This document shows positions 1 to 64,000 of a stretch of 64,000 nt of DNA, piece after piece; position 1 is the stretch's first letter, and the number at the start of each line of letters is the position of its first letter. A model generated the notes under the pieces. It did no database searches. It saw only the letters and a list, made by a program, of their open reading frames with translations, and was not told where the DNA came from. Source of the DNA: an uncultured Eubacteriales bacterium (lineage in GTDB: Bacteria > Bacillota > Clostridia > Christensenellales > Aristaeellaceae). The DNA lies in contig CACWHI010000001.1 in the NCBI GenBank assembly GCA_902760595.1, forward strand, positions 124,963 through 188,962, in the 5' to 3' direction. The translations under genes were made by a program, and so were the position numbers.

Positions 1-726
1 ATTGATGTCCAGGTCCAGATAGGATTTGATCTCATTCACACAGCTGATCACGTCGCTGTCGAGCTGCTCCGTGGCAGCGTCCAGATCGGTCCCCTCATCC
101 AGGGTGACCATCATGCGGGCTTCCGTGGGAGTGATGAACGAAACCGCGCAATAATCCACGTGATTCATGTGGCTGAAGAAGTTCCGCTCCAGCGCCTTCT
201 GCAGCCGCTGCTGGCCGTGATGCCAGCGATCCTCCAGGTAGAGGGCGCCGCTGGGCAGATTGAGCGAATAGACACGGCAGGGCCGGTCGAGCGGGATGCT
301 GCTCCTGAGCATCCCGAACCAGCGGTAGAGGCGTTCGGCGTCCTGCGAAACGCCGGAGAGCAGGTTGTGCAGCATCTCGTACTGGATCATTGCGGACAGC
401 TCGTTGAGCGAATACTGTTCGTCGATATAGTCGACGTGCAGGCGGTTCAGGAGGTGCTTCACGTCGCGGATCACGGCGTGGCTGCTCTCAGGATCGGCGG
501 GAAGGATGAACGCGGGGATGCCGTCGTTCTTCGCGCGGAGCAGAGCGGTCAGATGGTCATAGGTCTCCTGATCGGGCACTCCGACCGCGTCGTAGGCGTG
601 TGACGCGAGGCAGCTGACCGCCGCGTCGAAATCAGAAGCAATCTCCACGGGATGGAAGTTCTGGGCTTTCCAGAACGCATGGTCGGTCGCTTCAGTCGGT
701 TGAGCAATCAGCAGCAATCGGTACAT
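1..726 (-). CDS. hypothetical protein; its 3' end lies beyond the window edge, so it is absent from the ORF track
   Basis: Manual minus-strand translation from the ATG (rc of 724-726) after a GGGAGG RBS gives MYRLLLIAQPTEATDHAFWKAQNFHPVEIASDFDAAVSCLASHAYDAVGVPDQETYDHL... It runs 242 codons with no stop down to position 1. It has at most a weak, degenerate receiver-like N-terminus and no confident family assignment. Confidence 0.5.
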   Translation of the reverse strand, partial: MYRLLLIAQPTEATDHAFWKAQNFHPVEIASDFDAAVSCLASHAYDAVGVPDQETYDHLTALLRAKNDGIPAFILPADPESSHAVIRDVKHLLNRLHVDYIDEQYSLNELSAMIQYEMLHNLLSGVSQDAERLYRWFGMLRSSIPLDRPCRVYSLNLPSGALYLEDRWHHGQQRLQKALERNFFSHMNHVDYCAVSFITPTEARMMVTLDEGTDLDAATEQLDSDVISCVNEIKSYLDLDIN

Positions 727-757
727 TCCCGAAACCTCCCGAAAAAGATTCCAGGAT

Positions 758-786
758 ATTATACAGGATATTTGTCAATTTTGCAA
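758..786 (-). promoter_or_regulatory. putative sigma-A promoter for the edge gene
   Basis: On the minus strand, TTGCAA (rc of 781-786), a 17-nt spacer, then TATAAT (rc of 758-763). It sits about 30 nt upstream of the RBS and ATG at 726. Confidence 0.4.
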
Positions 787-793
787 CTGCCCC

Positions 794-1636
794 TCAGCGC
801 TGTCCGTAATAGCCGGATATGATCCTGGAAAACAGGCGGATGGGAAGGAGCTTATGAAGCAGGACCGCCAGCCGCTGGTCCGACTTGGCGATCAGAAGAC
901 GCCCGGGCAGCCGGCGTTTTCGGAGGGCACGGGCGATGCGCTTTCCTAAAACATCCGGGTCGCTGCCGGTGCTTTCATCGTGCTCCACCTGGCTGACGGC
1001 CCGCAGAAAACGCTGGTGATACGGGCTCTCCGGGCGCTCCGATGCGCCGTGCCGGCGGTACTGTTTCTGTCCGCTTCTGTGATCGCCCGGAGTCACGAGA
1101 CATACGGTGACGCCGAAGGGTTCGGCCTCCATGCGCAGGCATTCGGCATAGCCTTCGATGGCGTGTTTGCTGGCCGTATAGCCGCCCTGGAACGGAATGC
1201 CGAGAATACCGTTTATGGAAGAAAAAAGAATGATTTTTCCTTGTTTTTTTTCGCGGAACAGCGGCATGACCTGCCGTATCAGGCGGACGGAGCCGATGAA
1301 GTTGGTGTCCAGGATGTCGTTGAGCTCCTGATCGGTATACTCTTCCGCAGCGTTCAGGTTCAGCAGTCCCTGGGCGCAGATCAGCGCGTCGGGCGTGCCG
1401 AAGCGTTCGACCGCCAGCCGGACGAAACGCTCCACAGAAGCGCTGTCGCGCACATCCAGCCCGAGGCGGTACATCCCCCCGTCTTCTCCTTCATGTTCCC
1501 GGAACGAGCGCGCTCCCGCGATCACGGTGAATCCGGCTTTCGAAAGCTGCCGGGCGGTGTGCAGGCCAAGCCCGCTGGAAGCGCCGGCGATCAATACTGT
1601 CATTTCTGCAATCTGCCCCTTTGTCCTGTCGGTCAT
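794..1636 (-). CDS. short-chain dehydrogenase/reductase (SDR) family oxidoreductase
   Basis: TVLIAGASSGLGLHTARQL Gly-rich NAD(P)-binding motif and overall SDR-like sequence. The start overlaps the upstream gene's stop as ATGA. The alternative internal start MTVLIAG at 1603 is also possible. Confidence 0.75.
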   Translation of the reverse strand: MTDRTKGQIAEMTVLIAGASSGLGLHTARQLSKAGFTVIAGARSFREHEGEDGGMYRLGLDVRDSASVERFVRLAVERFGTPDALICAQGLLNLNAAEEYTDQELNDILDTNFIGSVRLIRQVMPLFREKKQGKIILFSSINGILGIPFQGGYTASKHAIEGYAECLRMEAEPFGVTVCLVTPGDHRSGQKQYRRHGASERPESPYHQRFLRAVSQVEHDESTGSDPDVLGKRIARALRKRRLPGRLLIAKSDQRLAVLLHKLLPIRLFSRIISGYYGQR

Positions 1637-3645
1637 TTGTACTGGACATGATCCATGCTGATCATATAGGAATTATCATTGTAGCTGATGCTCTGACCCT
1701 GCCGCAGGACGGAGCATGTGATGGTAAAGAAACGGTCGAACCTGTCGGCGGACAGCTTTTCATACAGCTGCCGGCCGCAGTAGATCCTGAAGGAGGATTG
1801 TGAGCGGGAGCGGCATTCGCTCAGATAAGCCAGCAGCTCATCCTCGCTGTCGACCAGCCGGTAATTGGCGGCGTAGTTGATCACTGTAAAATCCACCCGT
1901 TCAGGGGTCAGGATATAACGGAAGGTGTCCACACCGGAGCGGTACATGGCAAGGGAGAGGTCGTTGAAGGAGGCCTCGGTCCACTGGAAAGTGCCGTCGT
2001 TCCATACGGCGAGGGCAGACGGCTTGCCGGTCAGCAGCTGCCGGATATAAGCGTCCAGCGAGCCGCGGGGAGCGCGGTTTTTGGCCGGCCAGTAGCGGGC
2101 GTCCCTGATGTAGACGACCTGTGAGCGCTGCGAATAGGTCTCATCCCGGTCGTTGGCGAGCAGGGTGTTCCTGAGAACGGCGTCCAGGCCCTTCAGCCTG
2201 TCGGCGAACAGGGAAGCGCCATAGCTGCCCGGTACGCAGAACTGCAGCTGGCGGATCCCGCTTGAGCCGGCCTGATCAACGAAGGCGATGATGTCCGCTT
2301 CGCTGCGGCATACACGGAAATTGGGCGCAAACTCGACGCCAGAGTAAGAGACCCGGAAGGCGGTGTCCGAATAGTACATCTCGTCCTTCGCAATGCCGAA
2401 CTGGCCTTCCAGGCTGTAGAAGCCGGCAAGCTCATTCCCGAACAGCGCTTTTCCGTAATCGCCGGAAAAGAAAACACTGAACTCCCGCTTTCCGGCCGCT
2501 TTCATCTCACTGACATACGCCAGCGCTTCCTGATCATCGGAGACGATCCGGAACTCGTCATACCACTCGGTGACCAGGATCTCGATGCAATGGCCGCCCG
2601 TCTTGTAATAGTAATTCTTGACACCGCTGGAATAGACCCATTGATTGACGAGCTCTTTATCGCGCTTGAGGTCGATGCCGGCAGCGTAGGTGAGAGCGAC
2701 GCGGTTCTGGCGGCTTTCAGTGAGCACGCCGCGGAAATAGGCTTCGGCTGCGTCGAGGCTGTTCGCGTACCCCTCCACCAGCTCCGGCGGCCTCATCACA
2801 TGGCTGGTCCTGGCCGCCCAGGCGACGGGCAGCGCCGACGCGTTCCAGATATGCGTTTCGGCGGCGCGCTCAGAACCGATATTATAGTACAGATAGAAGT
2901 TGCCGGATGAGTCGTCCGCGTCGTCCCAGGTCACGTCGACCATCAGCCAGGTATCATAGACGCAGACGAGATTCCACATGTGCGTGGCGTCAAAATTGTC
3001 TGTCTTCTCGTAGGTGTCTCCATGCTGGAAACGGGCCGGGATGCCGGCCAGGTTGCACAGCAGGTAAAACGCCTCGGAGTAGCCGTCGCAGTCAGCCTTC
3101 CCGTTCAGCAGAGCGCCGATGGCCTGGTCCTTTTCCGCGTAGGCCTGGGCGTCCGTGTAATAGGTGACTGTTTTACAGATCCAGTCGTGCAGGTACTGCT
3201 CCCGGGCAAGCTGCTCCGAGGGGGCGCTCCGGACGACCTCGATCGCGCGGTCGAGCGTCTGGCGTTCGCGGACGGAGAGCATGGACATCCGGTTATTGCA
3301 GAACGCCTGCAGGAGCCGGACGGCGACGCGGTACTCGATGTTGGATAAGCTGAGCGTCCTGGTTCGGTCGCTGAAGGAATAGGTAAACGAACGGATGCCG
3401 CAGTTGGCGCGCGCGTCGCTGAGCCAGCCGTTGATGCCGGACTTGGCGTCTTCATAAAGACTGCCGTCCAGAATCAGCTGATAGTCGGTATCGCCCTGAA
3501 TCGTGTGCGTCTCCAGTGCGAGAAACAGCTCGTCACGCGAAGAGAGCCGCTCTTCCGCGGCATGGCTGCCCGTGCCGGACAGCGCGCATATCGCGAGGGC
3601 TGTTACTGTGACGAGCAGGAAGCGCAGGAGGCGGCTCATAGGCAT
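1633..3645 (-). CDS. secreted transglutaminase-like (Cys-His-Asp) domain protein
   Basis: N-terminal signal peptide MPMSRLLRFLLVTVTALAICALSG. The core DCDGYSEAFYLLCNLAGIPAR...THMWNLV...VDVTWDD matches the transglutaminase-like cysteine protease motif G.C..[FY]...RA.GIPAR...H.W......D. Confidence 0.7.
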   Translation of the reverse strand: MPMSRLLRFLLVTVTALAICALSGTGSHAAEERLSSRDELFLALETHTIQGDTDYQLILDGSLYEDAKSGINGWLSDARANCGIRSFTYSFSDRTRTLSLSNIEYRVAVRLLQAFCNNRMSMLSVRERQTLDRAIEVVRSAPSEQLAREQYLHDWICKTVTYYTDAQAYAEKDQAIGALLNGKADCDGYSEAFYLLCNLAGIPARFQHGDTYEKTDNFDATHMWNLVCVYDTWLMVDVTWDDADDSSGNFYLYYNIGSERAAETHIWNASALPVAWAARTSHVMRPPELVEGYANSLDAAEAYFRGVLTESRQNRVALTYAAGIDLKRDKELVNQWVYSSGVKNYYYKTGGHCIEILVTEWYDEFRIVSDDQEALAYVSEMKAAGKREFSVFFSGDYGKALFGNELAGFYSLEGQFGIAKDEMYYSDTAFRVSYSGVEFAPNFRVCRSEADIIAFVDQAGSSGIRQLQFCVPGSYGASLFADRLKGLDAVLRNTLLANDRDETYSQRSQVVYIRDARYWPAKNRAPRGSLDAYIRQLLTGKPSALAVWNDGTFQWTEASFNDLSLAMYRSGVDTFRYILTPERVDFTVINYAANYRLVDSEDELLAYLSECRSRSQSSFRIYCGRQLYEKLSADRFDRFFTITCSVLRQGQSISYNDNSYMISMDHVQYK

Positions 3646-3653
3646 TCTCCTTC

Positions 3654-4967
3654 TCAGACGCGGACGAAGGCGTCGTAGATGGCCTTGACGGCTTTATCAA
3701 AGTCGTCCTCGTCCACGCCGACGATGATATTCAGCTCACTGGAGCCCTGGTCGATGATCCTTATCGAGATGCCCTGGGCGGATATCGCGGAAAACAGCCT
3801 GGCCGCGGTGCCGTAATTGCGGACCATGCCGCGGCCTACGGTGGCAATCAGGGCCAGGTGGTCATGGATGGTCACGCTGTCCGGATGGGTCAGCTCCACG
3901 ATCCGCTGCACCAGCTGCTCACGGTGCGGGCGGAGCTCCTTTTCGTTCAGCACCACGCACATGGTGTCGATGCCGGTGGGCAGATGCTCAAAGTTGAGCC
4001 CGCATTCCTCCACGGCTTCGAGCACGCGGCGGCCGAAGCCGGACTCGGAGTTCATCAGGTCCTTTTCCACGGTGATGATCGAGAAGCCCTTGTGGCCCGC
4101 GATGCCGGTGATAATGTGCTCGTTGGCCTGGCGGTCGGCGTTGTGGCGGATCATCGTTCCGGGGTGCTTGGGATCGTTGGTATTGCGGATATTGGTCGGG
4201 ATCCCCGCGCGCCGGACCGGGAAGATGGCCTCCTCATGGAGCACGGAGGCGCCCATGTAGCTGAGCTCCCGCAGCTCGCGGTAGGTCATGCTGGAGATAT
4301 ACTGGGCGTCCGGGACGATGCGCGGGTCCGCCATGCGGAAGCCGGTGACGTCCGTCCAGTTTTCGTATACGTCCGCGTTGACCGCGCGGGCGACCAGCGC
4401 GCCGGAAATATCGCTGCCGCCGCGGGAGAAGGTGTGGATGTTCCCTTCCTCGTCCGCGCCGTAGAAACCGGGGATGACGGCATTGGGGAGGGAGGACAGG
4501 GTGTCGGCGATCAGGCTGTTGGTCTCCTCCTCCAGCAGCAGGCCGTTTTTATCGAACCGGATGACCCTGTCGGCGTCCACAAAGGGGAAACCGAGGTATT
4601 CCGCCAGCAGGAGACCGTTCAGGTATTCGCCGCGGCTCGCGGCGTAGTCCCGGGAAGCGCCGGTCATCATGGTCGAGGCGATCTTGGTGAATTCCGCTTC
4701 CAGCGGCACGTCCAGCTGGAGATCCTGCGCGATCCTTTCGTAGCGGTAGCGGATGCGCTCCAGGATGTGCAGGAAGGGGCTGCCGACCTGGCGGGCGGCA
4801 GCGGCCTCATACAGCAGGTCGGTGACCTTCTCGTCCCCGTCGCCGCGCTTGCCCGGCGCGCTGGGGATCACATACCGCCGATTCTTATCGGCCAGGATGA
4901 TCTCTTTGACCTTTTTGAACTGTTCCGCGTCCGCGAGAGAGGAACCGCCAAACTTACATACGAGCAT
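3654..4967 (-). CDS. lysC: aspartate kinase
   Basis: MLVCKFGGSSLADAEQFKKV... is a typical aspartokinase N-terminus, and the 437-aa length fits the kinase plus ACT domains. Confidence 0.85.
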   Translation of the reverse strand: MLVCKFGGSSLADAEQFKKVKEIILADKNRRYVIPSAPGKRGDGDEKVTDLLYEAAAARQVGSPFLHILERIRYRYERIAQDLQLDVPLEAEFTKIASTMMTGASRDYAASRGEYLNGLLLAEYLGFPFVDADRVIRFDKNGLLLEEETNSLIADTLSSLPNAVIPGFYGADEEGNIHTFSRGGSDISGALVARAVNADVYENWTDVTGFRMADPRIVPDAQYISSMTYRELRELSYMGASVLHEEAIFPVRRAGIPTNIRNTNDPKHPGTMIRHNADRQANEHIITGIAGHKGFSIITVEKDLMNSESGFGRRVLEAVEECGLNFEHLPTGIDTMCVVLNEKELRPHREQLVQRIVELTHPDSVTIHDHLALIATVGRGMVRNYGTAARLFSAISAQGISIRIIDQGSSELNIIVGVDEDDFDKAVKAIYDAFVRV

Positions 4968-4990
4968 CGTTCATCCATCTCCAATCCATA

Positions 4991-5680
4991 TCAATTCTGG
5001 CCGTAATAGGCGTTCTTGCCGTGCTTGCGCAGGAAATGCTTGTCGAGCAGGGTCTGCTGCATATCCCGGTGATCGGGGTTCAGCATGATGGCATGCCAGT
5101 CCATGAAAGCGACCTCTTCCAGGACCACGGCGTTATGCACAGCCTCCATGGGATCCTTGCCCCAGGCGAAGGGACCGTGGGAATATACGAGGACCGCGGG
5201 GATGGTCGCGGGATCCTTGCCGGCAAAGGTCTCCACGATGACCTTTCCCGTTTCCTTTTCGTATTCGCCGTTGATCTCAGCGTCCGTCATCGGACGGGTG
5301 CAGGGAATGTCGCCATAGAAATAATCGCCCTGCGTGGTCCCCATGGCCGGAATGCCCTGCCCGGCCTGGGCGAAGGTCGTGGCCCAGCGGGAATGCGTAT
5401 GCACGATCCCGCCGCATTCGGGGAAGGCTTTGTAAAGCTCAAGGTGCGTGGGCATATCGCTGGAGGGGCGCAGCCTGCCTTCGACCACGCGGCCTTCCAT
5501 ATCAACGACGCACATGTCTTCGGGCTTCATCACGTCATAGGAGACGCCGGAGGGCTTGATGACGAAGAGCCCCGATTCGCGGTCGATGCCGCTGACGTTG
5601 CCCCAGGTAAAGGTGACCAGCTGGTATCTGGGGAGCAGCAGATTCGCTTCGCATACGGTTTTTTTCAGCGCTTCAAGCAT
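4991..5680 (-). CDS. araD: L-ribulose-5-phosphate 4-epimerase (class II aldolase/adducin family)
   Basis: 229-aa protein with GIVHTHS and the surrounding class II aldolase pattern. It lies directly downstream of a ribulokinase-like gene. Confidence 0.75.
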
Positions 5681-5685
5681 GGCGT

Positions 5686-7269
5686 TCAGTCCTCCTTGTT
5701 CGATACGGATACGGCGGCGCGGTGTACGGGCAGCGCTTTGCGATACAGGTTCAGGAATCGCCTGAAGCCGCTGATGTCGCTCTCCTCAGCCATGACGGTC
5801 GTGCTTTCCGCTCCGGCGAAGACCCGGTTATTGAGGTAATCGGCGAGCGTTTCATCGCCGTTCTTCCAGAGCATGTAGGCGCAGAGCAGCGCCATGCCGT
5901 AGGGTCCGCCCTCGCCGGCGGTCGTCATGACCGAGACCGGCACGCCGACCGCCGCGCTGAGCAGCTTCTGGCCAACAACGGGCGTCTTGAAGAAGCCGCC
6001 GTGGCCGTACAGGCGGTCGATGGGGACCTGCTCGTCGCTGGTCAGGATATCCAGGCCGATCTTCAGCGTCGCCAGCGAGGAAAGCAGCTGCTCGCGCATG
6101 AAATTGGCCAGCGTCAGCCTGGCGTCCGGCATACGCATGAAGAGCGGCCGGCCCTCGGTGAAGCCGGTGATGCTCTCTCCGGAAAGATAATTAAAGCCTA
6201 CCAGACCGCCGCAGTCGGGATCGCCCTCAAGCGCCTGCTCAAAGAGCATGGTATACAGCTCGCCTTTGTCCAGCTTCATACCGGCCTTTTCCGCGAACTC
6301 CGCGAACAGGCCGACCCAGGCGTTCAGATCGCTGGTGCAGTTGTTGCAGTGCACCATGGCGACGGGCTTGCCGTCGGGCGTCGCGACGATGTCGATCTCC
6401 CGGTGGACGCCGATGGGCTTATCCAGCACGACCATGGCGAAATCGGAGGTGCCGGCGGACACGTTGCCCGTCCGGACGGCGATGGAGTTGGTCGCGGCCA
6501 TGCCGGTCCCCGCGTCGCCTTCGGGCGGTGCGAACGGCACGCCGGGCCGGAAATCTCCGGCAGGATCCAGCAGCGCGGCGCCGGCTGCCGTCAGCTCCCC
6601 GGCATGCGCGCCTGCGGGCAGGCATTCCGGCAGGATCCCGGCGAGCCGCCAGGGGTACCCCCTGCCGGCGATCAGCCGGTCGAAGGCCTGCACCATGGCG
6701 GCGCTGTAATCCATCGAAGCCTCGTCTACGGGCATGATGCCGGAGGCTTCGCCAATGCCGGCGGCAAAGCGGCCTGTCAGCTTCTCGTGGATGAAGACGG
6801 CGAGGGTGTTCAGGTGATGGATCCTGGGCAGATGCGCTTCACTGTTCAGGATGGCCTGGTACAGGTGCGCGATGCTCCAGCGCTCCGGGATGTTGAAATG
6901 GAACAGCTCGCTCAGCTCAGCGGCCGCCTCGCCGGTGATCGTGTTTCGCCAGGTGCGGAATTCCGTCAGGGGCTCGCCGTTCCTGTCTGTGGGCAGATAG
7001 CCGTGCATCATCGCGGAAATGCCCATGGCGCCGGTCGTGGAAAGAACAATACCATACTTATCATATACATCGGCCTTCAGGGAGGCAAAGCAATCCTGCA
7101 TGCCGGTGATGATGTCCTCCAGGGTATAGGTCCAGATCCCGTCGATCAGGCGGTTTTCCCATTCATGGCTGCCCGAAGCCAGAGGCTGGTGCGTCTGGTC
7201 GATCAGGACCGCCTTGATCCTCGTAGAGCCGAATTCAAGCCCGATCGCCGTTTTTTTCAGATCCAACAT
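5686..7269 (-). CDS. araB: ribulokinase-type FGGY carbohydrate kinase
   Basis: [29 protein letters not shown]-terminal motif. The start was moved to the internal ATG (7269), which follows the RBS AAAGGAG. Confidence 0.75.
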
Positions 7270-7315
7270 GGGCGACTCCTTTCTGCCTGTGCAGCGCAAA
7301 GAAAATGTTTCAATC

Positions 7316-7350
7316 ATTCTAACATCAGTCTTGGAAAAAAGCAATGTCAA
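7316..7350 (-). promoter_or_regulatory. putative promoter for araB (extended -10)
   Basis: Minus strand: TTGCTT, a 17-nt spacer, then TGtTAGAAT; a TTGACA hexamer sits immediately upstream. The region is divergent from pcrA. Confidence 0.3.
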
Positions 7351-7388
7351 TGCCCTTAAAACGGTGAAAAAAACTGTCCGTTCTGCAA

Positions 7389-7418
7389 TTGCGGCAATGG
7401 GATTTTAATGCTATAATA
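7389..7418 (+). promoter_or_regulatory. putative promoter for pcrA (extended -10 TGcTATAAT)
   Basis: TTGCGG (7389-7394), an 18-nt spacer, then TGcTATAAT (-10 at 7413-7418), about 85 nt upstream of the pcrA ATG. Confidence 0.35.
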
Positions 7419-7501
7419 TTTTTGGACAGAGGCTGCCGCAGTGCGTGACCAGCGCGGCGTTTGGACCCTGCCAGGCTTTGAACGACGGAATGGGGGTCAA
7501 A

Positions 7502-9763
7502 ATGGATTTAACGGTATTGAACGAACAGCAGCGCCAGGCGGCGGAGCACCTGAACGGACCGCTGCTGATACTGGCGGGCGCCGGCAGCGGCAAGACAAGG
7601 ACGATGACCTACCGGATCGCCAACCTGCTGGATCACGGCGTGCCCGCGTGGCAGATCCTGGCGCTGACCTTTACCAATAAGGCGGCGCGGGAGATGAAAA
7701 ACAGGATCGGGGCGCTGGTGGGGGAAGCTGTCGCCGAGGACATGTGGGTCGGCACCTTCCACTCCATCTGTGTGCACATCCTGCGGCGTGATATAGAAAA
7801 GATCGGCTACCAGCGCAGCTTCACGATCTATGACGACGACGACCAGCTGAGGGTGATCAAGGATTGGCTCAAACAGCTGAAGATCGACGATAAGATCCTG
7901 TCCGCGCGCGACGTGCGGAATATCATCAGCGACAGCAAAAACAAGCTGATGACCCCGGACGAGTGGTTCCGCGCTTCCGATAAGGCCTACCGCGATCAGC
8001 AGATCCACGACGTTTACGTCCGGTACGAGCAGACGCTCAGGGACAATAACGCCCTGGACTTTGACGACCTGCTCATGAAGACGCTGCAGCTGCTGATGGA
8101 TCATCCGCCGGTGCTGGAATACTACCAGAAACGCTTCAAATATGTCCACGTGGACGAATACCAGGATACCAACATGGCGCAGTATGAGATCGTTCGCCTG
8201 ATCACGGCGGAAAGCCACCAGCTCTGCGTCGTCGGCGATGACGACCAGTCTATCTACGGCTGGCGCGGCGCGGACATCCGCAACATCCTGAATTTCGAGA
8301 AGGACTATCCGGACTGCAAGGTCATCAAGCTGGAGCAGAATTACCGCTCCACGTCCACCATCCTGGATGCCGCCAATCAGGTGATCGCGCACAACGAGGG
8401 CCGTAAGGAAAAGGCGCTCTGGACGGAAAACGCCCAGGGTGAGAAGATCAAGCTGTACAGCGCCGGAGACGAACGCGAGGAAGCGGCGTGGATCAGCGGG
8501 CAGATCCGCCAGATGCACGAGCACGGCTGGCCGTACGCCGAAATGGCGGTGCTGTACCGCCTGCACGCCCAGAGCCGTATCCTGGAGGAAATGCTGGTCC
8601 GGGCGGGTATTCCCTACCGCGTGTATGGCGGCACCCGCTTTTACGAGCGCAGGGAGATCAAGGACATCTTAGCTTATCTGCGCGTCATTGAGAATCCGTC
8701 GGATACTGTTTCGCTCAAACGCATCATCAATATGCCCAGGCGCTCGATCGGGGATACGACGGTCAGCCAGCTCGAGACGCAGGCGATGTCTGAAAACGTA
8801 CCGATGTTCAGTATTCTCTCGGATCCGCCGGAGGCGCTGTCCTCCCGGGCGCGCCGCTGCGTGATGGATTTCGCGCAGATGATGTTCGGCCTGATGGGAC
8901 GCAAGGATTCGATGCCGCTGGACGAGTTCGTGCAGACGATCCTGGACGAGACAGGACTGATCAACCAGCTGGAAAAGGAGCCGGAAGAAGCCTACCAGAC
9001 CCGCAGGGAGAATCTGATGGAATTCGTCGGCGCGGCGCGTGAGTATATCGACCGGGCCGAGGCGGAAGACAGGTCGCTTGAAGCCTTCCTGGAAAACGTA
9101 GCGCTGATCACCGACCTCGACCGCCAGGAGGACGCGCCCCAGTTCGTGACTCTGATGACCCTGCACAGCGCGAAGGGACTGGAGTTCGACGCGGTGTTCA
9201 TGGCCGGCATGGAGGAAAACGTGTTTCCGAGCTACCGCGCGATCAATGAGGACGACCGGCTGGAGGAGGAACGGCGTCTCGCCTATGTGGGCATCACCCG
9301 CGCCAGGAAGCAGCTATGCCTGACGCTCGCCCGCCAACGCACGATCTTCAATCAGATCAGCTACAACCGGCCCTCAAGATTCATCAGCGAGATCCCGCCG
9401 CGCCTGATCGAGGATGTGTGGGCGCTCTCGCGTCAGCACTTCGGGGAGGAACCGGCGCCGCTGCGCAAGCCGCATAACCGCGAGCCGCGGAATATAGACT
9501 TCGGTACGCCCGGCATGGGTCAGCTGAACATTCCCGGAGTAAGCAAGGGCTTCGTTCCTTCTCAGGCGACTAAGCTTTCCGGCAGCGCGCTCATGAAAAT
9601 GTACCAGCCCGGAGACCGCGTGATGCACCGCAAGTTCGGCGAAGGCAAGGTGGTATCCGTGGAAAAGGCCGGCGCGGACGCCAGGATCACGATCGATTTC
9701 ATCGCCTATGGCAGCAAAGAGTTCTCCCTGGCCATCGCGCCGATATTCAAGCTGGAGGATTGA
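7502..9763 (+). CDS. pcrA: ATP-dependent DNA helicase PcrA/UvrD family
   Basis: LLILAGAGSGKTRTMTYRIANLL Walker A motif and the UvrD helicase motifs throughout. The start was moved to MDLTVLNEQQRQAAEHL (7502). The gene directly precedes ligA, as in Firmicutes. Confidence 0.85.
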   Translation: MDLTVLNEQQRQAAEHLNGPLLILAGAGSGKTRTMTYRIANLLDHGVPAWQILALTFTNKAAREMKNRIGALVGEAVAEDMWVGTFHSICVHILRRDIEKIGYQRSFTIYDDDDQLRVIKDWLKQLKIDDKILSARDVRNIISDSKNKLMTPDEWFRASDKAYRDQQIHDVYVRYEQTLRDNNALDFDDLLMKTLQLLMDHPPVLEYYQKRFKYVHVDEYQDTNMAQYEIVRLITAESHQLCVVGDDDQSIYGWRGADIRNILNFEKDYPDCKVIKLEQNYRSTSTILDAANQVIAHNEGRKEKALWTENAQGEKIKLYSAGDEREEAAWISGQIRQMHEHGWPYAEMAVLYRLHAQSRILEEMLVRAGIPYRVYGGTRFYERREIKDILAYLRVIENPSDTVSLKRIINMPRRSIGDTTVSQLETQAMSENVPMFSILSDPPEALSSRARRCVMDFAQMMFGLMGRKDSMPLDEFVQTILDETGLINQLEKEPEEAYQTRRENLMEFVGAAREYIDRAEAEDRSLEAFLENVALITDLDRQEDAPQFVTLMTLHSAKGLEFDAVFMAGMEENVFPSYRAINEDDRLEEERRLAYVGITRARKQLCLTLARQRTIFNQISYNRPSRFISEIPPRLIEDVWALSRQHFGEEPAPLRKPHNREPRNIDFGTPGMGQLNIPGVSKGFVPSQATKLSGSALMKMYQPGDRVMHRKFGEGKVVSVEKAGADARITIDFIAYGSKEFSLAIAPIFKLED

Positions 9764-9769
9764 GCGCCT

Positions 9770-11743
9770 ATGCCGTCCCAATCAGAGATGCAGGCCCTGG
9801 TGGACCGCCTGAACGAGGCGGCCAGAGCGTATTATACGTTCGATCAACCGATCATGGCCGATGTGGAATATGACCGGCTTTACGATCAGCTGCTGGCCAT
9901 GGAAAAAGAATCTGGTATGGTTTTACAGGATTCCCCGACTCACCGGGTAGGCGGCGCGCCTCTCAGCGCGTTCGAGCCTCACAGGCACCTGAGCAGGCTG
10001 TGGAGCATGGACAAGGTCCAATCCATGGAAGCCCTGGAGGAGTGGTTCAGCCGGGTACAGCGCCTCCATGACGCTTCCGGTGATCTCCCGCCGATGACCT
10101 ACGGCATTGAATACAAGTTTGACGGACTGACGCTGAACCTGACCTACGATAACGGGCTGCTGGTCGAGGCAGCGACGCGCGGGGACGGTATTACGGGAGA
10201 AGCGGTGCTTCCGCAGGCGCGCACGGTGGCAGGCGTGCCGTTCCGTATTCCCTGGAAGGGCCTGATCGAGGTGCAGGGCGAATGCATCATGCGTCTGTCG
10301 GCGCTGGAAAAATACAACCAGACAGCCAGCGAGCCGCTGAAGAACGCGCGAAACGCCGCGGCCGGCGCGCTGCGGAATCTGGATCCCGCAGTCACGGCAT
10401 CCAGACATCTCAGCGCGTACTTCTACCAGGTGGGTACGATCACTGATCCTCCGTATGATACGCAGGAAGGCATGATCGATTTCTTGCGTGAGCAGGGTTT
10501 CCCCACCAGCCCCTATTTTGCCGCCGCGGACAGCCGTGAGGCCGTCGAAGACGCGATCCGCAGTATCGAAGACAAGCGCAGCAGCCTTGATTTCCTGATC
10601 GACGGCGCGGTCATCAAGATCCGGGAGCAGGCCACGCGTCAGGCGCTCGGGTATACCGACAAATTCCCTCGCTGGGCAGTGGCGTACAAGTTCGAGGCGG
10701 AGGAGAATACGACCCGCATCCTGAATGTCACATGGGAGCTTGGCCGCAGCGGCAAGCTGACCCCGCTGGCGCATGTGGAGCCGGTCGACTTCGCGGGCGT
10801 GACCGTACAGAAGGCCACCCTGAACAACTGGGGCGATATCGTCAGGAAGAAGCTGAAGCTTGGCACGCGGGTATGGATCCGCAGGTCCAACGACGTGATC
10901 CCCGAGATCATGGGCTGTGTGGATGAAGCCGAAGAAGGGACGCCGATCGGGAAGCCGACCCATTGTCCCGCCTGCGGCGCGCCGCTCACGGAGCGCGGGT
11001 CGAACCTGTTCTGTCTGAACCGTGCCGGGTGCAAGCCCCAGGCGGTCATGCGGCTCAAGCATTTTGCTTCCCGGGACGCGATGGATATCGAAACATTTTC
11101 GGAGAAGACCGCCGACCTCTTCTACGACGAGCTGGGAGTTCGCGATCCAGCGGACCTGTATCACCTTGACCCACAGCTCATGGCTGCGCTCAAGGGCTTT
11201 GGCGAGAAGAAGGTACGCAACCTTGAGGACGCGCTGGAGCGCAGCAAGCGCTGCCCGCTGGACCGGTTTTTGCTGGCGATCGGCATCCCGAACGTCGGCA
11301 AGCGGACGGCGCGGGATCTGGCCATCCGGTTCGGCACGCTGGACGGTCTGAAGTCAGCTGACGCTGACACGCTGGCGCAGGTGGACGATATCGGAAGCGT
11401 CATCGCTGAAAGCATCGTCGCCTTTTTCAGCTATCCGGAAAACGCGGAGATGATCGACCGTCTGCTGAAGGCCGGCGTGACGCCGGAAGCGGTGGCAGGT
11501 CCCGCGGCCGGGGCGCTGACGGGTCAGACGGTGGTGGTGACCGGCACGCTGACCAGGTACAGCAGATCAGAGATCGAGCAGCTGATCCGTGACCAGGGAG
11601 GCAGCGCCGCCTCGTCTGTCAGTAAAAAGACGAGCTTTGTCGTGGCCGGTGAAAAAGCGGGCAGCAAGCTGGACAAGGCCAGGCAGCTGGGCATCCCGGT
11701 CCTGACCGAGGAAGAATTTGAGCAAAGACTGAAAGGAAATTGA
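9770..11743 (+). CDS. ligA: NAD-dependent DNA ligase
   Basis: MPSQSEMQALVDRLNEAARAYYTFDQPIMADVEYDRL is the LigA N-terminus. The KxDG adenylation site (EYKFDGLTL), the zinc finger CPACGAPL and a BRCT-like C-terminal domain are present. Confidence 0.9.
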   Translation: MPSQSEMQALVDRLNEAARAYYTFDQPIMADVEYDRLYDQLLAMEKESGMVLQDSPTHRVGGAPLSAFEPHRHLSRLWSMDKVQSMEALEEWFSRVQRLHDASGDLPPMTYGIEYKFDGLTLNLTYDNGLLVEAATRGDGITGEAVLPQARTVAGVPFRIPWKGLIEVQGECIMRLSALEKYNQTASEPLKNARNAAAGALRNLDPAVTASRHLSAYFYQVGTITDPPYDTQEGMIDFLREQGFPTSPYFAAADSREAVEDAIRSIEDKRSSLDFLIDGAVIKIREQATRQALGYTDKFPRWAVAYKFEAEENTTRILNVTWELGRSGKLTPLAHVEPVDFAGVTVQKATLNNWGDIVRKKLKLGTRVWIRRSNDVIPEIMGCVDEAEEGTPIGKPTHCPACGAPLTERGSNLFCLNRAGCKPQAVMRLKHFASRDAMDIETFSEKTADLFYDELGVRDPADLYHLDPQLMAALKGFGEKKVRNLEDALERSKRCPLDRFLLAIGIPNVGKRTARDLAIRFGTLDGLKSADADTLAQVDDIGSVIAESIVAFFSYPENAEMIDRLLKAGVTPEAVAGPAAGALTGQTVVVTGTLTRYSRSEIEQLIRDQGGSAASSVSKKTSFVVAGEKAGSKLDKARQLGIPVLTEEEFEQRLKGN

Positions 11744-11745
11744 TC

Positions 11746-12792
11746 GTGGAGCGCATTATTGAGGATCGGAAATACCTTGATCTCAAGGAATGCACGATGA
11801 GCCGTCTGCGGGAAAGCGAGCTCGATGAGCTGAAAAACCGGCTGACCGCGCAGAACGGGCAGAGCATATTCGGCCGCGGTTCATCTCAGTACTGGACCAA
11901 GGCTTATCAGTACTCCTATGATTACGCTGAACGGCGGAGCGAGGAGTGGCCCTCCCTGCCCAAGCTCCGCGCCGCGGTCAGGAACCGGGTGCCCATCGAG
12001 CTGCCGTTCGTGACCGAACGCGAGGAAGCCATGATCAAGCGGCTGCTGCTGTTTGGCGGCGTCACCCCGCTGTTTACGGAGGACGAGCTGGCAGCGGCCG
12101 ACTCGCTGGTCAAACGGCTCTGGTGCAGCTGCGTGCTGCGGGATAACGGGCAGCTCTTCGTCCGGCTTGCGGACGCGCTGATCAAGCCCATGCTCGCGGC
12201 GGTCGCGGACAACAGCTATCATGAGCTGCGCGCGAGGATGTTCGCCTTTTCCGCGACCCTTCACAGCATGGTCTACCTGCATGGCATGCTGTACGCGGAG
12301 CCGGTCATCGCGAACCTGACGGAGCGTCTGGTACCCGATCACGACGAGACGCATATCCGGCTTCTGTACCGCTACCTGAAGGCGGAGTTCGACTATTGCC
12401 TGGACAGCCAGGGAAATCTGGTACTGATTCACCCCGGACTGATCCATCCCGAGAGGATGCTCGCCTCGATCTCCAACGCGAAGTATCAGGCGACCGATTA
12501 TACCCGGGAGATGATCATCGGCGGTATGAGCGAGCTGCTCAAGGAGGAGTCGGCTGCTGAGGAGATCCTCCGCTCAGAGCTCGGGTTCGCGCTGCAGCCG
12601 GGCTATAACCCCGGCACCATGGTGAACGACGTGAAATTCCTGATCAAGCAGGGCGCGACCCATGAGCAGCTTTCCAGCCTGATCAGCGAAAAGCTCGCAG
12701 TCCGGATGACGCCGCAGATCGAAGCCGCCCTGAAGCGCGCGGAAACGGATACGGTCCGGTGGCAGAGCAGCGTCACCCGGAGACTGAACTGA
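11746..12792 (+). CDS. hypothetical protein (no recognisable domain)
   Basis: 348-codon ORF with coding-like composition, sandwiched by overlap between ligA and rluA. The start is uncertain: TTG at 11740, GTG at 11746 (8 nt after AAAGGA), or ATG at 11797. Confidence 0.45.
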   Translation: MERIIEDRKYLDLKECTMSRLRESELDELKNRLTAQNGQSIFGRGSSQYWTKAYQYSYDYAERRSEEWPSLPKLRAAVRNRVPIELPFVTEREEAMIKRLLLFGGVTPLFTEDELAAADSLVKRLWCSCVLRDNGQLFVRLADALIKPMLAAVADNSYHELRARMFAFSATLHSMVYLHGMLYAEPVIANLTERLVPDHDETHIRLLYRYLKAEFDYCLDSQGNLVLIHPGLIHPERMLASISNAKYQATDYTREMIIGGMSELLKEESAAEEILRSELGFALQPGYNPGTMVNDVKFLIKQGATHEQLSSLISEKLAVRMTPQIEAALKRAETDTVRWQSSVTRRLN

Positions 12793-13625
12793 TGCGCCTG
12801 TATACCGCCCGGATCCCGCAGCAGGTCGGCGAAAAGACCCTGGAAGGCTATCTGGCGCACGCTATGCCGCTGCTGCCGCAGTTTGTGATCAGGGACGCGT
12901 TCGCGCATCACGATGTCAAAATGGACGGGAAGCGCGTTGCGGCCGATCAGGCACCGGCCCCGGGCGCGGAGGTCAGGGTCTATACGCTTTGGGAGGCGGA
13001 GCTGCCTGTGGTCTATGAAGACGGCAACGTCCTCCTGATCAACAAGCCCGCGGGCATCAGCTGTGAAGACGACGGCCGCGGGGGAATGACGGTGCAGAGC
13101 CTTCTGGCGGGAAAGGCAGTGATCTGCCACCGCCTGGATAACCAGACCTGCGGCCTCCTGATCGCGGCCAGGAACGCGGAAACGGAAGCAGCGCTGCTGC
13201 AGGCGTTCAGAGACAGGACGCTGACGAAGCGCTACGAGTGCCTGGTGAAAGGCGTCTTGCGGCCTGCCGCGCAGACGGCGACCGCCTATATCCTGCGGGA
13301 TGAAAGCCTTGGCCGGATGCGCGTGGTCAGCCATGCTTCCCCGGAAGCCCGGCCGATCGCGACGGAATACGAGACGCTGGAAGAAAGCGACGGCATTTCG
13401 CGGCTCCTGGTGACGCTGCTGACCGGCAGGACGCACCAGATCCGCGCCCATCTGGCGGCGCTCCAGCATCCGATCCTCGGGGATGATGTATACGGGGACC
13501 GGGCCTTTAATCAGAGGAGAAATGTCAGGCGGCTGATGCTGTGCTCGACTGAACTGACCCTGAACGCGGGAGGCGTCCTGAGTTATCTGGACGGCCGCGT
13601 TTTCAGGATCAGCGCCCCTTTTTAA
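12792..13625 (+). CDS. RluA-family pseudouridine synthase
   Basis: HRLDNQTCGLLIAARN catalytic-Asp motif and an S4-like N-terminus. The start at 12792 overlaps the upstream stop as TGATG. Confidence 0.75.
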   Translation: MRLYTARIPQQVGEKTLEGYLAHAMPLLPQFVIRDAFAHHDVKMDGKRVAADQAPAPGAEVRVYTLWEAELPVVYEDGNVLLINKPAGISCEDDGRGGMTVQSLLAGKAVICHRLDNQTCGLLIAARNAETEAALLQAFRDRTLTKRYECLVKGVLRPAAQTATAYILRDESLGRMRVVSHASPEARPIATEYETLEESDGISRLLVTLLTGRTHQIRAHLAALQHPILGDDVYGDRAFNQRRNVRRLMLCSTELTLNAGGVLSYLDGRVFRISAPF

Positions 13626-13664
13626 CGTGACTGCGAACCAAACGACCCGGAAACAGGAGAAACT

Positions 13665-14492
13665 ATGGACAGGATCCGAATGATCGCGATGGATTTGGAC
13701 GGGACGCTGGTCCAGCAGGACGGTTCTGTCCTGCCCGATACCGTAAAAGCGCTGAAAGCCGCCTCGAAAAAGGGAATCATCATCGCGCTCGCCTCCGGCC
13801 GGTATCCGGAAAACGCGGGAACGATCATGCTTGACAACGGCCTGGAAGGGCCTGTGATGGGCGTGAACGGCGCGATCATCCAGGACCGGCCGATGGGCCG
13901 GACGCTGTACCTGCACATGATCCCGCGTGAGACGGCACTGGAGGCGCGGGCATGCCTGGATAGGTTAGGTGCCAGGTATATCCTGTTTTCGTACAAGCGC
14001 GTCACGACGAGTCACTTTGGCATGACCCACAGGTCGGAGATCAACGACGGACCGAGAATGGAACGTCTGGGCGGGATCAGCTTCGACCACGGCGCGGAGG
14101 CGGTAACGAAGGCGCTGATGACCGGCGTTTCCAAGATCTTCCTGCCGGACCAGCCGAATCTGGAAGCGATCGGGCGGGCGGTCCGGACCATTCCCCACCT
14201 GCTGGTCACACGCTCGAACAGCCGAAATATCGAACTGATGCCCGAGGGGATCCATAAGGGCCGGGGAATCGCGGAGCTGGCCAGGTGGCTGGGGATTCCG
14301 CTGAGCGCCATCATGGCCTTCGGTGACGAGGAAAACGACCTGCCCATGCTCACCACGGTCGGTTACGGCTTTGCCATGGGCAACGCGCCGGAACACGTCA
14401 AGGCGCAATGCGCCTATACGACGGACAGCTATGACAGGAACGGCATTGGGAACGCGATCGAGCGGTATGTGCTCAATGGAGGTCAGGAATGA
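13665..14492 (+). CDS. Cof-type HAD-IIB family hydrolase
   Basis: MIAMDLDGTLV motif I (DxDGT) and the GDEENDLPML motif IV region. The RBS GGAGAA lies upstream. Confidence 0.75.
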   Translation: MDRIRMIAMDLDGTLVQQDGSVLPDTVKALKAASKKGIIIALASGRYPENAGTIMLDNGLEGPVMGVNGAIIQDRPMGRTLYLHMIPRETALEARACLDRLGARYILFSYKRVTTSHFGMTHRSEINDGPRMERLGGISFDHGAEAVTKALMTGVSKIFLPDQPNLEAIGRAVRTIPHLLVTRSNSRNIELMPEGIHKGRGIAELARWLGIPLSAIMAFGDEENDLPMLTTVGYGFAMGNAPEHVKAQCAYTTDSYDRNGIGNAIERYVLNGGQE

Positions 14493-15127
14493 AAAAAGGC
14501 GTGATCTTTGATCTGGACGGTACACTGCTCCAGACCTTGCCGGATATCGGCGGCAGCATGAACCGGGTGCTCAGGCGCTTCGGCCTCCCGGAGCATCCGC
14601 TGGAGGCCTATAAGACCATGGTGGGCAACGGCGCGTGGAACCTGACTAAGCGGGCTGTCGGGGAGCGACAGGATCTGGCTGACCAGGTGTACCCGGCGTA
14701 CCGTGAAGAGTATTCCGCCCATACCTGTGACCAGACGTATATCTATCCCGGGATCTCCGAAATGATCAGGGAGCTTGGCAGGCGCGGGATCCTGCTGACA
14801 GTATTCAGCAACAAGGACGATCCGGACGTGGCGATGGTCATCCACCATTATTTTCCGGACAAGCCCTTCACGCTGCTGAGGGGACGCATGGAGGGGGTGC
14901 CGATCAAGCCGGCTCCTGACGGCGCGCTGCTGATCACGGACAAGCTCGGGCTCTCTCCGGACGAGATCCTGTATGTGGGCGATACCGGCACGGATATGGA
15001 GTGCGGACGGAATGCGGGTATGGAGACGGTCGGCGTCCTGTGGGGGTTCCGCACGCGCGCGGAGCTGGAAGAAACAAAGGCCTGCCATATCATCGGCAAG
15101 CCTTCGGAGCTGCTGGCATTCATATAA
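14489..15127 (+). CDS. HAD-IA family hydrolase (phosphoglycolate phosphatase-like)
   Basis: MKKGVIFDLDGTLL motif I and the VGDTGTDMECGRNAG motif. The start overlaps the previous stop as ATGA. Confidence 0.75.
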   Translation: MKKGVIFDLDGTLLQTLPDIGGSMNRVLRRFGLPEHPLEAYKTMVGNGAWNLTKRAVGERQDLADQVYPAYREEYSAHTCDQTYIYPGISEMIRELGRRGILLTVFSNKDDPDVAMVIHHYFPDKPFTLLRGRMEGVPIKPAPDGALLITDKLGLSPDEILYVGDTGTDMECGRNAGMETVGVLWGFRTRAELEETKACHIIGKPSELLAFI

Positions 15128-15145
15128 TGAAACAGAAGTATGACG

Positions 15146-15184
15146 AAAGGGGCTGTTGCACATCATAGTGCAACAGCCCCTTTT
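15146..15184. terminator. bidirectional rho-independent terminator between convergent genes
   Basis: Perfect hairpin AAAGGGGCTGTTGCAC-atcata-GTGCAACAGCCCCTTT with a T-run on the plus strand and an A-run on the minus strand. Confidence 0.7.
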
Positions 15185-15193
15185 CATACAGTC

Positions 15194-15403
15194 TCAGTCT
15201 ACGCTCACAAATTCGTAGCCAGCATCCCTGATCGCGGCCGCTACGCTCTCCGCGTTGAAGTCGCCGTTGGCAACGACGTTCGCGGTGCCAGTCTCGTGAT
15301 AGACCTGGGCGCTCTCGATAAAGGGCAGCGCCTCGAGCGCTTTCTTCACGCGCATCTCGCAGTGAGCGCACATGATGCCTTTGACATGGATCGTTTTGTT
15401 CAT
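15194..15403 (-). CDS. copZ: heavy-metal-associated (HMA) domain copper chaperone-like protein
   Basis: 69 aa with GIMCAHCEMRV, the MxCxxC metal-binding motif. The start is at the internal ATG after the RBS GGAGG. Confidence 0.6.
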   Translation of the reverse strand: MNKTIHVKGIMCAHCEMRVKKALEALPFIESAQVYHETGTANVVANGDFNAESVAAAIRDAGYEFVSVD

Positions 15404-15422
15404 AATGAAACCTCCTTGAAAA

Positions 15423-15662
15423 CTATAGTTGAAAGAGCTCTTTGGTCGTGTCTCCGCTGTCGCCGCGGGCATAGGAGACCGCCAGCACCTGTTCATAGGG
15501 CACGATGACCGGCGTCTTTCTTCCGGGCTTCAGCCCGACGAAGCTGTGGTCGTCCATGGATAGCACGGTCATATTGACATATCTGAGCCGCTCCCCGGAC
15601 AGCAGGATACGCACCGGGCGGTTGGAGCGCATGGAATAAACCAGAAACCGTTCAAACAGCAT
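15423..15662 (-). CDS. small hypothetical protein (79 aa)
   Basis: Only the C-terminal 79 codons (MLFERFLVYSMRSNRPV...) of the longer track ORF are taken. It fits exactly between the esterase stop and the copZ RBS, and the longer reading would overlap the esterase gene. Confidence 0.3.
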   Translation of the reverse strand: MLFERFLVYSMRSNRPVRILLSGERLRYVNMTVLSMDDHSFVGLKPGRKTPVIVPYEQVLAVSYARGDSGDTTKELFQL

Positions 15663-15666
15663 CTGC

Positions 15667-17175
15667 TTACACCAGCCAGAACGGCGCCAGGGGCAGGCCG
15701 TTTTCCGAAAAGAAGGGCGCTGACGCGTAATCTGCCCAGGCGAAGCGGGCCATGACCGGACGGGGGACGTTCGGATGGCTGAGCCGGAGGAGGGAGCCGT
15801 CCAGTTCCGCTTCGGCCGGATAAAAGACGCCGTCCTGCCCCGCAACCTCCAGCAGCAGGTCAGACTGCCCGTTTGCGGTGACTGGCGCGCTGAGCTGGAT
15901 ATACAGCGTTTTATCCCGTGTATACTTGCTGACGGCACGCGGCGCTTCGGGAGCCGGAACGCCGTAAACCGTGTTCATGGCGCAGAAGAACAGGCGCTCT
16001 CCCACGACCCGCTTGTTGGTCGGATGGATGTTGTCGTACTCTCCCTGGTCGATCAGGATCGCCAGATCGGTATGGCTGACCTCCTGCGCCACGCGCTGCT
16101 GCGCCTGCCTGAGCCGGGGCCAGGTGCCGGTATCGGTCCCGCCGGCGGGGATCCACATGGGTAATTGTACGTTCAGGAAGGGCAGAGCCAGATTCTGAAA
16201 CTGCCTTCTCAGCTGGCTGATGAACGCCTTCAGCAGCACATCGTAACACTCGGTCCTCCCTGTGTCCTCTTCGCCCTGGTAAAAGAGGACGCCGGTGAGA
16301 GTCGCGGGTACGATCCTGCGCAGCATCGTTTCCGAGAGTCCGGCGGGGCGGTAAGGGGAGCCGGGACCGACGGGCGGGAACCAGGGGAAAGGCCCCAGCA
16401 GGCTGTTCAGCTCGGGCGCGGTGACGCCGGGACGCTCCCGGCGCACCTGGTCGGCCCTGGCGTTCCAGTCAGCCATGCCCTGCTCAAACACTTTTTCTTC
16501 CGCCAGGTACTGCTCCATCGTCTTCCTGCCGGCGCTCTTTTTGTATTCTTTTATATAGCGCTGGCCTTCGGCGATGCTTTCGAGCGTCTCTTTTTCCATC
16601 CAGCAGGTAATGGATGAGCCGCCCCAGTAGCAGTCGATGATTCCGATGGGGACGTTCAGCTCCTGCTGAAGCTTCATGGCAAAGAAATACGCGGCGGCGC
16701 TCATATCCCGTCCTTCGCCGGGACGGATCTCGCGCCATCCGGCTTCGGCGTTCGCCCTGTCGGCTTCCGGGGTGTTCAGGGCGTACTTGGGGACGTTGTA
16801 ATAGCGCACGAGGACATTCTCGTGCCGCCTGACAGCGGCCGGTCCGTCGTCGGCGTCCTTGAGCTCCAGCTCCATATTGCTCTGCCCGCCGGCCAGATAT
16901 ACGTCACCGATGGCGATATCGCAGGCCAGCGCCGCAGTTTTGCCGTCGCTGACGCGCAGCGTACAGTGCATCGCGGCCTCCTGCGGCGGCAGCAGGGCCA
17001 GGAACCGTCCGTTCCGCTCCGTGACCCGGTCGCTTCCAAGCACATCGCCGGAAGCGCTCAGCAGGGTCACGGTCAGCTCGGTGCCCTTTTCAGCCTCCCC
17101 GAATACGCGGATCTCCTGCCGGCGACACAGGATCGCCTTGTCCGAGAACAGGGATGACAGATGAAACGCGGCCAT
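15667..17175 (-). CDS. SASA/DUF303-family carbohydrate O-acetylesterase (sialate O-acetylesterase-like)
   Basis: GDVYLAGGQSNME, the GQSNM motif of the SASA family. The start was moved to MAAFHLSS (17175), just after the upstream gene's stop. Confidence 0.65.
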   Translation of the reverse strand: MAAFHLSSLFSDKAILCRRQEIRVFGEAEKGTELTVTLLSASGDVLGSDRVTERNGRFLALLPPQEAAMHCTLRVSDGKTAALACDIAIGDVYLAGGQSNMELELKDADDGPAAVRRHENVLVRYYNVPKYALNTPEADRANAEAGWREIRPGEGRDMSAAAYFFAMKLQQELNVPIGIIDCYWGGSSITCWMEKETLESIAEGQRYIKEYKKSAGRKTMEQYLAEEKVFEQGMADWNARADQVRRERPGVTAPELNSLLGPFPWFPPVGPGSPYRPAGLSETMLRRIVPATLTGVLFYQGEEDTGRTECYDVLLKAFISQLRRQFQNLALPFLNVQLPMWIPAGGTDTGTWPRLRQAQQRVAQEVSHTDLAILIDQGEYDNIHPTNKRVVGERLFFCAMNTVYGVPAPEAPRAVSKYTRDKTLYIQLSAPVTANGQSDLLLEVAGQDGVFYPAEAELDGSLLRLSHPNVPRPVMARFAWADYASAPFFSENGLPLAPFWLV

Positions 17176-17176
17176 A

Positions 17177-18199
17177 TCAGCGTTTTCCCAGTTCGGTATC
17201 CGTTTCGGAAACCTTGCTGTGCTCCTTGATGTAATCGATGATCTCGTCAAGATAGCCGAAGGCGACGGCGACATAGCTGTCCGCCGCGCCGTAATAAACG
17301 GCGATGCGCCCTGTGGGCTCATCCTGCAGCGTGGCGCAAGGGAAGCAGACGTTCGGCACGAAGCCGCGCTCCTCATACCATTCTTCGGGCGTCAGCAGGT
17401 AGTTTTCACAGCGGTATTTGACCCGGGAGGGCTCGTCGATGTCCAGGATCGCGCCGCCGATGGAATACACATAGCCGTTGCAGGTGTTGGTCACGCCGTG
17501 ATAGAAGATCAGCCAGCCATCGCTGGTCTCGATTGGCGCGGCGCCGCCGCCGATCTTGAGGCCTTCCCACCAGTTGCCGCTGCGTGACATCACATGGCGG
17601 TGCCTGCCCCAATACACCAGGTCGGGGCTCTCGCTGATATAGATGTCCCCAAAGGGCGTGTGGCCGCTGTCGGAGGGACGGGAAAGCATCATGAATTTCC
17701 CGTTGATCTTCCGGGGGAAGAGGACGGCGTTGCGGTTGAAGGCCAGGAAGGGATTCTCCAGCCGGGTGAAGGTTTTGAAATCCGTCGTCCGGGCCAGGCC
17801 GATCGCCGCGCCGTAAAAGTCCTGGCACCACATGATATAATAGGTATCCTCCACCTTGACCAGGCGGGGGTCGTAGGCATAGACGGGCATGAACGGCTTG
17901 CCGTCTTCATCGACAAAGTGGATTTTTTCCTTCTCGAATTCCCAGTGGATGGCGTCTTTGCTGTGGCCGAGGTAAATGTAGGATACGCCGTTGGTCTGCT
18001 CGCCGCGGAATACGCCGATGAAGCCATCCTGGTACGGCATGACCGCGGAATTGAAGATACGGGCTACGCCCTCCACGGGATTGCGGTGGATGATGGGGTT
18101 GTCGGAATATCGCCAGAGGGGAGAATTCCTCCAGCCCTCCGGCTTGTCCTGCCAGGGAATGTTGGGAAGCGCGTTCGCGATCATCTTGTACTTGCCCAT
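17177..18199 (-). CDS. glycoside hydrolase family 130 (mannoside phosphorylase family)
   Basis: The 340-aa length and sequence (NPIIHRNPVEG..., DTYYIMWCQDFYGAAIGLARTTDFKTF..., GGAAPIETSDGWLIFYHGV) are typical of GH130 phosphorylases. The start was moved to MGKYKM. Confidence 0.75.
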   Translation of the reverse strand: MGKYKMIANALPNIPWQDKPEGWRNSPLWRYSDNPIIHRNPVEGVARIFNSAVMPYQDGFIGVFRGEQTNGVSYIYLGHSKDAIHWEFEKEKIHFVDEDGKPFMPVYAYDPRLVKVEDTYYIMWCQDFYGAAIGLARTTDFKTFTRLENPFLAFNRNAVLFPRKINGKFMMLSRPSDSGHTPFGDIYISESPDLVYWGRHRHVMSRSGNWWEGLKIGGGAAPIETSDGWLIFYHGVTNTCNGYVYSIGGAILDIDEPSRVKYRCENYLLTPEEWYEERGFVPNVCFPCATLQDEPTGRIAVYYGAADSYVAVAFGYLDEIIDYIKEHSKVSETDTELGKR

Positions 18200-18259
18200 G
18201 ATTGTCGTCCTTTCCTTTTTTGGATAGAGCTCAGGCATGCTGGGACGCCTGGTGAAAGA

Positions 18260-19105
18260 TCATGTGAGATGCAGGTATTTCGAGACGGTTTCCATGCCCA
18301 GGCGGGCGGTCTCCGCGACGCTGTACCCAAAGCCGATCCCGCACGCGATCCCCGCGGTCAGGGAATCGCCGGCGCCGTTCTGGGAGGAGACCGTCAATAC
18401 CCTGGGCCTGAGATAGCCCTTGGTCTCGTCGTCCGCGTAATAAAGCCCGTCCTTGCCTAAGGAAATGAATACGTTCCTCACTCCCGACGACAGGAGACTG
18501 TCCGCGCAGTCCTCGGGCGTATCGCGCCCGGTCATGGTCCTCGCTTCGAGCAGGTTGGGCTTGATCGCGGCGAGGCGGGGCAGCAGCGGCAGGATCCGTT
18601 TTGCCTTTTCAGCGCTGACAGGGTCGCAGACGAGGGGAGGGACCGCGCTTTCCGCCAGATAAAGCAGACTTTTCTCCGGCAGGTTCGCGTCGATCACGCA
18701 TACGTCCGATGCGTTGACGGAGGGGAGCATCTGGTCGAGGATATCTCCGGTAAACGCGTCCATGAGGCGCATGTCGTTGACGGCGCACAGCATGTCGCCG
18801 TCCGTATCGTGCAGCGCCATGTATACGGAGCTCGGGCCCGCCAGCTGAACGGAACCATCGATGCGCAGCCCCTCCTCCAGGCAGGCCTGCCGGAGCCATT
18901 CGGCATTGTGATCATTGCCGAAGACGGTGTACAGGGAGACGTTCGCGCCGGTGCGGACGGCCTGCGCCGCGATATTGTGCCCGACGCCGCCGCAGGAAAA
19001 ACGTACGTGGCCGATCAGCGAATCCTTGGGCTGGAAGGCGCCCGAGGGCTGCCCGATGACATCCAGGTTCACGCCGCCGACGACAGCGATATTCAGCCAG
19101 CTCAT
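18260..19105 (-). CDS. PfkB-family carbohydrate/nucleoside kinase
   Basis: [13 protein letters not shown]-terminal motif and [18 protein letters not shown]-terminal PfkB motif. The start (19105) overlaps the queA stop as ATGA. Confidence 0.7.
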
Positions 19106-20127
19106 AGCAGCAGAGTGCAGTCCCCGAAGGAGAAGAAGCGATATCGCTTCTCGACGGCTTCTTCGTAGAGCTGCAGCGCCTGTTCGCGCCCGATGAACGC
19201 GCTGACCAGCATCAGGAGCGTGCTTTCGGGAAGGTGAAAGTTGGTCAGCAGGACGTCTGTCGCCTTGAAGGCCACGCCCGGCTTGATGAAAATGCTGGTC
19301 GTGCCGGAACCCGGATGAACGATCCCGTGCTCGTCCGCGACGGTTTCCAGCGTGCGGACGCTGGTGGTGCCGATACATACGATCCGTCCGCCGTTGGCGC
19401 GGGCGCGGTTGATCCGCTGCGCGGCGTCCTCGGTGACCATATAGTATTCTTCGTGCATCAGATGGTCTTCGACGTTTTCCGCCTTGACCGGACGGAAGGT
19501 GCCGAGGCCGACGTGCAGGAGAACGGGAACGATATCTACCCCCATCTGGCGGATGGTATCCAGCAGCTCGGGGGTAAAGTGAAGCCCTGCGGTCGGCGCG
19601 GCGGCGCTGCCCTCCTGCCTGGCGTACACGGTCTGGTATTGTTCGGGATCCTCAAGACGCTGGTGGATGTAGGGCGGCAGAGGCATCTGGCCCAGCTCGT
19701 CCAGCACGGCCTCAAAAACGCCGTCATAGGTAAAGCTGACGATCCTTCCGCCGGACGATGTCGTTTCCCCGATCATGGCACGCAGCCGACCCTGGCCGAA
19801 GCTGACCGCGGTGCCGGCCTTGAGGCGCCGGCCGGGCTTGACCAGCGTTTCCCAGGTGTCGGTTGAGATACGCTTGAGCAGCAGTATCTCCACGGGGATC
19901 CCGCTGCTGTCCTTGACGCCGATCAGGCGGGCGGGGATGACGCGGGTCTCGTTGACGACCATGACATCGTTGGGCTTCAGAAAGGATGGAAAATCCCGGA
20001 ATATGCGGTCCTGCGTCGCGCCGGTCGCGCGGTCATAGACGAGCATCCGGGCGCTGTCACGGGGCTGGGCGGGCGTCTGCGCGATCAGCTCAGGCGGCAG
20101 CTCGTAATAGAAATCAGAAGTCTTCAT
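19102..20127 (-). CDS. queA: S-adenosylmethionine:tRNA ribosyltransferase-isomerase
   Basis: [30 protein letters not shown] is the canonical QueA N-terminus. Confidence 0.9.
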
Positions 20128-20139
20128 CGTGTTTTCCTG

Positions 20140-21195
20140 TCAGAATAAAGTCGTCTGCTGCATGGCGGGCGGATTCTCGCCGCCCTGCGCGCTTTCGGGA
20201 GCGGTCCGGCCCATGTGCGCGTAGGCGGCGGGGGTGAGCACCCGGCCGCGGCTGGTGCGCATGATGAAGCCGAGCTGCAGCAGATAGGGCTCGTATACGT
20301 CCTCGATCGTGCCTGCATCCTCACCGGTGGAAGCGGCCAGGGTATCCAGGCCTACGGGGCCGCCGCCGAACTTGTCGATCATGGTCAGCAGCACGTTCCG
20401 ATCTACCCGGTCGAGCCCAAGCTCGTCCACATTCAGCTGATTGAGCGCCTCCTGGGCGATACGCAGGTCGATGTGCCCGTCGCCCTTGACTTGGGCGAAG
20501 TCGCGCACGCGCTTGAGCATGCGGTTGGCGATACGCGGCGTGCCGCGGCTGCGGCTGGCGATCTCATAGAGCCCTTCCCTGTCGCACTGCACGTTCAGGA
20601 TCTTCGCGGAGCGCGCGACGATGGAAGCCAGCTCGTCGGTATTGTACATTTCCAGGCGGAAGGTGATGCCGAAGCGGTCGCGCAGGGGAGCGGAGAGCAT
20701 TCCTGCGCGTGTCGTCGCGCCGATCAGCGTGAATTTGGGCAGATCCAGGCGCAGCGAGCGCGCCGTCGGCCCCTTGCCGATCATGATGTCGAGCGCGTAG
20801 TCCTCCATCGCGGAATACAGCACCTCTTCCACCGCCCTGGACAGCCGGTGGATCTCGTCGATGAACAGGATATCGCCCTGATTCAGGTTGGTCAGGATGG
20901 AGGCCAGATCGCCGGGCCGGTCGATGGCGGGGCCGCTGGTGATGCGGATGTTCTGTCCCATCTCAGCGGCGACGATACAGGCCAGCGTCGTTTTGCCCAG
21001 GCCGGGAGGGCCGTAGAGCAGAATGTGGTCCAGCGCGTCGTGCCGTCCGAGCGCGGCTTCGATATAAACGCTCAGGTTATGCTTGATCTGCTCCTGCCCG
21101 ACATATTCCTTCAGCTGCTTGGGGCGCAGCGTGCCTTCCGTGTCGCTGTCCTCCGTGCGTACGGAGGCGGACATCAGGCGGTCGAATTCACTCAT
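20140..21195 (-). CDS. ruvB: Holliday junction branch migration helicase RuvB
   Basis: [22 protein letters not shown] Walker A motif and the RuvB-specific sequence. Gene order is ruvC-ruvA-ruvB. Confidence 0.9.
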
Positions 21196-21202
21196 GCTTC
21201 AA

Positions 21203-21811
21203 TTACCTCCCGGAACTCATGCCGCGCAGCGCCAGCATGATCAGCTGCGCGGGCTCCGCAGACTGATCCGCTACGGATTTGACGGCGCGGGCGGCCTCCT
21301 GAGCGGTGTATCCAAGAGAAATCAGGCCCTGCACCGCCTCGTTCACCGCGTCGGTCACAGGAACTGCCGCTGGCAGCTCGACGCCGGGCTGCAGGGCGGA
21401 GAAATCCGCCTCGCTGACCTTCTCCTTCAGCTCGAGCGCGATGCGCTGGGCGGTCTTTTTGCCGATCCCCTGGGCGCGGGACAGTGCGGTCGTATCTCCT
21501 GACACGATCGCCAGGGTGAGGTCCTTGAGCGTCATGCTGCTCAGGATCTGGAGGGCGGTCTTGGGGCCGATCCCGCTTACGGAGGTCAGGCGCTCGAACA
21601 TATGCTTCTCTTCCGTGGAGGAGAAGCCGTAAAGCTCCATCAGGTCCTCTTTTACGTTCAGCAGGGTATAGAGCCGCGCCGTTTCGCCCATGGGCGGCAG
21701 CGCGCCCAGGGTATTCATGCTGCAGTTCAGCTCGAAGCCGATGCCGTGGACGTCGAGCACGACCTCGTTCTGCCCCTTGCTGTCGATCCTTCCTTCAAGA
21801 AATGCGAACAT
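21203..21811 (-). CDS. ruvA: Holliday junction DNA helicase RuvA
   Basis: MFAFLEGRI...VHGIGFEL N-terminus, HhH motifs (SVSGIGPKTALQIL) and a 202-aa length. Confidence 0.85.
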   Translation of the reverse strand: MFAFLEGRIDSKGQNEVVLDVHGIGFELNCSMNTLGALPPMGETARLYTLLNVKEDLMELYGFSSTEEKHMFERLTSVSGIGPKTALQILSSMTLKDLTLAIVSGDTTALSRAQGIGKKTAQRIALELKEKVSEADFSALQPGVELPAAVPVTDAVNEAVQGLISLGYTAQEAARAVKSVADQSAEPAQLIMLALRGMSSGR

Positions 21812-21823
21812 CTGTGTGATCCT

Positions 21824-22318
21824 TTACTTCATGATAAACTGGGCTTTCATGGGGCCGGTGTTGAAATGCGTGAGCGCCGCGGCGACCGCGTCGGCGGCGT
21901 CGTCCGGACGGATGATGTCCGGCAGCTTCAGCATCAGCTTGACCATCTGCTGGATATCGTGCTTCTTGGCCAGGCCGTAGCCGGTCACGGCCTGCTTGAT
22001 CTGCATGGGCGTGTACTCATAGATCCGGTCCGTATAGGCCGCGCAGGCGCAGAGCGCGCTGCCCCTCGCGGCGCCGACGTTGAGCGCGGTCGTGACGTTC
22101 CTCGCGAAAAACAGCTCTTCGAAAACGATCTCATCGGGCTGGTACAGCGTGAGCAGGTCGCGCACATCCTCGTTGATCTTGCGCAGACGCTCGAACATGC
22201 GCATGTCCGGCGTCGTGATCACCGCGCCGGCCTTGACCAGAACTGGCTTGTGCTCGACTACGTCCACGATCCCGAAGCCCATCGTGGCCAGGCCGGGATC
22301 AATCCCAAAAATCCGCAA
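21824..22318 (-). CDS. ruvC: crossover junction endodeoxyribonuclease RuvC
   Basis: MRIFGIDPGLATMGFGIV N-terminus typical of RuvC; 164 aa. Confidence 0.85.
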   Translation of the reverse strand: MRIFGIDPGLATMGFGIVDVVEHKPVLVKAGAVITTPDMRMFERLRKINEDVRDLLTLYQPDEIVFEELFFARNVTTALNVGAARGSALCACAAYTDRIYEYTPMQIKQAVTGYGLAKKHDIQQMVKLMLKLPDIIRPDDAADAVAAALTHFNTGPMKAQFIMK

Positions 22319-22331
22319 ATACTACCTCCGT

Positions 22332-23204
22332 TCAGGGCCTGTAAACAAGCAGCGAGGCGGGCTTGATCTCGATCTCCGCCCGGTCCATCGCGATGATCTC
22401 TCCGTCGATATTGACCCGGATCCCCTTGCCCTCGACGCACAGCTTTTTCGCGCGCCGATGCTCCGTTTCCGGGAAGGTCTGGATCTTTCCCTTCAGCAGC
22501 TCGGGCAGCACGCTGAGCATGCGCGGCTTTGACATCCCGCGAACGCACAGCACGTCCAGCAGACCGTCATCAGGGATGGCTTCCGGCGCGATGGGGATCC
22601 CGCCGCCGATGAACCGGCCGTTTCCCACGGCCAGCACCAGGATGCTCCGCTCCCGGAGCGGCTCGTCGTCTATGGAAAGGGAGATCCGGATGTCCTTGAA
22701 ATGCCGGATCGTCTGAAGGACGCCGTGCAGGTAGGGAAGGATCCCTTTTACGTAGCGCTTGGCGTTCTCAGCGTAATCCAGCACCATCACGTCAAAGCCG
22801 CAGCCGCATTCGTTCAGGAAAAGCCGGTCATTGATCCTGACGGTGTCCACCGGCCTGGGTTCCCCGGTCAGGATCAGGTCCAGCGCCTTTTCTGGATCAG
22901 TCGGCACATGGATCGTTTTCACGTAATCATTCCCGGTGCCGGCGGGGATGATGCCGAAGGCCGTGGACGTATCCGCCAGGCTCTGGGCCACCTCGTGGAG
23001 CGTTCCGTCGCCGCCGATGGCGACCACAGTATCCGCGTGCTCCCGGACCGCCTGTGAGGCAAAATCGATGGCCTGCAGCGGGTGCTCTGTTTCATGGTAG
23101 ATGGCGGAGATGCCGCGCTGGCTGAGCAGCTGCATTGTCTTCTGCCCGACAGCCTTTCCAGAGCCGTTGCCGGAGATCGGATTACAGATGATGTGAAGGT
23201 TCAT
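22332..23204 (-). CDS. diacylglycerol kinase-family lipid kinase (YegS/DagK-like)
   Basis: NPISGNGSG and VAIGGDGTLHEV, the GGDGT motif of DAGK_cat. Confidence 0.75.
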   Translation of the reverse strand: MNLHIICNPISGNGSGKAVGQKTMQLLSQRGISAIYHETEHPLQAIDFASQAVREHADTVVAIGGDGTLHEVAQSLADTSTAFGIIPAGTGNDYVKTIHVPTDPEKALDLILTGEPRPVDTVRINDRLFLNECGCGFDVMVLDYAENAKRYVKGILPYLHGVLQTIRHFKDIRISLSIDDEPLRERSILVLAVGNGRFIGGGIPIAPEAIPDDGLLDVLCVRGMSKPRMLSVLPELLKGKIQTFPETEHRRAKKLCVEGKGIRVNIDGEIIAMDRAEIEIKPASLLVYRP

Positions 23205-23220
23205 GAGATTACCTCAGTGT

Positions 23221-23769
23221 TCAAGGAACGGGATCGCCGCCGAAGTTGATCAGCGGGGTCAGGCGTTTCACGGTCTTTTCGCCGATGCCCGAAACCGCCA
23301 GCAGATCGGCCGGAAAGTGGAAGGGCCCGTTCCGCTCCCTTTCGTCGATGATGCGCTGCGCCAGAACCGGACCGATACCTGGCAGGAGGCACAGCGTTTC
23401 TTTGGAAGCGCGGTTCACGTCAATGGCTGACGCTTCATCCGCGCTGGCTGAGGGTGCCGTGTCTGCGGATCCAGGATAAAGGCGTGCCGGCAGGGAAGCC
23501 TCAAAGTACCTGGATTGGGGCTGCATCGTTACCAATGCTTCTCGGGCGGCGAAAACGGAAGCGGCCGCCAGGATCAGCAGTACGAAGCACAGCAGAACAG
23601 GGGTGGCCGCCGATGATCCGCGCCGCATGTAGAGCAGCAGAGCGAGCCGTCTGTGAAGCGTCAGGCGGCGCGGTTCGAAGTACTCATCCAGCATTTCGGA
23701 GCAGAGCTCAAAATCACGTTTGATCTGCGCCGCCTGGGCCGTCTGGCGCTCGCTCAGCCGCGGGTTCAT
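23221..23769 (-). CDS. comEA: ComEA-like helix-hairpin-helix DNA-binding protein (membrane anchored)
   Basis: N-terminal hydrophobic anchor. C-terminal IDVNRASKETLCLLPGIGPVLAQRIIDERERNGPF...LLAVSGIGEKTVKRL tandem HhH of the ComEA family. Confidence 0.7.
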   Translation of the reverse strand: MNPRLSERQTAQAAQIKRDFELCSEMLDEYFEPRRLTLHRRLALLLYMRRGSSAATPVLLCFVLLILAAASVFAAREALVTMQPQSRYFEASLPARLYPGSADTAPSASADEASAIDVNRASKETLCLLPGIGPVLAQRIIDERERNGPFHFPADLLAVSGIGEKTVKRLTPLINFGGDPVP

Positions 23770-25172
23770 TATTGGATGGAGCGGCGTACGCTCTGGCCCT
23801 GGGCGGTATCCTCAACGATGTAGCCCTTCTGCTGAAGCTGTGCGCGGAGCTCGTCGGACTGCTTCCAGTCCTTGTTCTTCCTGGCCTGCGCGCGGGCGTC
23901 GACCAGGGCCTGGATATCTTCGGGCAGCTGCATTTCGGCCTTCTGCATCAGCAGACCCAGGACGTCGGTGACGGAGGTCAGCGTTTCGTAGGCCTTCATG
24001 ATCACGCTGAGCGCGGATTCCGCGTTCAGGGAGACGTTCATATCCTGCACCATGCTGAAGATGACGCCGAGCGCGTCGGCCGTATTCATGTCGTCGTCCA
24101 TGGCGGCATCAAACCGAGCGACATAGTCGTTGAGCCGGCCGAGGAAAGCGGTTTCAGCCTCGGTGACGGTATGCTCCTGCGCGTGTCCCTGCAGGAAAAG
24201 CAGCTGATCCCTGGCGTTGTACAGCCTGGTCAGCGACGCGTGCGCCTGGGCGATCATATCCCGGCTGAAGTTCAGCGGGCTGCGGTAATGGGCGCTGAGC
24301 ATGAAGAAGCGCACGTCCTCCGGGGAAAATTCCTTCAGGATATCGCGGACCGTGAAGAAATTGCCCGTGGATTTGGACATTTTTTCGTTGTTGATATTGA
24401 TGAAGCCGTTGTGCAGCCAATACCGCGCGAAGGGCTTGCCCGTCGCGCCTTCCGCCTGGGCGACCTCGTTCTCGTGATGGGGGAACAGCAGGTCCTTGCC
24501 GCCGGTATGGATGTCAAAGGTTTCACCCAGGTATTTCATGCTCATCGCGGAGCATTCGATATGCCAGCCGGGCCGGCCCTGTCCCCAGGGGCTGTTCCAG
24601 GAGGGCTCGCCGGGCTTGGCCGCCTTCCACAGCGCGAAATCCGCGGGATTCTTTTTGTCGGTATCCACGTCGATGCGCGCGCCGGCCTCAAGATCGTCGA
24701 GGTTCTGGCCGGAGAGCTTTCCGTAGCCGGGATAGGCCTTGGTATCAAAATATACGTCGCCGTTGACCGTGTAGGTCAGGCCGTTCTTCTCCAGCCGGCG
24801 GATCAGCTTGATTATGTCGCCGATATGCTCCGTCGCGCGGGGATGCACCGTCGCCGGCCGGATGCCGAGGGCCGTCGCGTCCTTGAAGTATTCTTCGATG
24901 AAACGGTCGCCCAGCTCTTTGACGGTGATGTTCTCCTGGTTGGCGCGGCGGATCATCTTATCGTCGATATCGGTGAAGTTCTGGACAAAGGTCACCTTGT
25001 AGCCGCGGTATTCCAGATAACGCCGGAGTACGTCGAATACGATGAACGGCCGGGCGTTCCCGATGTGGAAATAATCGTAGACGGTGGGGCCGCAGGAGTA
25101 CATGCGGATCTCGCCCTCGTGAAGCGGCTCCAGCTCTTCTTTCTTTCGTGTGGCGTCATTATACAGCTTCAT
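23769..25172 (-). CDS. cysS: cysteine--tRNA ligase
   Basis: [19 protein letters not shown] (HIGH region) and KMSKSTGN (KMSKS) motifs. The start is at the ATG after GGAGG, and the stop overlaps the comEA start as TAATG. Confidence 0.9.
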
Positions 25173-25196
25173 ATTCAAGACCTCCGCTTGCTTGGA

Positions 25197-25838
25197 TTAT
25201 TTGTCGGTTCCGTCCTTGACGGCGCCCTGCTGAAGCGCGTCTATCTCGGCCTGCAGGGCGGTGATGCGGTCAAGCACCGGATCGGGCAGGTTGCCGTGCT
25301 CCAGGTCGATATCCGGGATCTGGCCGTGCCTGCGCACGATCCGTCCCGGGTTGCCGACCACGGTGCAGTGATCCGGCACATCCTTCAGCACGATGGCGCC
25401 CGCGCCGATCTTTACGTGATCGCCGATCGTGATCGGGCCGAGCACCTTGGCGCCCGCGCCGATGGTCACGTGATTGCCGATGGTGGGATGGCGTTTGCCG
25501 GTGTCCTTGCCCGTGCCGCCCAGCGTGACGCCCTGGTAGAGCGTGACGTCGTCGCCGATGATGGCGGTCTCGCCGATCACGACGCCGCTCCCGTGGTCGA
25601 TGAACAGCCGCTGGCCGATCTGCGCGCCGGGGTGGATCTCGATGCCGGTTTTCCGCCGCGCGCGCTGGGAAAGCAGCCGGGCGAGAAGGTAGTGCCCGCG
25701 CTCATAGGCTCTGTGCGCCCGCCGGTGACGGACGATCGCCTTGAAGCCGGGGTAGCACAGGACCACCTCCAGGCGGCTGCGCACGGCGGGATCGCGGGCA
25801 AGTACAGCGTCGATTTCTTCTTTCAGGTAGTTGAACAC
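25197..25838 (-). CDS. cysE: serine O-acetyltransferase
   Basis: Hexapeptide-repeat left-handed beta-helix ([38 protein letters not shown]) and the SAT N-terminal domain. It is adjacent to cysS. Confidence 0.85.
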
Positions 25839-25842
25839 GGGA

Positions 25843-27903
25843 TTACTGGATATCTCCTTCCTGACAGCCCTGGTACAGAGGATCGACCATGCGGAGGTTC
25901 TGCTCCTGTACGTTCATGTACGGCGCCTTCCTCTCCGCGCGGTAATAGGAGCCGTTCTTTTTGAGCTCCCAGGCCTTCAGGTTATCCTCGATCTCAAAAC
26001 GCAGCTCCTGCTGGATCCGGGCCCTGATCTGCGGGTCCTCGATGGGGAACATCAGCTCCACGCGCTTGTCCAGATTGCGCGTCATCAGGTCGGCGCTGGA
26101 CAGGTAAACGACGGGCTCGCCCCCGTGCGTGAAGCAGTACACGCGGGCATGCTCCAGGAAACGCCCGACGATGGAGCGGACATGGATATTGGGATGGCCC
26201 TTGACGCTGAGACAGCACGGGCCGCGTACGATCAGGGTGATCGGGACGCCCTTGTCCGCGGTCTTATAGATCTGGTTGATCATCTTCCTGTCGGTCAAGC
26301 CATTGACCTTCATGATGATGCCGCAGGGCTCTTCGTCGTCGGCCGCTTTGATCTCGTCATGCATCAGGTCGATCAGCCGGTCGCGGATGTCTTCCGGCGA
26401 GGCCACCAGCTTCGTCATGTCCTGGACCGTATCAAAGCCGGTCACATTGTTGAAGAAGATGCTCGCGTCCAGGCCGATGACCGGGTCCGCCGTCAGAAGC
26501 GCCATGTCCGTGTACAGCCTGGCGGTCACGTCGTTATAGTTGCCGGTGCCCAGATGCACGTAGCGCGTCAGGGAGCCGGCCTCCCTGCGGATGATCAGGG
26601 TGATCTTGGAATGGCACTTATAATTCGGAACGCCGTAAATGACGTGACATCCCGCCTTCTCCAGGGTCGTGCACCAGTTGATGTTGTTCTCCTCGTCAAA
26701 GCGCGCGCGGACCTCGATCAGCACCGTGACCTGCTTGCCGTTGCGCGCGGCGCGCTCCAGAGCGGCGACGACCGGACTTTTGCCGCTGACGCGGTACAGG
26801 GTCTGTTTGATCGCCAGCACGTCCGGGTCCTCGGAGGCCTCGTTCAGCAGCTTCAGCACCGGCTCGAAGGAATCGTAGGGATGGTGCAGGAAAATGTTTC
26901 CCTTTTCCTTGATGACGTCGAATACGCTTTTATCGCCGGTGAAGGCTTCGTCGATATGGGGCTGGTATTTCGGGAAACGCAGGTCGTCGAACCCATCCAG
27001 GCCGGAGATCTGCTTCATGAAGAAATTCAGGTTGATAGGCCCGGGAATATAGAAGATGGTCCTGGCGCTCATGCCGAGATATTTCTTGAGCTGAAGCAGG
27101 AGCCGGTTGTCGAAGCCTTCCGGCACCTCCAGGCGGACGATGCGCCCGAACTTGCGGCGTTTCAGGTTTTTGCGCATTTCCACGATCAGGGCCTGGGCGT
27201 TTGAATCGTTATAGTAAAAGTCCTGGTTGCGGGTAATGCGGAAGGGCTGGCAGATGACCGGCCTGCAGCCGAACACCTTCTGGGCGTTGGCGATGATCAG
27301 GTCTTCCAGGAATACGCCCCTTACGCGGCCTTCGCCCTCGGGAAGGAGGACGACGCGGTCCAGGTTGGCGGGAACTGTCAGCAGGGCGAAGCGCAGCGGC
27401 TGTCCGGGAGTCCTGGGCGGAAGCAGGACGGCAAGGTGAAGCGTACGCGGGGCCAGAAGGGGGAAAGGCCTGCGCGGGTCGATGGCGTAAGGTGTCAGCA
27501 GCGGCGCCACCTCACGCTCAAAATAGTCGGTAGCCCAATCGCTCTGCGCGCTGTTCAGGTCTTTCATTTTCAGCAGATAGATGCCGGCCGCCTTCAGCTG
27601 CGGGAGATACTGCTCGTTATAGATCTCATACTGCCGCGCGACCTGCTTGCGGACAGCCACGTGGATGCGCGTGAGCTGCTCGTTGGGCGTCATGCCGGCG
27701 ATATCCCGGTTCCTGCTGCCGGCCGTCAGGTCGCGCTCCAGGGATCCGACGCGGACCATAAAGAATTCGTCCAGGTTGCTTTCGCAGATGGAAAGAAACT
27801 TTCCCTGTTCCAGCAGCGGGTTGTCAGGATTGACAGCCTCCTCGAGAACGCGGCGGTTGAAGCGGATCCAGCTCAGTTCACGGTTGTAATAATGCTTTTT
27901 CAT
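25843..27903 (-). CDS. ppk: polyphosphate kinase 1
   Basis: [23 protein letters not shown] is the canonical PPK1 N-terminus and the 686-aa length fits. The start was moved to the ATG after AAAGGACGG. Confidence 0.85.
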
Positions 27904-27920
27904 ACGATAAGCGCCGTCCT

Positions 27921-29012
27921 TTATTGAGTAACGAGTTTGGAGGTAAGCGTCAGCAGCGTGACGGCCGGGGAGTTGAAGAAGCGCCAGGAAAAGGGGGAGT
28001 AGATCCTGGCGGACCCGAGGCCGGGACTGATATGCTGGGTGACGCCGCGCAGGGTGTTCAGCCCGCTCCATCCCCGGTCACCGGGGAACCAGCTGTTCTG
28101 CCAGTGAAGGCCGAGCTCTGCCGGGACAAACACAGGTCCGAGCCCGGGCAGGCGGCACTGGCCGTTGTTGTAGTGCCCCGCCAGCACCAGGGAGACCGGC
28201 GTCGCGTTATTCCGCAGGTCCCCGCCTTCCGTATACAGCAACTCGGCAATGTTTGAAGAGGTATAAGGAACATGGGTGACGCAGATCTTCATATCCGCGC
28301 TCTTCATGCTCCTGAGCGCTTCCGCGGTCCGGTTCAGCCGGTCGATCCAGTATTCCAGGGCGCGCCTGCTGGCTTCCGTATCTTCCGTTGGCGGGACCTT
28401 GTCCAGCAGATCCAGGTTATACTGCATGGTATGCAGGGTGGTATCGCTGTCCGTCGAATACACGTCGCCCGGACACAGCCACAGCGTCGCTTTTCCGACA
28501 GTGAGCGGGTAAGGCGTGTCCAGATAGATCGCCCCGCGCTTTTCGGCCGCCAGAACGTATTCAGCCTTCACCTGATTGCTGATGCGGGCGGTGGACTGGA
28601 TCGCGGCGGGGTCCTCGTCCCCGGCTACCAGGAATACGGGCGTCTTTTCATCGAACAGGTCCATCAGCTGGATCAGCCCGTCAAAGGTGCCGTCCGGCGC
28701 GGTCATATCACCGGTGAGGACGACGATGTCATAGCGGAGGTTTTTGATCGTCGCGCTGATCCCCTCCTGCCCTTCGCCGAACACCGCGCCGTGCAGGTCG
28801 GAAAGATGCAGGATCCGGAACCCCTGCAGGGATGAGGGAAGGGAGGGAATTGTCACATAGAGGCTCGAGGTCTGGACCTGACGGTTGATAAAGCCGTTGA
28901 CCAGAGAGATGACGACTCCGAGCATCAGGACGACGAGCAGGAAAATGACCAGGCCCTTGAAGCTGCGCTTCTTCCTGACGGTAAATAAAGGATCCTCACC
29001 CCTGCGTCCCAT
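27921..29012 (-). CDS. membrane-anchored metallophosphoesterase (calcineurin-like, YkuE-type)
   Basis: N-terminal TM helix LVIFLLVVLMLGVVISLV and the ILHLSDLHG...VLTGDM...GNHD-type motifs. The start follows the RBS GGAGG. Confidence 0.65.
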   Translation of the reverse strand: MGRRGEDPLFTVRKKRSFKGLVIFLLVVLMLGVVISLVNGFINRQVQTSSLYVTIPSLPSSLQGFRILHLSDLHGAVFGEGQEGISATIKNLRYDIVVLTGDMTAPDGTFDGLIQLMDLFDEKTPVFLVAGDEDPAAIQSTARISNQVKAEYVLAAEKRGAIYLDTPYPLTVGKATLWLCPGDVYSTDSDTTLHTMQYNLDLLDKVPPTEDTEASRRALEYWIDRLNRTAEALRSMKSADMKICVTHVPYTSSNIAELLYTEGGDLRNNATPVSLVLAGHYNNGQCRLPGLGPVFVPAELGLHWQNSWFPGDRGWSGLNTLRGVTQHISPGLGSARIYSPFSWRFFNSPAVTLLTLTSKLVTQ

Positions 29013-29057
29013 GAATTCCTCCGATACAAATGCGCAATAAACCTGCCGTGTCAACAC

Positions 29058-29228
29058 GGCATGCCGCTATTATAAACGAAAAAGGGAGCTCTTTCAATGA
29101 TAAAATGCGCGCGGTTGAATATTTTTCATGCAGAGCAGGAATTTTTGTTTGTCCGTGGTATATAAACATAATATTTATCCGTGACCGGCGGTGGTGCCGT
29201 CGCGCACGGTGCAAGGAGGAACTGCTTT
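29058..29228 (+). promoter_or_regulatory. thrS 5' leader with a T-box-like GGTGGTGCCGTCGCG element (candidate short or translational T-box; unverified)
   Basis: A 170-nt untranslated region before the thrS RBS. CGGCGGTGGTGCCGTCGCG resembles the T-box antiterminator core AGGGTGGTACCGCG. A CCGTG...CACGG helix lies immediately 5' of the SD. No canonical terminator T-run is present. Confidence 0.25.
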
Positions 29229-30992
29229 ATGGACAAGGAACAGTACCTGAGCGTTTACCGTCACTCACTGGCGCACATTCTGGCTAAAGCGGTGATCGAG
29301 CTTTACGGCAAAGAGGTGCAATACGCCATCGGTCCGCAGATTGCTGACGGTTTCTATTATGACTTCGCGCTTCCCGTCAACGTGACGCAGGATGACTACG
29401 CGAAGATCGAAGAGAAAATGCGCGAGATCATCAAGCGCCGCGAGAACTGGACCCGCAAGGAGGTCTCCAAGGAGGAGGCCCTCGGCATCTTCAAGGGCCA
29501 GAAGTACAAGACGGAGCTCATCAGGGACCTGCCGGACGACGAAATCATTACGATCTACTGGACCGGCGATGATTTTGTGGACCTGTGCCGCGGACCTCAC
29601 GTGGAGAACAGCCAGGAGCTCATGAGCCCAGCTTTCGAGATCCACGCGCTGTCCGGCGCGTACTGGCGCGGCGACGAGCACAACGATATGCTGCAGCGCA
29701 TTTACGTCTGGGCGTTCCCGACCCGCGACGAGCTGAAGGCGCATAAAGCCATGATCCAGGAAGCGCAGGAGCGCGACCATAAAAAGCTCGGCCCGCAGCA
29801 GGAGCTGTTCATGCTGGATCCCACGGCACCCGGTATGCCTTACTGGCTGCCCCGCGGCTGGAAAATGTACAACGCGCTGCTCAGCTTCTGGCGCGGCATC
29901 CATGAGGAGCATGACTATCAGGAGATCTCCGGCCCCGTGCTTTCCAAGAAGGAGCTGTGGGTCACCTCCGGCCACTGGGGACACTACATGGACGGCATGT
30001 TCATCATCCCCGGCGAAAACATGGACAGCCCCGAGACCATGGCGCTGAAGCCCATGAACTGCCCGAACGCCATCAAGGTGTTCATGAGCAAGGGCCGCTC
30101 CTACCGTGAGCTGCCCTTCCGTATCAGCCAGGTGGATGTGATCCACCGCAAGGAAAAGAGCGGCGAGCTGAACGGCCTGTTCCGGGTGCAGGAATTCCAC
30201 CAGGACGACGCGCATATCCTCGTCACGGAGGATCAGATCGCCGACGAGATCAAGGACATCATGTCCATCGCGACCGAGATCTACAATACCTTTGGCCTGA
30301 GCTACACCGCGGAGCTGTCTACCCGCCCCGACAACTACATGGGCGATATCGAAGTGTGGAACCAGGCGGAAGCGGACCTGAAGGCCATCCTGCTGGAGGT
30401 ATACGGCGAGGGGAACTTTGAGATCAACGAGGGCGACGGCGCCTTCTACGGCCCGAAGATCGACCTGCAGATGAAGGACGCGCTCGGCCGTCAGTGGCAG
30501 ATGGGCACGATCCAGCTGGACTTCCAGCTGCCGCTGAACTTTGACATGAAGTATGTGGCTCAGGACGGCACGCAGAAGCGCCCGGTCATGATCCACCGCG
30601 CGATCTTCGGCTCCTTCGAGCGTTTCATCGGCATCCTGACCGAAAACTTCAAGGGCGCGTTCCCCTTCTGGCTCAGTCCCGTACAGGTCGGCATCGTTCC
30701 GATCCGCGTGGAAAACAACGAGTACGCCCATACGGTCGCGGACAGGCTGAAGGCCGCCGGCATCCGCTATGAGGTGGATTACGCCGACAAGAACATGAAC
30801 GAGAAGATCAAGACCTATAAAAAGTACAAGGATCCCTATATCCTGGTACTCGGCGCGAAGGAAGCGGAAACCGGCACGGTATCGCTGACCATCCGCGGGC
30901 GCAAGGAGCAGGTGCACGGCCTGGCGCTGGACGAGTTCGTCGCCATGTGCCAGCGCATGAACCGGGAGCATTCCCTGGAGCTGGAAGCCTGA
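29229..30992 (+). CDS. thrS: threonine--tRNA ligase
   Basis: Class II aaRS motifs and ThrRS-specific sequence (YRHSLAHILA, the second additional domain, an anticodon-binding C-terminus). The start was moved to MDKEQY after AAGGAGG. Confidence 0.85.
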   Translation: MDKEQYLSVYRHSLAHILAKAVIELYGKEVQYAIGPQIADGFYYDFALPVNVTQDDYAKIEEKMREIIKRRENWTRKEVSKEEALGIFKGQKYKTELIRDLPDDEIITIYWTGDDFVDLCRGPHVENSQELMSPAFEIHALSGAYWRGDEHNDMLQRIYVWAFPTRDELKAHKAMIQEAQERDHKKLGPQQELFMLDPTAPGMPYWLPRGWKMYNALLSFWRGIHEEHDYQEISGPVLSKKELWVTSGHWGHYMDGMFIIPGENMDSPETMALKPMNCPNAIKVFMSKGRSYRELPFRISQVDVIHRKEKSGELNGLFRVQEFHQDDAHILVTEDQIADEIKDIMSIATEIYNTFGLSYTAELSTRPDNYMGDIEVWNQAEADLKAILLEVYGEGNFEINEGDGAFYGPKIDLQMKDALGRQWQMGTIQLDFQLPLNFDMKYVAQDGTQKRPVMIHRAIFGSFERFIGILTENFKGAFPFWLSPVQVGIVPIRVENNEYAHTVADRLKAAGIRYEVDYADKNMNEKIKTYKKYKDPYILVLGAKEAETGTVSLTIRGRKEQVHGLALDEFVAMCQRMNREHSLELEA

Positions 30993-31011
30993 GATCCAGG
31001 CCTCATATATA

Positions 31012-31043
31012 AGGCGCTGTCCGGAATCGGGCAGCGCCTTTTA
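31012..31043 (+). terminator. rho-independent terminator after thrS
   Basis: AGGCGCTG-tccggaatcggg-CAGCGCCT followed by TTTT, 20 nt after the thrS stop. Confidence 0.65.
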
Positions 31044-31108
31044 ACATTGCCGTAACATTTTTTTAATCAATAATTAAGAAATGCGCAACATGTCAATGCC
31101 GCTCTTTC

Positions 31109-31137
31109 TTGTTCCGAAAACCCCTGAGTGCTATAAT
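31109..31137 (+). promoter_or_regulatory. putative promoter of the SPFH / membrane / TIR module (extended -10)
   Basis: TTGTTC (31109-31114), a 17-nt spacer, then TGcTATAAT (-10 at 31132-31137). The leader is about 25 nt to the RBS GCAGGAGG and the ATG at 31166. Confidence 0.45.
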
Positions 31138-31165
31138 AGAAACAACACGCGCAGGAGGTTTCCGA

Positions 31166-32836
31166 ATGAGCAAGTTTATGATCGAATGCCCCAAATGTCA
31201 TAAGTATAACGAAGCTGCCAACGGACTGTTCGCGCGGCGGAGCATCCCGTGCCCCTGCGGCAATATCATCAACGTCAGGAACGATAAGATCGTCACCCGC
31301 GTGTGCCCGAACTGCGGCAACACGGTCGTTTACGACCAGTCGGAGGGGACGAAGGCCCGATGCCCGGTCTGCGGCAAGCAGCTGGTTGCGGACGGCGACA
31401 TGAAAAAGCTGATCCATTTCCCGTGCAGAACGTGCGGATGCCTGCTGCAGGCGGATAAAACCGCGGACAGGATCACCTGCGCGCTGTGCGGGGCCGAAAA
31501 CGATATAAAGGCCGAGGTCAGGAAGGCCCAGCTCCGGGAAAAGGGAGAGCCTGCGACCATCGAATACCGCGGCGACCGCAAGACGCTCGTCTGGCGTCAC
31601 CCGATGACAGAGTTCGTCTTTGGGTCTCAGCTGATCGTGCGCGAGGGGCAGGAAGCGATCTTCCTCCGCAACGGGGAAGCGCTCGATTCCTTTGGCCCCG
31701 GCAGGCATACGCTCGAGCTTCCCGCGATGCCCAGGCTGCAGGAGAAGCTGGGCGGCACCGGAGACATACCATTCCGCGCGGAAGTATATTTCGTCAATAT
31801 GCTGACGGTCTTCAACCAGAAATGGGGGACGCCCAACAAAGTCTCCTTCCGGGACCCGGACACGAATATCCCGTTTGATATCGGCGCGTCGGGCGGCTTC
31901 AGCATGCGGATCACGAACCCGCGCAAGGTGCTCGGGCGGATCGTCGGCACGCAGGACGATCTGAAGTCGGAAGATCTGTTTGATATGAACAACGGCTACT
32001 TCCGCCAGACGATCCTCGGCCGGATCAAGGGAAGGATGGCGCAGTGCATCCAGAGTGAAATGATCTCTGTGTTCGAGCTGGATTCCCATCTTGACGTGAT
32101 CTCCCGTTCCATCCAGGACGCGGTGAATGAGGACCTGACTGATTACGGGATCGAGCTCCCGGACTTTACCGTCGTCAATATCGTCGTCCCGGAGGACGAC
32201 CCGAATTATCGGGAACTGAAGTCCATACACGCCAAGAAAGTGCTGGATATGGAGAAGGCCAGGCTGGAGGTCAACGTGCACCGCGTCAGGAATGAGAGTA
32301 TCGTGGCTGACGCGGAAACCGAAGCCGAAGCCCTGCGCATAAAGAAAAAAGCGGAGGCCGACGCCTATGGCTATCAGGCTACCGCGGAAGCCAGGGAAAT
32401 GCGTGAGAAGGGATATACCTACCAGCAGGAGACCCAGCGGAAAACCGCCATGGCCGCGATGGAAAACGGCGGAGGCGCAGCGGCGGCAGGCGGCATCGCG
32501 GCGGATATGCTGCAGCTGGGCGTGGGGCTCAGCGCTGCAAAACAGGTTTCTGAGCTGACCAAGGCCGCTTTACAGCCTGAGGCCGACTCAGCTGAAGGCT
32601 GGGACTGCGCCTGCGGCCAGAAGGGGAACCGCCTCGCCTTCTGCCCGAATTGCGGCGCGAAAAAGCCGGTGTCCGCGGTCACATGGGACTGCGCCTGCGG
32701 CCAGAGAGGAAATACCCTGATGTACTGCCCGAACTGCGGTGCCAGACGTCCCGGCGCGGATACCTGGGACTGCAGCTGCGGCCAGACCGGAAATAAACTG
32801 CCCTTCTGCCCGTCCTGCGGCAGAAAGCGTCCCTGA
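31166..32836 (+). CDS. SPFH/band-7 domain protein flanked by multiple zinc ribbons (3 N-terminal, 3 C-terminal)
   Basis: N-terminus CPKC..CPC, CPNC..CPVC, CRTC..CALC. A central SPFH-like region (LVWRHPMTEFVFGSQLIVREGQEAIFLRNGE...FRAEVYFVNM...) is followed by a coiled coil. The C-terminus has a triple WDCxCGQxGNxLxFCPxCGxxRP repeat. No TM helix is evident. The start was moved to the ATG at 31166, which follows the RBS. Confidence 0.7.
   Translation: MSKFMIECPKCHKYNEAANGLFARRSIPCPCGNIINVRNDKIVTRVCPNCGNTVVYDQSEGTKARCPVCGKQLVADGDMKKLIHFPCRTCGCLLQADKTADRITCALCGAENDIKAEVRKAQLREKGEPATIEYRGDRKTLVWRHPMTEFVFGSQLIVREGQEAIFLRNGEALDSFGPGRHTLELPAMPRLQEKLGGTGDIPFRAEVYFVNMLTVFNQKWGTPNKVSFRDPDTNIPFDIGASGGFSMRITNPRKVLGRIVGTQDDLKSEDLFDMNNGYFRQTILGRIKGRMAQCIQSEMISVFELDSHLDVISRSIQDAVNEDLTDYGIELPDFTVVNIVVPEDDPNYRELKSIHAKKVLDMEKARLEVNVHRVRNESIVADAETEAEALRIKKKAEADAYGYQATAEAREMREKGYTYQQETQRKTAMAAMENGGGAAAAGGIAADMLQLGVGLSAAKQVSELTKAALQPEADSAEGWDCACGQKGNRLAFCPNCGAKKPVSAVTWDCACGQRGNTLMYCPNCGARRPGADTWDCSCGQTGNKLPFCPSCGRKRP
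32600..32833 (+). repeat. three tandem in-frame 69-84-nt repeats encoding zinc-ribbon modules
   Basis: TGGGACTGCGCCTGCGGCCAGA...TGCCC.AA.TGCGG... occurs three times. It encodes WDCACGQKGNRLAFCPNCGAKKP, WDCACGQRGNTLMYCPNCGARRP and WDCSCGQTGNKLPFCPSCGRKRP. Confidence 0.8.
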
Positions 32837-32863
32837 CGGCGGACCTACGGGAGGAAACGAGCA

Positions 32864-33364
32864 ATGAGAACAAACGGTAAGAAGCTGCTTGCCTTTCTAT
32901 TGGGCTTTCTGGCGATCAACGCGCTGATCCTGCTGCTCCCCTTCAGGAAGACAGCGCTGTTCATTGTGGTCTGGGCTGTACTGGCTGTGGCTTGCCTTTC
33001 TGCCGGTATCGTGATGTTGTTTAAAGGAGCCGCGAAAGGGAAAAAGGCCGGGACCAGCGACAGACAGATCGCGGCCCGGACGGCGGATATGAAGAGCCTG
33101 AGGGACAAAGCCCAGGCGCTCTGCGCATCCATTCAGGATCCTGGCAACGCGAAGGCGCTGAAAGAGCTTGCGGACGAGCTGCGCTATTCGGACCCGGTGT
33201 CCGGCGCCGCGACGGCTTCCTATGAGAAGCGGATCGATACGCTGCTTGAAAGCATCGCCCATCATGACGACGCAGCGGAGCGGAGCGAGCTGATCCGCCG
33301 CGCGACGGCCCTGGTCAGAGAGCGCGCGTCCGCTGCGAAAACGAATAAATCACTGAATTCCTGA
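32864..33364 (+). CDS. small membrane protein (2 predicted TM helices plus a cytoplasmic helical tail)
   Basis: LLAFLLGFLAINALILLL and LFIVVWAVLAVACLSAGIVMLF hydrophobic segments. The RBS GGGAGGA is present, and the gene sits 27 nt after the SPFH gene. Confidence 0.5.
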   Translation: MRTNGKKLLAFLLGFLAINALILLLPFRKTALFIVVWAVLAVACLSAGIVMLFKGAAKGKKAGTSDRQIAARTADMKSLRDKAQALCASIQDPGNAKALKELADELRYSDPVSGAATASYEKRIDTLLESIAHHDDAAERSELIRRATALVRERASAAKTNKSLNS

Positions 33365-33381
33365 TCGGAGGAACGGGAAGA

Positions 33382-36300
33382 ATGGCTTTTATCAAGTGCA
33401 AGATCTGCGGCGGCGACGTCGAGGTGGTCCAGGGGAAAAACTGGGGAACATGCGACTACTGCGGCTCCCGCGTGACCTTCCCCAAGGATTCGACGGAGCA
33501 GCGCATCAACCTTCTCAACCGCGCGGACGCCTTCCGGCGCCAGAACGAGTTTGACAAGGCGATCAGCGCGTACGAGCGGATCCTGGAGGACGACCAGACG
33601 GACGCCGAGGCGCACTGGGGCGCGGCGATTTCCCGCTTTGGCATTGAGTACGTCGAGAATCCGGTCACCTTCGAGCGGAAGCCGACGCTGCACCGCCTGC
33701 AGACGACCTCCATCCTCGCCGACGAGGACTATAAGGCGGCGATCGAGAACGCCCCGGACGATGAGACGCGGAAGCTGTATGAGGCCCAGGCCCAGGAGAT
33801 CGCGGATATCCAGAAGAAGGTCCTGGAACAGAGCGAGCGGGAGGATCAGTTCGATATCTTTATTTCATATAAGGAATCGGACGCCAACGGCGAACGCACC
33901 CGGGACAGCGTGATCGCCTTCCAGATCTATACCGAGCTGGTCAAGGAGGGCTACAACGTATTCTTCGCCAAGGAGACGCTCAAGGGGCGGCTGGGCGACG
34001 AATACGAGCCGATCATCTTTTCCGCCCTGCGCTCCTCCCAGGTCATGATCCTGATCGGCACGAAGAAAGAGTACTTTGAGGCGGAATGGGTGCGCAACGA
34101 ATGGACGCGCTACCTGGACCTCATGCGCCAGGAAAAGGATAAGCCCCTGGATGACCAGATCCCGCGGCAGCTGATCCCCTGCTACCGGGATATGGACGCA
34201 TATGAGCTGCCCGTGGAGCTCAACATGCTCCAGAGCATGAATATGAATTCCATCTCCTTCCTCCAGGACCTGCTGTCCGGGATCAGGAAGATCATGGAAG
34301 GCGGCAACCAGGAGACCTATAAGTATAAAACGGACGAGATCTCCCGCCTGCTGCAGCGCGCCATGAACCAGGCGGAGCTGGGTGAGTTCGGCCGCGCCGA
34401 TTCCCTGGCGGAAAAGGTCCTGGAGTCCGACCCGAACAACGCGACGGCGCAGATGGTCAAGCTGCTGGTGCAGCTGAAGGTCAATACGCCGGACGAGCTG
34501 GTCAAGCAGAAGCAGCCCCTGACGCACAACCGCCTGTACATCATGGCCTGCCGGAACGCCAAGGGCGCGCAGAAGAAGCGTTACGAAGGCTATAACAAGA
34601 AGATCATCGCCAATATCGAGGCGGCGGAGAACCAGAAGAAGCTGGACACGATCCTGAAAAAGATCGAGGGGATCAAAGCGCGCAGCAAGAAGCTCGCCGC
34701 CGACGATGACGAAGGCTTCCGCAAGCTGAGCGAGGAGGTCCGCGAGCAGGTCACGGCGTTGGAGCAACTGGGGATTTTCGGCGGAGCGGATGAGAAGGCC
34801 AAAGAGTTCGCGAAGCTTGCGGATGATATCGATCACGACCTGAAGGTGCGGATCGAGGACCGCCAGCGCCGTATTGAGGAAGAAAAGCAGCGCCAGCAGG
34901 CGATCCGCGAAGAGGAAGCCCGGAAAAAGGCGGAAAAGGAAAAGGCGGAGCGCGAGGCGAAGGAAGCCGCCGAAAAGGCGGAAAGGGAACGCCTGGCCAA
35001 GCTTCGCCGCCGGAAGGCGAGAAAGCGTCTGGCGGCCTTCCTGGCCGTTCTGGCGATCGCGGCGGCCATCACCGCCTATAAGCTGTATTTTGAAAACAAA
35101 CTGGCCTATGCCGCGGCTGTGGATACCATAGAGCAGTCCACGGAGAGCCGTCAGCTGGATTATGCGGAGACGATCCTCGACCGGCTGGGCAGCGACTATG
35201 AGGATGTGAGCGCGCGCAAACAGCAGGTATCCGCTGATCGGCGCTTCCTCAGCAATTACCATCGCCAGGCATATGCTGATTATATGGCGCTGGACGAAAA
35301 GTACCGCACGCCCGGGAAGCTTGACTGGTATGAGAAAGAATACCAGAGCGGTCTCAGCATGATCTCCGGTCAGCAGTTCGAAAACGCGATCGCGCTGCTG
35401 AAGAACATCGATTACTACAAGGACGCGCCGGACCAGGTCCGAAGGGCGTATCTGCTGATGGGCGACGCGGCCATGGCGCGTGATCAGTACACGGACGCGG
35501 CGTCTGCCTATCGTTCCGCCGGGGATTATCAGGATGCCGCCAGGAAGATCAGCCAGACGGAGGCCGCGATCCTGTTTGCGCAGGGAAGGTACGCGGACGC
35601 CTATGCCGCGTACAAGGCGCTGGCCGGTGAATACTTCACGCCCAAGCATAAGGCGTGGTACGACCAGCAGTACGATAACGCGAAAAAGTACCTGGACAGC
35701 GGAGAGTACCAGAAGGCGATCGAAGCCTTCGACGCGATCAGGTATTACAGCGAAACGGGCCGCAATGCCGCAGAGCAGCTGCAGAACGCGCATTACAGCT
35801 ACGCCGCGCAGTCGAAGGATCCGGCAGTTGCGCGCGAACAGTACGCGCTGGCGGGAAATTACCGCGACAGCGAAAGCCTGATCAGGCAGCTGGACGCGGA
35901 CGATCTGTTCGAGGCCGGCAGGTACGAGCAGGCCTACCAGCTCTATCAGACGCTTGACGAAAAATACCAGACGCATAAAGCGGATTATACCGCCTGGTTT
36001 GACGCGGCCAACAAGGCGATGACAGAGAACGGCGATCTTGAGCTGGCGATCAGGAGCTTCCGGAACATCACATATATGGACAGCGCCGAGTACCCGGTGA
36101 AGCAGAGGCTGCAGACCGCTTACCTGACCTACGCGCAGTCGCTCCTGCAGCCGACGGGGAAGATTGATGAAACCGCCGTCACTAGAGCGAAGACCTATTT
36201 CGACCTGGCAGGCGTTTCCGGCGATGACCAGGTGAGCCGCTATTATTACGAGACCGGCGTCAAAGCGCTGGAGAATGACGATGTGCGGACGGCTGAAAAG

Positions 36301-36963
36301 GCGTTTGCCGGCGCGGAGGGATATCCTGACACGGATCAGCTGATCAAAGCGCACTATTATGAATCGGCGAAAACGGCCATGGCGGGGGATAACGCCGAGG
36401 AAGCGGCGGAGCTGCTGCGGCGTGCCGGCGGTTATCAGGACGCCGACGCGCTTCTGAAACAGCTGGAGGCTTATGTGAACGCGAAGGAGCTGCTGAAGCA
36501 GCAAAAGATGATCGAAGCCATGCGCGCTTTCACGGAAGCCGGCGACTGTATGGACGCGCCGACACTGGCGCAGCGCTGCGGGGAGCTGGTATATAACGGG
36601 GCCATGAAGCAGCCGCTCGCAGAGCGCCTGGAGATCCTCCGGCAGCTGGGCGATTTCAAGGACGCGCAGGCGCAGGTAAAAGCCGCGGAGGACGCCTACG
36701 AGCAGGCGGAGCAGGCGTACAGCGCCGGTCAGTACGCAGAGGCTGCACGCCTGTTTGAATCGCTCGACAACTACAGGGAAGCAAAATCAAAGCTGGATCT
36801 GAGCCTATACTGCTATGCCGGCGAGCTGCTGATCAAAGAGGATTACGCAGCTGCGTTGGACATATATGAATCCCTTGGCGATTATCTGAACAGCCGCAGC
36901 AATGCAGCCACCTGCCAGGCAAAGCTCGCGGAGTCTCAGCAAGGAAGTGAAAACGGCGACTGA
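33382..36963 (+). CDS. zinc-ribbon / TIR-domain protein with a single TM helix and a C-terminal TPR-like repeat domain of about 630 aa
   Basis: N-terminus CKIC..CDYC. The TIR region is DIFISYKESD...SSQVMILIGTKKEYFEAEWVRNEW, with the S.WC..E[LW] segment retaining Glu. A KE-rich coiled coil ends in LRRRKARKR, followed by the TM helix LAAFLAVLAIAAAITAYKLYF (about nt 35010-35080). The remainder is Y/A/D/Q-rich 35-80-aa repeats. The RBS GGAGGAA is present. Confidence 0.7.
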   Translation: MAFIKCKICGGDVEVVQGKNWGTCDYCGSRVTFPKDSTEQRINLLNRADAFRRQNEFDKAISAYERILEDDQTDAEAHWGAAISRFGIEYVENPVTFERKPTLHRLQTTSILADEDYKAAIENAPDDETRKLYEAQAQEIADIQKKVLEQSEREDQFDIFISYKESDANGERTRDSVIAFQIYTELVKEGYNVFFAKETLKGRLGDEYEPIIFSALRSSQVMILIGTKKEYFEAEWVRNEWTRYLDLMRQEKDKPLDDQIPRQLIPCYRDMDAYELPVELNMLQSMNMNSISFLQDLLSGIRKIMEGGNQETYKYKTDEISRLLQRAMNQAELGEFGRADSLAEKVLESDPNNATAQMVKLLVQLKVNTPDELVKQKQPLTHNRLYIMACRNAKGAQKKRYEGYNKKIIANIEAAENQKKLDTILKKIEGIKARSKKLAADDDEGFRKLSEEVREQVTALEQLGIFGGADEKAKEFAKLADDIDHDLKVRIEDRQRRIEEEKQRQQAIREEEARKKAEKEKAEREAKEAAEKAERERLAKLRRRKARKRLAAFLAVLAIAAAITAYKLYFENKLAYAAAVDTIEQSTESRQLDYAETILDRLGSDYEDVSARKQQVSADRRFLSNYHRQAYADYMALDEKYRTPGKLDWYEKEYQSGLSMISGQQFENAIALLKNIDYYKDAPDQVRRAYLLMGDAAMARDQYTDAASAYRSAGDYQDAARKISQTEAAILFAQGRYADAYAAYKALAGEYFTPKHKAWYDQQYDNAKKYLDSGEYQKAIEAFDAIRYYSETGRNAAEQLQNAHYSYAAQSKDPAVAREQYALAGNYRDSESLIRQLDADDLFEAGRYEQAYQLYQTLDEKYQTHKADYTAWFDAANKAMTENGDLELAIRSFRNITYMDSAEYPVKQRLQTAYLTYAQSLLQPTGKIDETAVTRAKTYFDLAGVSGDDQVSRYYYETGVKALENDDVRTAEKAFAGAEGYPDTDQLIKAHYYESAKTAMAGDNAEEAAELLRRAGGYQDADALLKQLEAYVNAKELLKQQKMIEAMRAFTEAGDCMDAPTLAQRCGELVYNGAMKQPLAERLEILRQLGDFKDAQAQVKAAEDAYEQAEQAYSAGQYAEAARLFESLDNYREAKSKLDLSLYCYAGELLIKEDYAAALDIYESLGDYLNSRSNAATCQAKLAESQQGSENGD

Positions 36964-37026
36964 GGAGAACACGGACCCTGGCAGGGGTAATCCAAACAGT
37001 ATGTGTAAAAGGAGACTGAGCAGACA

Positions 37027-38469
37027 GTGAAGTACGACGTATGTATCATCGGCTGCGGCGTGATCGGCGCCGCGGCGGCGTTTGAGCTTTCGAAATACGA
37101 TTGCAGCGTCCTGATCCTGGAGAAGGAGAACGACGTGGCCATGGGCTCTTCCAGGGCAAACAGCGCCATCATTCACGCGGGATATGATCCGAAGCCTGGG
37201 ACGCTGATGGCGCGGCTGAACGTGGAAGGCAACGCCATGGCGGAGCAGCTTTGCAAGGACCTGAGCGTGCCCTTCGCGCGGATCGGCTCGCTGGTCCTGG
37301 CTTTCTCCGAGGAAGAGGAAGCGACCATCAGGATGCTCTACGATCGCGGCGTCGCGAACGGCGTGCCGGGGCTGCGCATCATTGACGCGGCTGAGATTCG
37401 GGAAATGGAGCCGCAGGTCAGCAAGGAGGCGCGGGCCGCGCTGTACGCGCCGAGCGCCGGGATCATCACGCCCTGGGAATATACGCTCGCGTTCGCGGAA
37501 ACGGCGGTAAGAAACGGCGCGAAGCTGGTGCTGAACGCGCCGGTGACCGGCATCAGGGCGCTCAGCGACGGCGGTTACAAGCTGGCTACGCCCAAGGTCG
37601 ATTTTGAAGCCGCTTACGTCATCAACGCCGCCGGCGTGCACAGCGGCGAGATCCATGAAATGGTGGCGGCCAAGACATTCACTGTCATGCCGAACCGCGG
37701 GGAGTATTACGTGATGGACAAGGCGGAATGCTTCCGCGCCAATCACGTGCTGTTCCAGTGCCCGAACCAGGACGGCAAGGGCGTCCTCGTCACGCCGACC
37801 ATGGACCACAACCTGCTGGTCGGCCCGAACGCCGTCGGCGTAGAGGACGGGGACCGCGTGAACAATACCGCCGAAGGCATGGCCTTTGTGCGCGAAAAAG
37901 CGAGCAAGTCCGTACCGGGCATCAACTATCGCAACGCGATCCGCAATTTCGCGGGCATCCGCGCGAATACGGACAAGGATGAGTTCCAGATCAGCATCGC
38001 GGCGGATCGTTTCATTGACCTCGCCGGCATCAAGTCGCCGGGCCTGTCGTCGGCTCCGGCCATCGCGCTGGAGGCGGTCAGGCTGCTGAATCAGTGCGGC
38101 TTTGCTCCCGACAAAAAGGCGCATCCGATCACGACCCGTGAAAAGAAGCGCTTCCGGTATATGAACGATGAGGAACGCCGGGAGGCGATCCGCGAGAATC
38201 CGCTCTATGGCCGCGTGATCTGCCGCTGCGAAACGGTCACCGAGGGCGAGATCGTGGACGCGATCCACAGCCCGATCCCTCCCTGCAGCGTGGACGGCGT
38301 CAAGCGCCGTGCGGGAAGCGGCATGGGCCGCTGCCAGGGCGGCTTCTGCGGCCCGCGCATCGTGGATATCCTGGCGCGCGAGCTGAAGCTGGACCCGATG
38401 GAGATCACGCAGGACGGCGTCGGAAGTCAGCTGCTGCTGGCTGAAACGAAGCGGGAGGTGACTGAATAA
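37027..38469 (+). CDS. glpA: FAD-dependent glycerol-3-phosphate dehydrogenase-like oxidoreductase (GlpA-type, BFD-like C-terminus)
   Basis: YDVCIIGCGVIGAAAAFEL dinucleotide-binding motif and the C-terminal RCETVTEGEI...GRCQGGFCGP BFD-like 2Fe-2S motif. It is the first gene of the conserved clostridial three-gene set. GTG start. Confidence 0.75.
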   Translation: MKYDVCIIGCGVIGAAAAFELSKYDCSVLILEKENDVAMGSSRANSAIIHAGYDPKPGTLMARLNVEGNAMAEQLCKDLSVPFARIGSLVLAFSEEEEATIRMLYDRGVANGVPGLRIIDAAEIREMEPQVSKEARAALYAPSAGIITPWEYTLAFAETAVRNGAKLVLNAPVTGIRALSDGGYKLATPKVDFEAAYVINAAGVHSGEIHEMVAAKTFTVMPNRGEYYVMDKAECFRANHVLFQCPNQDGKGVLVTPTMDHNLLVGPNAVGVEDGDRVNNTAEGMAFVREKASKSVPGINYRNAIRNFAGIRANTDKDEFQISIAADRFIDLAGIKSPGLSSAPAIALEAVRLLNQCGFAPDKKAHPITTREKKRFRYMNDEERREAIRENPLYGRVICRCETVTEGEIVDAIHSPIPPCSVDGVKRRAGSGMGRCQGGFCGPRIVDILARELKLDPMEITQDGVGSQLLLAETKREVTE

Positions 38470-39725
38470 TGACGTATGATCTGATCGTTGTCGGCGGCGG
38501 CCCCGCCGGTCTCGCCGCGGCTTGCAGCGCGTGGGAGAAGGGACTCAAACACATCCTGATCGTTGAGCGCGATAAGGAGCTGGGCGGTATCCTGAACCAG
38601 TGCATCCATAACGGCTTTGGTCTGCACCGCTTCAAGGAAGAGCTGACCGGCCCGGAATACGCCGGACGCTTCATTAAAATGCTGGGGGACACGGGCGTAG
38701 AGGTCATGCTGGATACCATGGTGCTGGAGATCAACGCCAGGCATGAGGTGCATGTCATTTCCGCCGCGAAGGGATATGAGGTGCTGGAAGCCAAGTCCAT
38801 CGTGCTCGCGATGGGCTGCCGTGAGCGCACGCGCGGCGCGATCGGCATTCCCGGCGACCGTCCCGCCGGTGTCTTCACGGCGGGCAGCGCGCAGCGCTAC
38901 CTGAATATGGAAGGCTACATGGTCGGCAAGCGGGTCGTGATCCTCGGCTCCGGCGATATCGGCCTGATCATGGCGCGCCGCATGACGCTGGAAGGGGCGA
39001 AGGTACTGGCGTGCGTCGAACTGATGCCGTATTCCGGCGGCCTGATGCGCAATATCGTGCAGTGCCTGCAGGACTGGGATATCCCGCTGTACCTCTCGCA
39101 CACGATCACCGATATCGTGGCGACCAACGGCCGGGTCAGCCATGTGACGGTGCACAAGCTGGATGAGAACCGTCAGCCGATCCCCGGGACGAATCTCGAA
39201 TTCGACTGTGACACCGTGCTTCTCTCCGTCGGCCTGATTCCGGAAAACGAGCTGACCCGGGCGGCGGGCATCGAGATGGATCCCCGCACGAACGGCGCGT
39301 ACGTGTTTGAGAACATGGAAACCAGCGTCCCGGGCATCTTTGCCTGCGGCAATGTGGTGCATGTGCATGACCTGGTGGACTATGTGTCCGCTGAAAGCGA
39401 GCGCGCCGGGGCGGCCGCGGCAGCCTATGTGCTGGGCGGAGCGCCGGCCGGTGATGCGCTGACGGTCAAAAACGGAGCGGATGTCGGCTATACCGTGCCC
39501 CAGAGGATCCGTGTCAGTAACGTACCGAAGGCTGCGGACGTGTTCTTCCGCGTCCGCCGGGTATTCAAGAACAGCGTGATCGAGGTAAAGGCCGGAGATC
39601 AGCTGCTGATCAGCTATAAGCGCGAACACATGGCGCCCGGTGAGATGGAGCATATCCTTCTGCCGCGAAAGCTGCTCGACGGCGTGAGCGCGTCGGAAAT
39701 CACCGTATCCGCCAAGGAGGCATGA
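38469..39725 (+). CDS. NAD(P)/FAD-dependent pyridine nucleotide-disulfide-type oxidoreductase
   Basis: YDLIVVGGGPAGLAAA and a second Rossmann motif VVILGSGDIGL. The start overlaps the previous stop as TAATG. Confidence 0.75.
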   Translation: MTYDLIVVGGGPAGLAAACSAWEKGLKHILIVERDKELGGILNQCIHNGFGLHRFKEELTGPEYAGRFIKMLGDTGVEVMLDTMVLEINARHEVHVISAAKGYEVLEAKSIVLAMGCRERTRGAIGIPGDRPAGVFTAGSAQRYLNMEGYMVGKRVVILGSGDIGLIMARRMTLEGAKVLACVELMPYSGGLMRNIVQCLQDWDIPLYLSHTITDIVATNGRVSHVTVHKLDENRQPIPGTNLEFDCDTVLLSVGLIPENELTRAAGIEMDPRTNGAYVFENMETSVPGIFACGNVVHVHDLVDYVSAESERAGAAAAAYVLGGAPAGDALTVKNGADVGYTVPQRIRVSNVPKAADVFFRVRRVFKNSVIEVKAGDQLLISYKREHMAPGEMEHILLPRKLLDGVSASEITVSAKEA

Positions 39726-39729
39726 AGTC

Positions 39730-40074
39730 ATGAAGGAACTGGTATGTATCGTCTGCCCCAAGGGCTGCCGCCTGCATGTGGACGAGGAGAACAATTACAG
39801 TGTGACCGGCAATTCCTGCCCGCGCGGCGCTGAGTACGGGCACAACGAGATCAAGAATCCCACCCGTGTGCTGACCTCCACGGTCAGGCTGGAGGGAGGC
39901 CTGTACCGCCGCTGTCCGGTGAAGACCAATAAAGCGGTGCCGAAACGCCTGCTCATGGATATCATGCAGGCGCTGAACTCGGTTTCCCTGAAAGCCCCCG
40001 TGCAGGCGGGACAGGTGGTGCTGCCGCACGTATGCGGCACCGACGCTGACGTCATCGTCACCAAGAATCTTTGA
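39730..40074 (+). CDS. DUF1667-family small Cys-rich protein (third subunit of the glpA-type operon)
   Basis: 114 aa with CIVCPKGC...CPRG motifs. Its position after the two oxidoreductases matches the conserved operon. Confidence 0.65.
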   Translation: MKELVCIVCPKGCRLHVDEENNYSVTGNSCPRGAEYGHNEIKNPTRVLTSTVRLEGGLYRRCPVKTNKAVPKRLLMDIMQALNSVSLKAPVQAGQVVLPHVCGTDADVIVTKNL

Positions 40075-40081
40075 GGGCGCT

Positions 40082-40888
40082 ATGGATTTTCAGAAGAAGC
40101 TCAGGGAGCAGAAGCTCTTTCTGCTGGACATGGACGGAACGCTGTATCTGGACGATGATCTGTACCCGCACTGTCTGGATTTCCTGAAGGCCATCCGTGA
40201 TCAGGGCGGGGACTATCTGTACCTGACGAACAATTCTTCCAAGTCGGCGGACAAATACGTGGAGAAGATGGAACGGATCGGCATCCATGCCCGGCCGGAG
40301 GAATTCTTTACCTCTACAGACGCATCCTGCGTATACCTGAAGGAGCATTATCACGGGAAAAAGCTGTACGCGCTCGGCACGGCGTCCTTCAAGGATCAGC
40401 TGCGCAAGGCGGGATTTCCTGTGACGGACCATCTGGAAGACGGGATCGACGGCCTGATCATGGGCTATGATACGGAGCTGACGTATCAGAAGCTGGATGA
40501 CGCCTGCCGGCTGCTGACCCTGCAGCCGGATCTCATGTACCTGGCGACCAATCCGGACTGGGTCTGCCCGACTGCTTACGGCTATGTGCCGGACTGCGGC
40601 TCTGTGAGTCAGATGATCTTCAACGCGACCAGGCGGAAGCCTTACTTCATCGGAAAGCCTGAGCCCGCGATCGCCCAGCTGGCGATGGCCAAGAAGGGCG
40701 TGGGCCCCGAGGCGACCGTTCTGGTCGGCGACCGGATCTATACGGATATCGCCTGCGGTGTCAACGCGGGCATCACTACAGTTCTCGTTTTCAGCGGGGA
40801 AACAACGCGCGAGGACTGGGAAAAGAGCGAGATCAAGCCCACCTTCACCTGCCAGAGCATCGCGGATATCTGGGAAGCGATACGCTGA
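40082..40888 (+). CDS. HAD-IIA family hydrolase (NagD/YutF-like sugar phosphatase)
   Basis: FLLDMDGTLY motif I, LTNNSS motif II and the VGDRIYTDIACGVNAG motif IV. Confidence 0.75.
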   Translation: MDFQKKLREQKLFLLDMDGTLYLDDDLYPHCLDFLKAIRDQGGDYLYLTNNSSKSADKYVEKMERIGIHARPEEFFTSTDASCVYLKEHYHGKKLYALGTASFKDQLRKAGFPVTDHLEDGIDGLIMGYDTELTYQKLDDACRLLTLQPDLMYLATNPDWVCPTAYGYVPDCGSVSQMIFNATRRKPYFIGKPEPAIAQLAMAKKGVGPEATVLVGDRIYTDIACGVNAGITTVLVFSGETTREDWEKSEIKPTFTCQSIADIWEAIR

Positions 40889-40896
40889 AAACGACA

Positions 40897-40941
40897 GAAA
40901 AAGGCCGCTGCGGAAACACCAATCCGCGGCGGCCTTTTTCT
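40897..40941. terminator. bidirectional rho-independent terminator between convergent HAD and tdk genes
   Basis: AAAAAGGCCGCTGCGG-aaacaccaat-CCGCGGCGGCCTTTTTC. The hairpin is flanked by an A-run and a T-run. Confidence 0.7.
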
Positions 40942-40946
40942 GATGT

Positions 40947-41510
40947 TTAATCGCTGTCCGGTCCGGTCTGGCCGAGCTCCCAATGGAGGCGGCAGAGGCT
41001 TGTATAGCTCTCGTTCCCGCCGAGTACGACCTGCTCGCCGGTCTTGATGACCTTTCCGTTCAACAGTCGCGCGTTGAAGGTCGCTTTGCGTCCGCACCAG
41101 CAGATGGTCTTGACCTCCTCAATGGAGTCCGCCCAGGCCATCAGCCATTTGCTGCCTTCAAAGAAGTTGCCCTTGAAATCCGCGCGCAGACCATAGGCGA
41201 CAACGGGCACGTTGTCGTGATCAACGATATGCACCAGCTGTTCCACCTGCGCCTTGGTCAGAAACTGGGCCTCGTCCACGATGAGACAGGCATAGTCCCG
41301 GACGTTGATCTGATCGAGCTCCTCGATATAGGCGCACGGGGCGGAGAGGCCGCACCTGGACCCGACGATGCGTGCGCCGTCGCGCGTATCGAGACGGGGC
41401 TTCAGGATCAGGGCCTTCTGGCCTCTTTCCTGGTAATTGTACTGGACCATGATCGCGTTGGCGGTTTTGCTGGATCCCATCGCGCCGTAACGGAAGTAGA
41501 GCTTGGCCAT
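40947..41510 (-). CDS. tdk: thymidine kinase
   Basis: YGAMGSSKTANAI P-loop and a C-terminal zinc ribbon (CWCGRKATFNAR...C); 187 aa. Confidence 0.85.
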   Translation of the reverse strand: MAKLYFRYGAMGSSKTANAIMVQYNYQERGQKALILKPRLDTRDGARIVGSRCGLSAPCAYIEELDQINVRDYACLIVDEAQFLTKAQVEQLVHIVDHDNVPVVAYGLRADFKGNFFEGSKWLMAWADSIEEVKTICWCGRKATFNARLLNGKVIKTGEQVVLGGNESYTSLCRLHWELGQTGPDSD

Positions 41511-41530
41511 TGTGCAGTCTCCTCATGGAA

Positions 41531-41563
41531 AGAGGCTGCTCATCGCAGCCTCTTTAATTCGTT
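41531..41563. terminator. hairpin between tdk and the upstream peptidoglycan-binding gene (possible terminator or attenuator)
   Basis: AAAGAGGCTGC-tcatc-GCAGCCTCTTT stem-loop about 25 nt downstream (minus sense) of the 41586 gene end. The U-tract is weak. Confidence 0.35.
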
Positions 41564-41585
41564 GTTTGTTGCGCCGCTGATCCGA

Positions 41586-42977
41586 TCAGTCGAGATTCAG
41601 CTTGTGGTAGAGGGCGGCGAAGGTGTTATAGCCGACCTTGCCATCCTGCTTCAGTCCGGCTTCCTTCTGGAACTGCTTGACAGCGGTTTCGGTCTGCTTG
41701 CCGAACTTGCCATCGATGTCGCCGAGATCGATCATGTGCAGCTGATACAGCAGGTTCTGCAGGTTCGTGACCGCGTAGCCGGAATCGCCGCGCTTCAGGG
41801 TCTTGTACACCGCGCCGGTGGTCGGATCGACGAAGTCGTCGGAGGCCTGGCCGCCCTGGGAGAGATCGACGTCCATCAGCTTGGCCCAGGTCGCGGCGCC
41901 GATGATGCCGTCAGCCTTGAGGCCTTTGTTGGTCTGGAAGAGCTTCACAGCCGCGAGGGTCTTGCTGCCGAACACACCGTCGGCAGAACCGGTCATGGCG
42001 CCAGCGGAGATCAGGTAGTTCTGAGCGCTGCGTACATACTGGCCGTGGCTGCCGTACTTGAGCTTCGGACGGTCATAGGGAGAGGTGGAGGTACCATCCA
42101 GTTCATTGATGGCTTCTTCATAGCTCTCGCCGGCCATGCAGGCTTTGGTGTTGGCGTCCAGCCGCCCGGTCGTGTTGATCTTGTTCTTCTTCTGGAAATC
42201 GTACAGGGCCTTGTAGGTGGCGTCATCGAAGTAGCCGATGTTCGTGATGGCGGACATATAGTTGTCATCCTTCAGCATCTGCTGGAGAATATAGACGTCA
42301 TAGCCGCGCATGCCGGAGCCCAGGGTACGGCGGATCTTCTTGGACTTGCTCCAGTAAGAGCCGGGGGAAGACTCTGCCTTTTTCAGGGCGGTCCAGGTCT
42401 TTTCGCCCACGACGCCGTCCGCGCTCAGACCGACAGCCGCCTGGAAGGCCTTAACGGCTTCCTTGGTGGTATTGTCATAGGTCTGGTCGAACACCTTGTT
42501 GGGGTTCAGGAAGTAAAGCTTCTGGAGCATCTTCTGAACCTCGCCGACGCTGGGACCCTTATCACCGGGACGGATGGTATTGAAGCCGACGGTCGCGATG
42601 ACGGTGTCGGATTCATCCTTGATCTCCACGTCGTCGACCTTGAAATCGCTCTTTTTCATGGAGTCGGACGCGACCAGCTTGGCCCAGGTGTTGCCGCCGA
42701 TTTTGCCGTCGGCCTTCAGGTTGTTGCGCTTCTGGAAAGCGACAACAGCCTTGTACATACCGGAACCGAAACTGCCATCGATGTTGCCGGTATAGTACTC
42801 ATAGTAGGCAAGCCGGGTCTGCATGTACTTGATGTCGTTGTCCGCGCCATCCGGGAAGGTGTCAGTTTTATCCTTCATGCCGCGCTTCAGAACGTGGTCA
42901 TAGGTTTCCGCGCCGGCCACGGCGGAGACGAGAAGGGTCAGAAGCAATACCAGTGCAATCCAGGTAAATTTCTTCAT
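41586..42977 (-). CDS. secreted protein with about six tandem peptidoglycan-binding (PG_binding_1) repeats
   Basis: Signal peptide MKKFTWIALVLLLTLLVSAVAGA. Repeated GxxVxxLQxxL...DGxFGxxTxxAVxxFQxxxGLxxDGxxGxxTW units occur six times; no catalytic domain was recognised. Confidence 0.7.
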   Translation of the reverse strand: MKKFTWIALVLLLTLLVSAVAGAETYDHVLKRGMKDKTDTFPDGADNDIKYMQTRLAYYEYYTGNIDGSFGSGMYKAVVAFQKRNNLKADGKIGGNTWAKLVASDSMKKSDFKVDDVEIKDESDTVIATVGFNTIRPGDKGPSVGEVQKMLQKLYFLNPNKVFDQTYDNTTKEAVKAFQAAVGLSADGVVGEKTWTALKKAESSPGSYWSKSKKIRRTLGSGMRGYDVYILQQMLKDDNYMSAITNIGYFDDATYKALYDFQKKNKINTTGRLDANTKACMAGESYEEAINELDGTSTSPYDRPKLKYGSHGQYVRSAQNYLISAGAMTGSADGVFGSKTLAAVKLFQTNKGLKADGIIGAATWAKLMDVDLSQGGQASDDFVDPTTGAVYKTLKRGDSGYAVTNLQNLLYQLHMIDLGDIDGKFGKQTETAVKQFQKEAGLKQDGKVGYNTFAALYHKLNLD

Positions 42978-43139
42978 AGCGTAATTACCTCCATTCAGGA
43001 TTGTGAGGCAAGTATAGCATCAATTGTTTGCTAATGTGTTACGAGTTCATGTTTGAAACGTTAATTTCAAGCGAAAAATGTAAAACGAAAAAACGAAGAA
43101 GGATATAAAAACTGCTCTGTGTCAGTCATAATTCCGCAA

Positions 43140-44537
43140 TCATGACAACGGTCGGATGCCCAGCACGGCCATGGCCTGAGCCACCGTATCCACCGGCAGA
43201 AGCTCCACGCCGTCCGGGCGATGAAGCTTCTTTATGCTGTCGCGGGGACAGACGAGCTTTGTAAAACCGAGGCGCTGCGATTCCGCGATCCGCCGGTCAA
43301 GATGGGAGATCGCGCGGATCTCACCCGCGAGCCCCACCTCGCCCATCACGCTCACGTTCTGGGGCAGCACGATATCGCGGGCGGAGGAAGCGACCGCCAT
43401 GCACACCGCCAGGTCCGCCGCCGGTTCGCTCAGGCTGAGGCCGCCGGCTACGTTGATATACACATCCTGGTTGTACAGCCTGATCCCGGCGCGCTTCTCC
43501 ATCACGGCCAGCAGAAGCATGATCCTTGAGGAATCCATGCCGTTCACTGTCCGGCGCGGGGATGTATAATAAGAAGGAGTCACCAGCGCCTGCAGGTCGA
43601 CCAGCATGGGGCGGGAACCTTCCACGGTACAAAGCACACAGGAGCCGGATACGTTCTTGGCGCGCTGGCTCAGCAGGGTCTCCGAGGCGTTCTCCACCGG
43701 CATCATGCCGTCGGCGGTCATCTCGAACACCCCCAGCTCGTTCACGGAGCCAAAGCGGTTCTTGTTGGCGCGCAGCAGCCGGTATTCATGCTGGTTGTCG
43801 CCCTCGAAGGACAGGACCACGTCCACCATATGCTCCAGCACCCGGGGCCCAGCGATGGTGCCCTCTTTGGTCACGTGGCCCACCAGCATCACAGCGCAGC
43901 CGCTGGTTTTGGCATATCGCATGAGCAGGGAAGCGCTTTCCCTGATCTGGCTCACCGAGCCGGGCGCGCTGGACATTTCGGGCCGGTACATGGTCTGGAT
44001 GGAGTCTACGACGCAGTAATCGGGCTGCACCTGCTCCAGGCGTTTCTCAATGGCGTCCATGGCGTTTTCCGCCAGCACGAGCATGTCGGAGGTATCGGCG
44101 CCCAGGCGTTCGGCGCGAAGCTTGACCTGTCGGGCGCTTTCCTCACCGGTGATGTACAATACGCGCTTGTTCATGCGGCTGAGATTGGCGCAGACCTGCA
44201 GCAGCAGGGTGGATTTGCCGATACCTGGCTCGCCGCCGAACAGCAGCAGCCCGCCTTCCACGAGCCCGCCTCCGAGGACGCGGTCCAGTTCGCTTAGGCC
44301 GGTGGTCTGGTAGATCTGCTGGCCGGATTCGATCTGGGAAAAGCGGACCGGCTCGGCGCCGGTGCCGCCGCGCTGCTTCTGGGGCTTGTCGCCCGCGGCG
44401 TTGAGCGCTTTCGGCGCCAGCTCGGGCGCGGCTTCTTCTATGGTGTTCCAGCTGCCGCAGTCGGGGCACTGGCCGTACCACTTGGCGGTCAGGCTGCCGC
44501 AGACTGAGCAGACGTAGCTTGTTTTTGCCTTTGGCAT
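43140..44537 (-). CDS. radA: DNA repair protein RadA (Sms)
   Basis: N-terminal C4 zinc finger CSVCGS...CPDCGSW, the GGEPGIGKSTLLLQ Walker A motif and a Lon-like C-terminal domain. Confidence 0.9.
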   Translation of the reverse strand: MPKAKTSYVCSVCGSLTAKWYGQCPDCGSWNTIEEAAPELAPKALNAAGDKPQKQRGGTGAEPVRFSQIESGQQIYQTTGLSELDRVLGGGLVEGGLLLFGGEPGIGKSTLLLQVCANLSRMNKRVLYITGEESARQVKLRAERLGADTSDMLVLAENAMDAIEKRLEQVQPDYCVVDSIQTMYRPEMSSAPGSVSQIRESASLLMRYAKTSGCAVMLVGHVTKEGTIAGPRVLEHMVDVVLSFEGDNQHEYRLLRANKNRFGSVNELGVFEMTADGMMPVENASETLLSQRAKNVSGSCVLCTVEGSRPMLVDLQALVTPSYYTSPRRTVNGMDSSRIMLLLAVMEKRAGIRLYNQDVYINVAGGLSLSEPAADLAVCMAVASSARDIVLPQNVSVMGEVGLAGEIRAISHLDRRIAESQRLGFTKLVCPRDSIKKLHRPDGVELLPVDTVAQAMAVLGIRPLS

Positions 44538-44553
44538 CAGGATACTCCGTTCA

Positions 44554-45714
44554 TCATGTTTCGGAAAGGATCACGTTGCGAACCTTTCGGACTACCGCGG
44601 TCGTGCCCGCGCCGGTCACGTTCTGCATCAGGAGGATGGTCAGCTTTTCATGGGGGAAATTCGCGAAGTAAGTGCCCAGCCAGCCGTCCCAGCCGTACTC
44701 GTCTTTGCGGATGAGGCCCTTGCCCTGACCGGGTTCCATCCCGACGCGCATCAGCTTTCCGTAGCTGTAGCCGCTCAGGCTGTCCCAGTAGGTGCGGCGC
44801 TGCGCTTCCGTCAGCTGCGGCGCGGTCATATAGTGGACGACGGCGGGCGTCAGGATAGTGTGTCCTTCTGATCTTCCCTCGTTTCTCAGCATCAGCGCGA
44901 ACCGAAGATAGTCATCCAGCGTAGAGACCAGTCCCGCGCCGCCGGAAGCGAACGCGGGCCTCCGGTCATACCGACCGCAGTTCAGGTGGGTGCCGGTCCA
45001 GGGTTCAAGCCCCTTGTCTGTATGCTTATAGCAGGTCACGAGGCGGCTGCGCTTGGATTCGGGCACATAGAAATCCGTGTCGGCCATGCCCAGTGGAACA
45101 AAGAATTCCTCCCGCAGAAACTCCGCGAAGGACCGGCCGGAGGCCACCTCCACCACCGCGCCGAGGACGTCCGCGCAGGTGCTGTACCTGAACTCGCGGC
45201 CGGGCTGGAAAGCCAGGGGGAGGCCACCGAGGGCGTTGGCAAAGGCCACGGTATCCAAACCCGGTTCTCCGCGGTCCATGGCAAGCTGATTCTCGTCGAA
45301 GACGCGGGCCGCGTATCGCCCCGCCTCGTCGTCCCCGGGATAGGAGAGCCCGGCGGTCATGGACAGGAGGTCATACAGGGTCACTTCCCGTTCGGCGGGG
45401 ACGGTTGAGTTCCCGCTCAGGACACGCTGCCCCGCGAAGCCGGGCAGATACCTGCTGACAGGGTCAGCGAGGTCGATCACGCCGCGCTGCATCAGCAGCA
45501 TCACAGCGGCGGCAGTGATGGGCTTGGTCTGGCTGTACAGGCGGAAAATGCTGGCGCGCAGGATGGGACGCTGCTCTTCCTTGTCCGCCCAGCCGGCGGT
45601 AAAGCATACGGGCTCTTTTTCTTCCTGCTGGATCAGAACGGAAATGCCTGCGGCCTCATTGTTCCGTATGGCCGTGTCGAGGATATTCTGAACCGAATCC
45701 TGCCACATGCTCAT
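44554..45714 (-). CDS. serine hydrolase, beta-lactamase/PBP-like (class C type) family
   Basis: SQTKP (SxxK) active-site motif and a 386-aa length. Confidence 0.7.
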   Translation of the reverse strand: MSMWQDSVQNILDTAIRNNEAAGISVLIQQEEKEPVCFTAGWADKEEQRPILRASIFRLYSQTKPITAAAVMLLMQRGVIDLADPVSRYLPGFAGQRVLSGNSTVPAEREVTLYDLLSMTAGLSYPGDDEAGRYAARVFDENQLAMDRGEPGLDTVAFANALGGLPLAFQPGREFRYSTCADVLGAVVEVASGRSFAEFLREEFFVPLGMADTDFYVPESKRSRLVTCYKHTDKGLEPWTGTHLNCGRYDRRPAFASGGAGLVSTLDDYLRFALMLRNEGRSEGHTILTPAVVHYMTAPQLTEAQRRTYWDSLSGYSYGKLMRVGMEPGQGKGLIRKDEYGWDGWLGTYFANFPHEKLTILLMQNVTGAGTTAVVRKVRNVILSET

Positions 45715-45983
45715 TCCCTTTCGGCGCGGGTCGCTTCATCCTCTTCCAGCACCCGGTACATCTGGGCGGCGTTTTCCTTGCGCACGACCTCGCTCACGTC
45801 GGTGATCTCATACTTTCCTATGCGGTTGCCGAAGCGGATCGTCAGCTCGTCGCCGACTTTGACGTCCGTACCGGCTTTAGCCACACGGCCGTTGACGGTC
45901 ACGCGCCCGCCGTCGCAGGCTTCCTTGGCCACGGTCCGGCGCTTGATGATGCGGGAAACCTTCAGATATTTGTCCAGTCTCAT
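45711..45983 (-). CDS. S4-domain RNA-binding protein (YabO/Hsp15-like)
   Basis: MRLDKYLKVSRIIKRRTVAKEACDGGRVTVNG matches the S4-domain signature; 90 aa. Confidence 0.7.
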   Translation of the reverse strand: MRLDKYLKVSRIIKRRTVAKEACDGGRVTVNGRVAKAGTDVKVGDELTIRFGNRIGKYEITDVSEVVRKENAAQMYRVLEEDEATRAERE

Positions 45984-46007
45984 GGTATTCCTTTCAATCG
46001 TTCATAT

Positions 46008-46064
46008 TCATATATACAAAGAAGCGCCGAGCTCATGCGCGGGGCGCTGCGTACTCGGCGCTTC
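46008..46064 (-). terminator. rho-independent terminator of hup
   Basis: Minus-strand GAAGCGCCGAG...CTCGGCGCTTC hairpin followed by TTTGTATATAT, 33 nt after the hup stop. Confidence 0.55.
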
Positions 46065-46096
46065 AAAGTCCAGTCAGTTCGCTGGGCAAAAGGTGA

Positions 46097-46369
46097 TTAC
46101 TTTACACTGTCCTTCAGCGTCTTGCCAGCCTTGAAAGCGGGGACCTTCGTCGCGGGGATCTTGATTTCCGCGCGGGTGCGGGGATTGTGCGCAATGCGGG
46201 CAGCGCGTTCCTTGACTTCATAGGTGCCGAATCCAGCCAGCATCAGCTTATCGCCGGCCTTGAGGGTTTCGATGACGGTCTCGGTATAGGCGTTGACGGC
46301 CTTCGCTGCGGCATCCTTGGTGAGTCCGGCTTTCTTCGCGATGGATTCGATCAGTTCAGACTTATTCAT
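46097..46369 (-). CDS. hup: DNA-binding protein HU
   Basis: MNKSELIESIAKKAGLTKDAAAKAVNAY...GFGTYEVKERAARIAHNPRT is canonical HU; 90 aa. Confidence 0.9.
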   Translation of the reverse strand: MNKSELIESIAKKAGLTKDAAAKAVNAYTETVIETLKAGDKLMLAGFGTYEVKERAARIAHNPRTRAEIKIPATKVPAFKAGKTLKDSVK

Positions 46370-46431
46370 AGAAGTACCTCCATGATGTTATGCGCAGCGT
46401 GCAGGACGATCGCTACTTTCGCTGCAAGGAC

Positions 46432-46459
46432 AGTATACATCGAATTCCTGCAATGTCAA
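46432..46459 (-). promoter_or_regulatory. putative strong promoter of hup
   Basis: Minus strand: TTGACA, a 16-nt spacer, then TATACT, about 60 nt upstream of the hup ATG. Confidence 0.5.
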
Positions 46460-46561
46460 GTCTTTTCGCGTTTTTTCGTCTGCAGATACCAATTTTGACA
46501 CAAATGGGCGGCCGTTGACGCGGACAGACGGGGAATGCTGATTTGGCCGGCAAATGAGCAA

Positions 46562-46590
46562 TTGACTTTCAAGCCTCATGGTGGTAGAAT
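46562..46590 (+). promoter_or_regulatory. putative promoter of pheST
   Basis: TTGACT (46562-46567), a 17-nt spacer, then TAGAAT (46585-46590), about 70 nt upstream of the pheS start. Confidence 0.5.
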
Positions 46591-46662
46591 CGCCTTTGTA
46601 TATTTATGCTTTCCGTTTGGAAGCCGGATATACCGTATGAACGGGCATTCAAGGAGGATACA

Positions 46663-47709
46663 ATGAGCATCAGGGACGAATTGGGCCGTCTTGATGAAGA
46701 GATGGAGAAGGATCTGGGGACGCTTGAGAATCTGAGCGCGCTGGAAGCGCTTCGTGTGCGGATGCTGGGCAAAAAAGGCCAGCTGACCGCGCTTTTGCGG
46801 ATGATGGGCCAGCTGAGCGCCGAAGAACGGCCGCAAATCGGCCAGCTGATCAACGAGCGCCGCGAGCGCTTTACCAGGATGCTGGATGAGCGCCAGAAGG
46901 CCATGCAGCAGAAGGAACGTGAACTGCGGCTGCAGCTGGAACGCCTGGACGTGACCGAGCCGCGGCCTCTGCCTGAGGTCGGCTCCGCGCATCCGAACAC
47001 GCTGGTCCTGAATGAAGTGGTGGACTGCTTCACCGGCATGGGCTTCGAGGTGGTCGAAGGCCCCGAGGTCGAACTGGACCATTTCAACTTTGAACTGTTG
47101 AATATCCCGAAGAACCATCCCGCGCGTGACGCGCAGGATACCTTCTATATTGACGACAACGTCGTGCTGCGCACGCACACTTCTCCCGTACAGGCGAGAA
47201 CGATGACCACGCGCAAGCCCCCGATCCGCATCATCTGCCCGGGCCGCGTGTACCGCGCTGATGAGGTGGACGCCACCCACAGCCCCGTGTTCCACCAGAT
47301 CGAGGGTCTGGTGATCGACGAAGGCGTATCCATGGGAGACCTGAAGGCGACCCTGGCCGCGTTCGCGCGCCGGCTTTACGGCTCGGATATCCAGGTGCGT
47401 TTCCGCCCCTCCTTCTTCCCGTTCACGGAGCCTTCCGCCGAGGCGGACCTGACCTGCGTCAGCTGCCGCGGCAAGGGCTGCCGCATCTGCAAGGGCACCG
47501 GCTGGATCGAGGTGCTCGGCTGCGGCATGGTCAACCCGCACGTGCTGGAAATGTGCGGGATCGATCCCCACAGGTATTCCGGCTTCGCCTTCGGCATCGG
47601 CCTGGAGCGCATTACCATGCTGCGTTACGGCATCAAGGATATGCGCCTGATGTACGAGGGCGACCTGCGCTTCCTGCGGCAATTCCGCGAGGATGTCAAG
47701 GAGGGCTGA
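46663..47709 (+). CDS. pheS: phenylalanine--tRNA ligase alpha subunit
   Basis: Class II aaRS motifs (FRPSFFPFTEPS, GCGMVNP) and PheS-specific sequence. The start was moved to MSIRDE after AAGGAGG. Confidence 0.9.
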   Translation: MSIRDELGRLDEEMEKDLGTLENLSALEALRVRMLGKKGQLTALLRMMGQLSAEERPQIGQLINERRERFTRMLDERQKAMQQKERELRLQLERLDVTEPRPLPEVGSAHPNTLVLNEVVDCFTGMGFEVVEGPEVELDHFNFELLNIPKNHPARDAQDTFYIDDNVVLRTHTSPVQARTMTTRKPPIRIICPGRVYRADEVDATHSPVFHQIEGLVIDEGVSMGDLKATLAAFARRLYGSDIQVRFRPSFFPFTEPSAEADLTCVSCRGKGCRICKGTGWIEVLGCGMVNPHVLEMCGIDPHRYSGFAFGIGLERITMLRYGIKDMRLMYEGDLRFLRQFREDVKEG

Positions 47710-47713
47710 TAAG

Positions 47714-50104
47714 ATGAAACTGTCAATGAATCTGCTGAAGCGTTATGCCCCGATCCCGGTTTCCCCGGCGGAATACGAGGAACGGATGATCATGACCGGC
47801 ACGGGCGTCGAGGGCATCGACGACCTGAGCGAACAGCTGGAAAACGTGGTGGTGGGCAAGGTCCTGACCTGCGTGCCCCATGAGAACAGCGATCATCTGC
47901 ATGTGTGCACCGTAGACGTCGGCGCCGGGGAACCGCTGCAGATCGTCTGCGGCGCGCCGAACGTGGCCGCGGGCCAGCTGGTCGCGGTGGCGATGATCGG
48001 CGCGAAGCTGCCGGGCGGCACCATCAAAAAAGGCAAGATGCGCGGGGTGGACAGCTACGGCATGCTCTGCTCCGGCCCGGAAATGGGTGTTCCCACCGAG
48101 CTGTATCCCAGCGTGGGCGACGCCGGGATCCTGGTTTTCCAGGAGGACTATCCGCTCGGAACGGATGTCCGTGATATCTTCGGCCTGAAAGACCACGTGA
48201 TCGACTTCGAGATCCTGGCCAACCGCCCGGATACTCTATGCGTGTGGGGCGTCGCGAGGGAGACCGCCGCGGCCATGGGCACTGAACTGAACCTGCCCAG
48301 GATAGAAGTGAAGGAAGACGCTTCCTCGAGCATCGGGGACTTTGCGAAGGTCGACGTGCTGGACAGCGACCTTTGCCCGCGCTACGCGGCCCGTGTGATC
48401 AAAAACGTCCGTATCGGGCCGAGCCCGGCCTGGCTGCGCCAGGCGCTGTACGCCGCGGGCATGCGCTCCATCAATAACATCGTGGACATCACCAACTTTG
48501 TGATGATGGAGACCGGACACCCGATGCATGCCTTCGATCTGGACAAGGTCGCTGGAAAACACATCATCGTGCGCCGCGCGAAGCCGGGTGAGATCCTGAA
48601 GACCCTGGACGGCAAGGAGCATGTGCTCAAGGGCGGCGAGCTGCTGATCTGCGACGAGAACGGTCCCACCGGCCTGGCGGGCGTCATGGGCGGTGAGGAG
48701 AGCGAGATCACCGAGGGTACGCATACCGTGCTGTTCGAGGCGGCGGCGTTTGACCGCACCAGCATCCGTCTGACCTCCCGTTCCCTGGGCTTCCGCACGG
48801 AGGCTTCCGGTCATTTTGAGCGCGGCGTATCGCCTCAGACGGTCCTCGACGGCCTGAACCGAGCGGCGCAGCTGGTCAACGAGCTGGATGCCGGCGACGT
48901 GGTCAGCGGCGTCATCGATCTGTATCCGAAGCCTGTGGTCAATCAGCCCATCGTGGCCTCTGTGGCGCGCATCAACCGCCTGAGCGGCGTGGAGCTGACC
49001 GGCGAGCGCATGGTGGAGATCCTGAAAAAGCTCTGCTTTGACGCGAAAGCCGAAGGCGATACGCTGACCGCGACCGCGCCCTGCTTCCGTCAGGATGTGG
49101 AAGGCGAAGCGGACCTCTGCGAAGAGGTGCTCCGCTACGCGGGCTATGACCTGATCCCGACGACGCCGCTGAAGGGCGCCGCGGACGGCAAGCGCAGCAC
49201 GGGTATGCTGCGCAATGACCTGATGCGCAAGCTGCTCTCCGGCATGGGCTATTACGAGACCATGACCTTCTCCTTCATCGCGCACAAGAAGCTGGAGCAG
49301 CTGGGCCTGGAGGCCGGTGACGACCGCCTGAACGCGCTGGCGCTGCGCAATCCCCTGGGCGAGGACAGCGGCTTCATGCGCACGACGCTGCTCTGCGGCG
49401 TCATGACGACGGCTCAGCTGAACCAGGCGCATGGCAATGAACACGCCCGTATTTACGAACTGGGCAAGGTATTCGACAACGTCCACCGCACGGCGGAAAA
49501 CCTGCCGAGCGAGTATTATAATCTCTGCCTGTGCGCTTATGGCGAGAGCGAAGACTTCTATTCGCTGCGCGGCTCCGTCGAGGTGCTGCTCCGGCAGACG
49601 GGAGTCGACTACACCATCGTCCCGACTGCGGAAACCTGGCTGCATCCCGGCCGTGCCGCTGCGATCGTGTCCGGCGATGAGACCATCGCGGTACTGGGCG
49701 AGATCCACCCGGCCGTAGCGGAAGCTTATGAGCTGACCGGCAGAGTCTACATCGCCGAGATCAATATCCCGAAGCTGTTCGCGGCTGCAAAACCGATGGG
49801 ATACGTGAACGGCCTGGCGCGCTTCCCGGCGGTCAGCCGTGACCTGGCGCTGGTGGTCGCCGAAACCCAGCCCGTCGGCCCGATGATGGATGCCATGCGC
49901 GAAGCGGGAGGCAAGCTGCTCGAGGATATCTCCATGTTTGATATCTTCCGCGGTCCGCAGGTGGGCCTGGGCCGCAAGTCCGTGGCCTTCTCTCTAAGGC
50001 TGCGCGCGGAGGACCATACCCTGACCGATGAAGAGATCACCCGTGTGATGAACAAGGTGCTGAAGACAGTCTCTGAGAAATTCGGCGCTGAGATCCGTGC
50101 GTAA
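47714..50104 (+). CDS. pheT: phenylalanine--tRNA ligase beta subunit
   Basis: N-terminal tRNA-binding fold (VGKVLTCVPHENSDHLHVCTVDVG) plus B3/4, B5 and FDX-ACB domains; about 797 aa. The start is at MKLSMNLLKRY. Confidence 0.9.
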   Translation: MKLSMNLLKRYAPIPVSPAEYEERMIMTGTGVEGIDDLSEQLENVVVGKVLTCVPHENSDHLHVCTVDVGAGEPLQIVCGAPNVAAGQLVAVAMIGAKLPGGTIKKGKMRGVDSYGMLCSGPEMGVPTELYPSVGDAGILVFQEDYPLGTDVRDIFGLKDHVIDFEILANRPDTLCVWGVARETAAAMGTELNLPRIEVKEDASSSIGDFAKVDVLDSDLCPRYAARVIKNVRIGPSPAWLRQALYAAGMRSINNIVDITNFVMMETGHPMHAFDLDKVAGKHIIVRRAKPGEILKTLDGKEHVLKGGELLICDENGPTGLAGVMGGEESEITEGTHTVLFEAAAFDRTSIRLTSRSLGFRTEASGHFERGVSPQTVLDGLNRAAQLVNELDAGDVVSGVIDLYPKPVVNQPIVASVARINRLSGVELTGERMVEILKKLCFDAKAEGDTLTATAPCFRQDVEGEADLCEEVLRYAGYDLIPTTPLKGAADGKRSTGMLRNDLMRKLLSGMGYYETMTFSFIAHKKLEQLGLEAGDDRLNALALRNPLGEDSGFMRTTLLCGVMTTAQLNQAHGNEHARIYELGKVFDNVHRTAENLPSEYYNLCLCAYGESEDFYSLRGSVEVLLRQTGVDYTIVPTAETWLHPGRAAAIVSGDETIAVLGEIHPAVAEAYELTGRVYIAEINIPKLFAAAKPMGYVNGLARFPAVSRDLALVVAETQPVGPMMDAMREAGGKLLEDISMFDIFRGPQVGLGRKSVAFSLRLRAEDHTLTDEEITRVMNKVLKTVSEKFGAEIRA

Positions 50105-50149
50105 TACGAAACCATACCGGAGTATCATCTGACGAAAGGAGGGAAGACC

Positions 50150-50482
50150 GTGAAAAATCATCTGATCGGCCTGCTGTTTGCGGTTGCTGTCGCATGTCTC
50201 ATGTGCCTTCCCTTTATCGTCAGCAGTGAAGAATGCGAAGTAATGCCGGAGCCTCCGCGTACGGCAGTCCATGACGACGCGATCCTCACGGCTCAGACGG
50301 CGGAAGCCAGCGTGCTGCATGTCACAAAAACAGTTGGGAAACGGCACGACCAGGGCATCACGGAGGCGGGAATGAATCTTGCTTCGGGCCCTGTCCGGGA
50401 CGCAAACGGCTTGCCGATCCTGCGCACATCCTATCTGCGTTCCAACTATCAGGCCTTCTGCCTGACGGGGAATGGCGGGTAG
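50150..50482 (+). CDS. small hypothetical secreted or membrane protein (GTG start)
   Basis: The strong RBS GAAAGGAGGG lies 7 nt before the GTG. The N-terminus LIGLLFAVAVACLMCLPFIV is hydrophobic. No known domain was recognised. Confidence 0.35.
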   Translation: MKNHLIGLLFAVAVACLMCLPFIVSSEECEVMPEPPRTAVHDDAILTAQTAEASVLHVTKTVGKRHDQGITEAGMNLASGPVRDANGLPILRTSYLRSNYQAFCLTGNGG

Positions 50483-50512
50483 CAAACAAAAGCGTGAAAG
50501 GAGCGCAAAGCA

Positions 50513-51322
50513 ATGCAGAAACATCATGCGGGACATCGGATGAACAGTATCATTCCTGTACTGGCAGCGACAATCATATTGGTGACTGTCTGCATAAAAC
50601 CGGCTGCGGCTGAGAATCCTTTCACGGTCTTTGGCAATCAGGATACGGATACCTACATTTATTATCAGATTGCTGACGCTGATGAATACAGTGAAGCGAT
50701 GGCTATGTATCATCTTGAAATGATGGTAAATGTGTTCGAGTATCGCGGACTGATATGGGGCTTTGATGATCTCGTCATTACTTATGACCCGAGAGGGTCG
50801 ATCACAGTAAGAGTCCCTGACACGGATGATTTTGACGATGTTATTGAAGTACTTGAAACCCCGTCAAGCTTCAGAATCCGTACGCCGGATAAGCAGACGG
50901 TCATTACCGGCGAACATCTCAAAAACGTGTACACGAGCATGGATTATGATTGGGACGGCGTATCAGAGAATGGATACACAGTCTGCATCGAACTGAATGC
51001 TGAAGGGACACAGCTGTTCAAAAAGTATACCGAGCGATATGTCGGGCAGATGCTGGAAGTGTATGTAGATAATCAGCTGATTCTGACGCCGACAGTAAAA
51101 TCTGTTGTTGAAGAAGGGAATACAGTGATTTCCGGCATGAATAAAGAGACTGCCGATGACATCACGAGACGGCTGCTTTCCTGTCATCTGCCATTTGAGA
51201 TCACGCGGGTACGTGTGCACAGAGCGCCGACGGTGATTGAAAAACTGCTCGGCATCGAACCGGAAGTCAACGGATATGAGCGAGAAACGCTGAAATCGTA
51301 TCTGGACGAAACACTGACATAA
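50513..51322 (+). CDS. secreted SecD/SecF periplasmic-domain-like protein (no membrane domain), low-GC gene
   Basis: Signal-like N-terminus. GYTVCIELNAEGTQLFKKYTERYVGQMLEVYVDNQLILTPTVKSVVEEGNTVISGM parallels SecD EYVVAFELDSEGTRIFSEMTQKAIGQKIGIYLDDQKIMDPTVNSAITRGEGIITGG encoded just downstream. The RBS AAAGGAG is present. GC is about 45% against about 62% in the flanking DNA. Confidence 0.55.
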   Translation: MQKHHAGHRMNSIIPVLAATIILVTVCIKPAAAENPFTVFGNQDTDTYIYYQIADADEYSEAMAMYHLEMMVNVFEYRGLIWGFDDLVITYDPRGSITVRVPDTDDFDDVIEVLETPSSFRIRTPDKQTVITGEHLKNVYTSMDYDWDGVSENGYTVCIELNAEGTQLFKKYTERYVGQMLEVYVDNQLILTPTVKSVVEEGNTVISGMNKETADDITRRLLSCHLPFEITRVRVHRAPTVIEKLLGIEPEVNGYERETLKSYLDETLT

Positions 51323-51347
51323 CAAAACGGAGAGGATGTAATCTTCT

Positions 51348-52697
51348 ATGAGCAAGAAAGTAAAGACGCGGAAACAGACGACCGCGAAAACAAAAGGGCT
51401 CATCACCTTATGCGTGATGTGCGTACTGACGATCGCACTCGGCGTGCTGTCCGTGTGCGGTATCGACCGCATCGGTCAGGACGGGCTGTACAAGATGCTG
51501 CCCTGGGTACCAACGAACGCGGCGAACTGGCCGGCGTCCATTTCCCTGGGTCTGGACCTGCGCGGCGGCGTATTTGTCGAATACTCTGCTGCCCGGCCCG
51601 AGGATACGGATGACAAAATGTTCGACTATCTGATCACCTCCACCATGGACATCATGCGCAACCGTCTGACGGAGCAGGGCTTCACCGAAGCCAACGTGAC
51701 GAAGCTGGGCGGCGACGGCATCCGTGTGGAGATCCCGGATGTGACGGACCCCAACGCGGTGCTGGAGCTGATCGGTACCCCGGCAAAGCTGGAGTTCCGC
51801 GCGCCTGACGGCACGGTGCTGACCGGCGCGAACATCAAGCGCGCCTATCCCACCACCGAATCCCAGGGCAATACCCTCGGACAGGAATACGTGGTCGCCT
51901 TTGAGCTCGACAGCGAAGGCACCCGCATCTTCAGCGAAATGACCCAGAAGGCCATCGGCCAGAAGATCGGCATCTACCTGGACGACCAGAAGATCATGGA
52001 CCCGACCGTCAACAGCGCCATTACCCGTGGCGAAGGCATCATCACCGGCGGCTTTGACGCCGAGAGCGCCAACGCCCTGGCCATCCAGATCCAGTCCGGC
52101 GCCCTTCCCCTGACCCTGACCCAGCAGAAGGTGGACACCATCTCCGCGACCCTGGGCGTCGACGCGCTGCAGACCTCTCTGACCGCCGCCGCCATCGGCA
52201 TCCTGCTGGTCATGCTGATCATGATCGTCCGCTACCGTCTCTCCGGCGTCGTGGCTTCCTGGGCGCTCGTGCTGTACATCATCATCCTGTTCTGGTTCGT
52301 GGCCATGCTGCCCGGCTTCCAGCTGACTCTGCCCGGTATCGCCGGCGTTATCCTGGGTATCGGTATGGCGGTTGACGCCAACGTCGTCATCTTCGAGCGC
52401 TTCGGTGAAGAGCTGGCCCTGGGCCGTTACACCAAGGCAGCGGCGCGCATGGGCTTCAAGAACGCCTTCAGCGCTATCCTGGACGCCAACGTGACCACCC
52501 TGATCGCGGCCATCGTGCTGATGATCTTCGGTACCGGCTCCGTCCGCGGCTTCGCCAATATGCTGGCCCTGTCCGTCGTATGCAGTATGTTCACCGCGAT
52601 CGTCATCAGCCGTATCCTGCTGATGAACATGATCAACGTGATCCCCAACAAGCCTGAACTGTTCAGCGCCAAAGCTATGAAGAAGGAGGCGCAGTAA
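51348..52697 (+). CDS. secD: protein translocase subunit SecD
   Basis: N-terminal TM, periplasmic P1 domain and a C-terminal six-TM bundle with conserved motifs (ILGIGMAVDANVVIFER). Confidence 0.85.
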   Translation: MSKKVKTRKQTTAKTKGLITLCVMCVLTIALGVLSVCGIDRIGQDGLYKMLPWVPTNAANWPASISLGLDLRGGVFVEYSAARPEDTDDKMFDYLITSTMDIMRNRLTEQGFTEANVTKLGGDGIRVEIPDVTDPNAVLELIGTPAKLEFRAPDGTVLTGANIKRAYPTTESQGNTLGQEYVVAFELDSEGTRIFSEMTQKAIGQKIGIYLDDQKIMDPTVNSAITRGEGIITGGFDAESANALAIQIQSGALPLTLTQQKVDTISATLGVDALQTSLTAAAIGILLVMLIMIVRYRLSGVVASWALVLYIIILFWFVAMLPGFQLTLPGIAGVILGIGMAVDANVVIFERFGEELALGRYTKAAARMGFKNAFSAILDANVTTLIAAIVLMIFGTGSVRGFANMLALSVVCSMFTAIVISRILLMNMINVIPNKPELFSAKAMKKEAQ

Positions 52698-52698
52698 T

Positions 52699-53628
52699 AT
52701 GAAAATGCAGAAACGCGCCAAGACGTGCTTATGTGTATCCGTCGCCCTGATGCTGATCGCCCTTGTGCTGACCATCTTCGGCCTGGGCATCAACCGCGGT
52801 ATCGACTTCGAGGGCGGCCTCTCCATCGTGTACCAGATGGGCTCTTCCTTTGAGAATGCCGACGTGGAGACCGCGCTGAAGAACGCGGGCATCAACGAGT
52901 ACCAGATCGCCAAGGCCGGCGCGGGCCAGACCGAGCTTCAGATCCGCGTCAAGGCCATCGATTCCGAAACCGGCGTGGAGGAGCTGCGCAAATCCCTCGA
53001 AGCGGAGCTTTCCGCCAAGTATCCGATCATGAAGACCAATGAAGCGACCGTTTCTTACGTGGGCGGCGTCGCGTCCGGCACGCTGCTGCGCAATGCGATC
53101 TGGTCCGTGGTCGCGGCCGCTGCCGCGATGCTGATCTACATCGCGCTTCGCTTCGACCTGAACATGGGCGTCGCGGCTGTGTTCGGCATCCTGCACGACG
53201 TGCTGATCATGCTCTCCTTCATGGTGTTCGCCCGCAGCTTCCTGCAGATGAACTCCACCTTCATCGCGGCCATGCTGACCATCGTCGGTTATTCCATCAA
53301 CAATACGATCATCATTTTCGACCGTATCCGTGAGAATCACCGCAAGGCCGTTTATGCCGCTCTGCCGCGTGAGGAGATCGTCACCATCTCTGTCAAGGAG
53401 AGCCTGGGCCGCACCATCAACACGACCCTGACGACCCTCGTGACCATCCTGGCCCTGTACATCCTGGGCGTAGCCAGTATCAAGGAATTCGCTCTGCCGA
53501 TCATCGTGGGTATCATTGCCGGTGTATACAGCGCGAACCTGATCAACGGTTACATCTGGGCGGCGCTGACCGAATGGCGCAACGAGAGGGCTGTAAAGGC
53601 CAAGGCAGCCAAGACCGCAAAAGCGTAA
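52699..53628 (+). CDS. secF: protein translocase subunit SecF
   Basis: GIDFEGG motif and the SecF TM bundle (IAGVYSANLI...); it is adjacent to secD. Confidence 0.85.
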   Translation: MKMQKRAKTCLCVSVALMLIALVLTIFGLGINRGIDFEGGLSIVYQMGSSFENADVETALKNAGINEYQIAKAGAGQTELQIRVKAIDSETGVEELRKSLEAELSAKYPIMKTNEATVSYVGGVASGTLLRNAIWSVVAAAAAMLIYIALRFDLNMGVAAVFGILHDVLIMLSFMVFARSFLQMNSTFIAAMLTIVGYSINNTIIIFDRIRENHRKAVYAALPREEIVTISVKESLGRTINTTLTTLVTILALYILGVASIKEFALPIIVGIIAGVYSANLINGYIWAALTEWRNERAVKAKAAKTAKA

Positions 53629-53641
53629 CGAACCAACCTTT

Positions 53642-53687
53642 GGGAGACCGCTCTGAAATAAAAGCGGTCTCCCTTATCTATTATTCT
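53642..53687 (+). terminator. rho-independent terminator after secF
   Basis: GGGAGACCGC-tctgaaataaaa-GCGGTCTCCC followed by a T-rich tract (TTATCTATTATTCT). Confidence 0.7.
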
Positions 53688-53703
53688 ACGATCGGGAGAA
53701 GAC

Positions 53704-56082
53704 ATGCAGAGGATCATCAGGCGCGACGCCGCGTCAGGACAGGGGACCCAGGCTGGTGGGCAGCTCCGGTATGAGGGGCTGTCCACGAGAATGTGCGCCC
53801 TTCTGCGGGCGAGAGGGATCACCACGGAAGCCGAAGCCCGCGCCTACCTGCACCCTTCTCTTGATCAGAGGCACGACCCGATGCTGCTGCACGACATGAA
53901 CAAGGCGCTCGGCATCCTGCGTCAGGCGAAGAAAGACGGAAAGCGCTTCATCGTATACGGCGATTATGACGTGGACGGCATCTGCGCGACTGCCATCATG
54001 GTCCAGACCCTGGTCCAGTTTGGTCTCAAGCCGCCTGATTATCCGACGATGTACCGGATTCCTGACCGGCATGAGGAAGGCTACGGCCTGAATGAGGAAG
54101 CCGTGCGCGACCTGATCGGCAAAACGGACCTGCTGATCACCGTGGACTGCGGCATCACCTCTGTGAAAGAAGTCGCCATTGCCCGGGAAGCCGGGATGCA
54201 GGTGATCGTGACAGACCACCACGCTCTGCCGGATGAGCTGCCTGAAGCGGATGCCCTGATAGATCCGCTCATGGCGCCTTACCCCTTCCGGGGTCTATGC
54301 GGCGCGGGCGTAGCGTATCAGCTGTGCCGCGCGCTGCTCGGCGAAGCGGCCGCGGGAGATTGCCTCGATCTGGCCGCGCTGGCCACCGTAGCCGATATGG
54401 TGCCGCTGCGGGATGAGAACCGTGCGATCGTCGCCTACGGTCTGAAAGCCATTGAGCAGACGAAACGCCCGGGCCTGCAGGCGCTGATCCGGACAGCCGG
54501 CTATCGCCCGCCTATGCGCAGCGAGCATATCGCGTTCGGCCTCGCTCCGAGAATGAACGCCTGCGGAAGGCTGAAGAGCGCGCTCATGGCCGTGCGGCTC
54601 CTGTTTGAGGAAAACGAGGAGCAGGCCGAACTGTTGGCGTTTGAAATGAACCGTCTGAACAACCTGCGCAAGGAGGAGGAACGAGCGGTCATCGAGGACG
54701 CCGAGGAACAGCTGCAGCGCATGGACCTGTGCAGCCTCAGCGCGATCGTGATCAGCGGCACGGGCTACGACAGCGGGGTCGTCGGCCTGGCCGCGGGCCG
54801 GATCGCGGAAAAATACGGCTACCCGACGGTCGTGCTGGCGGAAGGGGAAGAGCTGGCGGTCGGCTCCGCGCGCAGCGTGGCGGGCGTCGATATTTATCAG
54901 GCGCTGAAAACCTGCTCAGACCTCTTTCTGCGCTTCGGCGGGCATACGCAGGCGGCGGGAATGACGCTGCGAAAGGCGGATATCCCCGAATTCCGGCAGC
55001 GTCTGAGCGACGCGGTCCGCCTCCAGATCGGCCTGGACGGCGTGCTCATGCCAACCTGCCAGTTTGACGACACGCTCGATCTCAATGAAGTCAATGAGGA
55101 GACGGTCCGCGCCCTTGAACTGATGGAACCGTTCGGGATGGGGAATCCGACGCCCGCGTTTTATCTGGAGGATGTGGATCTCTGGTCAGCCCGGGCCGTC
55201 GGCCAGAACTGCGAGCATCTGAAATGCGAGCTGGTGCGGGACGGCGTTCGGCGCGCGGGCATCGCGTTCAGGCACGGATACCTGATGGGCCTCCAGCCCA
55301 AAACAGTCGATATCCTGTTCACGCCGACCAGAAACGAGTTCCGCGGGAACGTCACCTATGAGTGCCAGATCGCCAGGATGCTGCCGAGGCGGGTGGTCAT
55401 ATCAAAGAATGAGGTTCTGGAAGCCGCAGGTATGCTGAAAGAGCTGGCGGCGAAAACGGAGGCCGCCCGCAAGGCGGAATGCATCGAGTACGCGGGAGAG
55501 ACGGTCCCGCTGCAGGGGGCGCTTGTCTACTGCCGCTGTGCCGAAACGGCGGCGAAATGGCAGGACGAGCACCCGGAGCTTGACGTGCTGCAGGCCGGTT
55601 GTTCCGATCCGTGCGCGTACTCCGCTATCGTATACGGAGTTCCGCTGGAGCAGATCCGCGCGCCGTACAAAGCGGTCATCCTGGCGGATGGACTGCTGAC
55701 GGACGGCGAGCCTGAGAACGTGAAAACGGTCTTTCCGGGCGCCCGGGTGTACGCGTGCCCGGAAAGCGGGCCACTGAAAGATGCTTTGAGTGCTTTCGCG
55801 GTCAGCCTTGACTCGCTGAGAAGGCTGTACTCCGCACTCCGGAAAACCGTGCCGACAGCGGGCGTCACGACGCTCGCGTCGCAGACGGGGCTGGCAGTCG
55901 CCTCTGTGATGGCGGGCATTTTCATCCTGCGGGAGATTGAACTGGTCAGCTTCGATGAAAAAACCCTGGAATGGAGCATGAAGCCCATGGTGCGGCGAAG
56001 CCCCGAGAAATCGCCGCTCTATCAGCTGCTGCATGCGGGAAGGGAGGAAACAGCATGGCGCACACCGCCTACGAACCGCTGA
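53704..56082 (+). CDS. recJ: single-stranded-DNA-specific exonuclease RecJ
   Basis: DHH motifs (IVYGDYDVDGICATAIM, VIVTDHH) and a DHHA1 region (GGHTQAAG). The RBS GGGAGA is present. Confidence 0.85.
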   Translation: MQRIIRRDAASGQGTQAGGQLRYEGLSTRMCALLRARGITTEAEARAYLHPSLDQRHDPMLLHDMNKALGILRQAKKDGKRFIVYGDYDVDGICATAIMVQTLVQFGLKPPDYPTMYRIPDRHEEGYGLNEEAVRDLIGKTDLLITVDCGITSVKEVAIAREAGMQVIVTDHHALPDELPEADALIDPLMAPYPFRGLCGAGVAYQLCRALLGEAAAGDCLDLAALATVADMVPLRDENRAIVAYGLKAIEQTKRPGLQALIRTAGYRPPMRSEHIAFGLAPRMNACGRLKSALMAVRLLFEENEEQAELLAFEMNRLNNLRKEEERAVIEDAEEQLQRMDLCSLSAIVISGTGYDSGVVGLAAGRIAEKYGYPTVVLAEGEELAVGSARSVAGVDIYQALKTCSDLFLRFGGHTQAAGMTLRKADIPEFRQRLSDAVRLQIGLDGVLMPTCQFDDTLDLNEVNEETVRALELMEPFGMGNPTPAFYLEDVDLWSARAVGQNCEHLKCELVRDGVRRAGIAFRHGYLMGLQPKTVDILFTPTRNEFRGNVTYECQIARMLPRRVVISKNEVLEAAGMLKELAAKTEAARKAECIEYAGETVPLQGALVYCRCAETAAKWQDEHPELDVLQAGCSDPCAYSAIVYGVPLEQIRAPYKAVILADGLLTDGEPENVKTVFPGARVYACPESGPLKDALSAFAVSLDSLRRLYSALRKTVPTAGVTTLASQTGLAVASVMAGIFILREIELVSFDEKTLEWSMKPMVRRSPEKSPLYQLLHAGREETAWRTPPTNR

Positions 56083-58244
56083 CGATCGAACAGATCATGG
56101 CGCGTGTCGAAAAAACCTATGACCAGGCCGGCGCCGACCTGTGCAAAAAGGCGTATGATTTTGCCTGCGCCGCGCATGCCGGTCAGATCCGCAAGAGCGG
56201 GGAGCCGTACATCATCCATCCCGTATATGTTGCGAGCATCCTGACCGAGATCATGATCGATCCGCCGACCATTGCCGCCGGTTTCCTGCACGATACCGTG
56301 GAGGACTGCGAATCGGTGACGCTGGACAGCCTGAAGGAAACCTTTGGGGACGAGATCGCGCAGCTGGTGGACGGCGTGACCAAGCTGGGCCGCCTGAACT
56401 TCTCCGACCGGGAGGAGCAGCAGGCGGAATCCCTGCGCAAGATGATCCTGGCCATGAGCAAGGATATCCGCGTGGTGCTGATCAAGCTGGCGGACCGGCT
56501 CCACAACATGCTGACGCTGCGCTTTCAGCCGCCGGACAGGCAGGTCGCCATCGCGCGCGAGACGCTGGATATCTACGCGCCGCTGGCTCACCGCCTTGGC
56601 GTATACGCGATCAAGCAGGAGCTGGAAGACCTGTCCCTCAGGTACATCGATCCGGAGGGCTATCAGGAGGTCGCCAAGCGCATCGGCATGCGCCGGACCG
56701 AACGGGAAGAGAATATCGAGCTGATCAAGCACGAGCTTTCCGAAAAGCTGAAGGAAGCGCATATGCACTTCACCATTGACGGGCGGCCCAAGCACCTGTA
56801 TTCTGTATACAATAAGATGGTCATCCATAACAAACCCTTCGACCAGATCTATGACCTGATCGCCATCCGCGTGATCGTGGATACGATTCCGGAGTGCTAT
56901 ACGGTGCTGGGCATCGTGCACACGCTCTGGACGCAGGTCCCCGGACGCTTCAAGGACTATATTTCTGTTCCCAAGGCCAATATGTACCAGTCGCTCCATA
57001 CGACGGTCATGGGCGGCCGCAAGATCCCGTTTCCCTTTGAAGTGCAGATCCGCACCCGGGAGATGCACCGCGTGGCGGAATACGGCATCGCCGCGCACTG
57101 GCGCTATAAAGAGGGCGGGGGAGACAAAGCCCTGGATGAGAAGCTCTTCTGGCTCAGGCAGATCCTCGACTGGCAGTCTGAGACGCGGGACAGCCATGAG
57201 TTCATCGACGGCCTCAAGACCGACCTGTTCTCCGAGGAAGTATTCATCTTTACGCCCAAGGGCGATATCATCAATATGCAGCGCGGCGCGACCCCGCTGG
57301 ACTTTGCCTATCGCATTCACAGCCATGTAGGCAATCAGTGTGTGGGCGCCCGGGTCAACGGCAAAATGGTACCCCTCGACACGGAGCTGCAGACCGGCGA
57401 CCGCGTCGAGGTCATGACCTCGCCCAACTCCAAGGGGCCCAGCATGGACTGGCTGAAGATCGTCAAGACGCAGCAGGCCAAGGCGAAGATCCGGCAGTTC
57501 TTCAAGCATGAGCTGCACGGAGAAAACGTGACCCGCGGCCGTGAAATGCTGGAGCATGAGGCGCGCAGGCGGAATGTGAAGCTGTCCGATTATGTAAAGC
57601 CGGAATTTTACGAGCCGATCCTCCGCAAATATATGTTCAATTCCCTGGACGATCTGTACGGAGCGATCGGATACGGCGGGGTAGCCTCGGTCTATGTGCT
57701 CAGCCGCCTGATGGAAGAAAAAAACAAGCACGAAGCGCCGCAGCAGAAGAAGATCCCGCTGGTGGCGCCGGACACACCGCAGCCAAAGGCGACAGGAAAG
57801 CCTACCCAGGGCATTTATGTGCAGGGCGAACCGGATATGCTGGTCCGTTTTGCCCGATGCTGCAACCCTGTGCCTGGGGACGATATCGTCGGTTACATCA
57901 CGCGGGGGCGCGGCGTGACGGTGCATAAGGCAGATTGCGTCAACGCCCTGCACGTGGAACAGGAGCGGACGGTCAGCGTATCCTGGGCGGAGAACGAGAC
58001 CGGCGATTTCAGCGCGAGCTTCCAGCTGATCTGCTATGACCATCCGAGCCTCCTGGGCGAGATCACGGCGCACGTGGACGCGCTGAACCTGCCAATCACC
58101 GCAGTATCTGTGAAGGTCAACAAGAACAAGACCTGCTCGATCATGATGACCGTCAAGGTGCGCGGACGTACGCAGCTGGACGAGGCGCTGAAAAAGCTCC
58201 AGAACCGTTCCGATGTCATCGAAGCCTACCGCACCGCGAAATAA
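56055..58244 (+). CDS. relA: bifunctional (p)ppGpp synthetase/hydrolase RelA/SpoT
   Basis: HD hydrolase motif (IIHPVYVASIL...HDTVED), the synthetase domain (RVKHLYSVYNKM), TGS and ACT domains. The start is at MAHTAYEP after AAGGGAGG and overlaps the recJ 3' end by 28 nt. Confidence 0.9.
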   Translation: MAHTAYEPLTIEQIMARVEKTYDQAGADLCKKAYDFACAAHAGQIRKSGEPYIIHPVYVASILTEIMIDPPTIAAGFLHDTVEDCESVTLDSLKETFGDEIAQLVDGVTKLGRLNFSDREEQQAESLRKMILAMSKDIRVVLIKLADRLHNMLTLRFQPPDRQVAIARETLDIYAPLAHRLGVYAIKQELEDLSLRYIDPEGYQEVAKRIGMRRTEREENIELIKHELSEKLKEAHMHFTIDGRPKHLYSVYNKMVIHNKPFDQIYDLIAIRVIVDTIPECYTVLGIVHTLWTQVPGRFKDYISVPKANMYQSLHTTVMGGRKIPFPFEVQIRTREMHRVAEYGIAAHWRYKEGGGDKALDEKLFWLRQILDWQSETRDSHEFIDGLKTDLFSEEVFIFTPKGDIINMQRGATPLDFAYRIHSHVGNQCVGARVNGKMVPLDTELQTGDRVEVMTSPNSKGPSMDWLKIVKTQQAKAKIRQFFKHELHGENVTRGREMLEHEARRRNVKLSDYVKPEFYEPILRKYMFNSLDDLYGAIGYGGVASVYVLSRLMEEKNKHEAPQQKKIPLVAPDTPQPKATGKPTQGIYVQGEPDMLVRFARCCNPVPGDDIVGYITRGRGVTVHKADCVNALHVEQERTVSVSWAENETGDFSASFQLICYDHPSLLGEITAHVDALNLPITAVSVKVNKNKTCSIMMTVKVRGRTQLDEALKKLQNRSDVIEAYRTAK

Positions 58245-58256
58245 CGGAGAATCGTT

Positions 58257-59738
58257 TTGAAGCTTTGCATTTATACCAACGCGCCTGAGCTGGGCAATGA
58301 TATCGCCGATGTCGCCCGTATCTTTTACGGGCAGCTCGACTATGCCGTTTATCCTCTGAACGAGCCGGCGGCCGGCGACGCGGGTCTCGCCCTCAGGGTC
58401 AGTGACGAAGCGGCCGGCCAGACACGGCTCGTGTCTGCCACGGCTTCCGGCGCGGTCACAGGCGCGGAGCAGGCAGGATACGCCGAGGAAAGCGACTCGC
58501 TTGAGCGCAAAAGGGTGCGCAAGCGCACCGTTAAGCTGGCGGTGTATGCCATCCTTAGACGGGAGACGGGCATCCAGCCGCCCTGGGGTGCTTTGACGGG
58601 GATCCGGCCTACGCGGCTCATTTATCAGCGGATGGAGCGCGGTGATACGTATGAACAGGCGCTCGGATGGCTGCGGAACAGTTTTGACGTAACGCCTGAA
58701 AAGCTCAGACTACTGAAAGATATCATACAGGTCCAGAGCACCCTTCCGCCGCCAGCGCATAACCAGGTGGAGCTCTATGTGGGGATCCCCTTCTGCGTTT
58801 CAAGATGCGCCTACTGCAGCTTTGCCAGCGGTGAGATCGGCAGCGGGAAGCTGGTCCGGCCTTATGTGGACGCGCTGCTCTATGAGATCGGACGGATGAA
58901 AGAGCTGCTGCAGGAGAAGGATATCACAGTTTCCACCGTATACATGGGCGGCGGGACCCCGACATCGCTTCCGGCTGACGAAATGGGAAGGCTGCTGGAG
59001 GCGCTCAGGCCCTTGGCGGATGGACGGGAATTCACGGTCGAAGCGGGTCGGCCGGACACAATCGACCGGGAAAAACTGACGCTGCTCCGCGCGTCAGGCG
59101 TGACGCGTATCTCCATCAACCCCCAGACCTTTCATGACGAGACGCTCGAAAGGATAGGCAGAAGGCATACTTCCGCGCAGACCGTAAAGGCGTATGAGCT
59201 GGCGCGTTCGCTGGGATTTGACGATATCAATATGGACCTGATCGCGGGCCTTCCCGGAGAGGATGAGGGCATGTTCCGCGAATCCCTGGACCGGATATCC
59301 GAGCTGAAGCCGGACAGCCTGACGGTCCATTCTCTGGCGATCAAGCATGCCAGCGCCATGCATCTCTATAACGCGCTGCTTCCGGACGGCAGGATGACAG
59401 CCTCCATGATGTCGGAAGCAGACAGGGCTGCGCGCGCGCTTTCCCTGCGCCCTTATTATATGTACCGGCAGAAATACATGGCCGGAGCGCTGGAAAACGT
59501 CGCGTACGCGCGGGCGGGTGCGGAGTGTGTCTACAATGTAAGGATGATGGAGGAGACCGGGCATGTGCTCGCGCTGGGCGCGGGCGCGATCTCCAAACGC
59601 ATCGCGCCGAGCGGCGGCAGGATCGTCCGCGCGCCTAACGTGGGGAATATAGAGGAATACATCCGCCGCGTGGGTGAAATGTGCGAGCGGAAGGAAGCTC
59701 TCTGGAATACGGATTTGAACAGATCCGGCGAAAACTGA
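58257..59738 (+). CDS. radical SAM protein, HemN/HemZ-like coproporphyrinogen-dehydrogenase family
   Basis: CVSRCAYCSF CxxxCxxC radical SAM motif after a ~180-aa N-terminal extension; 493 aa, HemZ-like. The putative TTG start makes the start uncertain. Confidence 0.6.
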   Translation: MKLCIYTNAPELGNDIADVARIFYGQLDYAVYPLNEPAAGDAGLALRVSDEAAGQTRLVSATASGAVTGAEQAGYAEESDSLERKRVRKRTVKLAVYAILRRETGIQPPWGALTGIRPTRLIYQRMERGDTYEQALGWLRNSFDVTPEKLRLLKDIIQVQSTLPPPAHNQVELYVGIPFCVSRCAYCSFASGEIGSGKLVRPYVDALLYEIGRMKELLQEKDITVSTVYMGGGTPTSLPADEMGRLLEALRPLADGREFTVEAGRPDTIDREKLTLLRASGVTRISINPQTFHDETLERIGRRHTSAQTVKAYELARSLGFDDINMDLIAGLPGEDEGMFRESLDRISELKPDSLTVHSLAIKHASAMHLYNALLPDGRMTASMMSEADRAARALSLRPYYMYRQKYMAGALENVAYARAGAECVYNVRMMEETGHVLALGAGAISKRIAPSGGRIVRAPNVGNIEEYIRRVGEMCERKEALWNTDLNRSGEN

Positions 59739-59863
59739 TTGCCACAGGTACGAAATCGTGTTATCATAAATCTGTTCCCGGATCGGGGAACATGCTTTTC
59801 CGGTATGTAATGCTCGCAGAAAACGACGTCCGTGTCAGCCGGAACGGCCAGAAGGAGAAGGAA

Positions 59864-61246
59864 ATGAAGATTGTCGTCATTGGAGATGGCAAAATCGGTT
59901 TCACCGTGACGCAGGCGCTTGTGAAGGAAGGCCACGACCTTGTGGTCATCGACAATCAGAGCGCGGCGCTGAAGCAGACGGAGGACAGCCTGGATGTTCA
60001 GGTGCTGGAGGGGAACGGTGCTTCCGTATCCATCCAGAAACAGGCTGGCGTTGATCATGCGGATTTGATGATTGCGGTCACGGAAGCGGATGAAACGAAT
60101 CTGCTGTGCTGTATGATTGCCAGGCACCTGGGCTGTGCGAACACCATCGCGCGGATCCGCAGCCCTGAATACAATGAAGACGTGTACCTGCTCAAGGAAG
60201 GCCTCGGTCTGAGCATGGTCGTCAATCCCGAACGCTCTACGGCCAAGCAGATCAGCGCACTGCTGCAGTACCCTTCCTTCTTGAAGCGTGAGAAGTTCGC
60301 GAAGGGCCGCGCGGAGATCGTTGAGATGTCGGTGCCCTCCGGCGGCAAGCTGGATGGCATGGTGCTGTCTGAGCTGTACAAGTCGCTGCGCGTGCACGTG
60401 CTGGTGTGCGCCGTAGAGCGTGAAAACAATGTCTATATCCCCGACGGACGCTTTACGCTGCAGGCGGGGGATCATATTTACGTGACCGCCGCGACCTCGG
60501 ATCTGCTGAGCCTGCTCAAATCCACGGGCTACGAAACGCCGCGCGTGCGTTCCGTGCTGATGATCGGCGGAAGCCGCATCGCGGTCTATCTGACCCAGTT
60601 CCTGGCGCAGACGGGCGTCGACGTCAAAATCATCGAAACGGACCTTGACCGCTGCAACCTCCTGAGCGAGAAGCTGCCGAAGGCGGAGATCATCCACGCG
60701 GACGGGACGTCCTTCTCCGTGCTCAGGCAGGAAGGAATCGAGGAAATGGACGCGGTCATCGCGCTGACGAATATCGACGAGCAGAATATCATCGCTTCCA
60801 TGTTTGCCCACAGGCTCGAGGTCCCGAAGGTCGTCTGCAAGGTGAACAGGACGGAATACGCTTCGATCATGTCTGACGATATCCGCGAATGCGTCATTAC
60901 ACCGCGTATCCTGACGGCCAATGACATCCTGCGCTATGTGCGCGCGATGGAAAACCGTCCGGGCGAGGGCGTGATCACCCTTCACCGCCTGGTGAGCGAC
61001 CGCGTGGAAGCACTCGAGTTTGCCGTCAACCCATCGACCTGGTATGTGGATACCCCGTTAAAAGAGATCCCGATCAGGGGCGACCTGCGCATCGCGCTCA
61101 TTACCCGCCACGGGAACACGATCGTGCCATCCGGCGAGGACAGCCTGAAAATGGGGGACTCCTGCGTCATCGTTACGACATCCGCGGGAGAGCTTGATAC
61201 GCTCAACGATATCTTTACGCAGGCTCCCAGGGGGACGCGCGCATGA
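59864..61246 (+). CDS. trkA: Trk-system potassium uptake protein TrkA (two tandem RCK domains)
   Basis: MKIVVIGDGKIGFTVTQAL and a second IGGSRIAVYLTQFL Rossmann/RCK motif. The start was moved to the ATG after GAAGGAGAAGG. Confidence 0.8.
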   Translation: MKIVVIGDGKIGFTVTQALVKEGHDLVVIDNQSAALKQTEDSLDVQVLEGNGASVSIQKQAGVDHADLMIAVTEADETNLLCCMIARHLGCANTIARIRSPEYNEDVYLLKEGLGLSMVVNPERSTAKQISALLQYPSFLKREKFAKGRAEIVEMSVPSGGKLDGMVLSELYKSLRVHVLVCAVERENNVYIPDGRFTLQAGDHIYVTAATSDLLSLLKSTGYETPRVRSVLMIGGSRIAVYLTQFLAQTGVDVKIIETDLDRCNLLSEKLPKAEIIHADGTSFSVLRQEGIEEMDAVIALTNIDEQNIIASMFAHRLEVPKVVCKVNRTEYASIMSDDIRECVITPRILTANDILRYVRAMENRPGEGVITLHRLVSDRVEALEFAVNPSTWYVDTPLKEIPIRGDLRIALITRHGNTIVPSGEDSLKMGDSCVIVTTSAGELDTLNDIFTQAPRGTRA

Positions 61247-62700
61247 ATTACCGCATGATCCTGAAGCTCCTGTGCAGTGTGCTGCGCATCGTGGCCGCGT
61301 TCATGATCCCGGCCGCGGTCATCAGTCTGTGCTACGGCGAAATGGAGAGCTTCTGGGGCTTCATCATCACGCTCAGTCTGATGCTGCTGCTGAGCCTGAC
61401 GACCTTTCTCTGTCCCGCGGAAAAGAAAACGTTTTATGCGCGGGAGGCTTTTGTGCTGGCCAGCCTGACCTGGCTGATGGTGTCTGTTTTAGGCGCTCTG
61501 CCCTTCGTGCTGGATAAAACGATTTCCAATTTCATCGACGCTTTCTTTGAAACGGCCTCCGGCTTTACCACGACCGGAGCGAGTATCGTCGTTGATTATG
61601 GCGCACTGACCATGGGCGCCAAATACTGGCGCAGCTTTACTCATTGGCTGGGCGGAATGGGCGTGCTGGTATTCCTGCTGGCACTGGAGCCGATCACCAG
61701 CGGAAGCGGCAGCGGAGATTCGATCCACATCATGCGCGCCGAATCGCCTGGCCCGCAGGTCAGCAAGCTGGTGCCCCATACGCTGAGCAGCGCCCGGATC
61801 CTGTACATGATCTATATCTTTATGACGCTCGTCCTGTTCGCGCTTTTAGCGGCGGGCGGCATGGATATCTTTGAAGCGGTGTGCATCGCCTTCGGTACGG
61901 CGGGTACGGGCGGATTCGCGCTGGTCCCCTCGTCCATCGGCGGGTACAGTCCCTATATCCAGTGGGTCGTGGCCGTGTTCATGATGCTGTTCGGCGTCAA
62001 TTTTGGTATATACTATCTGATCCTGCAGCGGCAGTTCAAAAAGGTCGTACGGAACTCCGAGCTTTGGATGTATCTGGGGATCATGCTGGCCGCTACGGGA
62101 CTCATATTCCTGTATGTCCGTCCGATATACGGCGTTGCGGACGGCCTCAGGCAGAGCTTTTTCCAGGTCAGCTCCATCATGACGAGCACAGGCTTTGCCA
62201 CGGTGGACTTCAATCTGTGGCCGCAGTTTGCCCGTACCTTGCTGGTCAGCCTGATGCTGATCGGCGCCTGCGCGGGCTCGACCGGCGGCGGCTTCAAGGT
62301 ATCGCGCGTGCTGATGCTCTTCAAATCCCTGAAGCGGGAGGTCCGGCGCTCGCTGCATCCGAACACGGTGGGTAAGGTGCATATCGACGGCGAGGCGGTA
62401 TCCGCGGAAACCATCAGCAATACCTATGCCTACCTGGTCGCGTACTGCCTGATCATCATTTTTTCCACACTGCTCCTGGCGTTTGACGGCAACACGTTTG
62501 AAACTAATATCACGGCGGTCATCGCCTGCCTGAACAATATCGGCCCTGGTCTGGACATGGTGGGTCCCATGGGCGGGTACGCCGGCTTCTCCGTCGTCAG
62601 CAAGATCGTGCTGATCCTGAATATGCTGCTTGGCAGACTGGAAATTTTCCCCATGCTGATCATATTTGTGCCCGGAGTATGGAAGAAAGCGAGGAAATGA
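61243..62700 (+). CDS. trkH: TrkH/KtrB-family potassium transporter
   Basis: Multi-TM protein with the repeated selectivity-like motifs (TTTGFTTTG, GTAGTGGF, TSTGFATVD, GSTGGGFK) characteristic of TrkH. The start overlaps the trkA stop as ATGA. Confidence 0.8.
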   Translation: MNYRMILKLLCSVLRIVAAFMIPAAVISLCYGEMESFWGFIITLSLMLLLSLTTFLCPAEKKTFYAREAFVLASLTWLMVSVLGALPFVLDKTISNFIDAFFETASGFTTTGASIVVDYGALTMGAKYWRSFTHWLGGMGVLVFLLALEPITSGSGSGDSIHIMRAESPGPQVSKLVPHTLSSARILYMIYIFMTLVLFALLAAGGMDIFEAVCIAFGTAGTGGFALVPSSIGGYSPYIQWVVAVFMMLFGVNFGIYYLILQRQFKKVVRNSELWMYLGIMLAATGLIFLYVRPIYGVADGLRQSFFQVSSIMTSTGFATVDFNLWPQFARTLLVSLMLIGACAGSTGGGFKVSRVLMLFKSLKREVRRSLHPNTVGKVHIDGEAVSAETISNTYAYLVAYCLIIIFSTLLLAFDGNTFETNITAVIACLNNIGPGLDMVGPMGGYAGFSVVSKIVLILNMLLGRLEIFPMLIIFVPGVWKKARK

Positions 62701-62704
62701 GCTG

Positions 62705-63421
62705 ATGGAACTGCATTTTCTTGGCAGAGGCGCCGCATTCAATCCCCTGGAGGGAAACACGTCTGCCTACTATCGGGAAGGCGATCACCTGTTCCTGATC
62801 GACTGCGGTGAGAGCGTGTTCACTGAATTCATCCGCAGAGGGCTGTTTGAAGGAGCAGGCCAACTGTGGATCGCGGTTTCCCATTTCCACTCGGACCACT
62901 GCGGGTCGCTTGGCTCGGTGGTGCTTTACTGCGCCGAGATCCTGCACATTCCGGTGCATATCCTTCTTCCGAAGGGCGACGAGCGCTATGAAGCCGAGAT
63001 GCGCCAGCTTCTTCAGCTGTTCGGCGTCTCGGACGAGTGCTTTCAGTTTGACGCCGAAGGGACCTTACAGGCGTTTACCGGTTTCAGCTCCATGTCCTTC
63101 TGCAGGACAAAGCACGCGCCGGGCATGATCTGCTACTCCTTCTCCTTTGATACGCCTGAGGGAGGCTTGTTTTACACCGCGGATACGGCGACGGCCGACG
63201 GGATCAGGGCGTTCATCGCGGCGCATCCGTGCTTTGAGCGCATCTATACAGAAGGGATCGACGCGCCGAATCATCCCGTTCATTTGCCGCTGCATGAGCT
63301 GGCGGACGCGGTGCCCGAGCAGCTTCGCGGGAAGGTCCGCCTGATGCACCTGAACGGAGCAAATTGCGAGCAGGCCGCGAAAGCGCTGGGCTTCTCCGCT
63401 GTCCAGACAGAAAACGCCTGA
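62705..63421 (+). CDS. MBL-fold metallo-hydrolase
   Basis: HFHSDHCG (HxHxDH) motif; 238 aa. The start was moved to MELHF after the trkH stop. Confidence 0.6.
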   Translation: MELHFLGRGAAFNPLEGNTSAYYREGDHLFLIDCGESVFTEFIRRGLFEGAGQLWIAVSHFHSDHCGSLGSVVLYCAEILHIPVHILLPKGDERYEAEMRQLLQLFGVSDECFQFDAEGTLQAFTGFSSMSFCRTKHAPGMICYSFSFDTPEGGLFYTADTATADGIRAFIAAHPCFERIYTEGIDAPNHPVHLPLHELADAVPEQLRGKVRLMHLNGANCEQAAKALGFSAVQTENA

Positions 63422-63460
63422 TTTTTCACACGGCAGAGTATAAATAACAAGGAGGCGGCT

Positions 63461-63883
63461 ATGGAACTCTGGAACCATGTCTATGAGGTGGCTGAAAAGT
63501 GGTTTACCCTCATCGTGCAGGCTTCGATCCTTCTGATGGAGCTGATCGGTGTCCTGATCATTCTTTGGACAGTAGGACAGTGCATCTACTGCGTCCTTAA
63601 GAAGAAGCAGCGCAACCTGCGCCTCCTGCTGGCGCACGGGATCGCGTTTGCTCTGGAGTTCAAGCTTGGCGGCGAAGTGCTTCGCACGATCCTGGCAAGG
63701 GACTTTGAGGAGATCGGCATGATTGCCTGCGTCATCGCGCTGCGCGCCGCGCTGACCTTCCTGCTGCACTGGGAAGTCAAGGAAGAGCATGAAGAGGACG
63801 AGGCGGGGCGGAACAAGGACGATATTGCCGTCATACAAAAAAGGAACAAGCCCTCGGCAAAGCAGTCAGCGCCGGAAAAATGA
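63461..63883 (+). CDS. small membrane protein (DUF1622-like)
   Basis: RBS AAGGAGG, two predicted TM helices and an acidic C-terminal tail. Confidence 0.5.
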   Translation: MELWNHVYEVAEKWFTLIVQASILLMELIGVLIILWTVGQCIYCVLKKKQRNLRLLLAHGIAFALEFKLGGEVLRTILARDFEEIGMIACVIALRAALTFLLHWEVKEEHEEDEAGRNKDDIAVIQKRNKPSAKQSAPEK

Positions 63884-63892
63884 GACTTCAGG

Positions 63893-63920
63893 AATCCTCC
63901 GTCCGGAACGGAGGATTTTT
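63893..63920 (+). terminator. rho-independent terminator
   Basis: AATCCTCCG-tccggaa-CGGAGGATT followed by TTTTT, immediately after the 63883 stop. Confidence 0.7.
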
Positions 63921-64000
63921 AAATTGACAGAGCAGGAAAATGAAAATATATGTGGAAGTATAAAAATGGGTGAGATTTGGGTTATATATAATCTCAATCT

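Follow-up and report, generated by a model that had tools for sequence, protein, structure and literature searches.

Three genes on the + strand of the window, as we call the whole 64,000-nt stretch of DNA analysed here, lie downstream of a strong thrS terminator and upstream of a GlpA-like oxidoreductase cluster, the downstream genes being DAO+BFD, Pyr_redox_2, DUF1667 and HAD. Gene 1 (31166..32836) encodes a zinc-ribbon SPFH protein of 556 aa, gene 2 (32864..33364) a small membrane protein of 166 aa, and gene 3 (33382..36963) a single-pass, TIR receptor-like protein of 1193 aa; the coordinates confirm the co-directional arrangement given in the original prediction, in which 27 and 17 nt separate the genes. 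The upstream neighbour, identified as thrS by its tRNA-synt_2b, HGTP_anticodon and tRNA_SAD domains, ends in an intrinsic terminator (31008..31045, +), a 13-bp-class GC-rich hairpin (31008-31043) followed by UUUU, for which RNA folding gave -25.4 kcal/mol (z = -7.3) with none of 200 shuffled sequences equally stable, placing it just upstream of the trio as had been predicted. The promoter (31109..31137, +) combines a -35-like TTGTTC (31109-31114), a 17-nt spacer and the extended -10 element TGCTATAAT (31129-31137). The block TTTCTTGTTC..GTGnTATAAT is unchanged in two syntenic relatives (L163 and L165), the remaining spacer having diverged, and by this comparison the TGnTATAAT promoter, predicted to be the trio's own, is phylogenetically conserved. 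A gene 1 start at TTG 31109, where the reading frame opens, was rejected; it overlaps the promoter, and the real start is ATG 31166, which lies 7 nt behind the ribosome-binding site AGGAGG (31153..31158, +) and aligns with ATG/GTG starts in relatives. The RNA fold found no terminator in the 63-nt gap between gene 3 and DAO (z = -0.2), making read-through into DAO possible. The GC content of the cassette is 59.7%, compared to 60.1% for the whole window.

Gene 1 encodes a soluble, YdjI/SamI-like protein with the order ZnR3-SPFH-coiled coil-low complexity-ZnR3, in which a TM scan found no TM helix and of which more than 2700 homologs exist. The Pfam match to Band_7_1 (PF13421, E = 5.5e-40) and 24 conserved Cys, which make up three Cys4 ribbons at either end of the protein, bear out the predicted SPFH/band-7 protein with six zinc ribbons. 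The N-terminal ribbons (31166..31495, +; Cys 8/11/29/31, 47/50/66/69 and 87/90/105/108; alignment and AF2) keep 12 of 12 Cys across 57 homologs, and AF2 models beta-hairpins there. The SPFH domain (Pfam and fold match) spans residues 142-344 counted from ATG 31166 (31589..32197, +), equivalent to Pfam coordinates 161-363 in the 575-aa ORF. It is followed by a long helix (residues 346-414; 32201..32407, +; AF2 secondary structure and pLDDT), a Gly/Ala-rich linker disordered in the AF2 model (residues 435-476), and the C-terminal ribbons 'WDCxCGxxGNxxxFCPxCGxKKP' (32597..32833, +), coded by tandem 81-84-nt DNA repeats at 32590-32833 and varying from three to seven copies among homologs. Foldseek aligned the AF2 model, itself of moderate confidence only (pLDDT 73), with prohibitin, stomatin, erlin, HflK/C, QmcA and flotillin (E = 6e-9 to 2e-6 over 240-345 columns). 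Judging from this model, with the profile alignment of the long helix to Erlin-1 and the fold alignment to cage-forming SPFH proteins, the helix is of the kind that forms SPFH cage walls. Gene 1 shares the SPFH domain and long wall helix fold with HflK/C-FtsH, QmcA-YbbJ, stomatin, prohibitin, erlin and flotillin; unlike these cage proteins, it has six zinc ribbons and lacks both an N-terminal membrane anchor and an NfeD partner.

Gene 2 encodes, as predicted, a small membrane protein, with two TM helices by TM scan (TM1 32885-32941, TM2 32957-33013, +) and a cytosolic helical tail bearing a conserved RYSDPVS motif (33182-33202, +). Among homologs this tail keeps invariant R/D/P/R/K/K positions together with YSDPVS. 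The homologs all have four TM helices, whereas the window copy has two, owing to an in-frame deletion of ~66 aa covering TM3-4 that is fixed in the species. Pfam, NCBIfam and PADLOC gave no match to the protein.

Gene 3 follows the order ZnR–TPR–TIR–stalk–single TM–TPR-like C-terminus. Its 420-aa N-terminal module belongs to a family of ~3740 clusters at 50% identity; the AF2 model (pLDDT 85) shows a Cys4 zinc ribbon (residues 1-33), TPR helices and a helical bundle (39-153) within 33382..33840 (+), and the module has a conserved beta-hairpin 'GIEYVExP...PTxHR' and occurs with the TIR domain in 215 of 224 ORFs. The TIR domain (residues 159-305; 33856..34296, +) scored 37.6 bits against TIR_2 (PF13676; cutoff 28 bits), and Foldseek matched it at probability 1.00 to TIR-STING 6wt6, SPARTA TIR-APAZ, Hydra TRR-2, Roq1 and MyD88, with rmsd 3.0-3.8 for most alignments over ~150 residues. 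The modelled structure thus confirms the TIR fold on which the original prediction depended, together with a Glu at the catalytic position. This candidate catalytic residue, E240 (codon GAA, 34099-34101, +), is invariant in a 41-sequence alignment, and its 'WVxNEW' context aligns with plant 'WCLxEL' and TLR 'WCQYEL', so that by alignment it occupies the canonical catalytic-Glu position of TIR domains; the TIR of gene 3 probably acts as an enzyme rather than an adaptor. After the TIR come TPR-like helices and a K/E-rich coiled-coil stalk (residues 319-545; 34336..35016, +; AF2 and sequence), a single TM helix found by hydropathy scan (residues 550-568; 35029..35085, +) immediately preceded by RRRKARKR, and ~625 aa of TPR-like repeats ('GDYxDA'; 35086..36960, +) that are predicted to be extracytoplasmic. 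In 89 of 90 single-TM paralogs the N-terminal flank of the helix is the richer in K/R (6.2 vs 1.9), and by the positive-inside rule we predict a type-II single-pass protein with the N-terminus and TIR inside and the C-terminus outside. Of the predicted giant transmembrane TIR-repeat protein, therefore, the TIR and the membrane span stand, and the TIR repeats do not: there is a single TIR domain, and the repeats are TPR-like and lie in the C-terminal 625 residues.

The three genes recur together. In SPFH-anchored loci from 80 species, a gene 2 homolog lies directly 3' of the SPFH gene in 62-63 loci and a TIR homolog is present in 66-70, all 106 TIR genes being on the SPFH strand. Where an SPFH locus is flanked by 5 kb or more on each side, a same-strand TIR gene is there in 32 of 33 cases; conversely, in TIR-anchored metagenome loci that are 12 kb or longer, an SPFH gene accompanies the TIR gene in 32 of 35. 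Because linkage holds both ways and the 80 loci have no further conserved gene family, the trio is a real genetic unit, in keeping with the co-occurrence that had been expected. Hundreds of species of gut Clostridia have it, and its range is almost confined to gut and rumen anaerobes, with almost no carriage by phages. In relatives with 58-65% TIR identity it occupies the same site (thrS / cassette / DAO), and every contig having this thrS has the cassette, which in this lineage is fixed in the chromosome and passed on vertically. The fixed site, the presence in all these contigs and the matching GC amount to core-genome behaviour, unlike a typical defence island. Nor do the flanks point clearly to a defence island: PADLOC gave only scattered single hits among 135 flanking proteins, in other species, with no clear enrichment of defence genes. 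With the cassette fixed at a housekeeping site and its flanks of this kind, the immune function originally put forward is still something we infer, and a defence role is plausible.

The TIR gene is the expanded and variable member of the trio. There are 1-5 TIR paralogs per locus, whose C-terminal domains include DUF6273 (46 of 101), RCC1 (20), TPR (13) and also LRR; across the family the outer domains comprise BspA-type LRR, Listeria-Bacteroides repeats, C-lectin-like DUF6273 and RCC1 propellers, and a TIR-TM-LRR architecture is found in members L082, L157, L072 and L066. The C-terminus of gene 3 is common to only 9 of 80 loci, and is 44-53% identical to syntenic relatives compared to 81-93% for flanking housekeeping genes. 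By this comparison the outer domain evolves fast, and we predict that it fills the position at which the family varies its 'sensor'. Most TIR paralogs are likewise predicted to have the TIR inside and the sensor outside; ~37% of complete paralogs, however, have no TM helix, so outside sensing cannot explain everything. In one locus only (L005), the 3' end of a TIR paralog pairs with an adenine-biased, Asn-codon-rich DGR template beside an RVT_1 reverse transcriptase, the pair having non-adenine mismatches too. The ~45% of sampled TIR paralogs ending in DUF6273 are a further similarity to DGR variable proteins with C-type-lectin-like DUF6273 domains (phage 'tentaclins', Mtd-like receptor-binding proteins); the window gene 3 differs in having TPR-like repeats and no DUF6273. 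Cassettes of some species also contain SIR2_2, HEPN-like, DUF4365 and DUF2971/PDC-S31 genes and an RHH regulator; in four loci SIR2_2 separates the TIR gene from the SPFH gene.

We propose that the three proteins form one membrane-associated TIR signalling complex, and put the chances of this mechanism at about even. Gene 3 would be both sensor and enzyme, with the zinc ribbon, the TPR module and the TIR on the cytoplasmic side and the variable C-terminal repeats facing outward. Gene 1 might assemble into a ring or cage beneath the membrane, perhaps tethered by gene 2 in the way YdjG/YdjH serve YdjI in Bacillus subtilis, and this scaffold would hold or concentrate the TIR receptors, much as SPFH cages enclose or regulate membrane clients. 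A ligand or envelope perturbation at the variable domain would then alter receptor packing, and TIR self-association would switch on NAD+ cleavage, resulting in NAD+ depletion or a nucleotide signal and, most likely, in arrested growth or some other means of defence against phage or further invaders. We infer that the three proteins interact physically, that the SPFH protein oligomerises and that the TIR is an NADase, and likewise the trigger and the defensive outcome; the computational support consists of the domains and folds, the topology, the Glu, the two-way linkage, the paralog expansion, the sensor swaps and the fast outer domain. The complex is favoured by linkage, TIR competence, topology, scaffold fold and conflict-like features, namely the 1-5 paralogs, swapped sensors, diverged ectodomain, DGR-linked paralog and embedded SIR2_2/HEPN-like genes. 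It is weakened, as is a defence role, by the absence of PADLOC hits to the trio, the core-like inheritance and the scattered single hits in the flanks, and further by the TM-free paralogs, a gene 2 without TM3-4 and the SPFH pLDDT of 73. No separate effector is recognisable in the minimal trio.

Could three unrelated genes simply share a transcription unit? Two-way linkage above 90% in adequately flanked loci, across families and orders, and strict co-orientation while all other neighbours vary already contradict such fortuitous adjacency, which we regard as extremely improbable. An envelope-stress or membrane-homeostasis module deserves more attention, though we consider it unlikely: a PspA-free relative of Bacillus PspA-YdjGHI/SamGHI, in which the SPFH protein and membrane partner monitor the membrane and the TIR is an adaptor or metabolic regulator, not an immune effector. 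By our assignment gene 1 and YdjI both belong to Pfam Band_7_1, and they share a soluble SPFH, a helical region, a low-complexity linker and a C-terminal zinc ribbon (PMC8581546, PMC11237479, 10.64898/2026.02.06.704340). YdjI, a soluble SPFH protein with a low-complexity region and C-terminal zinc finger, depends on membrane partners (PMC8581546, PMC11237479), and gene 1, also without a membrane anchor, adjoins a membrane-protein gene; YdjG too has zinc ribbons at its N-terminus (PMC11237479), and a fixed, vertical position between housekeeping genes, with flanks free of a defence-island signal, would suit this role. Yet PspA, the TPM protein (YdjH) and a YdjG-like NTF2 protein are not conserved in the 80 loci, so the PspA-YdjGHI analogy of the original prediction holds for the SPFH protein and fails for its partners. 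In the cassette the SPFH protein itself bears the zinc ribbons (3+3) as fusions, gene 2 matches no Pfam or NCBIfam family, and the conserved partners are TIR proteins, unreported in the Psp literature; an invariant catalytic-position Glu, swapped-domain paralog arrays, a DGR-linked paralog and embedded SIR2/HEPN-like/REase genes would be unexpected.

Thoeris-like signalling, in which the TIR proteins would sense the trigger and make a cADPR-type or other ADPR-derived messenger instead of depleting NAD+ and gene 2, possibly gated by the SPFH cage, would be the effector, a role that embedded SIR2 or HEPN-like proteins would have in some species, is similarly doubtful. Many validated Thoeris types pair a TIR with TM-spanning effectors (10.64898/2025.12.03.692087), the gene 2 tail is basic and retains its invariant residues, and four loci place SIR2_2 inside the cassette; however, ThsA, ThsB and all other PADLOC models miss the three proteins, no ligand-binding fold can be recognised in gene 2, the window copy has lost two of four TM helices and is nevertheless fixed in the species, and an SPFH partner is absent from the survey defining Thoeris types. 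We find it quite unlikely that the system serves non-immune surface recognition, its variable outer domains binding glycans of the host, polymers from the diet or other bacterial cells and its TIR/SPFH part relaying the contact to physiology such as adhesion, aggregation or dormancy. Those domains are typical Firmicute surface binders, and the gut and rumen range and core-like inheritance fit, but the TM-free paralogs have the same sensor domains, which would then be cytoplasmic, and embedded SIR2/HEPN-like/REase genes and the RHH regulator are more typical of conflict systems.

Setting the proposed TIR complex beside known systems, we note that gene 3 shares a TIR with catalytic-position Glu with Thoeris/ThsB, TIR-SAVED and SPARTA TIR-APAZ, the last among its best structural matches, and carries its sensor region on the TIR protein itself as ThsB does; a SIR2-family gene in some loci is another trait shared with Thoeris and other TIR systems. 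Unlike these bacterial defence systems, the cassette pairs its TIR with an SPFH and a 4-TM protein in place of SLOG, Macro or further known effectors, the TIR protein spans the membrane, with a large variable C-terminus and paralog arrays, and neither a PADLOC TIR match nor defence-island enrichment is seen. Rst_2TM_1TM_TIR, a three-gene E. coli system of 2-TM, 1-TM and TIR proteins, has a superficially similar parts list; it is not known to have an SPFH component, and PADLOC, with 0 hits, showed no sequence relationship to the trio. Toll-like receptors of animals are single-pass too, with variable ligand-binding repeats outside and the TIR inside, and associate with flotillin/raft microdomains; chicken TLR15/TLR2 TIR (7ylf) is the best PDB profile match to gene 3. 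In contrast to them, the cassette TIR protein is inverted (type II, TIR N-terminal), the LRRs of its family are of the BspA type and share no homology with TLR ectodomains, and the window protein is TPR-like with no LRRs; the resemblance is analogy, not orthology.

PADLOC, its TIR and ThsA/ThsB models included, gave no hits to the three proteins, the searched literature holds no description of SPFH or Band-7 combined with a prokaryotic TIR domain, and a TIR-SPFH cassette is absent from the main text and four supplements of a systematic TIR survey of December 2025, all in line with the original view that no such system had been described. As was also anticipated, no characterised housekeeping pathway includes the trio. 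Given its recurrence in hundreds of species and the lack of a description in searchable literature, we regard the trio as a strong candidate for a hitherto undescribed system of sensing or immunity in bacteria.

The compact arrangement described in the original prediction, three closely spaced genes behind a promoter of their own and just downstream of the thrS terminator, is borne out by the sequence, the folding statistics and the comparison with relatives. Between 31008 and 36963 of the window, on the + strand, the thrS terminator is followed in order by a promoter-like site, a ribosome-binding site and three ORFs, namely gene 1 for an SPFH protein (31166-32836), gene 2 for a small membrane protein (32864-33364) and gene 3 for a TIR protein (33382-36963), separated by 27 and 17 nt. 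The intrinsic terminator of thrS, a gene identified by its Pfam match, starts at 31008 on the + strand with a hairpin of -25.4 kcal/mol (z = -7.3 versus shuffles) followed by UUUU. The promoter-like site, as read from the + strand sequence, consists of TTGTTC at 31109-31114, a 17-nt spacer and an extended -10 element, TGCTATAAT, at 31129-31137, with AGGAGG at 31153-31158 (+ strand) as the ribosome-binding site. The two nearest relatives, which carry the cassette at the same site, share the promoter block TTTCTTGTTC…GTGnTATAAT without change, and the remaining intergenic spacer has diverged; we consider this phylogenetic footprint stronger promoter evidence than a consensus match alone. One detail had to be revised: the predicted start of gene 1 at TTG 31109, a mechanical ORF call, overlaps the promoter, and alignment with the relatives places the start at ATG 31166. 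Both syntenic relatives share a second conserved block, (T/G)TAATCAA, at window positions 31064-31070, about 40 nt 5' of the -35 element, which could be an operator or UP-like element. No terminator was found 3' of gene 3, where the 63-nt gap (36964-37026) folds no better than shuffles, so read-through into the DAO, Pyr_redox_2, DUF1667 and HAD genes is possible. Since the short gap from the TIR gene to the DAO/BFD gene (38-63 nt) is also kept in relatives, the cassette may be co-transcribed with this GlpA-like cluster in the window lineage. Farther on, 3' of the HAD hydrolase gene, lies a 683-aa ORF (40983-43034) that has no Pfam match at E ≤ 1e-5.

Beyond this one locus, the three genes form a real unit. 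An SPFH-anchored scan of one genome per species gave more than 590 matches, from which 80 loci were kept, distributed over Lachnospiraceae, Oscillospiraceae, Ruminococcus, Acutalibacteraceae, Christensenellales and Erysipelotrichales, together with one Spirochaetales-labelled and one Bacteroidales-labelled MAG. A gene 2 homolog stands directly 3' of the SPFH gene in 62-63 of the 80 loci, and TIR homologs are present in 66-70 of them; the 106 TIR genes, 55 of them upstream and 51 downstream, all share the strand of the SPFH gene. Of the 33 SPFH loci that are flanked by 5 kb or more on each side, 32 contain a TIR gene, and the apparent exception has a weaker TIR match by clustering. Conversely, when the search is anchored on the TIR N-terminal module, a same-strand SPFH gene is found in 32 of the 35 metagenome loci that are 12 kb or longer. 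The linkage, which the original prediction proposed to test across genomes, holds from both anchors; it is thus tight in both directions and does not depend on genomic neighbourhood. Clustering of all flanking genes in the 80 loci found no fourth conserved family around the SPFH gene.

Gene 1 encodes a protein of 556 aa that belongs to the SPFH family (Pfam Band_7_1, PF13421, E = 5.5e-40) and has the SPFH fold. Its 24 conserved Cys make up three N-terminal and three C-terminal Cys4 ribbons, the six zinc ribbons that had been read from the sequence. The C-terminal ribbons are encoded by 81-84-nt tandem DNA repeats and vary in copy number from 3 to 7 in homologs. In the AlphaFold2 model (pLDDT 73), the SPFH domain is followed by a 70-residue helix, a disordered Gly/Ala linker (disorder at 435-476) and then the ribbons, and Foldseek matches it over 240-345 columns to the cage-forming SPFH proteins prohibitin, stomatin, erlin, HflK/C, QmcA and flotillin (E = 6e-9 to 2e-6). 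The protein has no hydrophobic or transmembrane (TM) segment. In several metagenome loci (L081, L082, L092, L120, L130, L133, L138, L139, L153 and others; L-numbers denote loci of other genomes or metagenomes carrying SPFH and/or TIR homologs), TIR genes are linked to shorter SPFH variants, which are about 380-430 aa long, match the window protein at E about 1e-60 and apparently lack part of the ribbon set.

The product of gene 2 is, as supposed, a small membrane protein, of 166 aa, with two TM helices and a helical cytosolic tail bearing the conserved motif RYSDPVS; it has no family match in Pfam, NCBIfam or PADLOC. Homologs have four TM helices and the window copy two, an in-frame deletion of ~66 aa having removed TM3-TM4 relative to every homolog, the syntenic relatives (226 aa) included. 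At least 8 contigs from independent samples carry this short form unchanged; it is therefore fixed, not an assembly error.

The 1193-aa product of gene 3 had been called a TIR-repeat protein, a label that needs correction: it contains a single TIR domain (TIR_2, PF13676, 37.6 bits versus a 28-bit cutoff, residues 159-255; 43-54 bits in homologs), and the repeats are TPR-like 'GDYxDA' units that fill the last 625 residues. The TIR assignment itself is upheld by both profile and structure. The AF2 model of residues 1-470 (pLDDT 85) runs from a zinc ribbon through TPR helices, a conserved beta-hairpin, a helical bundle and the TIR domain to TPR-like helices and a long stalk helix, and its TIR domain has a flavodoxin-like fold that Foldseek matches with probability 1.00 to TIR-STING, SPARTA TIR-APAZ, Hydra TRR-2, Roq1 and MyD88, with an rmsd of about 3-4 Å (3.0-3.8) for most over ~150 residues. 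Because a PDB sequence search with the N-terminal part of the TIR protein matched nothing but designed TPR proteins, a profile of the TIR domain alone had to be used; with it, the family motif WVxNEW (WVRNEW in gene 3) aligns with plant 'WCLxEL' and TLR 'WCQYEL'. This alignment puts Glu 240 (E240; codon 34099-34101), invariant among 41 aligned sequences, at the canonical catalytic-glutamate position, opposite the E of L6 'WCLMEL', SNC1 'WCLNEL' and TLR 'WCQYEL'. The Glu of this WxxxE motif is known to be the catalytic residue in SARM1 and plant TIRs. At the domain level, gene 3 thus has the features of enzymatic TIRs, and NADase-type activity is predicted for it. A single TM helix (residues 550-568) follows RRRKARKR. 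The window protein is 150-200 aa shorter than the TIR proteins of its relatives.

The N-terminal module of gene 3 defines a very large family. Of 1.84 billion representatives of 50%-identity clusters, 3740 match the first ~420 residues of gene 3 at E ≤ 1e-30; these proteins are 483-3073 aa long in total, and in all of them the module is N-terminal. The zinc ribbon/TPR module and the TIR domain occur together in 215 of 224 ORFs, and a search of these ORFs for fusions of the module to other effector domains found it almost always with TIR. Two paralogs (L130:19433-20977 and L158:841-1860) have lost the TIR domain, the zinc ribbon being joined directly to the post-TIR helical region; in that of L130 a TM helix and a sensor domain come next, and that of L158 is short and soluble, with no TM helix. 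Such TIR-less forms could be decoys or regulators. Fully flanked loci carry one TIR gene (17 loci), two (9), three (5) or five (1), and the C-terminal region of these proteins is a swappable cassette: among 101 sampled paralogs it was DUF6273 in 46, RCC1-like propellers in 20, TPR in 13, BspA-type LRR_5 in 6 and LRR_8 in 5, with Listeria-Bacteroides repeats, MORN and F5/8-type C as further forms. DUF6273 has a C-type-lectin-like fold and is a receptor-binding domain of gut phages diversified by diversity-generating retroelements (DGRs) (PMC10743442; 10.1101/2024.10.15.618418). A strong TM helix is present in ~63% of 182 complete paralogs and absent from the remainder. Because K/R residues are in excess on the N-terminal flank of the helix in 89 of 90 single-TM paralogs (6.2 vs 1.9 residues), the TIR domain is predicted to lie inside and the variable domain outside the cell; more than one-third of the paralogs lack a TM helix, and sensing is therefore not exclusively extracellular.

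At one locus, L005, a TIR receptor is likely the target of a DGR, despite some non-A mismatches. The last ~120 nt of a TIR gene of DUF6273 type (L005:11952-14537) pair with a copy 3 kb downstream (17544-17661) that translates to WWLRSPGTNQDNAANVNNDGSLNNNNVNNDSGCVRP and is Asn-codon-rich and template-like. Mismatches are concentrated on the adenines of the copy, at 17 of 29 A positions versus 28 of 107 other positions (Fisher p = 0.0016), and an RVT_1 reverse transcriptase gene (L005:19324-20388) lies 1.7 kb beyond the copy. Direct repeats of 129 nt (14556-14684 and 20726-20854) bracket the segment containing a recombinase, the template repeat (TR) and the reverse transcriptase, as if it were an inserted element. 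Repeats at another locus, L059, were considered as a TR/VR pair and rejected as paralog similarity. The features of a DGR target were found in this L005 paralog alone; in the window, gene 3 has no DUF6273 and the locus no TR/VR repeats, and the cassette contains no repeats other than the tandem ones of the zinc ribbons and weak ones of TPR type.

In the window lineage, the cassette is vertically inherited, fixed and core-like. Its two nearest relatives, whose TIR proteins are 58% and 65% identical to gene 3, keep the order thrS/SPFH/gene 2/TIR/DAO–Pyr_redox–DUF1667–HAD at the identical site, the exact 556/166/1193-aa trio is present on at least 8 contigs from independent samples, and all contigs with an identical thrS carry it. 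This synteny and the GC content (59.7% for the cassette, 60.1% for the window) also rule out recent horizontal transfer. At the same time, the cassette evolves much faster than its neighbours. Flanking housekeeping proteins are 81-93% identical to their counterparts in the two syntenic relatives (metallophosphoesterase excepted, 67-72%), compared with 78-84% for the TIR N-terminal module, 64-73% for the SPFH protein, 50-65% for gene 2, 53-57% for the TIR stalk and 44-53% for the TIR outer domain.

In some other species, extra same-strand genes are wedged inside the cassette, among them one for DUF4365, a restriction-endonuclease-like domain. In 4 of 80 loci (L039:8986-10008, L045:9127-9999, L049:15840-16757, L070:2722-3723), an SIR2_2 gene (30.5 bits versus a 24.5-bit cutoff) stands between the TIR gene and the SPFH gene, on their strand, an insertion that resembles the TIR and SIR2 pairing of type I Thoeris, the SIR2_2 gene here being without SLOG. 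A DUF2971 protein (L012:12469-13131, a Coprobacillus MAG) is encoded between gene 2 and the TIR gene and matches the PADLOC candidate PDC-S31 (E = 1e-22). An R-x4-H motif (RNxxIH or RxxLAHG) marks small helical proteins encoded inside the cassette at L025:2742-3215, L040:9547-9999, L042:8514-9149, L063:4066-4680 and L075:8614-9252, with further ones at L063:7198-7779, L058:3884-4435 and L074:12614-13555. One family of these, found in 5 cassettes, has the RNxxIH motif and no Pfam match, so that its assignment to HEPN is weak; one small helical protein has a weak HEPN match (pEK499_p136, E = 1e-3, below threshold). These R-x4-H proteins could be RNase effectors. Directly upstream of the cassette, 12 loci or species have a gene for a ribbon-helix-helix protein of ~80 aa (CopG-like, 'GRTRNEI'; e.g., L009:9702-9989), likely a dedicated regulator; the window cassette lacks it. 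Accessory genes of this kind are typical of conflict systems and lie outside the cassette core.

How does the cassette compare with known systems? The original prediction likened it to PspA-YdjGHI, a likeness that holds for the SPFH protein and fails for its partners. YdjI is a soluble SPFH protein with a region of low complexity plus a C-terminal zinc finger (PMC8581546), is recruited to the membrane by YdjG/YdjH and itself recruits PspA (PMC8581546; PMC11237479; 10.64898/2026.02.06.704340). Gene 1 resembles B. subtilis YdjI/SamI in being soluble, with a low-complexity region and C-terminal zinc ribbons. However, PspA-YdjGHI (SamGHI) includes the ESCRT-III-like PspA, and neither PspA nor a TPM or NTF2-type partner is among the three families conserved in the 80 loci; no PspA gene lies between thrS and the DAO gene, and gene 2 matches neither YdjG (two zinc ribbons, NTF2-like domain and TM helix) nor YdjH (TPM). 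The cassette would thus work like the YdjI scaffold without being a PspA-YdjGHI member. The 'TIR' named in a PSP paper is CesT/Tir, which is unrelated. Thoeris pairs a ThsB-type TIR with a signal-binding effector (SLOG, Macro or others); the trio falls outside its definition because it has no known effector domain and no model match. That no described system combines these proteins, as originally supposed, agrees with the absence of PADLOC matches for all three at E ≤ 0.1, with NCBIfam searches that gave only sub-threshold noise for them, and with searches of open-access papers and bioRxiv, which found nothing relevant on SPFH or Band-7 together with prokaryotic TIR; the text and four supplementary files of a December 2025 systematic survey of TIR systems mention neither SPFH, Band_7 nor flotillin. 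The cassette is supported as an undescribed, conserved, membrane-associated TIR system.

Whether it is a defence system of the classical kind is a separate matter. The PADLOC result speaks against it, as do the core-like inheritance, the TM-less paralogs and the near-absence of the cassette from phage collections, INPHARED having no TIR match and only remote SPFH matches and IMG/VR 3 matching contigs in 2.9 million. The flanks in other species, where 135 proteins gave scattered single PADLOC matches only (a raw count with no baseline), may point the same way. Serine recombinases are present in 6 SPFH-anchored loci. We propose that TIR receptors, whose variable domains would sense a ligand or envelope perturbation, are organised by a YdjI-like SPFH scaffold for which the small membrane protein serves as tether, and that receptor clustering would switch on NAD+ cleavage, the output most likely being a defensive or growth-arrest response. 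We give this scenario an even chance of being correct; what leads from co-encoding to interaction, to enzymatic activity and to defence is our inference. A bolder alternative would make the cassette a bacterial counterpart of Toll-like-receptor sensing, in which arrays of single-pass receptors with hypervariable C-lectin-like, LRR, beta-propeller or TPR outer domains, at least once DGR-diversified, would recognise phage or foreign surfaces of other kinds on the cell's exterior and signal outside-in to the catalytic TIR, with a flotillin-like SPFH cage organising and gating the whole assembly. Toll-like receptors have extracellular LRR, a TM helix and a cytoplasmic TIR; the window protein shares the TM helix and the TIR, and its outer domain is TPR-like, not LRR. 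An explicit TIR–TM–LRR (LRR_5) order is found in four family proteins (at L082, L157, L072 and L066), an inverted analogue of the Toll-like-receptor architecture, by analogy and not homology. According to a recent survey of E. coli, bacterial TIR systems seem to lack the TM and LRR features by which TLRs are marked (PMC11350192). We regard this Toll-like-receptor reading as improbable.

TIR domains are common to the innate immunity of animals, plants and bacteria, and the bacterial TIR systems that we know of are cytoplasmic. A very large, mostly membrane-spanning TIR family of about 3740 clusters (50% identity) with swappable sensors, tied genetically to an SPFH scaffold across hundreds of species of gut and rumen Clostridia, would change that picture. 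It offers a testable model for SPFH microdomain control of a potentially lethal enzyme and a possible route for sensing cell-surface events, and it suggests that major gut commensals have determinants of phage-host or microbe-host interaction that belong to a new class. Should the likeness to Toll-like receptors prove true, the cassette would be the first TIR immune receptor system of prokaryotes to work outside-in, with a new role for SPFH proteins. If it is non-defensive, it would still provide the first client and context for YdjI-type SPFH proteins outside the Psp system.

Follow-up and report, generated by a model that had tools for sequence, protein, structure and literature searches.

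A 556-aa protein in which an SPFH (Band_7_1) core and a long helix are enclosed between two arrays of three zinc ribbons is encoded in the 64,000-nt stretch of an uncultured Eubacteriales genome analysed here (the window), and its gene is followed at close distance by genes for a small membrane protein and a TIR-domain protein. In gut and rumen Clostridia the SPFH gene, its membrane partner and a set of TIR proteins make up an accessory module complete in itself. Most probably this module is a TIR signalling or immunity (conflict) system associated with the membrane, an immune role being presumed. For the SPFH protein itself we favour, with somewhat better than even confidence, the role of a peripheral cytosolic Band_7_1 scaffold of the YdjI/SamI kind that would organise or restrain the TIR proteins under the membrane. 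Neither the N-terminal triple ribbon on Band_7_1 nor the TIR gene neighbourhood is described in the literature found, and no published account of an SPFH/Band-7 gene in an operon with TIR, HEPN or defence genes was found there.

Gene organization

The features of the locus are collected in Table 1. The ATG of the SPFH gene is taken as the true start because it is preceded by an AGGAGG sequence and a candidate promoter and agrees with the starts of the homologues, all of which begin at the same place. The sigma-70 promoter was called as a consensus match. The terminator-like hairpin downstream of thrS, which was read by eye and is absent from the list given by the scan, would part the SPFH operon from the housekeeping gene upstream. 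The genes of the operon are tightly spaced, with 27 nt between the SPFH stop codon and the membrane gene, and 17 nt between the latter and the TIR gene.

Table 1. Features of the SPFH-TIR locus (positions are those of the window)
Feature	Position	Strand	Remarks
Terminator-like hairpin and T-run 3' of thrS, GGCGCTGTCCGGAATCGGGCAGCGCC TTTT	31013..31044	+	Read from sequence
Candidate sigma-70 promoter, TTGTTC-N17-TATAAT	31109..31137	+	TGC just 5' of TATAAT; read from sequence
Shine-Dalgarno sequence AGGAGG	31153..31158	+	7 nt 5' of ATG
Gene for ZnRx3-SPFH(Band_7_1)-coiled coil-linker-ZnRx3 protein	31166..32836	+	556 aa
N-terminal triple zinc-ribbon array	31166..31540	+	aa 1-125 (ribbons ~1-40, 41-78, 79-125)
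SPFH / Band_7_1 core	31541..32200	+	aa 126-345; Pfam and Foldseek
Long helical (coiled-coil) segment	32201..32467	+	aa 346-434; AF2 helices 346-414 and 419-434
Gly/Ala-rich disordered linker, moderately hydrophobic	32468..32599	+	aa 435-478
C-terminal zinc-ribbon module 1, WDCACGQKGNRLAFCPNCGAKKP + linker	32600..32683	+	84-nt unit, starts aa 479
C-terminal zinc-ribbon module 2, WDCACGQRGNTLMYCPNCGARRP + linker	32684..32764	+	81-nt unit, starts aa 507
C-terminal zinc-ribbon module 3, WDCSCGQTGNKLPFCPSCGRKRP	32765..32833	+	69-nt unit, starts aa 534
Partner membrane protein, 2 TM helices + cytosolic helical domain	32864..33364	+	166 aa
ZnR-TPR-TIR-coiled coil-TM protein	33382..36963	+	1193 aa; repeat-rich C-terminal region
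TIR_2 domain of the downstream protein	33856..34146	+	aa 159-255; Pfam; candidate catalytic Glu240 just inside
Single TM helix of the TIR protein	35029..35085	+	aa 550-568; preceded by RRRKARKR

Domain architecture of the SPFH protein

The core was matched by the Pfam profile PF13421 (Band_7_1) over aa 142-344 (E=5.2e-40), scoring 137.8 bits where the gathering threshold is 24 and spanning positions 1-198 of the 211 in the profile, with Band_7 as a weaker second match, and PF13421 is precomputed on all 120 listed homologues. The AF2 model of the 556-aa protein (mean pLDDT 72.6) displays an SPFH alpha/beta fold and then a long helix, and Foldseek returned prohibitin, erlin, stomatin, HflK/C, flotillin and QmcA with E values from 3.5e-9 to 1e-6, and with TM-scores (target) of 0.70-0.75 against isolated stomatin SPFH domains. 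Positions 271-431 of the SPFH family profile align to residues 92-259 of erlin-1. The linker is modelled with pLDDT <50 over aa 433-476. A TM helix was found neither in the protein, where the highest 19-residue Kyte-Doolittle value is 1.25 (aa 437-455, in the linker), nor in 85 of the 87 family members scored. The initial annotation had proposed an SPFH core and a coiled coil with no TM helix, and all three points were borne out: the first by the profile check and the Foldseek matches, the second by the modelled helices, and the third by the hydropathy of the protein and its relatives.

The cysteine knuckles of the N-terminal array (C8xxC/C29xC, C47xxC/C66xxC and C87xxC/C105xxC) make up three zinc ribbons. 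Three CxxC...CxxC pairs had been noted here, and the number of ribbons stands, but ribbon 1 has CxC in place of CxxC as its second knuckle. All six knuckles are kept in 120/120 listed homologues, and the conservation of the N-terminal ribbons (0.63-0.79) compares with 0.75 for the SPFH core. The triple ribbon occurs in 245 clusters among 1.84 billion representatives, solely N-terminal to Band_7_1, a linkage that was checked on a sample in which 8/8 carry Band_7_1. Every ribbon segment of the protein, N- or C-terminal, is basic (net charge +1 to +3 each), and the SPFH core is acidic (-9). Sub-threshold similarities of the ribbons to RNA polymerase subunit P, TFIIB and S27e were seen, all far under the curated cut-offs.

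These features could also be read as a membrane anchor, in which basic aromatic ribbons and the Gly/Ala linker bind anionic lipids, and the protein is an autonomous microdomain organiser without a specific client. Each C-terminal module has a basic K/R-K/R-P tail and a conserved Trp, the Gly-rich hydrophobic segment is conserved even in a Butyrivibrio protein, and the N-terminal ribbons sit where the canonical SPFH membrane anchor sits. Such a role taken by itself is very unlikely, as it leaves the near-obligate adjacent partner and the linkage to TIR genes unexplained; lipid binding is compatible with the scaffold explanation, of which it would be a sub-mechanism and not a rival.

The C-terminal ribbon repeats

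At the C-terminus, the pattern WDCxCG..(F/Y)CPxCG..(K/R)(K/R)P occurs three times, the last codon ending at 32833. The initial annotation had described direct repeats of 69-84 nt at 32600-32833, with which the unit sizes agree exactly. Its description of the modules as near-identical did not hold, since between modules the identity is 65-74% for protein and 68-74% for DNA, 1-7 of the 15-17 conserved residues of a module pair differ in codon, and Tandem Repeats Finder reports 1.9 copies at a 75% match. Every module shares more residues with its positional counterpart in orthologues (18-20/22 identical) than with its sisters (14-16/22), which indicates that the duplications are old and have been kept by purifying selection; module 3 and the last module of two homologues (P0002 and P0007) agree at 20/22. 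Of the two origins that had been offered for the repeats, recent duplication is rejected on this ground and maintenance by selection is retained.

The gene had also been thought prone to length variation, and this is seen at two levels. Across homologues the number of C-terminal ribbons ranges from 0 to 6, and a near-identical strain variant (P0130, locus L088) lacks exactly one 84-nt unit, corresponding to module 1, with the junction inside a 22-nt stretch common to units 1 and 2. In the cluster at >=90% identity, 12/14 sequences are 556 aa in length and the other two differ within the repeat array. Ribbon number and TIR gene number are uncorrelated (rho=0.05, p=0.66), which argues against a simple model of one ribbon per client.

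That the tandem repeat is an artefact of assembly or annotation is scarcely credible. The source is a metagenome-type assembly and the two near-identical sequences of deviant length vary precisely at the array, but the units, diverged as they are, share at most 22 bases, and collapse would not be expected in an assembly at k=87-141. The 556-aa length was moreover recovered in independent assemblies, and multi-module tails are found family-wide with their modules conserved position by position in orthologues. With the architecture recurring in hundreds of genomes, the artefact explanation is effectively refuted.

The membrane partner

The helical domain of the partner protein carries a conserved LADELRYSDP motif, and compared with its closest homologues (226 aa, 4 TM) the protein of the window has an internal deletion of ~60 aa. 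The partner has four TM helices in the loci of relatives and two in the window. Homologues were counted with HMMs built from the fetched loci, as a word-index search found only 6; by this measure they adjoin the SPFH gene in 65/75 loci and are one gene removed in 4 more (69/75). The family has no match in Pfam, NCBIfam or PADLOC, and no TPM, NfeD or YdjG-like signature. An AF2 model of a 4-TM homologue comprises four TM helices and a 4-helix bundle, for which Foldseek found no fold match in the PDB and returned generic helical bundles (best E=0.25).

A minimal form of the triad is carried by the Butyrivibrio plasmid pNP21, consisting of a Band_7_1 protein with DZR, a TM protein with the RYSDP domain (E=3e-9) and a ZnR-TPR protein (E=9e-9). 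The full SPFH architecture was absent from the plasmid and phage collections, which gave partial matches to the SPFH core or the C-terminal ribbons and led in this way to the Butyrivibrio triad.

The TIR proteins

The N-terminal 300 aa of the TIR protein, in which Pfam places a TPR at aa 44-82, are conserved over 52 homologues with C6, C9, C24 and C27 invariant. TIR_2 is present in 52/52, and the motif W236-V-x-N-E240-W is likewise invariant. E240 is the candidate catalytic (NADase) glutamate and presumably the counterpart of the glutamate in the WVHKE motif of SARM1. Single-sequence comparison of the TIR domain with the PDB gave no match, and a profile gave weak matches to TLR2/15, 4lzp and flax L6 (E 0.004-0.3). 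The domain is too divergent to align by sequence to any solved TIR, so that the catalytic assignment of E240 is a motif-based one.

The basic RRRKARKR before the TM helix implies that the N-terminus lies inside the cell and the C-terminal 625 aa outside. The same charge bias is seen across the family (mean K+R of 6.4 upstream versus 1.9 downstream of the TM helix) and points to an N-in topology of the TIR proteins. At least one TM helix is predicted in 51 of 89 complete TIR proteins and none in the other 38, so the term 'receptor-like' does not fit all paralogues. The ectodomains are variable and include RCC1, DUF6273, LRR_5 and Flg_new. In one locus (L003), a TIR-DUF6273 gene contains the variable repeat of a diversity-generating retroelement (DGR), with 13/17 mismatches at template adenines and an adjoining RT gene.

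Alternatively, the ribbon arrays could be sensors of nucleic acid, with a membrane-bound SPFH assembly binding incoming phage or plasmid DNA or RNA and triggering the TIR proteins. The basic charge of all ribbons beside an acidic core is in keeping with this, as is the likeness to RNA polymerase subunit P, TFIIB and S27e, weak as it is. The TIR proteins, however, have variable ectodomains of their own that look like sensors, and among zinc ribbons protein-protein or lipid-binding roles are equally common; we consider a nucleic-acid sensor decidedly unlikely.

Gene neighborhood

Synteny was examined in a non-redundant set of 83 loci, most of which come from different species; 75 of the loci had enough downstream sequence. 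A same-strand TIR-family gene is present in 70/83, with 1-5 ZnR-TPR-TIR genes flanking the SPFH gene; no TIR gene is nearby in the other 13, several of which are short contigs. A functional tie to the neighbouring membrane and TIR genes, as suggested from the window, is supported by the tight spacing and the frequency of both genes across loci. Otherwise the flanks are unrelated, with 117 Pfam families over 123 flanking proteins. Recombinases account for 8 of these 123 (five resolvases and three phage integrases), the rest are mostly housekeeping proteins, and classic defence genes are not enriched among them. Since the TIR linkage persists despite such unrelated flanks, coincidence is hard to invoke.

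The cluster of the window, like that of a syntenic orthologue (L087), is stably placed between thrS and glpA-like housekeeping genes, outside any recognisable defence island. Between the window and L087 the three operon genes are 73%, ~50% and 65% identical, compared to 86-93% for the flanking housekeeping genes. At times the slot between the membrane gene and the TIR gene holds a HEPN gene, a DUF2971 gene (PADLOC PDC-S31) or a CAP12-type TIR gene (PDC-S35, E=2.5e-68), and strong PADLOC matches are limited to such optional insertions. The three proteins of the window have no match in PADLOC-DB v2.0.0, and the TIR proteins of relatives matched only ThsB (sub-threshold, E=0.0028) and PDC-S66 (E=8e-4). 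The slot genes, the DGR repeat of L003 and the lower identity of the operon genes than of their flanks count in favour of a conflict-type role; the missing PADLOC matches of the core genes and the housekeeping setting count against it.

Comparison with known systems

YdjI/SamI of B. subtilis is a soluble Band_7_1-type SPFH protein whose low-complexity linker is followed by a zinc finger at the C-terminus (PMC8581546, PMC11237479), and in its published description is, like the protein of the window, without an anchor. YdjI depends on YdjG/H for its membrane localisation (PMC8581546), and SamI restrains SamG/H (bioRxiv 10.64898/2026.02.06.704340), and it acts as a regulator or scaffold of co-encoded membrane partners (PMC8581546; PMC11237479; bioRxiv 10.64898/2026.02.06.704340), a precedent for control of membrane proteins by an SPFH protein. 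A membrane protein gene adjoins the SPFH gene in the window as well. The initial annotation had considered a soluble zinc-ribbon SPFH protein unusual; with YdjI/SamI and the Band_7_1+DZR protein of Butyrivibrio this does not apply to the type, but it does apply to the three ribbons at the N-terminus, to the multiplication of those at the C-terminus and to the TIR neighbours. Unlike YdjI/SamI, the window protein has three additional N-terminal ribbons, and three at the C-terminus (0-6 in the family). Its neighbours are thrS, a 2-TM protein and a TIR protein, unlike those of the pspA-ydjGHI (= pspA-samGHI) operon, and the places of YdjG (two ZnR, NTF2-like and TM) and YdjH (TPM domain) are taken by a 2/4-TM protein that belongs to no known family and by ZnR-TPR-TIR proteins.

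The protein might then be an envelope-stress SPFH protein of the YdjI/SamI type, recruiting a PspA/ESCRT-III homologue encoded elsewhere, with the TIR genes as unrelated neighbours. Membership of Band_7_1, the soluble layout of SPFH core, linker and zinc finger, the adjoining membrane protein and the housekeeping surroundings in the window would all agree with this. However, phmmer detected no PspA homologue in the window (64 kb) or in any of 86 loci, a weak test with an approximate E. coli PspA query; the partner is neither TPM/YdjH-like nor YdjG-like, and the TIR linkage in 70/83 loci is left to chance. This explanation is unlikely.

HflK/C-FtsH, QmcA-YbbJ/NfeD, prohibitin, erlin, stomatin and flotillin have the fold of the window protein in both SPFH core and long helix, and the cage-forming complexes likewise have a small membrane protein as operon partner and a proposed role in enclosing or organising membrane proteins. 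These have an N-terminal TM or hairpin anchor and NfeD or FtsH as partners, whereas the window protein has no TM helix and carries ribbons at both ends; the partner in the QmcA-YbbJ and stomatin-STOPP pairs has an NfeD domain, and that of the window has neither this nor any other Pfam match. The TIR domain is shared with Thoeris ThsB, the CAP12/Pycsar TIR effectors and TIR-STING, and is here of the TIR_2 type, the Glu of its W-V-x-x-E motif being invariant. As in TIR immune systems, some loci have added HEPN, CAP12-TIR or DUF2971 genes; unlike them, the loci contain neither ThsA nor a cyclase nor any other known partner, and the TIR proteins are of ZnR-TPR-TIR form and linked to an SPFH gene. 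DGR-diversified conflict sensors are known from multicellular bacteria, where the described targets are STAND or MoxR-vWA modules and not SPFH genes (PMC10907252), and L003 resembles them in that its TIR domain is joined to a DUF6273/CLec-like domain targeted by a DGR. The order of ectodomain, TM helix and cytosolic TIR in the neighbouring proteins matches that of animal TLRs. In plants, HIR, an SPFH protein, is reported beside immune-type receptors (PMC13534476). The likeness to TLRs and HIR is architectural and analogical, with demonstrated homology confined to the TIR and SPFH folds.

A model for the SPFH-TIR module

In the scaffold model, the usual N-terminal membrane anchor would be replaced by the three basic ribbons, and the C-terminus would form a flexible string of further basic ribbons. 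As in all SPFH proteins of solved structure, the core and long helix may assemble into a ring or cage beneath the membrane, where the co-transcribed 2/4-TM 'RYSDP-domain' protein would tether it. The ribbons, six per protomer here, could serve as docking sites for the ZnR-TPR-TIR proteins, many of which are predicted to be single-pass, N-in/C-out proteins with variable ectodomains, and the SPFH platform might either keep these inactive or cluster them for activation. The analysis establishes the domain architecture, the SPFH fold, the lack of a TM helix, the conserved synteny, the predicted topology of the partners and the polymorphism of the repeats; the oligomeric cage, the physical contacts, the enzymatic activity of TIR, an immune role and the direction in which regulation would run are inferred. 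A bolder version, possible but doubtful in our view, is that of an unrecognised and widespread surveillance system, in which TLR-style TIR proteins with variable, sometimes DGR-hypermutated, ectodomains are corralled by a 4-TM-anchored SPFH cage that gates TIR clustering and NAD+-derived signalling upon extracellular threats such as phage adsorption; it would be the bacterial equivalent of the raft/SPFH-organised immune receptors of plants and animals.

To our knowledge, SPFH proteins are universal and their clients are known in a few cases only, namely FtsH, NfeD, PspA/SamGH and ion channels. If the genetic coupling of SPFH and TIR reported here is true, it would add an immune-type client to this list. 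It would also offer a tractable bacterial model for the control of receptor clustering by SPFH proteins (compare plant HIR and raft-associated TLR signalling), in which the copy-number polymorphism of the ribbon tail is a natural variable for effects of valency. As the module is common in Clostridia of the human and animal gut, it may influence how phages and hosts, or cells among themselves, interact in the microbiome.

The SPFH Gene and Its Product

The SPFH gene encodes a protein of 556 aa. In the mechanical ORF list it starts at a TTG (31109), but the ATG at 31166 is preferred because an upstream AGGAGG, a promoter-like site (see table) and the start used by all homologues agree with it. 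A hairpin and T-run lie between this gene and the housekeeping gene thrS. Opposite the SPFH gene is a 404-aa antisense ORF, and similar long shadow ORFs occur across the region; no homologues backing any of them were found, and they are by-products of the 60% G+C content.

Positions of the features discussed (window or relatives' loci)
Feature	Locus	Position (nt)	Strand	Basis
SPFH gene, 556 aa	window	31166-32836	+	
AGGAGG upstream of the SPFH gene ATG	window	31153-31158	+	read from sequence
Promoter-like site TTGTTC-N17-TATAAT upstream of the SPFH gene	window	31109-31137	+	read from sequence
Hairpin and T-run after thrS	window	31013-31044	+	read from sequence
Antisense ORF, 404 aa	window	31067-32281	-	
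Membrane partner	window	32864-33364	+	
TIR protein	window	33382-36963	+	
HEPN gene between membrane and TIR genes	L002-L005, L059	L002: 10451-11062; L005: 10498-11121; L059: 7198-7776		
DUF2971 gene between membrane and TIR genes	L007, L015	L007: 2939-3634; L015: 12469-13128		PADLOC candidate PDC-S31
CAP12/Pycsar-type TIR gene between membrane and TIR genes	L080	13199-13849		PDC-S35, E = 2.5e-68
TIR-less paralogue between SPFH and membrane genes	L010, L029, L045, L054, L068	L010: 11870-13546; L029: 11861-13534; L045: 11986-13911; L054: 11433-13046; L068: 6034-7230		
111-nt periodic DNA repeats	L002, L003	13000-15300		
3' end of TIR-DUF6273 gene	L003	16308-16417		
Template-like copy, 110 nt	L003	17108-17217		
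RVT_1 (reverse transcriptase) gene	L003	from 17467		
Minimal triad	L086 (plasmid pNP21)	6700-10053		

The protein is a bona fide Band_7_1/SPFH member, as the initial annotation had proposed: Pfam places Band_7_1 at aa 142-344 (E = 5.2e-40), and Foldseek against the PDB matched prohibitin, erlin, stomatin, HflK/C, flotillin and QmcA (E from 3.5e-9 to 1e-6), with erlin-1 also matched at the sequence level by the family profile. Cysteine knuckles are found at residues 8/29, 47/66 and 87/105 of the N-terminal array and at 481/493, 509/521 and 536/548 of the C-terminal one; the second knuckle of ribbon 1 and the first of every C-terminal module are CxC instead of CxxC. An AF2 model (mean pLDDT 72.6) orders the chain as three N-terminal beta-ribbons, the SPFH core, helices 346-414 and 419-434, a disordered Gly/Ala linker (aa 433-476) and the C-terminal knuckles. 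No TM-grade hydrophobicity occurs along the protein (the top 19-residue score is 1.25), in line with the earlier statement that it lacks a TM helix. Every ribbon segment is net basic, whereas the core is acidic (net charge -9), and conservation is comparable in the N-terminal ribbons (0.63-0.79) and the core (0.75).

Age and Copy Number of the C-Terminal Modules

The three WDCxCG..(F/Y)CPxCG..(K/R)(K/R)P modules begin at nt 32600, 32684 and 32765, the positions first reported, but their description as near-identical could not be upheld: the units share 68-74% identity in DNA and 65-74% in peptide, many of the residues conserved between them use different codons, and Tandem Repeats Finder returned only 1.9 copies at a 75% match. 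Modules at the same position in orthologues (62-75% identical overall) are the most similar, at 18-20 of 22 residues, compared with 14-16 of 22 between sister modules within the protein. This sequence comparison indicates that the duplications predate the compared species and that purifying selection maintains them, so that of the two origins initially offered, recent duplication falls away and maintenance by selection stands.

The anticipated length variation is indeed present. Among the 120 best homologues, every one of which retains the six N-terminal knuckles, the module count is 3 or 4 in most and spans 0 to 6 overall. In the cluster with at least 90% identity to the SPFH protein, 12 of 14 members are 556 aa long, one is 528 aa and one 522 aa. 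The 528-aa variant is without exactly unit 1 (84 nt, window 32600-32683), and the junction falls inside a 22-nt stretch common to units 1 and 2. Three nearby SNPs assign it to another strain, and since a 22-nt identity is too short for collapse in an assembly at k = 141, it looks like a genuine allele. The 522-aa member (P0139) has a 34-aa deletion spanning module 1 and the opening knuckle of module 2, so that half a ribbon remains; it may represent a true allele or else an error of assembly or sequencing. Three proteins of about 1050 aa in the same clade (P0262, P0276 and P0287) have a much extended, mucin-like linker of low complexity joining the SPFH/helix region to the C-terminal ribbons.

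Family Size and Distribution

More than 2,700 database proteins match the SPFH protein at E ≤ 1e-5, and the best 120 are 540-670 aa long with 100% query coverage each. A one-genome-per-species collection holds at least 585 confirmed stretches of the family; those listed come mostly from Clostridia (Oscillospiraceae, Lachnospiraceae, Ruminococcus and others), and a few come from Erysipelotrichales and scattered other MAGs. With aa 1-125 as the query (E ≤ 1e-3), exhaustive HMMER searching of 1.84 billion representatives recovered the N-terminal triple ribbon in only 245 clusters. Among the matches listed the array is N-terminal in nearly all, and in a sample of eight covering short to long proteins Band_7_1 followed it every time. 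It is this triple ribbon that sets the protein apart.

The Membrane Partner

HMMs of both neighbours were run against all ORFs of 86 loci, and the tie to membrane and TIR proteins suggested initially gained support from conserved synteny. Among 75 non-redundant loci whose downstream sequence reaches at least 800 nt, 65 have a homologue of the membrane partner immediately 3' of the SPFH gene, usually a few bases away or overlapping, and in four more one gene intervenes. In the window it starts 27 nt past the SPFH gene. The typical partner, about 230 aa long, has four predicted TM helices, and its cytosolic helical bundle bears the conserved LADELRYSDP motif; no match was found in Pfam, NCBIfam, PADLOC or, by fold, the PDB. 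Compared with its closest homologues (P0123-P0125, 226 aa), the window's copy (166 aa) has a clean internal deletion of about 60 aa that runs from the end of TM2 through TM4. Two TM helices remain and the predicted topology is still N-in/C-in; since other samples contain a 166-aa copy 99% identical to it, this is a real allele. In some loci the SPFH and membrane genes are separated by a TIR-less paralogue with TPR and either RCC1 or BspA-LRR repeats.

The TIR Proteins

In 70 of 83 loci the SPFH gene has one or more ZnR-TPR-TIR-family genes directly upstream and/or downstream on its own strand, and 22 loci carry two to five copies. In five (L037, L029, L045, L046 and L063), three to five tandem paralogues with differing C-terminal regions surround the SPFH-membrane pair. 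The window's TIR protein (1193 aa, beginning a further 17 nt past the membrane gene) comprises an N-terminal zinc ribbon, TPR, TIR_2 (aa 159-255), a coiled coil, one TM helix (550-568, after RRRKARKR) and a repeat-rich C-terminal region of 625 aa. The first 300 or so residues of these proteins are highly conserved, with C6, C9, C24, C27 and W236-V-x-N-E240-W invariant, and TIR_2 was found in 52 of 52. Beyond this they vary, with RCC1 repeats (13), DUF6273 (11), Listeria-Bacteroides repeats, BspA-type LRR, ankyrin or TPR. One or more TM helices are predicted in 51 of the 89 complete copies; the other 38 have none. In single-TM copies K+R average 6.4 over the 15 residues preceding the helix against 1.9 following it, which implies a cytosolic N-terminus. 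The C-terminal half of the window's protein, its predicted ectodomain, has repeats of about 37 aa with a G-x-Y-x-D-(A/S) signature, corresponding to the 111-nt DNA repeats of two relatives; they are TPR-like and matched no specific Pfam family.

Variable Genes and Flanks

Genes outside the block are unrelated among loci (117 Pfam families in 123 flanking proteins), the commonest being resolvases (5) and phage integrases (3). Some loci have an extra small gene between the membrane and TIR genes, its kind differing by species (see table). In one (L003), the 3' end of the TIR-DUF6273 gene recurs 800 nt downstream as a template-like copy just before a reverse transcriptase gene. Of the 17 mismatches between the two, 13 are at adenines of the downstream copy. 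This pattern is the signature of a diversity-generating retroelement (DGR), and going by the repeat pair the C-terminal domain of this TIR protein appears hypermutated. DUF6273 has been reported as a DGR target domain (PMC10743442). DGR-diversified, TIR-containing conflict systems have been described only with STAND or MoxR-vWA modules (PMC10907252).

A syntenic orthologue (L087) has the window's gene order (thrS, SPFH, membrane, TIR, glpA), with housekeeping flanks 86-93% identical but SPFH, membrane and TIR proteins only 73%, about 50% and 65% identical. The block has thus been vertically retained in this lineage, evolving faster than its surroundings.

Comparison with Known Systems and Proposed Role

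The system the SPFH protein works most like is YdjI/SamI of B. subtilis, a soluble SPFH protein with a linker and C-terminal zinc finger that is recruited to the membrane by YdjG and YdjH, is required for PspA foci and restrains SamG/H signalling (PMC8581546; PMC11237479; bioRxiv 10.64898/2026.02.06.704340). A minimal version of the window's triad lies on the 20-kb Butyrivibrio fibrisolvens plasmid pNP21, next to a recombinase, an RM S subunit and a YoeB/RelB toxin-antitoxin pair. Its SPFH protein has Band_7_1, a Gly-rich linker and DZR but is without the N-terminal ribbons, and is accompanied by a 145-aa TM protein that shares the RYSDP domain with the window's membrane partner (E = 3e-9) and a 464-aa ZnR-TPR protein lacking TIR (E = 9e-9). 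Ribbons at the C-terminus are thus characteristic of the family and have been multiplied in this protein; the view that a soluble zinc-ribbon SPFH protein is unusual holds for the N-terminal triple ribbon, the multiplication of the C-terminal ones and the TIR neighbourhood.

Under one alternative, the protein is a PspA-linked stress scaffold whose neighbours are incidental, as its likeness to SamI might suggest; unlike in the YdjI/SamI operon, no pspA (approximate query), TPM/YdjH or YdjG was found beside the gene, and the membrane and TIR genes recur across loci. The operon-level features of SPFH-NfeD pairs are likewise missing. The TIR neighbours resemble bacterial TIR immune proteins, and Toll-like receptors in topology, but correspond to no catalogued defence system; the core genes had no PADLOC match and the flanks (123 proteins) are not recognisably defence islands, both of which count against an immune label.

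Canonical SPFH proteins have a TM or hairpin anchor at the N-terminus, where three conserved basic ribbons are found here. Basic ribbons might instead sense nucleic acid, or bind lipid autonomously; the near-obligate membrane partner, the position of the ribbons and TIR proteins that themselves start with a zinc ribbon and TPR make a sub-membrane platform the most economical reading. Every SPFH protein with a solved structure is known to build a large ring or cage on a membrane, using its SPFH domain and the helix behind it, and to organise or gate clients in that membrane. The platform proposed here would be tethered under the membrane by the 2- or 4-TM partner. From the end of the SPFH helix a flexible linker leads to the further basic ribbons; ribbons would dock TIR proteins, which the platform may hold apart, as SamI restrains SamG/H, or else cluster for activation. 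Oligomerisation of the SPFH protein, these contacts, catalysis by TIR and which way control runs are all inferred. Ribbon number and TIR gene number are not correlated, which argues against strict one-to-one docking. A search of full-text literature on SPFH/Band-7 with TIR, HEPN, zinc ribbon or defence returned no description of this operon. The SPFH protein belongs to a scaffold family that is already known; its architecture is distinctive and specific to its clade, and its class of client is apparently new.

Follow-up and report, generated by a model that had tools for sequence, protein, structure and literature searches.

A TIR-domain transmembrane protein and its SPFH operon partner: a possible new type of surface sensor in bacteria

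Introduction

What does a bacterial protein do that seems to hold a TIR domain on one side of the membrane and a long array of repeats on the other? TIR domains are common to the immunity of animals, plants and bacteria, and to our knowledge the characterised bacterial TIR systems all sense intracellular events. The gene that raises the question lies in a 64,000-nucleotide stretch of DNA from an uncultured Eubacteriales bacterium (GCA_902760595.1, contig CACWHI010000001.1, positions 124,963 to 188,962), called here the window, whose numbering is used throughout. The initial annotation likened its product to a Toll-like receptor (TLR) with the domain order inverted. We examined its gene model, domains, topology, genomic neighbours and relatives, and weighed the functions that these would allow.

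Results

The open reading frame at 33382..36963 (+) runs from ATG to stop, codes for 1193 amino acids and has a GGAGG Shine-Dalgarno sequence 9 nt 5' of its start. Since one identical protein and full-length homologs with 52-66% identity are present in other assemblies, it is a real gene. Its product, the TIR-TM protein, begins with a zinc ribbon (residues 1-32; 33382..33477, +) carrying a CxxC…CxxC motif at Cys 6, 9, 24 and 27, which forms four short β-strands in an AF2 model. The four-Cys motif was found in 115 of 120 homologs; in the family defined by this N-terminal module (the N-module), C6, C9 and C24 never vary and C27 is at least 90% conserved. TPR-like helices, a β-hairpin and a long helix follow (residues 39-151; 33496..33834, +), modelled at H39-85, E88-103 and H115-151 with TPR matches at residues 44-82, and form a single unit packed with the TIR domain (pTM 0.82 for residues 1-320).

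The TIR domain itself occupies residues 157-305 (33850..34296, +), and the string DIFISYKESD… that had first drawn attention to it starts at residue 158. Pfam TIR_2 (PF13676) matched residues 159-255 with 37.6 bits (E=3.5e-9; gathering cut-off 28 bits). The AF2 model has a pLDDT of 87 and, in this region, an alternating βα pattern from βA to αE (βA 159-162, αA, βB 193-195, αB, βC 221-226, αC 235-252, βD 263-268, αD, βE, αE 293-305), which gives the five alternating β-α units of the flavodoxin-like fold characteristic of the superfamily. The top Foldseek matches in the PDB were SARM1, SPARTA TIR-APAZ, TIR-STING, Roq1 and MyD88, with solved TIRs at probability 1.0; the adaptor TIRs MAL and TRAM were also matched. 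The proposal of a TIR fold at about residues 157-290, which structure prediction might have refuted, is borne out by profile, model and structural neighbours alike.

The same holds for the catalytic-type glutamate, which had been placed at approximately residue 240 and lies exactly there, in the motif W236-V-R-N-E240-W241 (34087..34104, +; E240 codon 34099-34101) that closes the string …EWVRNEW at residue 241. All 105 N-modules compared keep W236, V237, N239, E240 and W241 unchanged, and the family profile, WVKNEW, aligned onto WCLDEL or WCLMEL of the plant TIRs 3JRN, 3OZI and 7VU8. This Glu is the catalytic residue of plant TIRs and of SARM1, and W236-x3-E240 reproduces on αC the W-x-x-x-E pattern of NADase-type TIRs. 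E240 is therefore a candidate catalytic residue; the motif is by itself no proof of catalysis, because the TIR of TLR15 also has a conserved Glu at the aligned position, and the TIR domains of animal TLRs are usually seen as adaptors without enzymatic activity. The TIR-TM protein has an intact NADase-type active-site motif, from which we infer NADase activity.

Between the TIR domain and the membrane lies a cytoplasmic linker (residues 306-549; 34297..35028, +) made of a second TPR-like unit, where relatives match TPR_14/TPR_19 at about residues 322-362, and a K/E/R/A-rich stalk. Residues 471-552 consist of 21% E, 18% A, 18% R and 17% K, and the stalk, probably helical or a coiled coil, ends in RRRKARKR directly before the transmembrane helix. 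That helix, LAAFLAVLAIAAAITAYKLYF (residues 550-570; 35029..35091, +), is the only strong Kyte-Doolittle peak, with a maximum of 2.09; no other 19-residue window of the protein exceeded 1.6. Its first 17 of 21 residues are uncharged and a single Lys (K567) lies near the C-terminal end. The charge of the flanks is strongly asymmetric, with 10 K/R in the 15 residues before the helix and 1 K/R plus 3 D/E in the 15 after it, and a single helix with a K/R-rich N-terminal flank was conserved in position in 119 of the 120 best homologs. Hydropathy gave no sign of an N-terminal signal sequence. In relatives, PG_binding_1, SH3_3, BspA-type LRR/DUF285 and RCC1 modules, typical of Gram-positive surface and cell-wall proteins, follow the helix; since these lie C-terminal to it, they independently corroborate a C-out orientation.

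The initial annotation had predicted, from the sequence LRRRKARKR and a 21-residue hydrophobic helix, one membrane crossing with a positive-inside bias and the C-terminal half outside. These observations agree with it on each count and point to a bitopic protein, N-in/C-out. The order of parts behind the name 'inverted TLR', an N-terminal TIR and C-terminal repeats, was also correct, but it is no oddity: N-in/C-out is the usual bitopic topology of Gram-positive sensors.

The predicted extracytoplasmic part (residues 571-1193; 35092..36960, +) measures 623 residues where about 630 had been claimed; its repeats are real. Three tandem repeats of about 110 residues start near 601, 711 and 821 (residues about 601-930; nt 35182-36171, +), align locally with scores that exceed shuffled controls by 14-17 SD, and are followed by shorter GDYxD[AS] units. 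The AF2 model of the ectodomain is all α, with 33 helices and a pLDDT of 92.9, and Foldseek matched it to TPR superhelices; a TPR-type α-solenoid is the predicted fold. Its net charge is -34. No ligand site could be identified in this plain TPR solenoid.

The TIR-TM gene comes third and last in a conserved operon, whose first gene (31166..32836, +) encodes a 556-residue YdjI-like SPFH protein with N-terminal zinc ribbons, a Band_7_1 SPFH domain (E=5.5e-40), three tandem C-terminal zinc ribbons and no transmembrane helix. Mechanical extension of its reading frame gives a TTG start at 31109; gene callers on identical contigs gave 556 residues, that is, the ATG at 31166, which is preceded by AGGAGG. 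The same 'band-7 + C-terminal ZnR' architecture is known from the ydj operon of B. subtilis (PMC11237479). The second gene (32864..33364, +) starts 27 nt past the SPFH stop behind a GGGAGG Shine-Dalgarno sequence and encodes a small membrane protein of 166 residues, with two N-terminal transmembrane helices and a conserved C-terminal helical domain, that had no match in Pfam, NCBIfam or PADLOC. The intergenic gaps are 17-27 nt, each of the three starts has a Shine-Dalgarno sequence, and the sole terminator-like site on the + strand (32876-32893) falls inside the small open reading frame, which leaves none between the genes.

This arrangement recurs. Among 79 loci of the family an SPFH homolog adjoined the TIR gene on the same strand in 51, and among the 27 loci with full flanks the SPFH gene was present in 21 (78%), always on the same strand. 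Homologs of the small protein directly followed the SPFH gene in 39-46 loci; they usually have about 230 residues and 3-4 transmembrane helices, and the C-terminal domain of the window protein is 65% identical to the 226-residue neighbour of one relative (P0006). Unbiased clustering of neighbours over the 79 loci returned the SPFH gene and the small membrane protein gene as the only recurrent ones. The family order is an SPFH and zinc-ribbon gene, a small gene for 2-4 transmembrane helices, then one to three TIR-TM paralogs. Genes for known receivers of TIR signals (SIR2, SLOG, Macro) did not recur near the 79 loci, which favours the TIR as the effector itself.

The surroundings of the operon, syntenic between the window and its close relatives, are those of housekeeping genes (PPK1, ThrS … GlpA-like, RadA) and not of a defence island. 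Searches of 50,697 phage and 72,556 plasmid records did not find the N-module, and IMG/VR had almost none of it; mobile anti-phage systems do not usually show this pattern, which would suit a stable role in physiology or in the envelope.

The window protein has a very large number of relatives, mainly from gut bacteria, in a so far unstudied family that combines a constant N-module with a variable ectodomain. The N-module defines at least 4,535 clusters at 50% identity and occurs in at least 553 species genomes, mostly of Clostridia from human and animal guts; many carriers are gut or rumen commensals, and cultured ones include [Clostridium] aerotolerans DSM 5434, Lacrimispora sp. AGF001 and Lachnospiraceae bacterium NC2008. 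The architecture, earlier called rare or undescribed, is therefore not rare. 'Undescribed' seems to hold: a full-text literature search found no description of it, and PADLOC, including its generic TIR defence models, matched none of the three operon proteins. Neither the operon nor the TPR-type solenoid, the family-wide variation of ectodomains or the hypermutated relatives described below had figured in the initial annotation.

Across phyla the N-module is about 47-60% identical, whereas the C-termini differ in domain type: TPR, DUF6273/C-lectin, LRR (as LRR/DUF285 in the relative P0042), RCC1, SH3 or PG-binding. Tandem paralog arrays are common, with 121 TIR-TM genes in the 79 loci, and comparison of 10 paralog pairs showed the N-module to be the better conserved part in 8 (medians 75% against 53% for the ectodomain). 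Two of the 79 loci (L087 and L018), and no others, contain complete diversity-generating retroelement (DGR) cassettes with VR, bAvd, TR and RT, whose target is the DUF6273 domain at the C-terminus of family members; at L087 every one of the 21 mismatches is at a TR adenine. The fold of DUF6273 resembles that of C-type lectins (PMC10743442). No hypervariation was seen in the DUF6273 domain of the abundant cluster P0073. The window protein itself is ruled out as a DGR target, there being no TR/VR pair in the window and no DUF6273 domain in the protein.

Discussion

Taken together, these features are best explained, with a probability a little better than even, by an outside-in sensor of the envelope or cell surface with an NAD⁺-cleaving TIR output and an SPFH scaffold; the direction of signalling, the part played by the SPFH protein and the biological trigger are all our inference. 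The ectodomain would bind or sense a surface cue, such as the state of the wall or envelope or a component of a phage or foreign cell. Sensing would alter the clustering or orientation of the stalks inside a membrane patch organised by the SPFH protein and so gather the TIR domains on the cytoplasmic side, where a rigid module of zinc ribbon, TPR unit and TIR is joined to the membrane helix by the charged, probably helical stalk. As a rule, TIR enzymes need assembly to be active. Once gathered, the TIRs might cleave NAD⁺, leading to growth arrest, abortive infection or an ADPR-derived signal. Diversification of the ectodomain, by paralog arrays and in some relatives by DGR targeting, would then be of the kind seen in receptors. 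Against this reading speak the lack of any PADLOC match, the housekeeping context, the absence of the N-module from phage and plasmid records, the presence of DGRs at just 2 of 79 loci, the DUF6273 domain of P0073 with no hypervariation, the window ectodomain with no ligand site to be identified, and the conserved Glu of the TLR15 TIR.

More tentatively, and with appreciably less confidence, the family could form a system of surface immune receptors. Here a constant ZnR-TPR-TIR 'death or signal' module in SPFH microdomains would be combined with interchangeable recognition ectodomains and would detect phages or competitors outside the cell, before genome entry, and respond by cleaving NAD⁺. 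Domain swapping, tandem paralogs and, in some lineages, DGR hypermutation of a C-lectin domain would supply the diversity.

The TIR may instead have no enzymatic role and act as a homotypic assembly or anchoring module in a structural, adhesive or wall-organising surface protein docked to an SPFH lattice. We hold this to be unlikely, even though the stable chromosomal synteny, the absence from mobile elements, the adhesin-type ectodomain modules of the family (BspA-LRR, SH3, PG-binding) and the Foldseek matches to adaptor TIRs all suit it, as does the YdjI-type partner, for which a chaperone or assembly role for membrane complexes has been proposed (PMC11237479). Scaffolding TIRs do not need the Glu, so its invariance argues against a pure scaffold; W236, N239 and E240, unchanged in 105 members from several phyla, are hard to account for without catalysis, and the best structural neighbours (SARM1, SPARTA, Roq1) are enzymes.

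Less probable still is an inside-out device for envelope stress or repair, akin to PspA/YdjI, in which the SPFH and 4-TM proteins sense membrane damage from the inside and the TIR-TM protein responds. The response would be a metabolic shut-down or surface remodelling, with the ectodomain as effector or anchor instead of sensor. An SPFH partner of YdjI architecture, a core-genome context and three proteins that are all membrane-associated or equipped with zinc ribbons, suggestive of a sub-membrane complex, speak for such a device. However, no homolog of PspA, YdjG or YdjH (TPM) recurs beside the operon, and the extreme variation of the ectodomains, together with paralog arrays and DGR targeting, is a mark of surfaces that recognise ligands and not of a generic anchor.

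That the whole protein is cytoplasmic, like TIR-TPR/STAND-type defence proteins, and its hydrophobic stretch buried or amphipathic, is very improbable: TPR repeats such as those of its ectodomain are common in cytoplasmic sensors, but the stretch is strongly hydrophobic, its position and K/R flank are kept in nearly all of the best homologs, and relatives carry peptidoglycan-binding and SH3_3 cell-wall modules on its C-terminal side. A host-directed factor that blocks TLR signalling like BtpA/TcpB, TcpC or TirS is scarcely credible in spite of the many gut and rumen carriers, given a membrane-anchored protein of 1193 residues that lacks a signal peptide, places its TIR before the sole transmembrane helix and behind a cytoplasmic-type zinc ribbon, and shares an operon with an SPFH gene.

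Were the outside-in sensor confirmed, it would be the first candidate for outside-in TIR signalling in prokaryotes: in a very widespread, chromosomally stable family, a TIR of the enzyme type would be coupled to an extracellular domain that varies greatly and in some members is hypermutated. The YdjI-type SPFH proteins, which are poorly understood, would also gain a concrete client. As immune receptors, the proteins would be an independently arisen prokaryotic counterpart, in function, of TLRs or antigen receptors in gut anaerobes.

Among known systems, metazoan Toll-like and IL-1 receptors share the single-pass layout with a repeat-built ectodomain and a cytoplasmic TIR, and the relative P0042 comes closer still with its LRR/DUF285 ectodomain. 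Unlike TLRs, which are type I and LRR-based, the TIR-TM protein is type II, with an N-terminal TIR and no signal peptide, a TPR solenoid in the window protein, an invariant enzyme-type W-x3-E motif behind a ZnR-TPR unit and an SPFH operon partner; adaptor TIR partners are not in evidence. Membership in the TLRs is ruled out by the N-terminal TIR, the lack of an N-terminal hydrophobic signal and the TPR-like ectodomain, and the resemblance is best called an analogy.

With the enzymatic TIR proteins (SARM1, plant TNL and TIR-only proteins, SPARTA TIR-APAZ, Thoeris ThsB, AbTir) it shares the fold and the position of the catalytic Glu, and with SARM1 the fusion of a helical-repeat domain to the TIR, which may recall ARM-TIR autoinhibition. 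Those proteins are soluble and respond to intracellular cues, and none is known to have a transmembrane helix and ectodomain or an SPFH partner, whereas the TIR-TM protein is predicted to span the membrane. PADLOC and neighbour clustering found no ThsA-like, Ago or SAVED partner at TIR-TM loci; with no PADLOC match and no adjacent ThsA gene of SIR2/SLOG or Macro type, Thoeris is ruled out. Also ruled out, by size, membrane anchoring and a TIR predicted to be cytoplasmic, are the secreted virulence factors BtpA/TcpB, TcpC and TirS, which are small and soluble with a C-terminal TIR.

Published DGR-diversified putative antigen sensors of conflict systems are STAND-NTPase or MoxR-vWA proteins of multicellular proteobacteria and cyanobacteria (PMC10907252; PMC7159879). 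Some TIR-TM relatives likewise fuse a DGR-hypermutated C-lectin-type DUF6273 to a TIR effector domain; unlike those sensors, members of the family span the membrane, are linked to SPFH genes and come mainly from gut Clostridia. The upstream gene is like B. subtilis ydjFGHI in its YdjI architecture, Band_7_1 plus C-terminal zinc ribbons and no transmembrane helix, but a gene for an unannotated 2-4-TM protein and TIR-TM genes stand in place of PspA, YdjG (NTF2-like) and YdjH (TPM); PspA or TPM neighbours were neither present in the window nor recurrent in the 79 loci.

A further comparison is with the Gram-positive bitopic sensors, the PASTA kinases PrkC/PknB and the RsgI anti-sigma factors, which are N-in/C-out proteins with a cytoplasmic output, one transmembrane helix and an extracellular repeat or carbohydrate-binding sensor. 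The layout is common to all of them; where theirs ends in a kinase or anti-sigma domain, the output of the TIR-TM protein would be a TIR.

The TIR-TM gene and the predicted fold of its product

The open reading frame at 33382..36963 (+) encodes a protein of 1193 aa and is preceded by a Shine-Dalgarno sequence, GGAGG, 9 nt ahead of its ATG at 33382. Every sequence string quoted in the initial annotation was found in the translation, and the glutamate placed there near position 240 is exactly residue 240 (codon 34099-34101). An antisense ORF at 33865..36504 was rejected as a shadow of this GC-rich gene: since only the + frame has homologs, we took the + frame as the real gene. At 30000-38000 the + strand has an AT skew of 0.15-0.26, unusually high against the remainder of the window, and this coincides with the A-richness (Lys/Glu/Ala codons) of the coding strand in the SPFH and TIR genes. 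Further downstream, a 683-aa ORF without a Pfam match (40983-43034, +) is probably also a shadow ORF, because the gene called there on an identical contig lies on the - strand (41586-42977) and encodes a 463-aa PG_binding_1 protein.

The protein starts with a zinc ribbon (CxxC-x14-CxxC), and Pfam TIR_2 was matched at residues 159-255 with 37.6 bits (E=3.5e-9), above the curated threshold of 28 bits. A hydropathy scan gave one strong hydrophobic segment, residues 550-570 (KD 2.09), with 10 K/R among the 15 residues before it, and 1 K/R and 3 D/E among the 15 after it. The C-terminal part, 623 aa in length, contains true tandem repeats of ~110 aa that start near residues 601, 711 and 821 and whose alignment scores in a sliding Smith-Waterman scan lay 14-17 SD over shuffles; shorter 'GDYxD[AS]' helix pairs follow. 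A self-BLAST of the ectodomain returned no off-diagonal HSPs. The AF2 model of this part (571-1193; pLDDT 92.9) is all α-helical, with 33 helices arranged as helix-turn-helix pairs, and its nearest folds in Foldseek are the TPR superhelices of IFT-A, CTR9, SKI3, OGT and APC/C.

Residues 1-320 were modeled by AF2 with a pLDDT of 87 and a pTM of 0.82. In the model, a zinc ribbon of four strands precedes TPR-like helices, a β-hairpin and one long helix, and residues 159-305 then form a canonical βA-αA-βB-αB-βC-αC-βD-αD-βE-αE unit. The initial annotation had claimed a TIR fold, and we retain this assignment because the best Foldseek matches in the PDB were TIR domains (SARM1, SPARTA TIR-APAZ, TIR-STING, Roq1, Hydra TRR-2, MyD88/MAL). 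A PDB sequence search with the protein gave TPR and weak TIR matches only, and mapping residues onto known TIRs required a TIR-only family profile. With this profile, a W-V-K/R-N-E-W motif aligned to the W-C-L-x-E-L of the plant TIRs 3JRN, 3OZI and 7VU8. In plant TIRs this Glu is the catalytic residue, and a W-x3-E of the same arrangement is present in SARM1. Across 105 N-modules (the ZnR-TPR-TIR part) from 79 species loci, Y163, K164, E209, P210, W236, V237, N239, E240 and W241 are invariant.

A widespread family with a constant N-module and variable ectodomains

At least 2,609 significant homologs were found by a word-indexed search, and when 1.84 billion representatives were searched exhaustively with a profile, 4,535 clusters at 50% identity were obtained (E≤1e-30), in nearly all members of which the N-module starts at residue 1. 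Scanning one genome per species detected the N-module in at least 553 species, so that, with this number of clusters and species, the architecture can no longer be called rare, as had been proposed. Among the matches listed, the main carriers are gut and rumen Clostridia (Christensenellales, Oscillospiraceae, Lachnospiraceae, Ruminococcus, Acutalibacteraceae), with others in Lentisphaerae/Victivallales, Synergistales, Holophagales, Phycisphaerales, Petrotogaceae and Gastranaerophilaceae; the best N-module match listed, at 60% identity, was to Christensenellales MAGs. Cultured strains among the carriers include [Clostridium] aerotolerans DSM 5434 (L028), Lacrimispora sp. AGF001 (L022) and Lachnospiraceae bacterium NC2008 (L066). 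The window's own host is an uncultured organism of the Clostridia and has a GC content of ~60%. Public annotations of the homologs, among the matches listed, read 'hypothetical protein' or 'DUF6273 domain-containing protein'.

A single hydrophobic helix, located at residue ~500-680 and preceded by a K/R-rich flank, is present in 119 of the 120 best homologs, and a zinc ribbon in 115 of them, while the segment after the helix differs between members. The TPR-solenoid ectodomain is common, among the matches listed, only to the window protein and seven full-length relatives (P0002-P0008; 52-66% identity). All seven have ~180 aa of ectodomain repeats that are missing from the window protein; the internal gaps near residues ~960 and ~1135 in the alignment of 35092-36960 with these relatives suggest a loss by recombination. 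Elsewhere in the family the post-TM part carries DUF6273, PG_binding_1, SH3_3, RCC1, or DUF285 with BspA-type LRR. DUF6273 was found in 99 of the 120 best homologs and in 27 of 108 locus genes, in each of them at the very C-terminal end. One member of 1165 aa (P0042) has a DUF285 and BspA-type leucine-rich-repeat ectodomain behind its ZnR-TPR-TIR-TM module and is the closest bacterial mimic of the domain set of Toll-like receptors, in reversed order. Since cell-wall-binding and surface modules sit C-terminal to the TM helix, they independently support the predicted N-in/C-out orientation of the family. The flank charges, the surface modules, the fold and the invariance of E240 thus bear out what the initial annotation had said of the topology (as a predicted orientation), the TIR domain and its Glu.

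Linkage to an SPFH protein and a small membrane protein

The TIR-TM gene is the third of a trio. In the product of the SPFH gene (31166..32836, +), a Band_7_1 SPFH domain (E=5.5e-40) lies between N-terminal zinc ribbons and three tandem C-terminal ones; next comes a gene (32864..33364, +) for a 166-aa protein of no known family with two TM helices. The intergenic gaps are 27 nt and then 17 nt, and each gene has a Shine-Dalgarno sequence. A promoter scan gave a single promoter-like site, ahead of the SPFH gene (31047-31074); apart from this, promoter and terminator scans were uninformative. The three C-terminal ribbons (32600-32836) are near-identical (WDCACGQKGNRLAFCPNCGAKKP, WDCACGQRGNTLMYCPNCGARRP, WDCSCGQTGNKLPFCPSCGRKRP), several CxxC pairs also occur N-terminally, and SPFH partners at different loci have anywhere between 0 and 13 CxxC motifs. 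The small partner (32864-33364) had no family match in Pfam, NCBIfam or PADLOC and is shortened in the window, to 166 aa and 2 TM against the usual ~230 aa and 3-4 TM; only its C-terminal helical domain (LADELRYSDPVS…) is kept, with 65% identity to the neighbor of P0006.

The trio recurs in identical and 53-58%-identical relatives within the same syntenic housekeeping neighborhood (PPK1, metallophosphoesterase, ThrS, the operon, then GlpA-like oxidoreductases, HAD and RadA), and also at the locus of P0118, a distant relative with another ectodomain and unrelated neighbors. An SPFH homolog was present in 51 of the 79 species loci, always on the same strand and at a median distance of 724 bp from the nearest TIR gene in these 51; with loci having ≥6 kb on both flanks the frequency was 21/27 (78%). 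Directly after the SPFH gene, 39-46 of the 79 loci encode the small membrane protein, usually of ~230 aa with 3-4 TM helices. Linkage to both partners is frequent and on the same strand, and in an unbiased all-against-all clustering of 894 neighbor genes they were the sole recurrent families. The next largest cluster (12 loci) was rejected as a conserved partner, being a generic ABC ATPase, as was a 6-locus cluster, an antisense shadow ORF. At many loci TIR-TM paralogs stand in tandem, two or three together, so that the 79 loci contain 121 such genes; between paralogs the N-module is usually the more conserved part (median identity 75% vs 53% for the ectodomain).

The SPFH partner lacks a TM helix and has the 'band-7 + C-terminal zinc ribbon' architecture known from the ydj operon of B. 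subtilis; for such a protein, a role as chaperone or scaffold in membrane-linked complexes has been proposed (PMC11237479). PspA, YdjG and YdjH are absent around the window operon. At the P0118 locus (L007, 1-17500, human gut metagenome), a 200-aa ORF, a pair of half-size Band_7_1 genes and unannotated ORFs of 211 and 277 aa come after a TIR-TM-DUF6273 gene; ahead of this gene lie an HSP70/MreB-like gene, a 198-aa ORF and an MZB-domain gene. A type I R-M system with AbiGi adjoins all of these, which puts the module beside defense genes in this species.

DGR cassettes in two relatives

All loci were scanned for near-repeats with adenine-specific mismatches, and two classic DGR cassettes were found (L087, 334-4761; L018, 10001-14934), both aimed at the C-terminal DUF6273 domain of TIR-TM members. 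In L087, from an uncultured Eubacterium sp., the variable repeat (2676-2801) lies within the TIR-TM-DUF6273 gene (334-2823, 829 aa), which is followed by bAvd (2958-3347), the template repeat (3383-3508) and an RVT_1 reverse transcriptase (3667-4761); all 21 of 21 TR/VR mismatches are at TR adenines. The layout is the same in L018, from an uncultured Christensenella sp. There the TIR-TM ORF (10001-12385) and the DUF6273 ORF (12144-13070) overlap in different frames; the target gene may be truly split, unless the MAG contains a frameshift or assembly error here. A candidate pair in a third locus (L032) was rejected as a DGR, because its mismatches are T-only, at several offsets of 11 nt, and resemble those of a tandem repeat.

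The fold of DUF6273 is C-type-lectin-like, which is the canonical scaffold of DGR targets (PMC10743442). DGR-diversified sensors combined with TIR effectors are known from STAND and MoxR-vWA conflict systems of multicellular proteobacteria and cyanobacteria (PMC10907252); the TIR-TM relatives share this link but span the membrane and are SPFH-linked, and for such a family we found no report of DGR-diversified sensors in the literature. DGR targeting is not general in the TIR-TM family, because a reverse transcriptase occurs in only 2 of 79 loci, the DUF6273 domain of P0073 is invariant and the near-repeat scan found no DGR and no TR/VR pair in the window. DGR-driven microdiversity in the P0073 cluster (1,081 members) was likewise rejected: differences are spread along the protein, and 7 members have an identical DUF6273 C-terminus.

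Proposed mechanism and comparison with known systems

A conserved ZnR-TPR-TIR unit, predicted to be cytoplasmic and with its enzyme-type motif intact, is thus joined through a charged helical stalk and a single TM helix to a variable, predicted extracytoplasmic domain. In the most likely reading, the ectodomain would act as the sensor; a ligand or an envelope perturbation would alter clustering within an SPFH-organized patch, and the juxtaposed TIR domains would then cleave NAD⁺.

Two other readings, a scaffold or adhesin role of the TIR-TM protein and a membrane-stress role of the operon, are kept alive by the core-genome synteny, by the absence of the N-module from the phage and plasmid records searched and by the lack of a PADLOC match for any of the three operon proteins. 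In NCBIfam these proteins had nothing above threshold, only noise. Two of 2.9 M IMG/VR contigs (L089, L090) carry the N-module and may be host flanks of prophage predictions. Since no known signal-receiver gene (SIR2/SLOG/Macro) recurred near the TIR genes in the neighbor clustering of 79 loci, the TIR more probably acts as an effector than as the generator of a Thoeris-like signal, although a receiver may be encoded remotely from the operon. A classical mobile anti-phage system is disfavored by the same synteny, phage and plasmid absence and PADLOC result. We rejected the window protein as Thoeris, as a secreted virulence TIR and, in this window, as a DGR target.

Full-text searches of the freely readable literature gave no description of the TIR-TM architecture or of an SPFH-TIR link. 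The ZnR-TPR-TIR/TM/repeat protein observed in the initial annotation is confirmed, and its interpretation is partly supported; the conserved operon, the family size and the DGR link in relatives add weight to the finding. We rate the protein as a TIR-based putative sensor-effector in which the membrane-receptor architecture and the partner are new. Its likeness to Toll-like receptors is by analogy only, the defining type I/LRR architecture being absent, and its TIR domain resembles the enzymatic TIRs.
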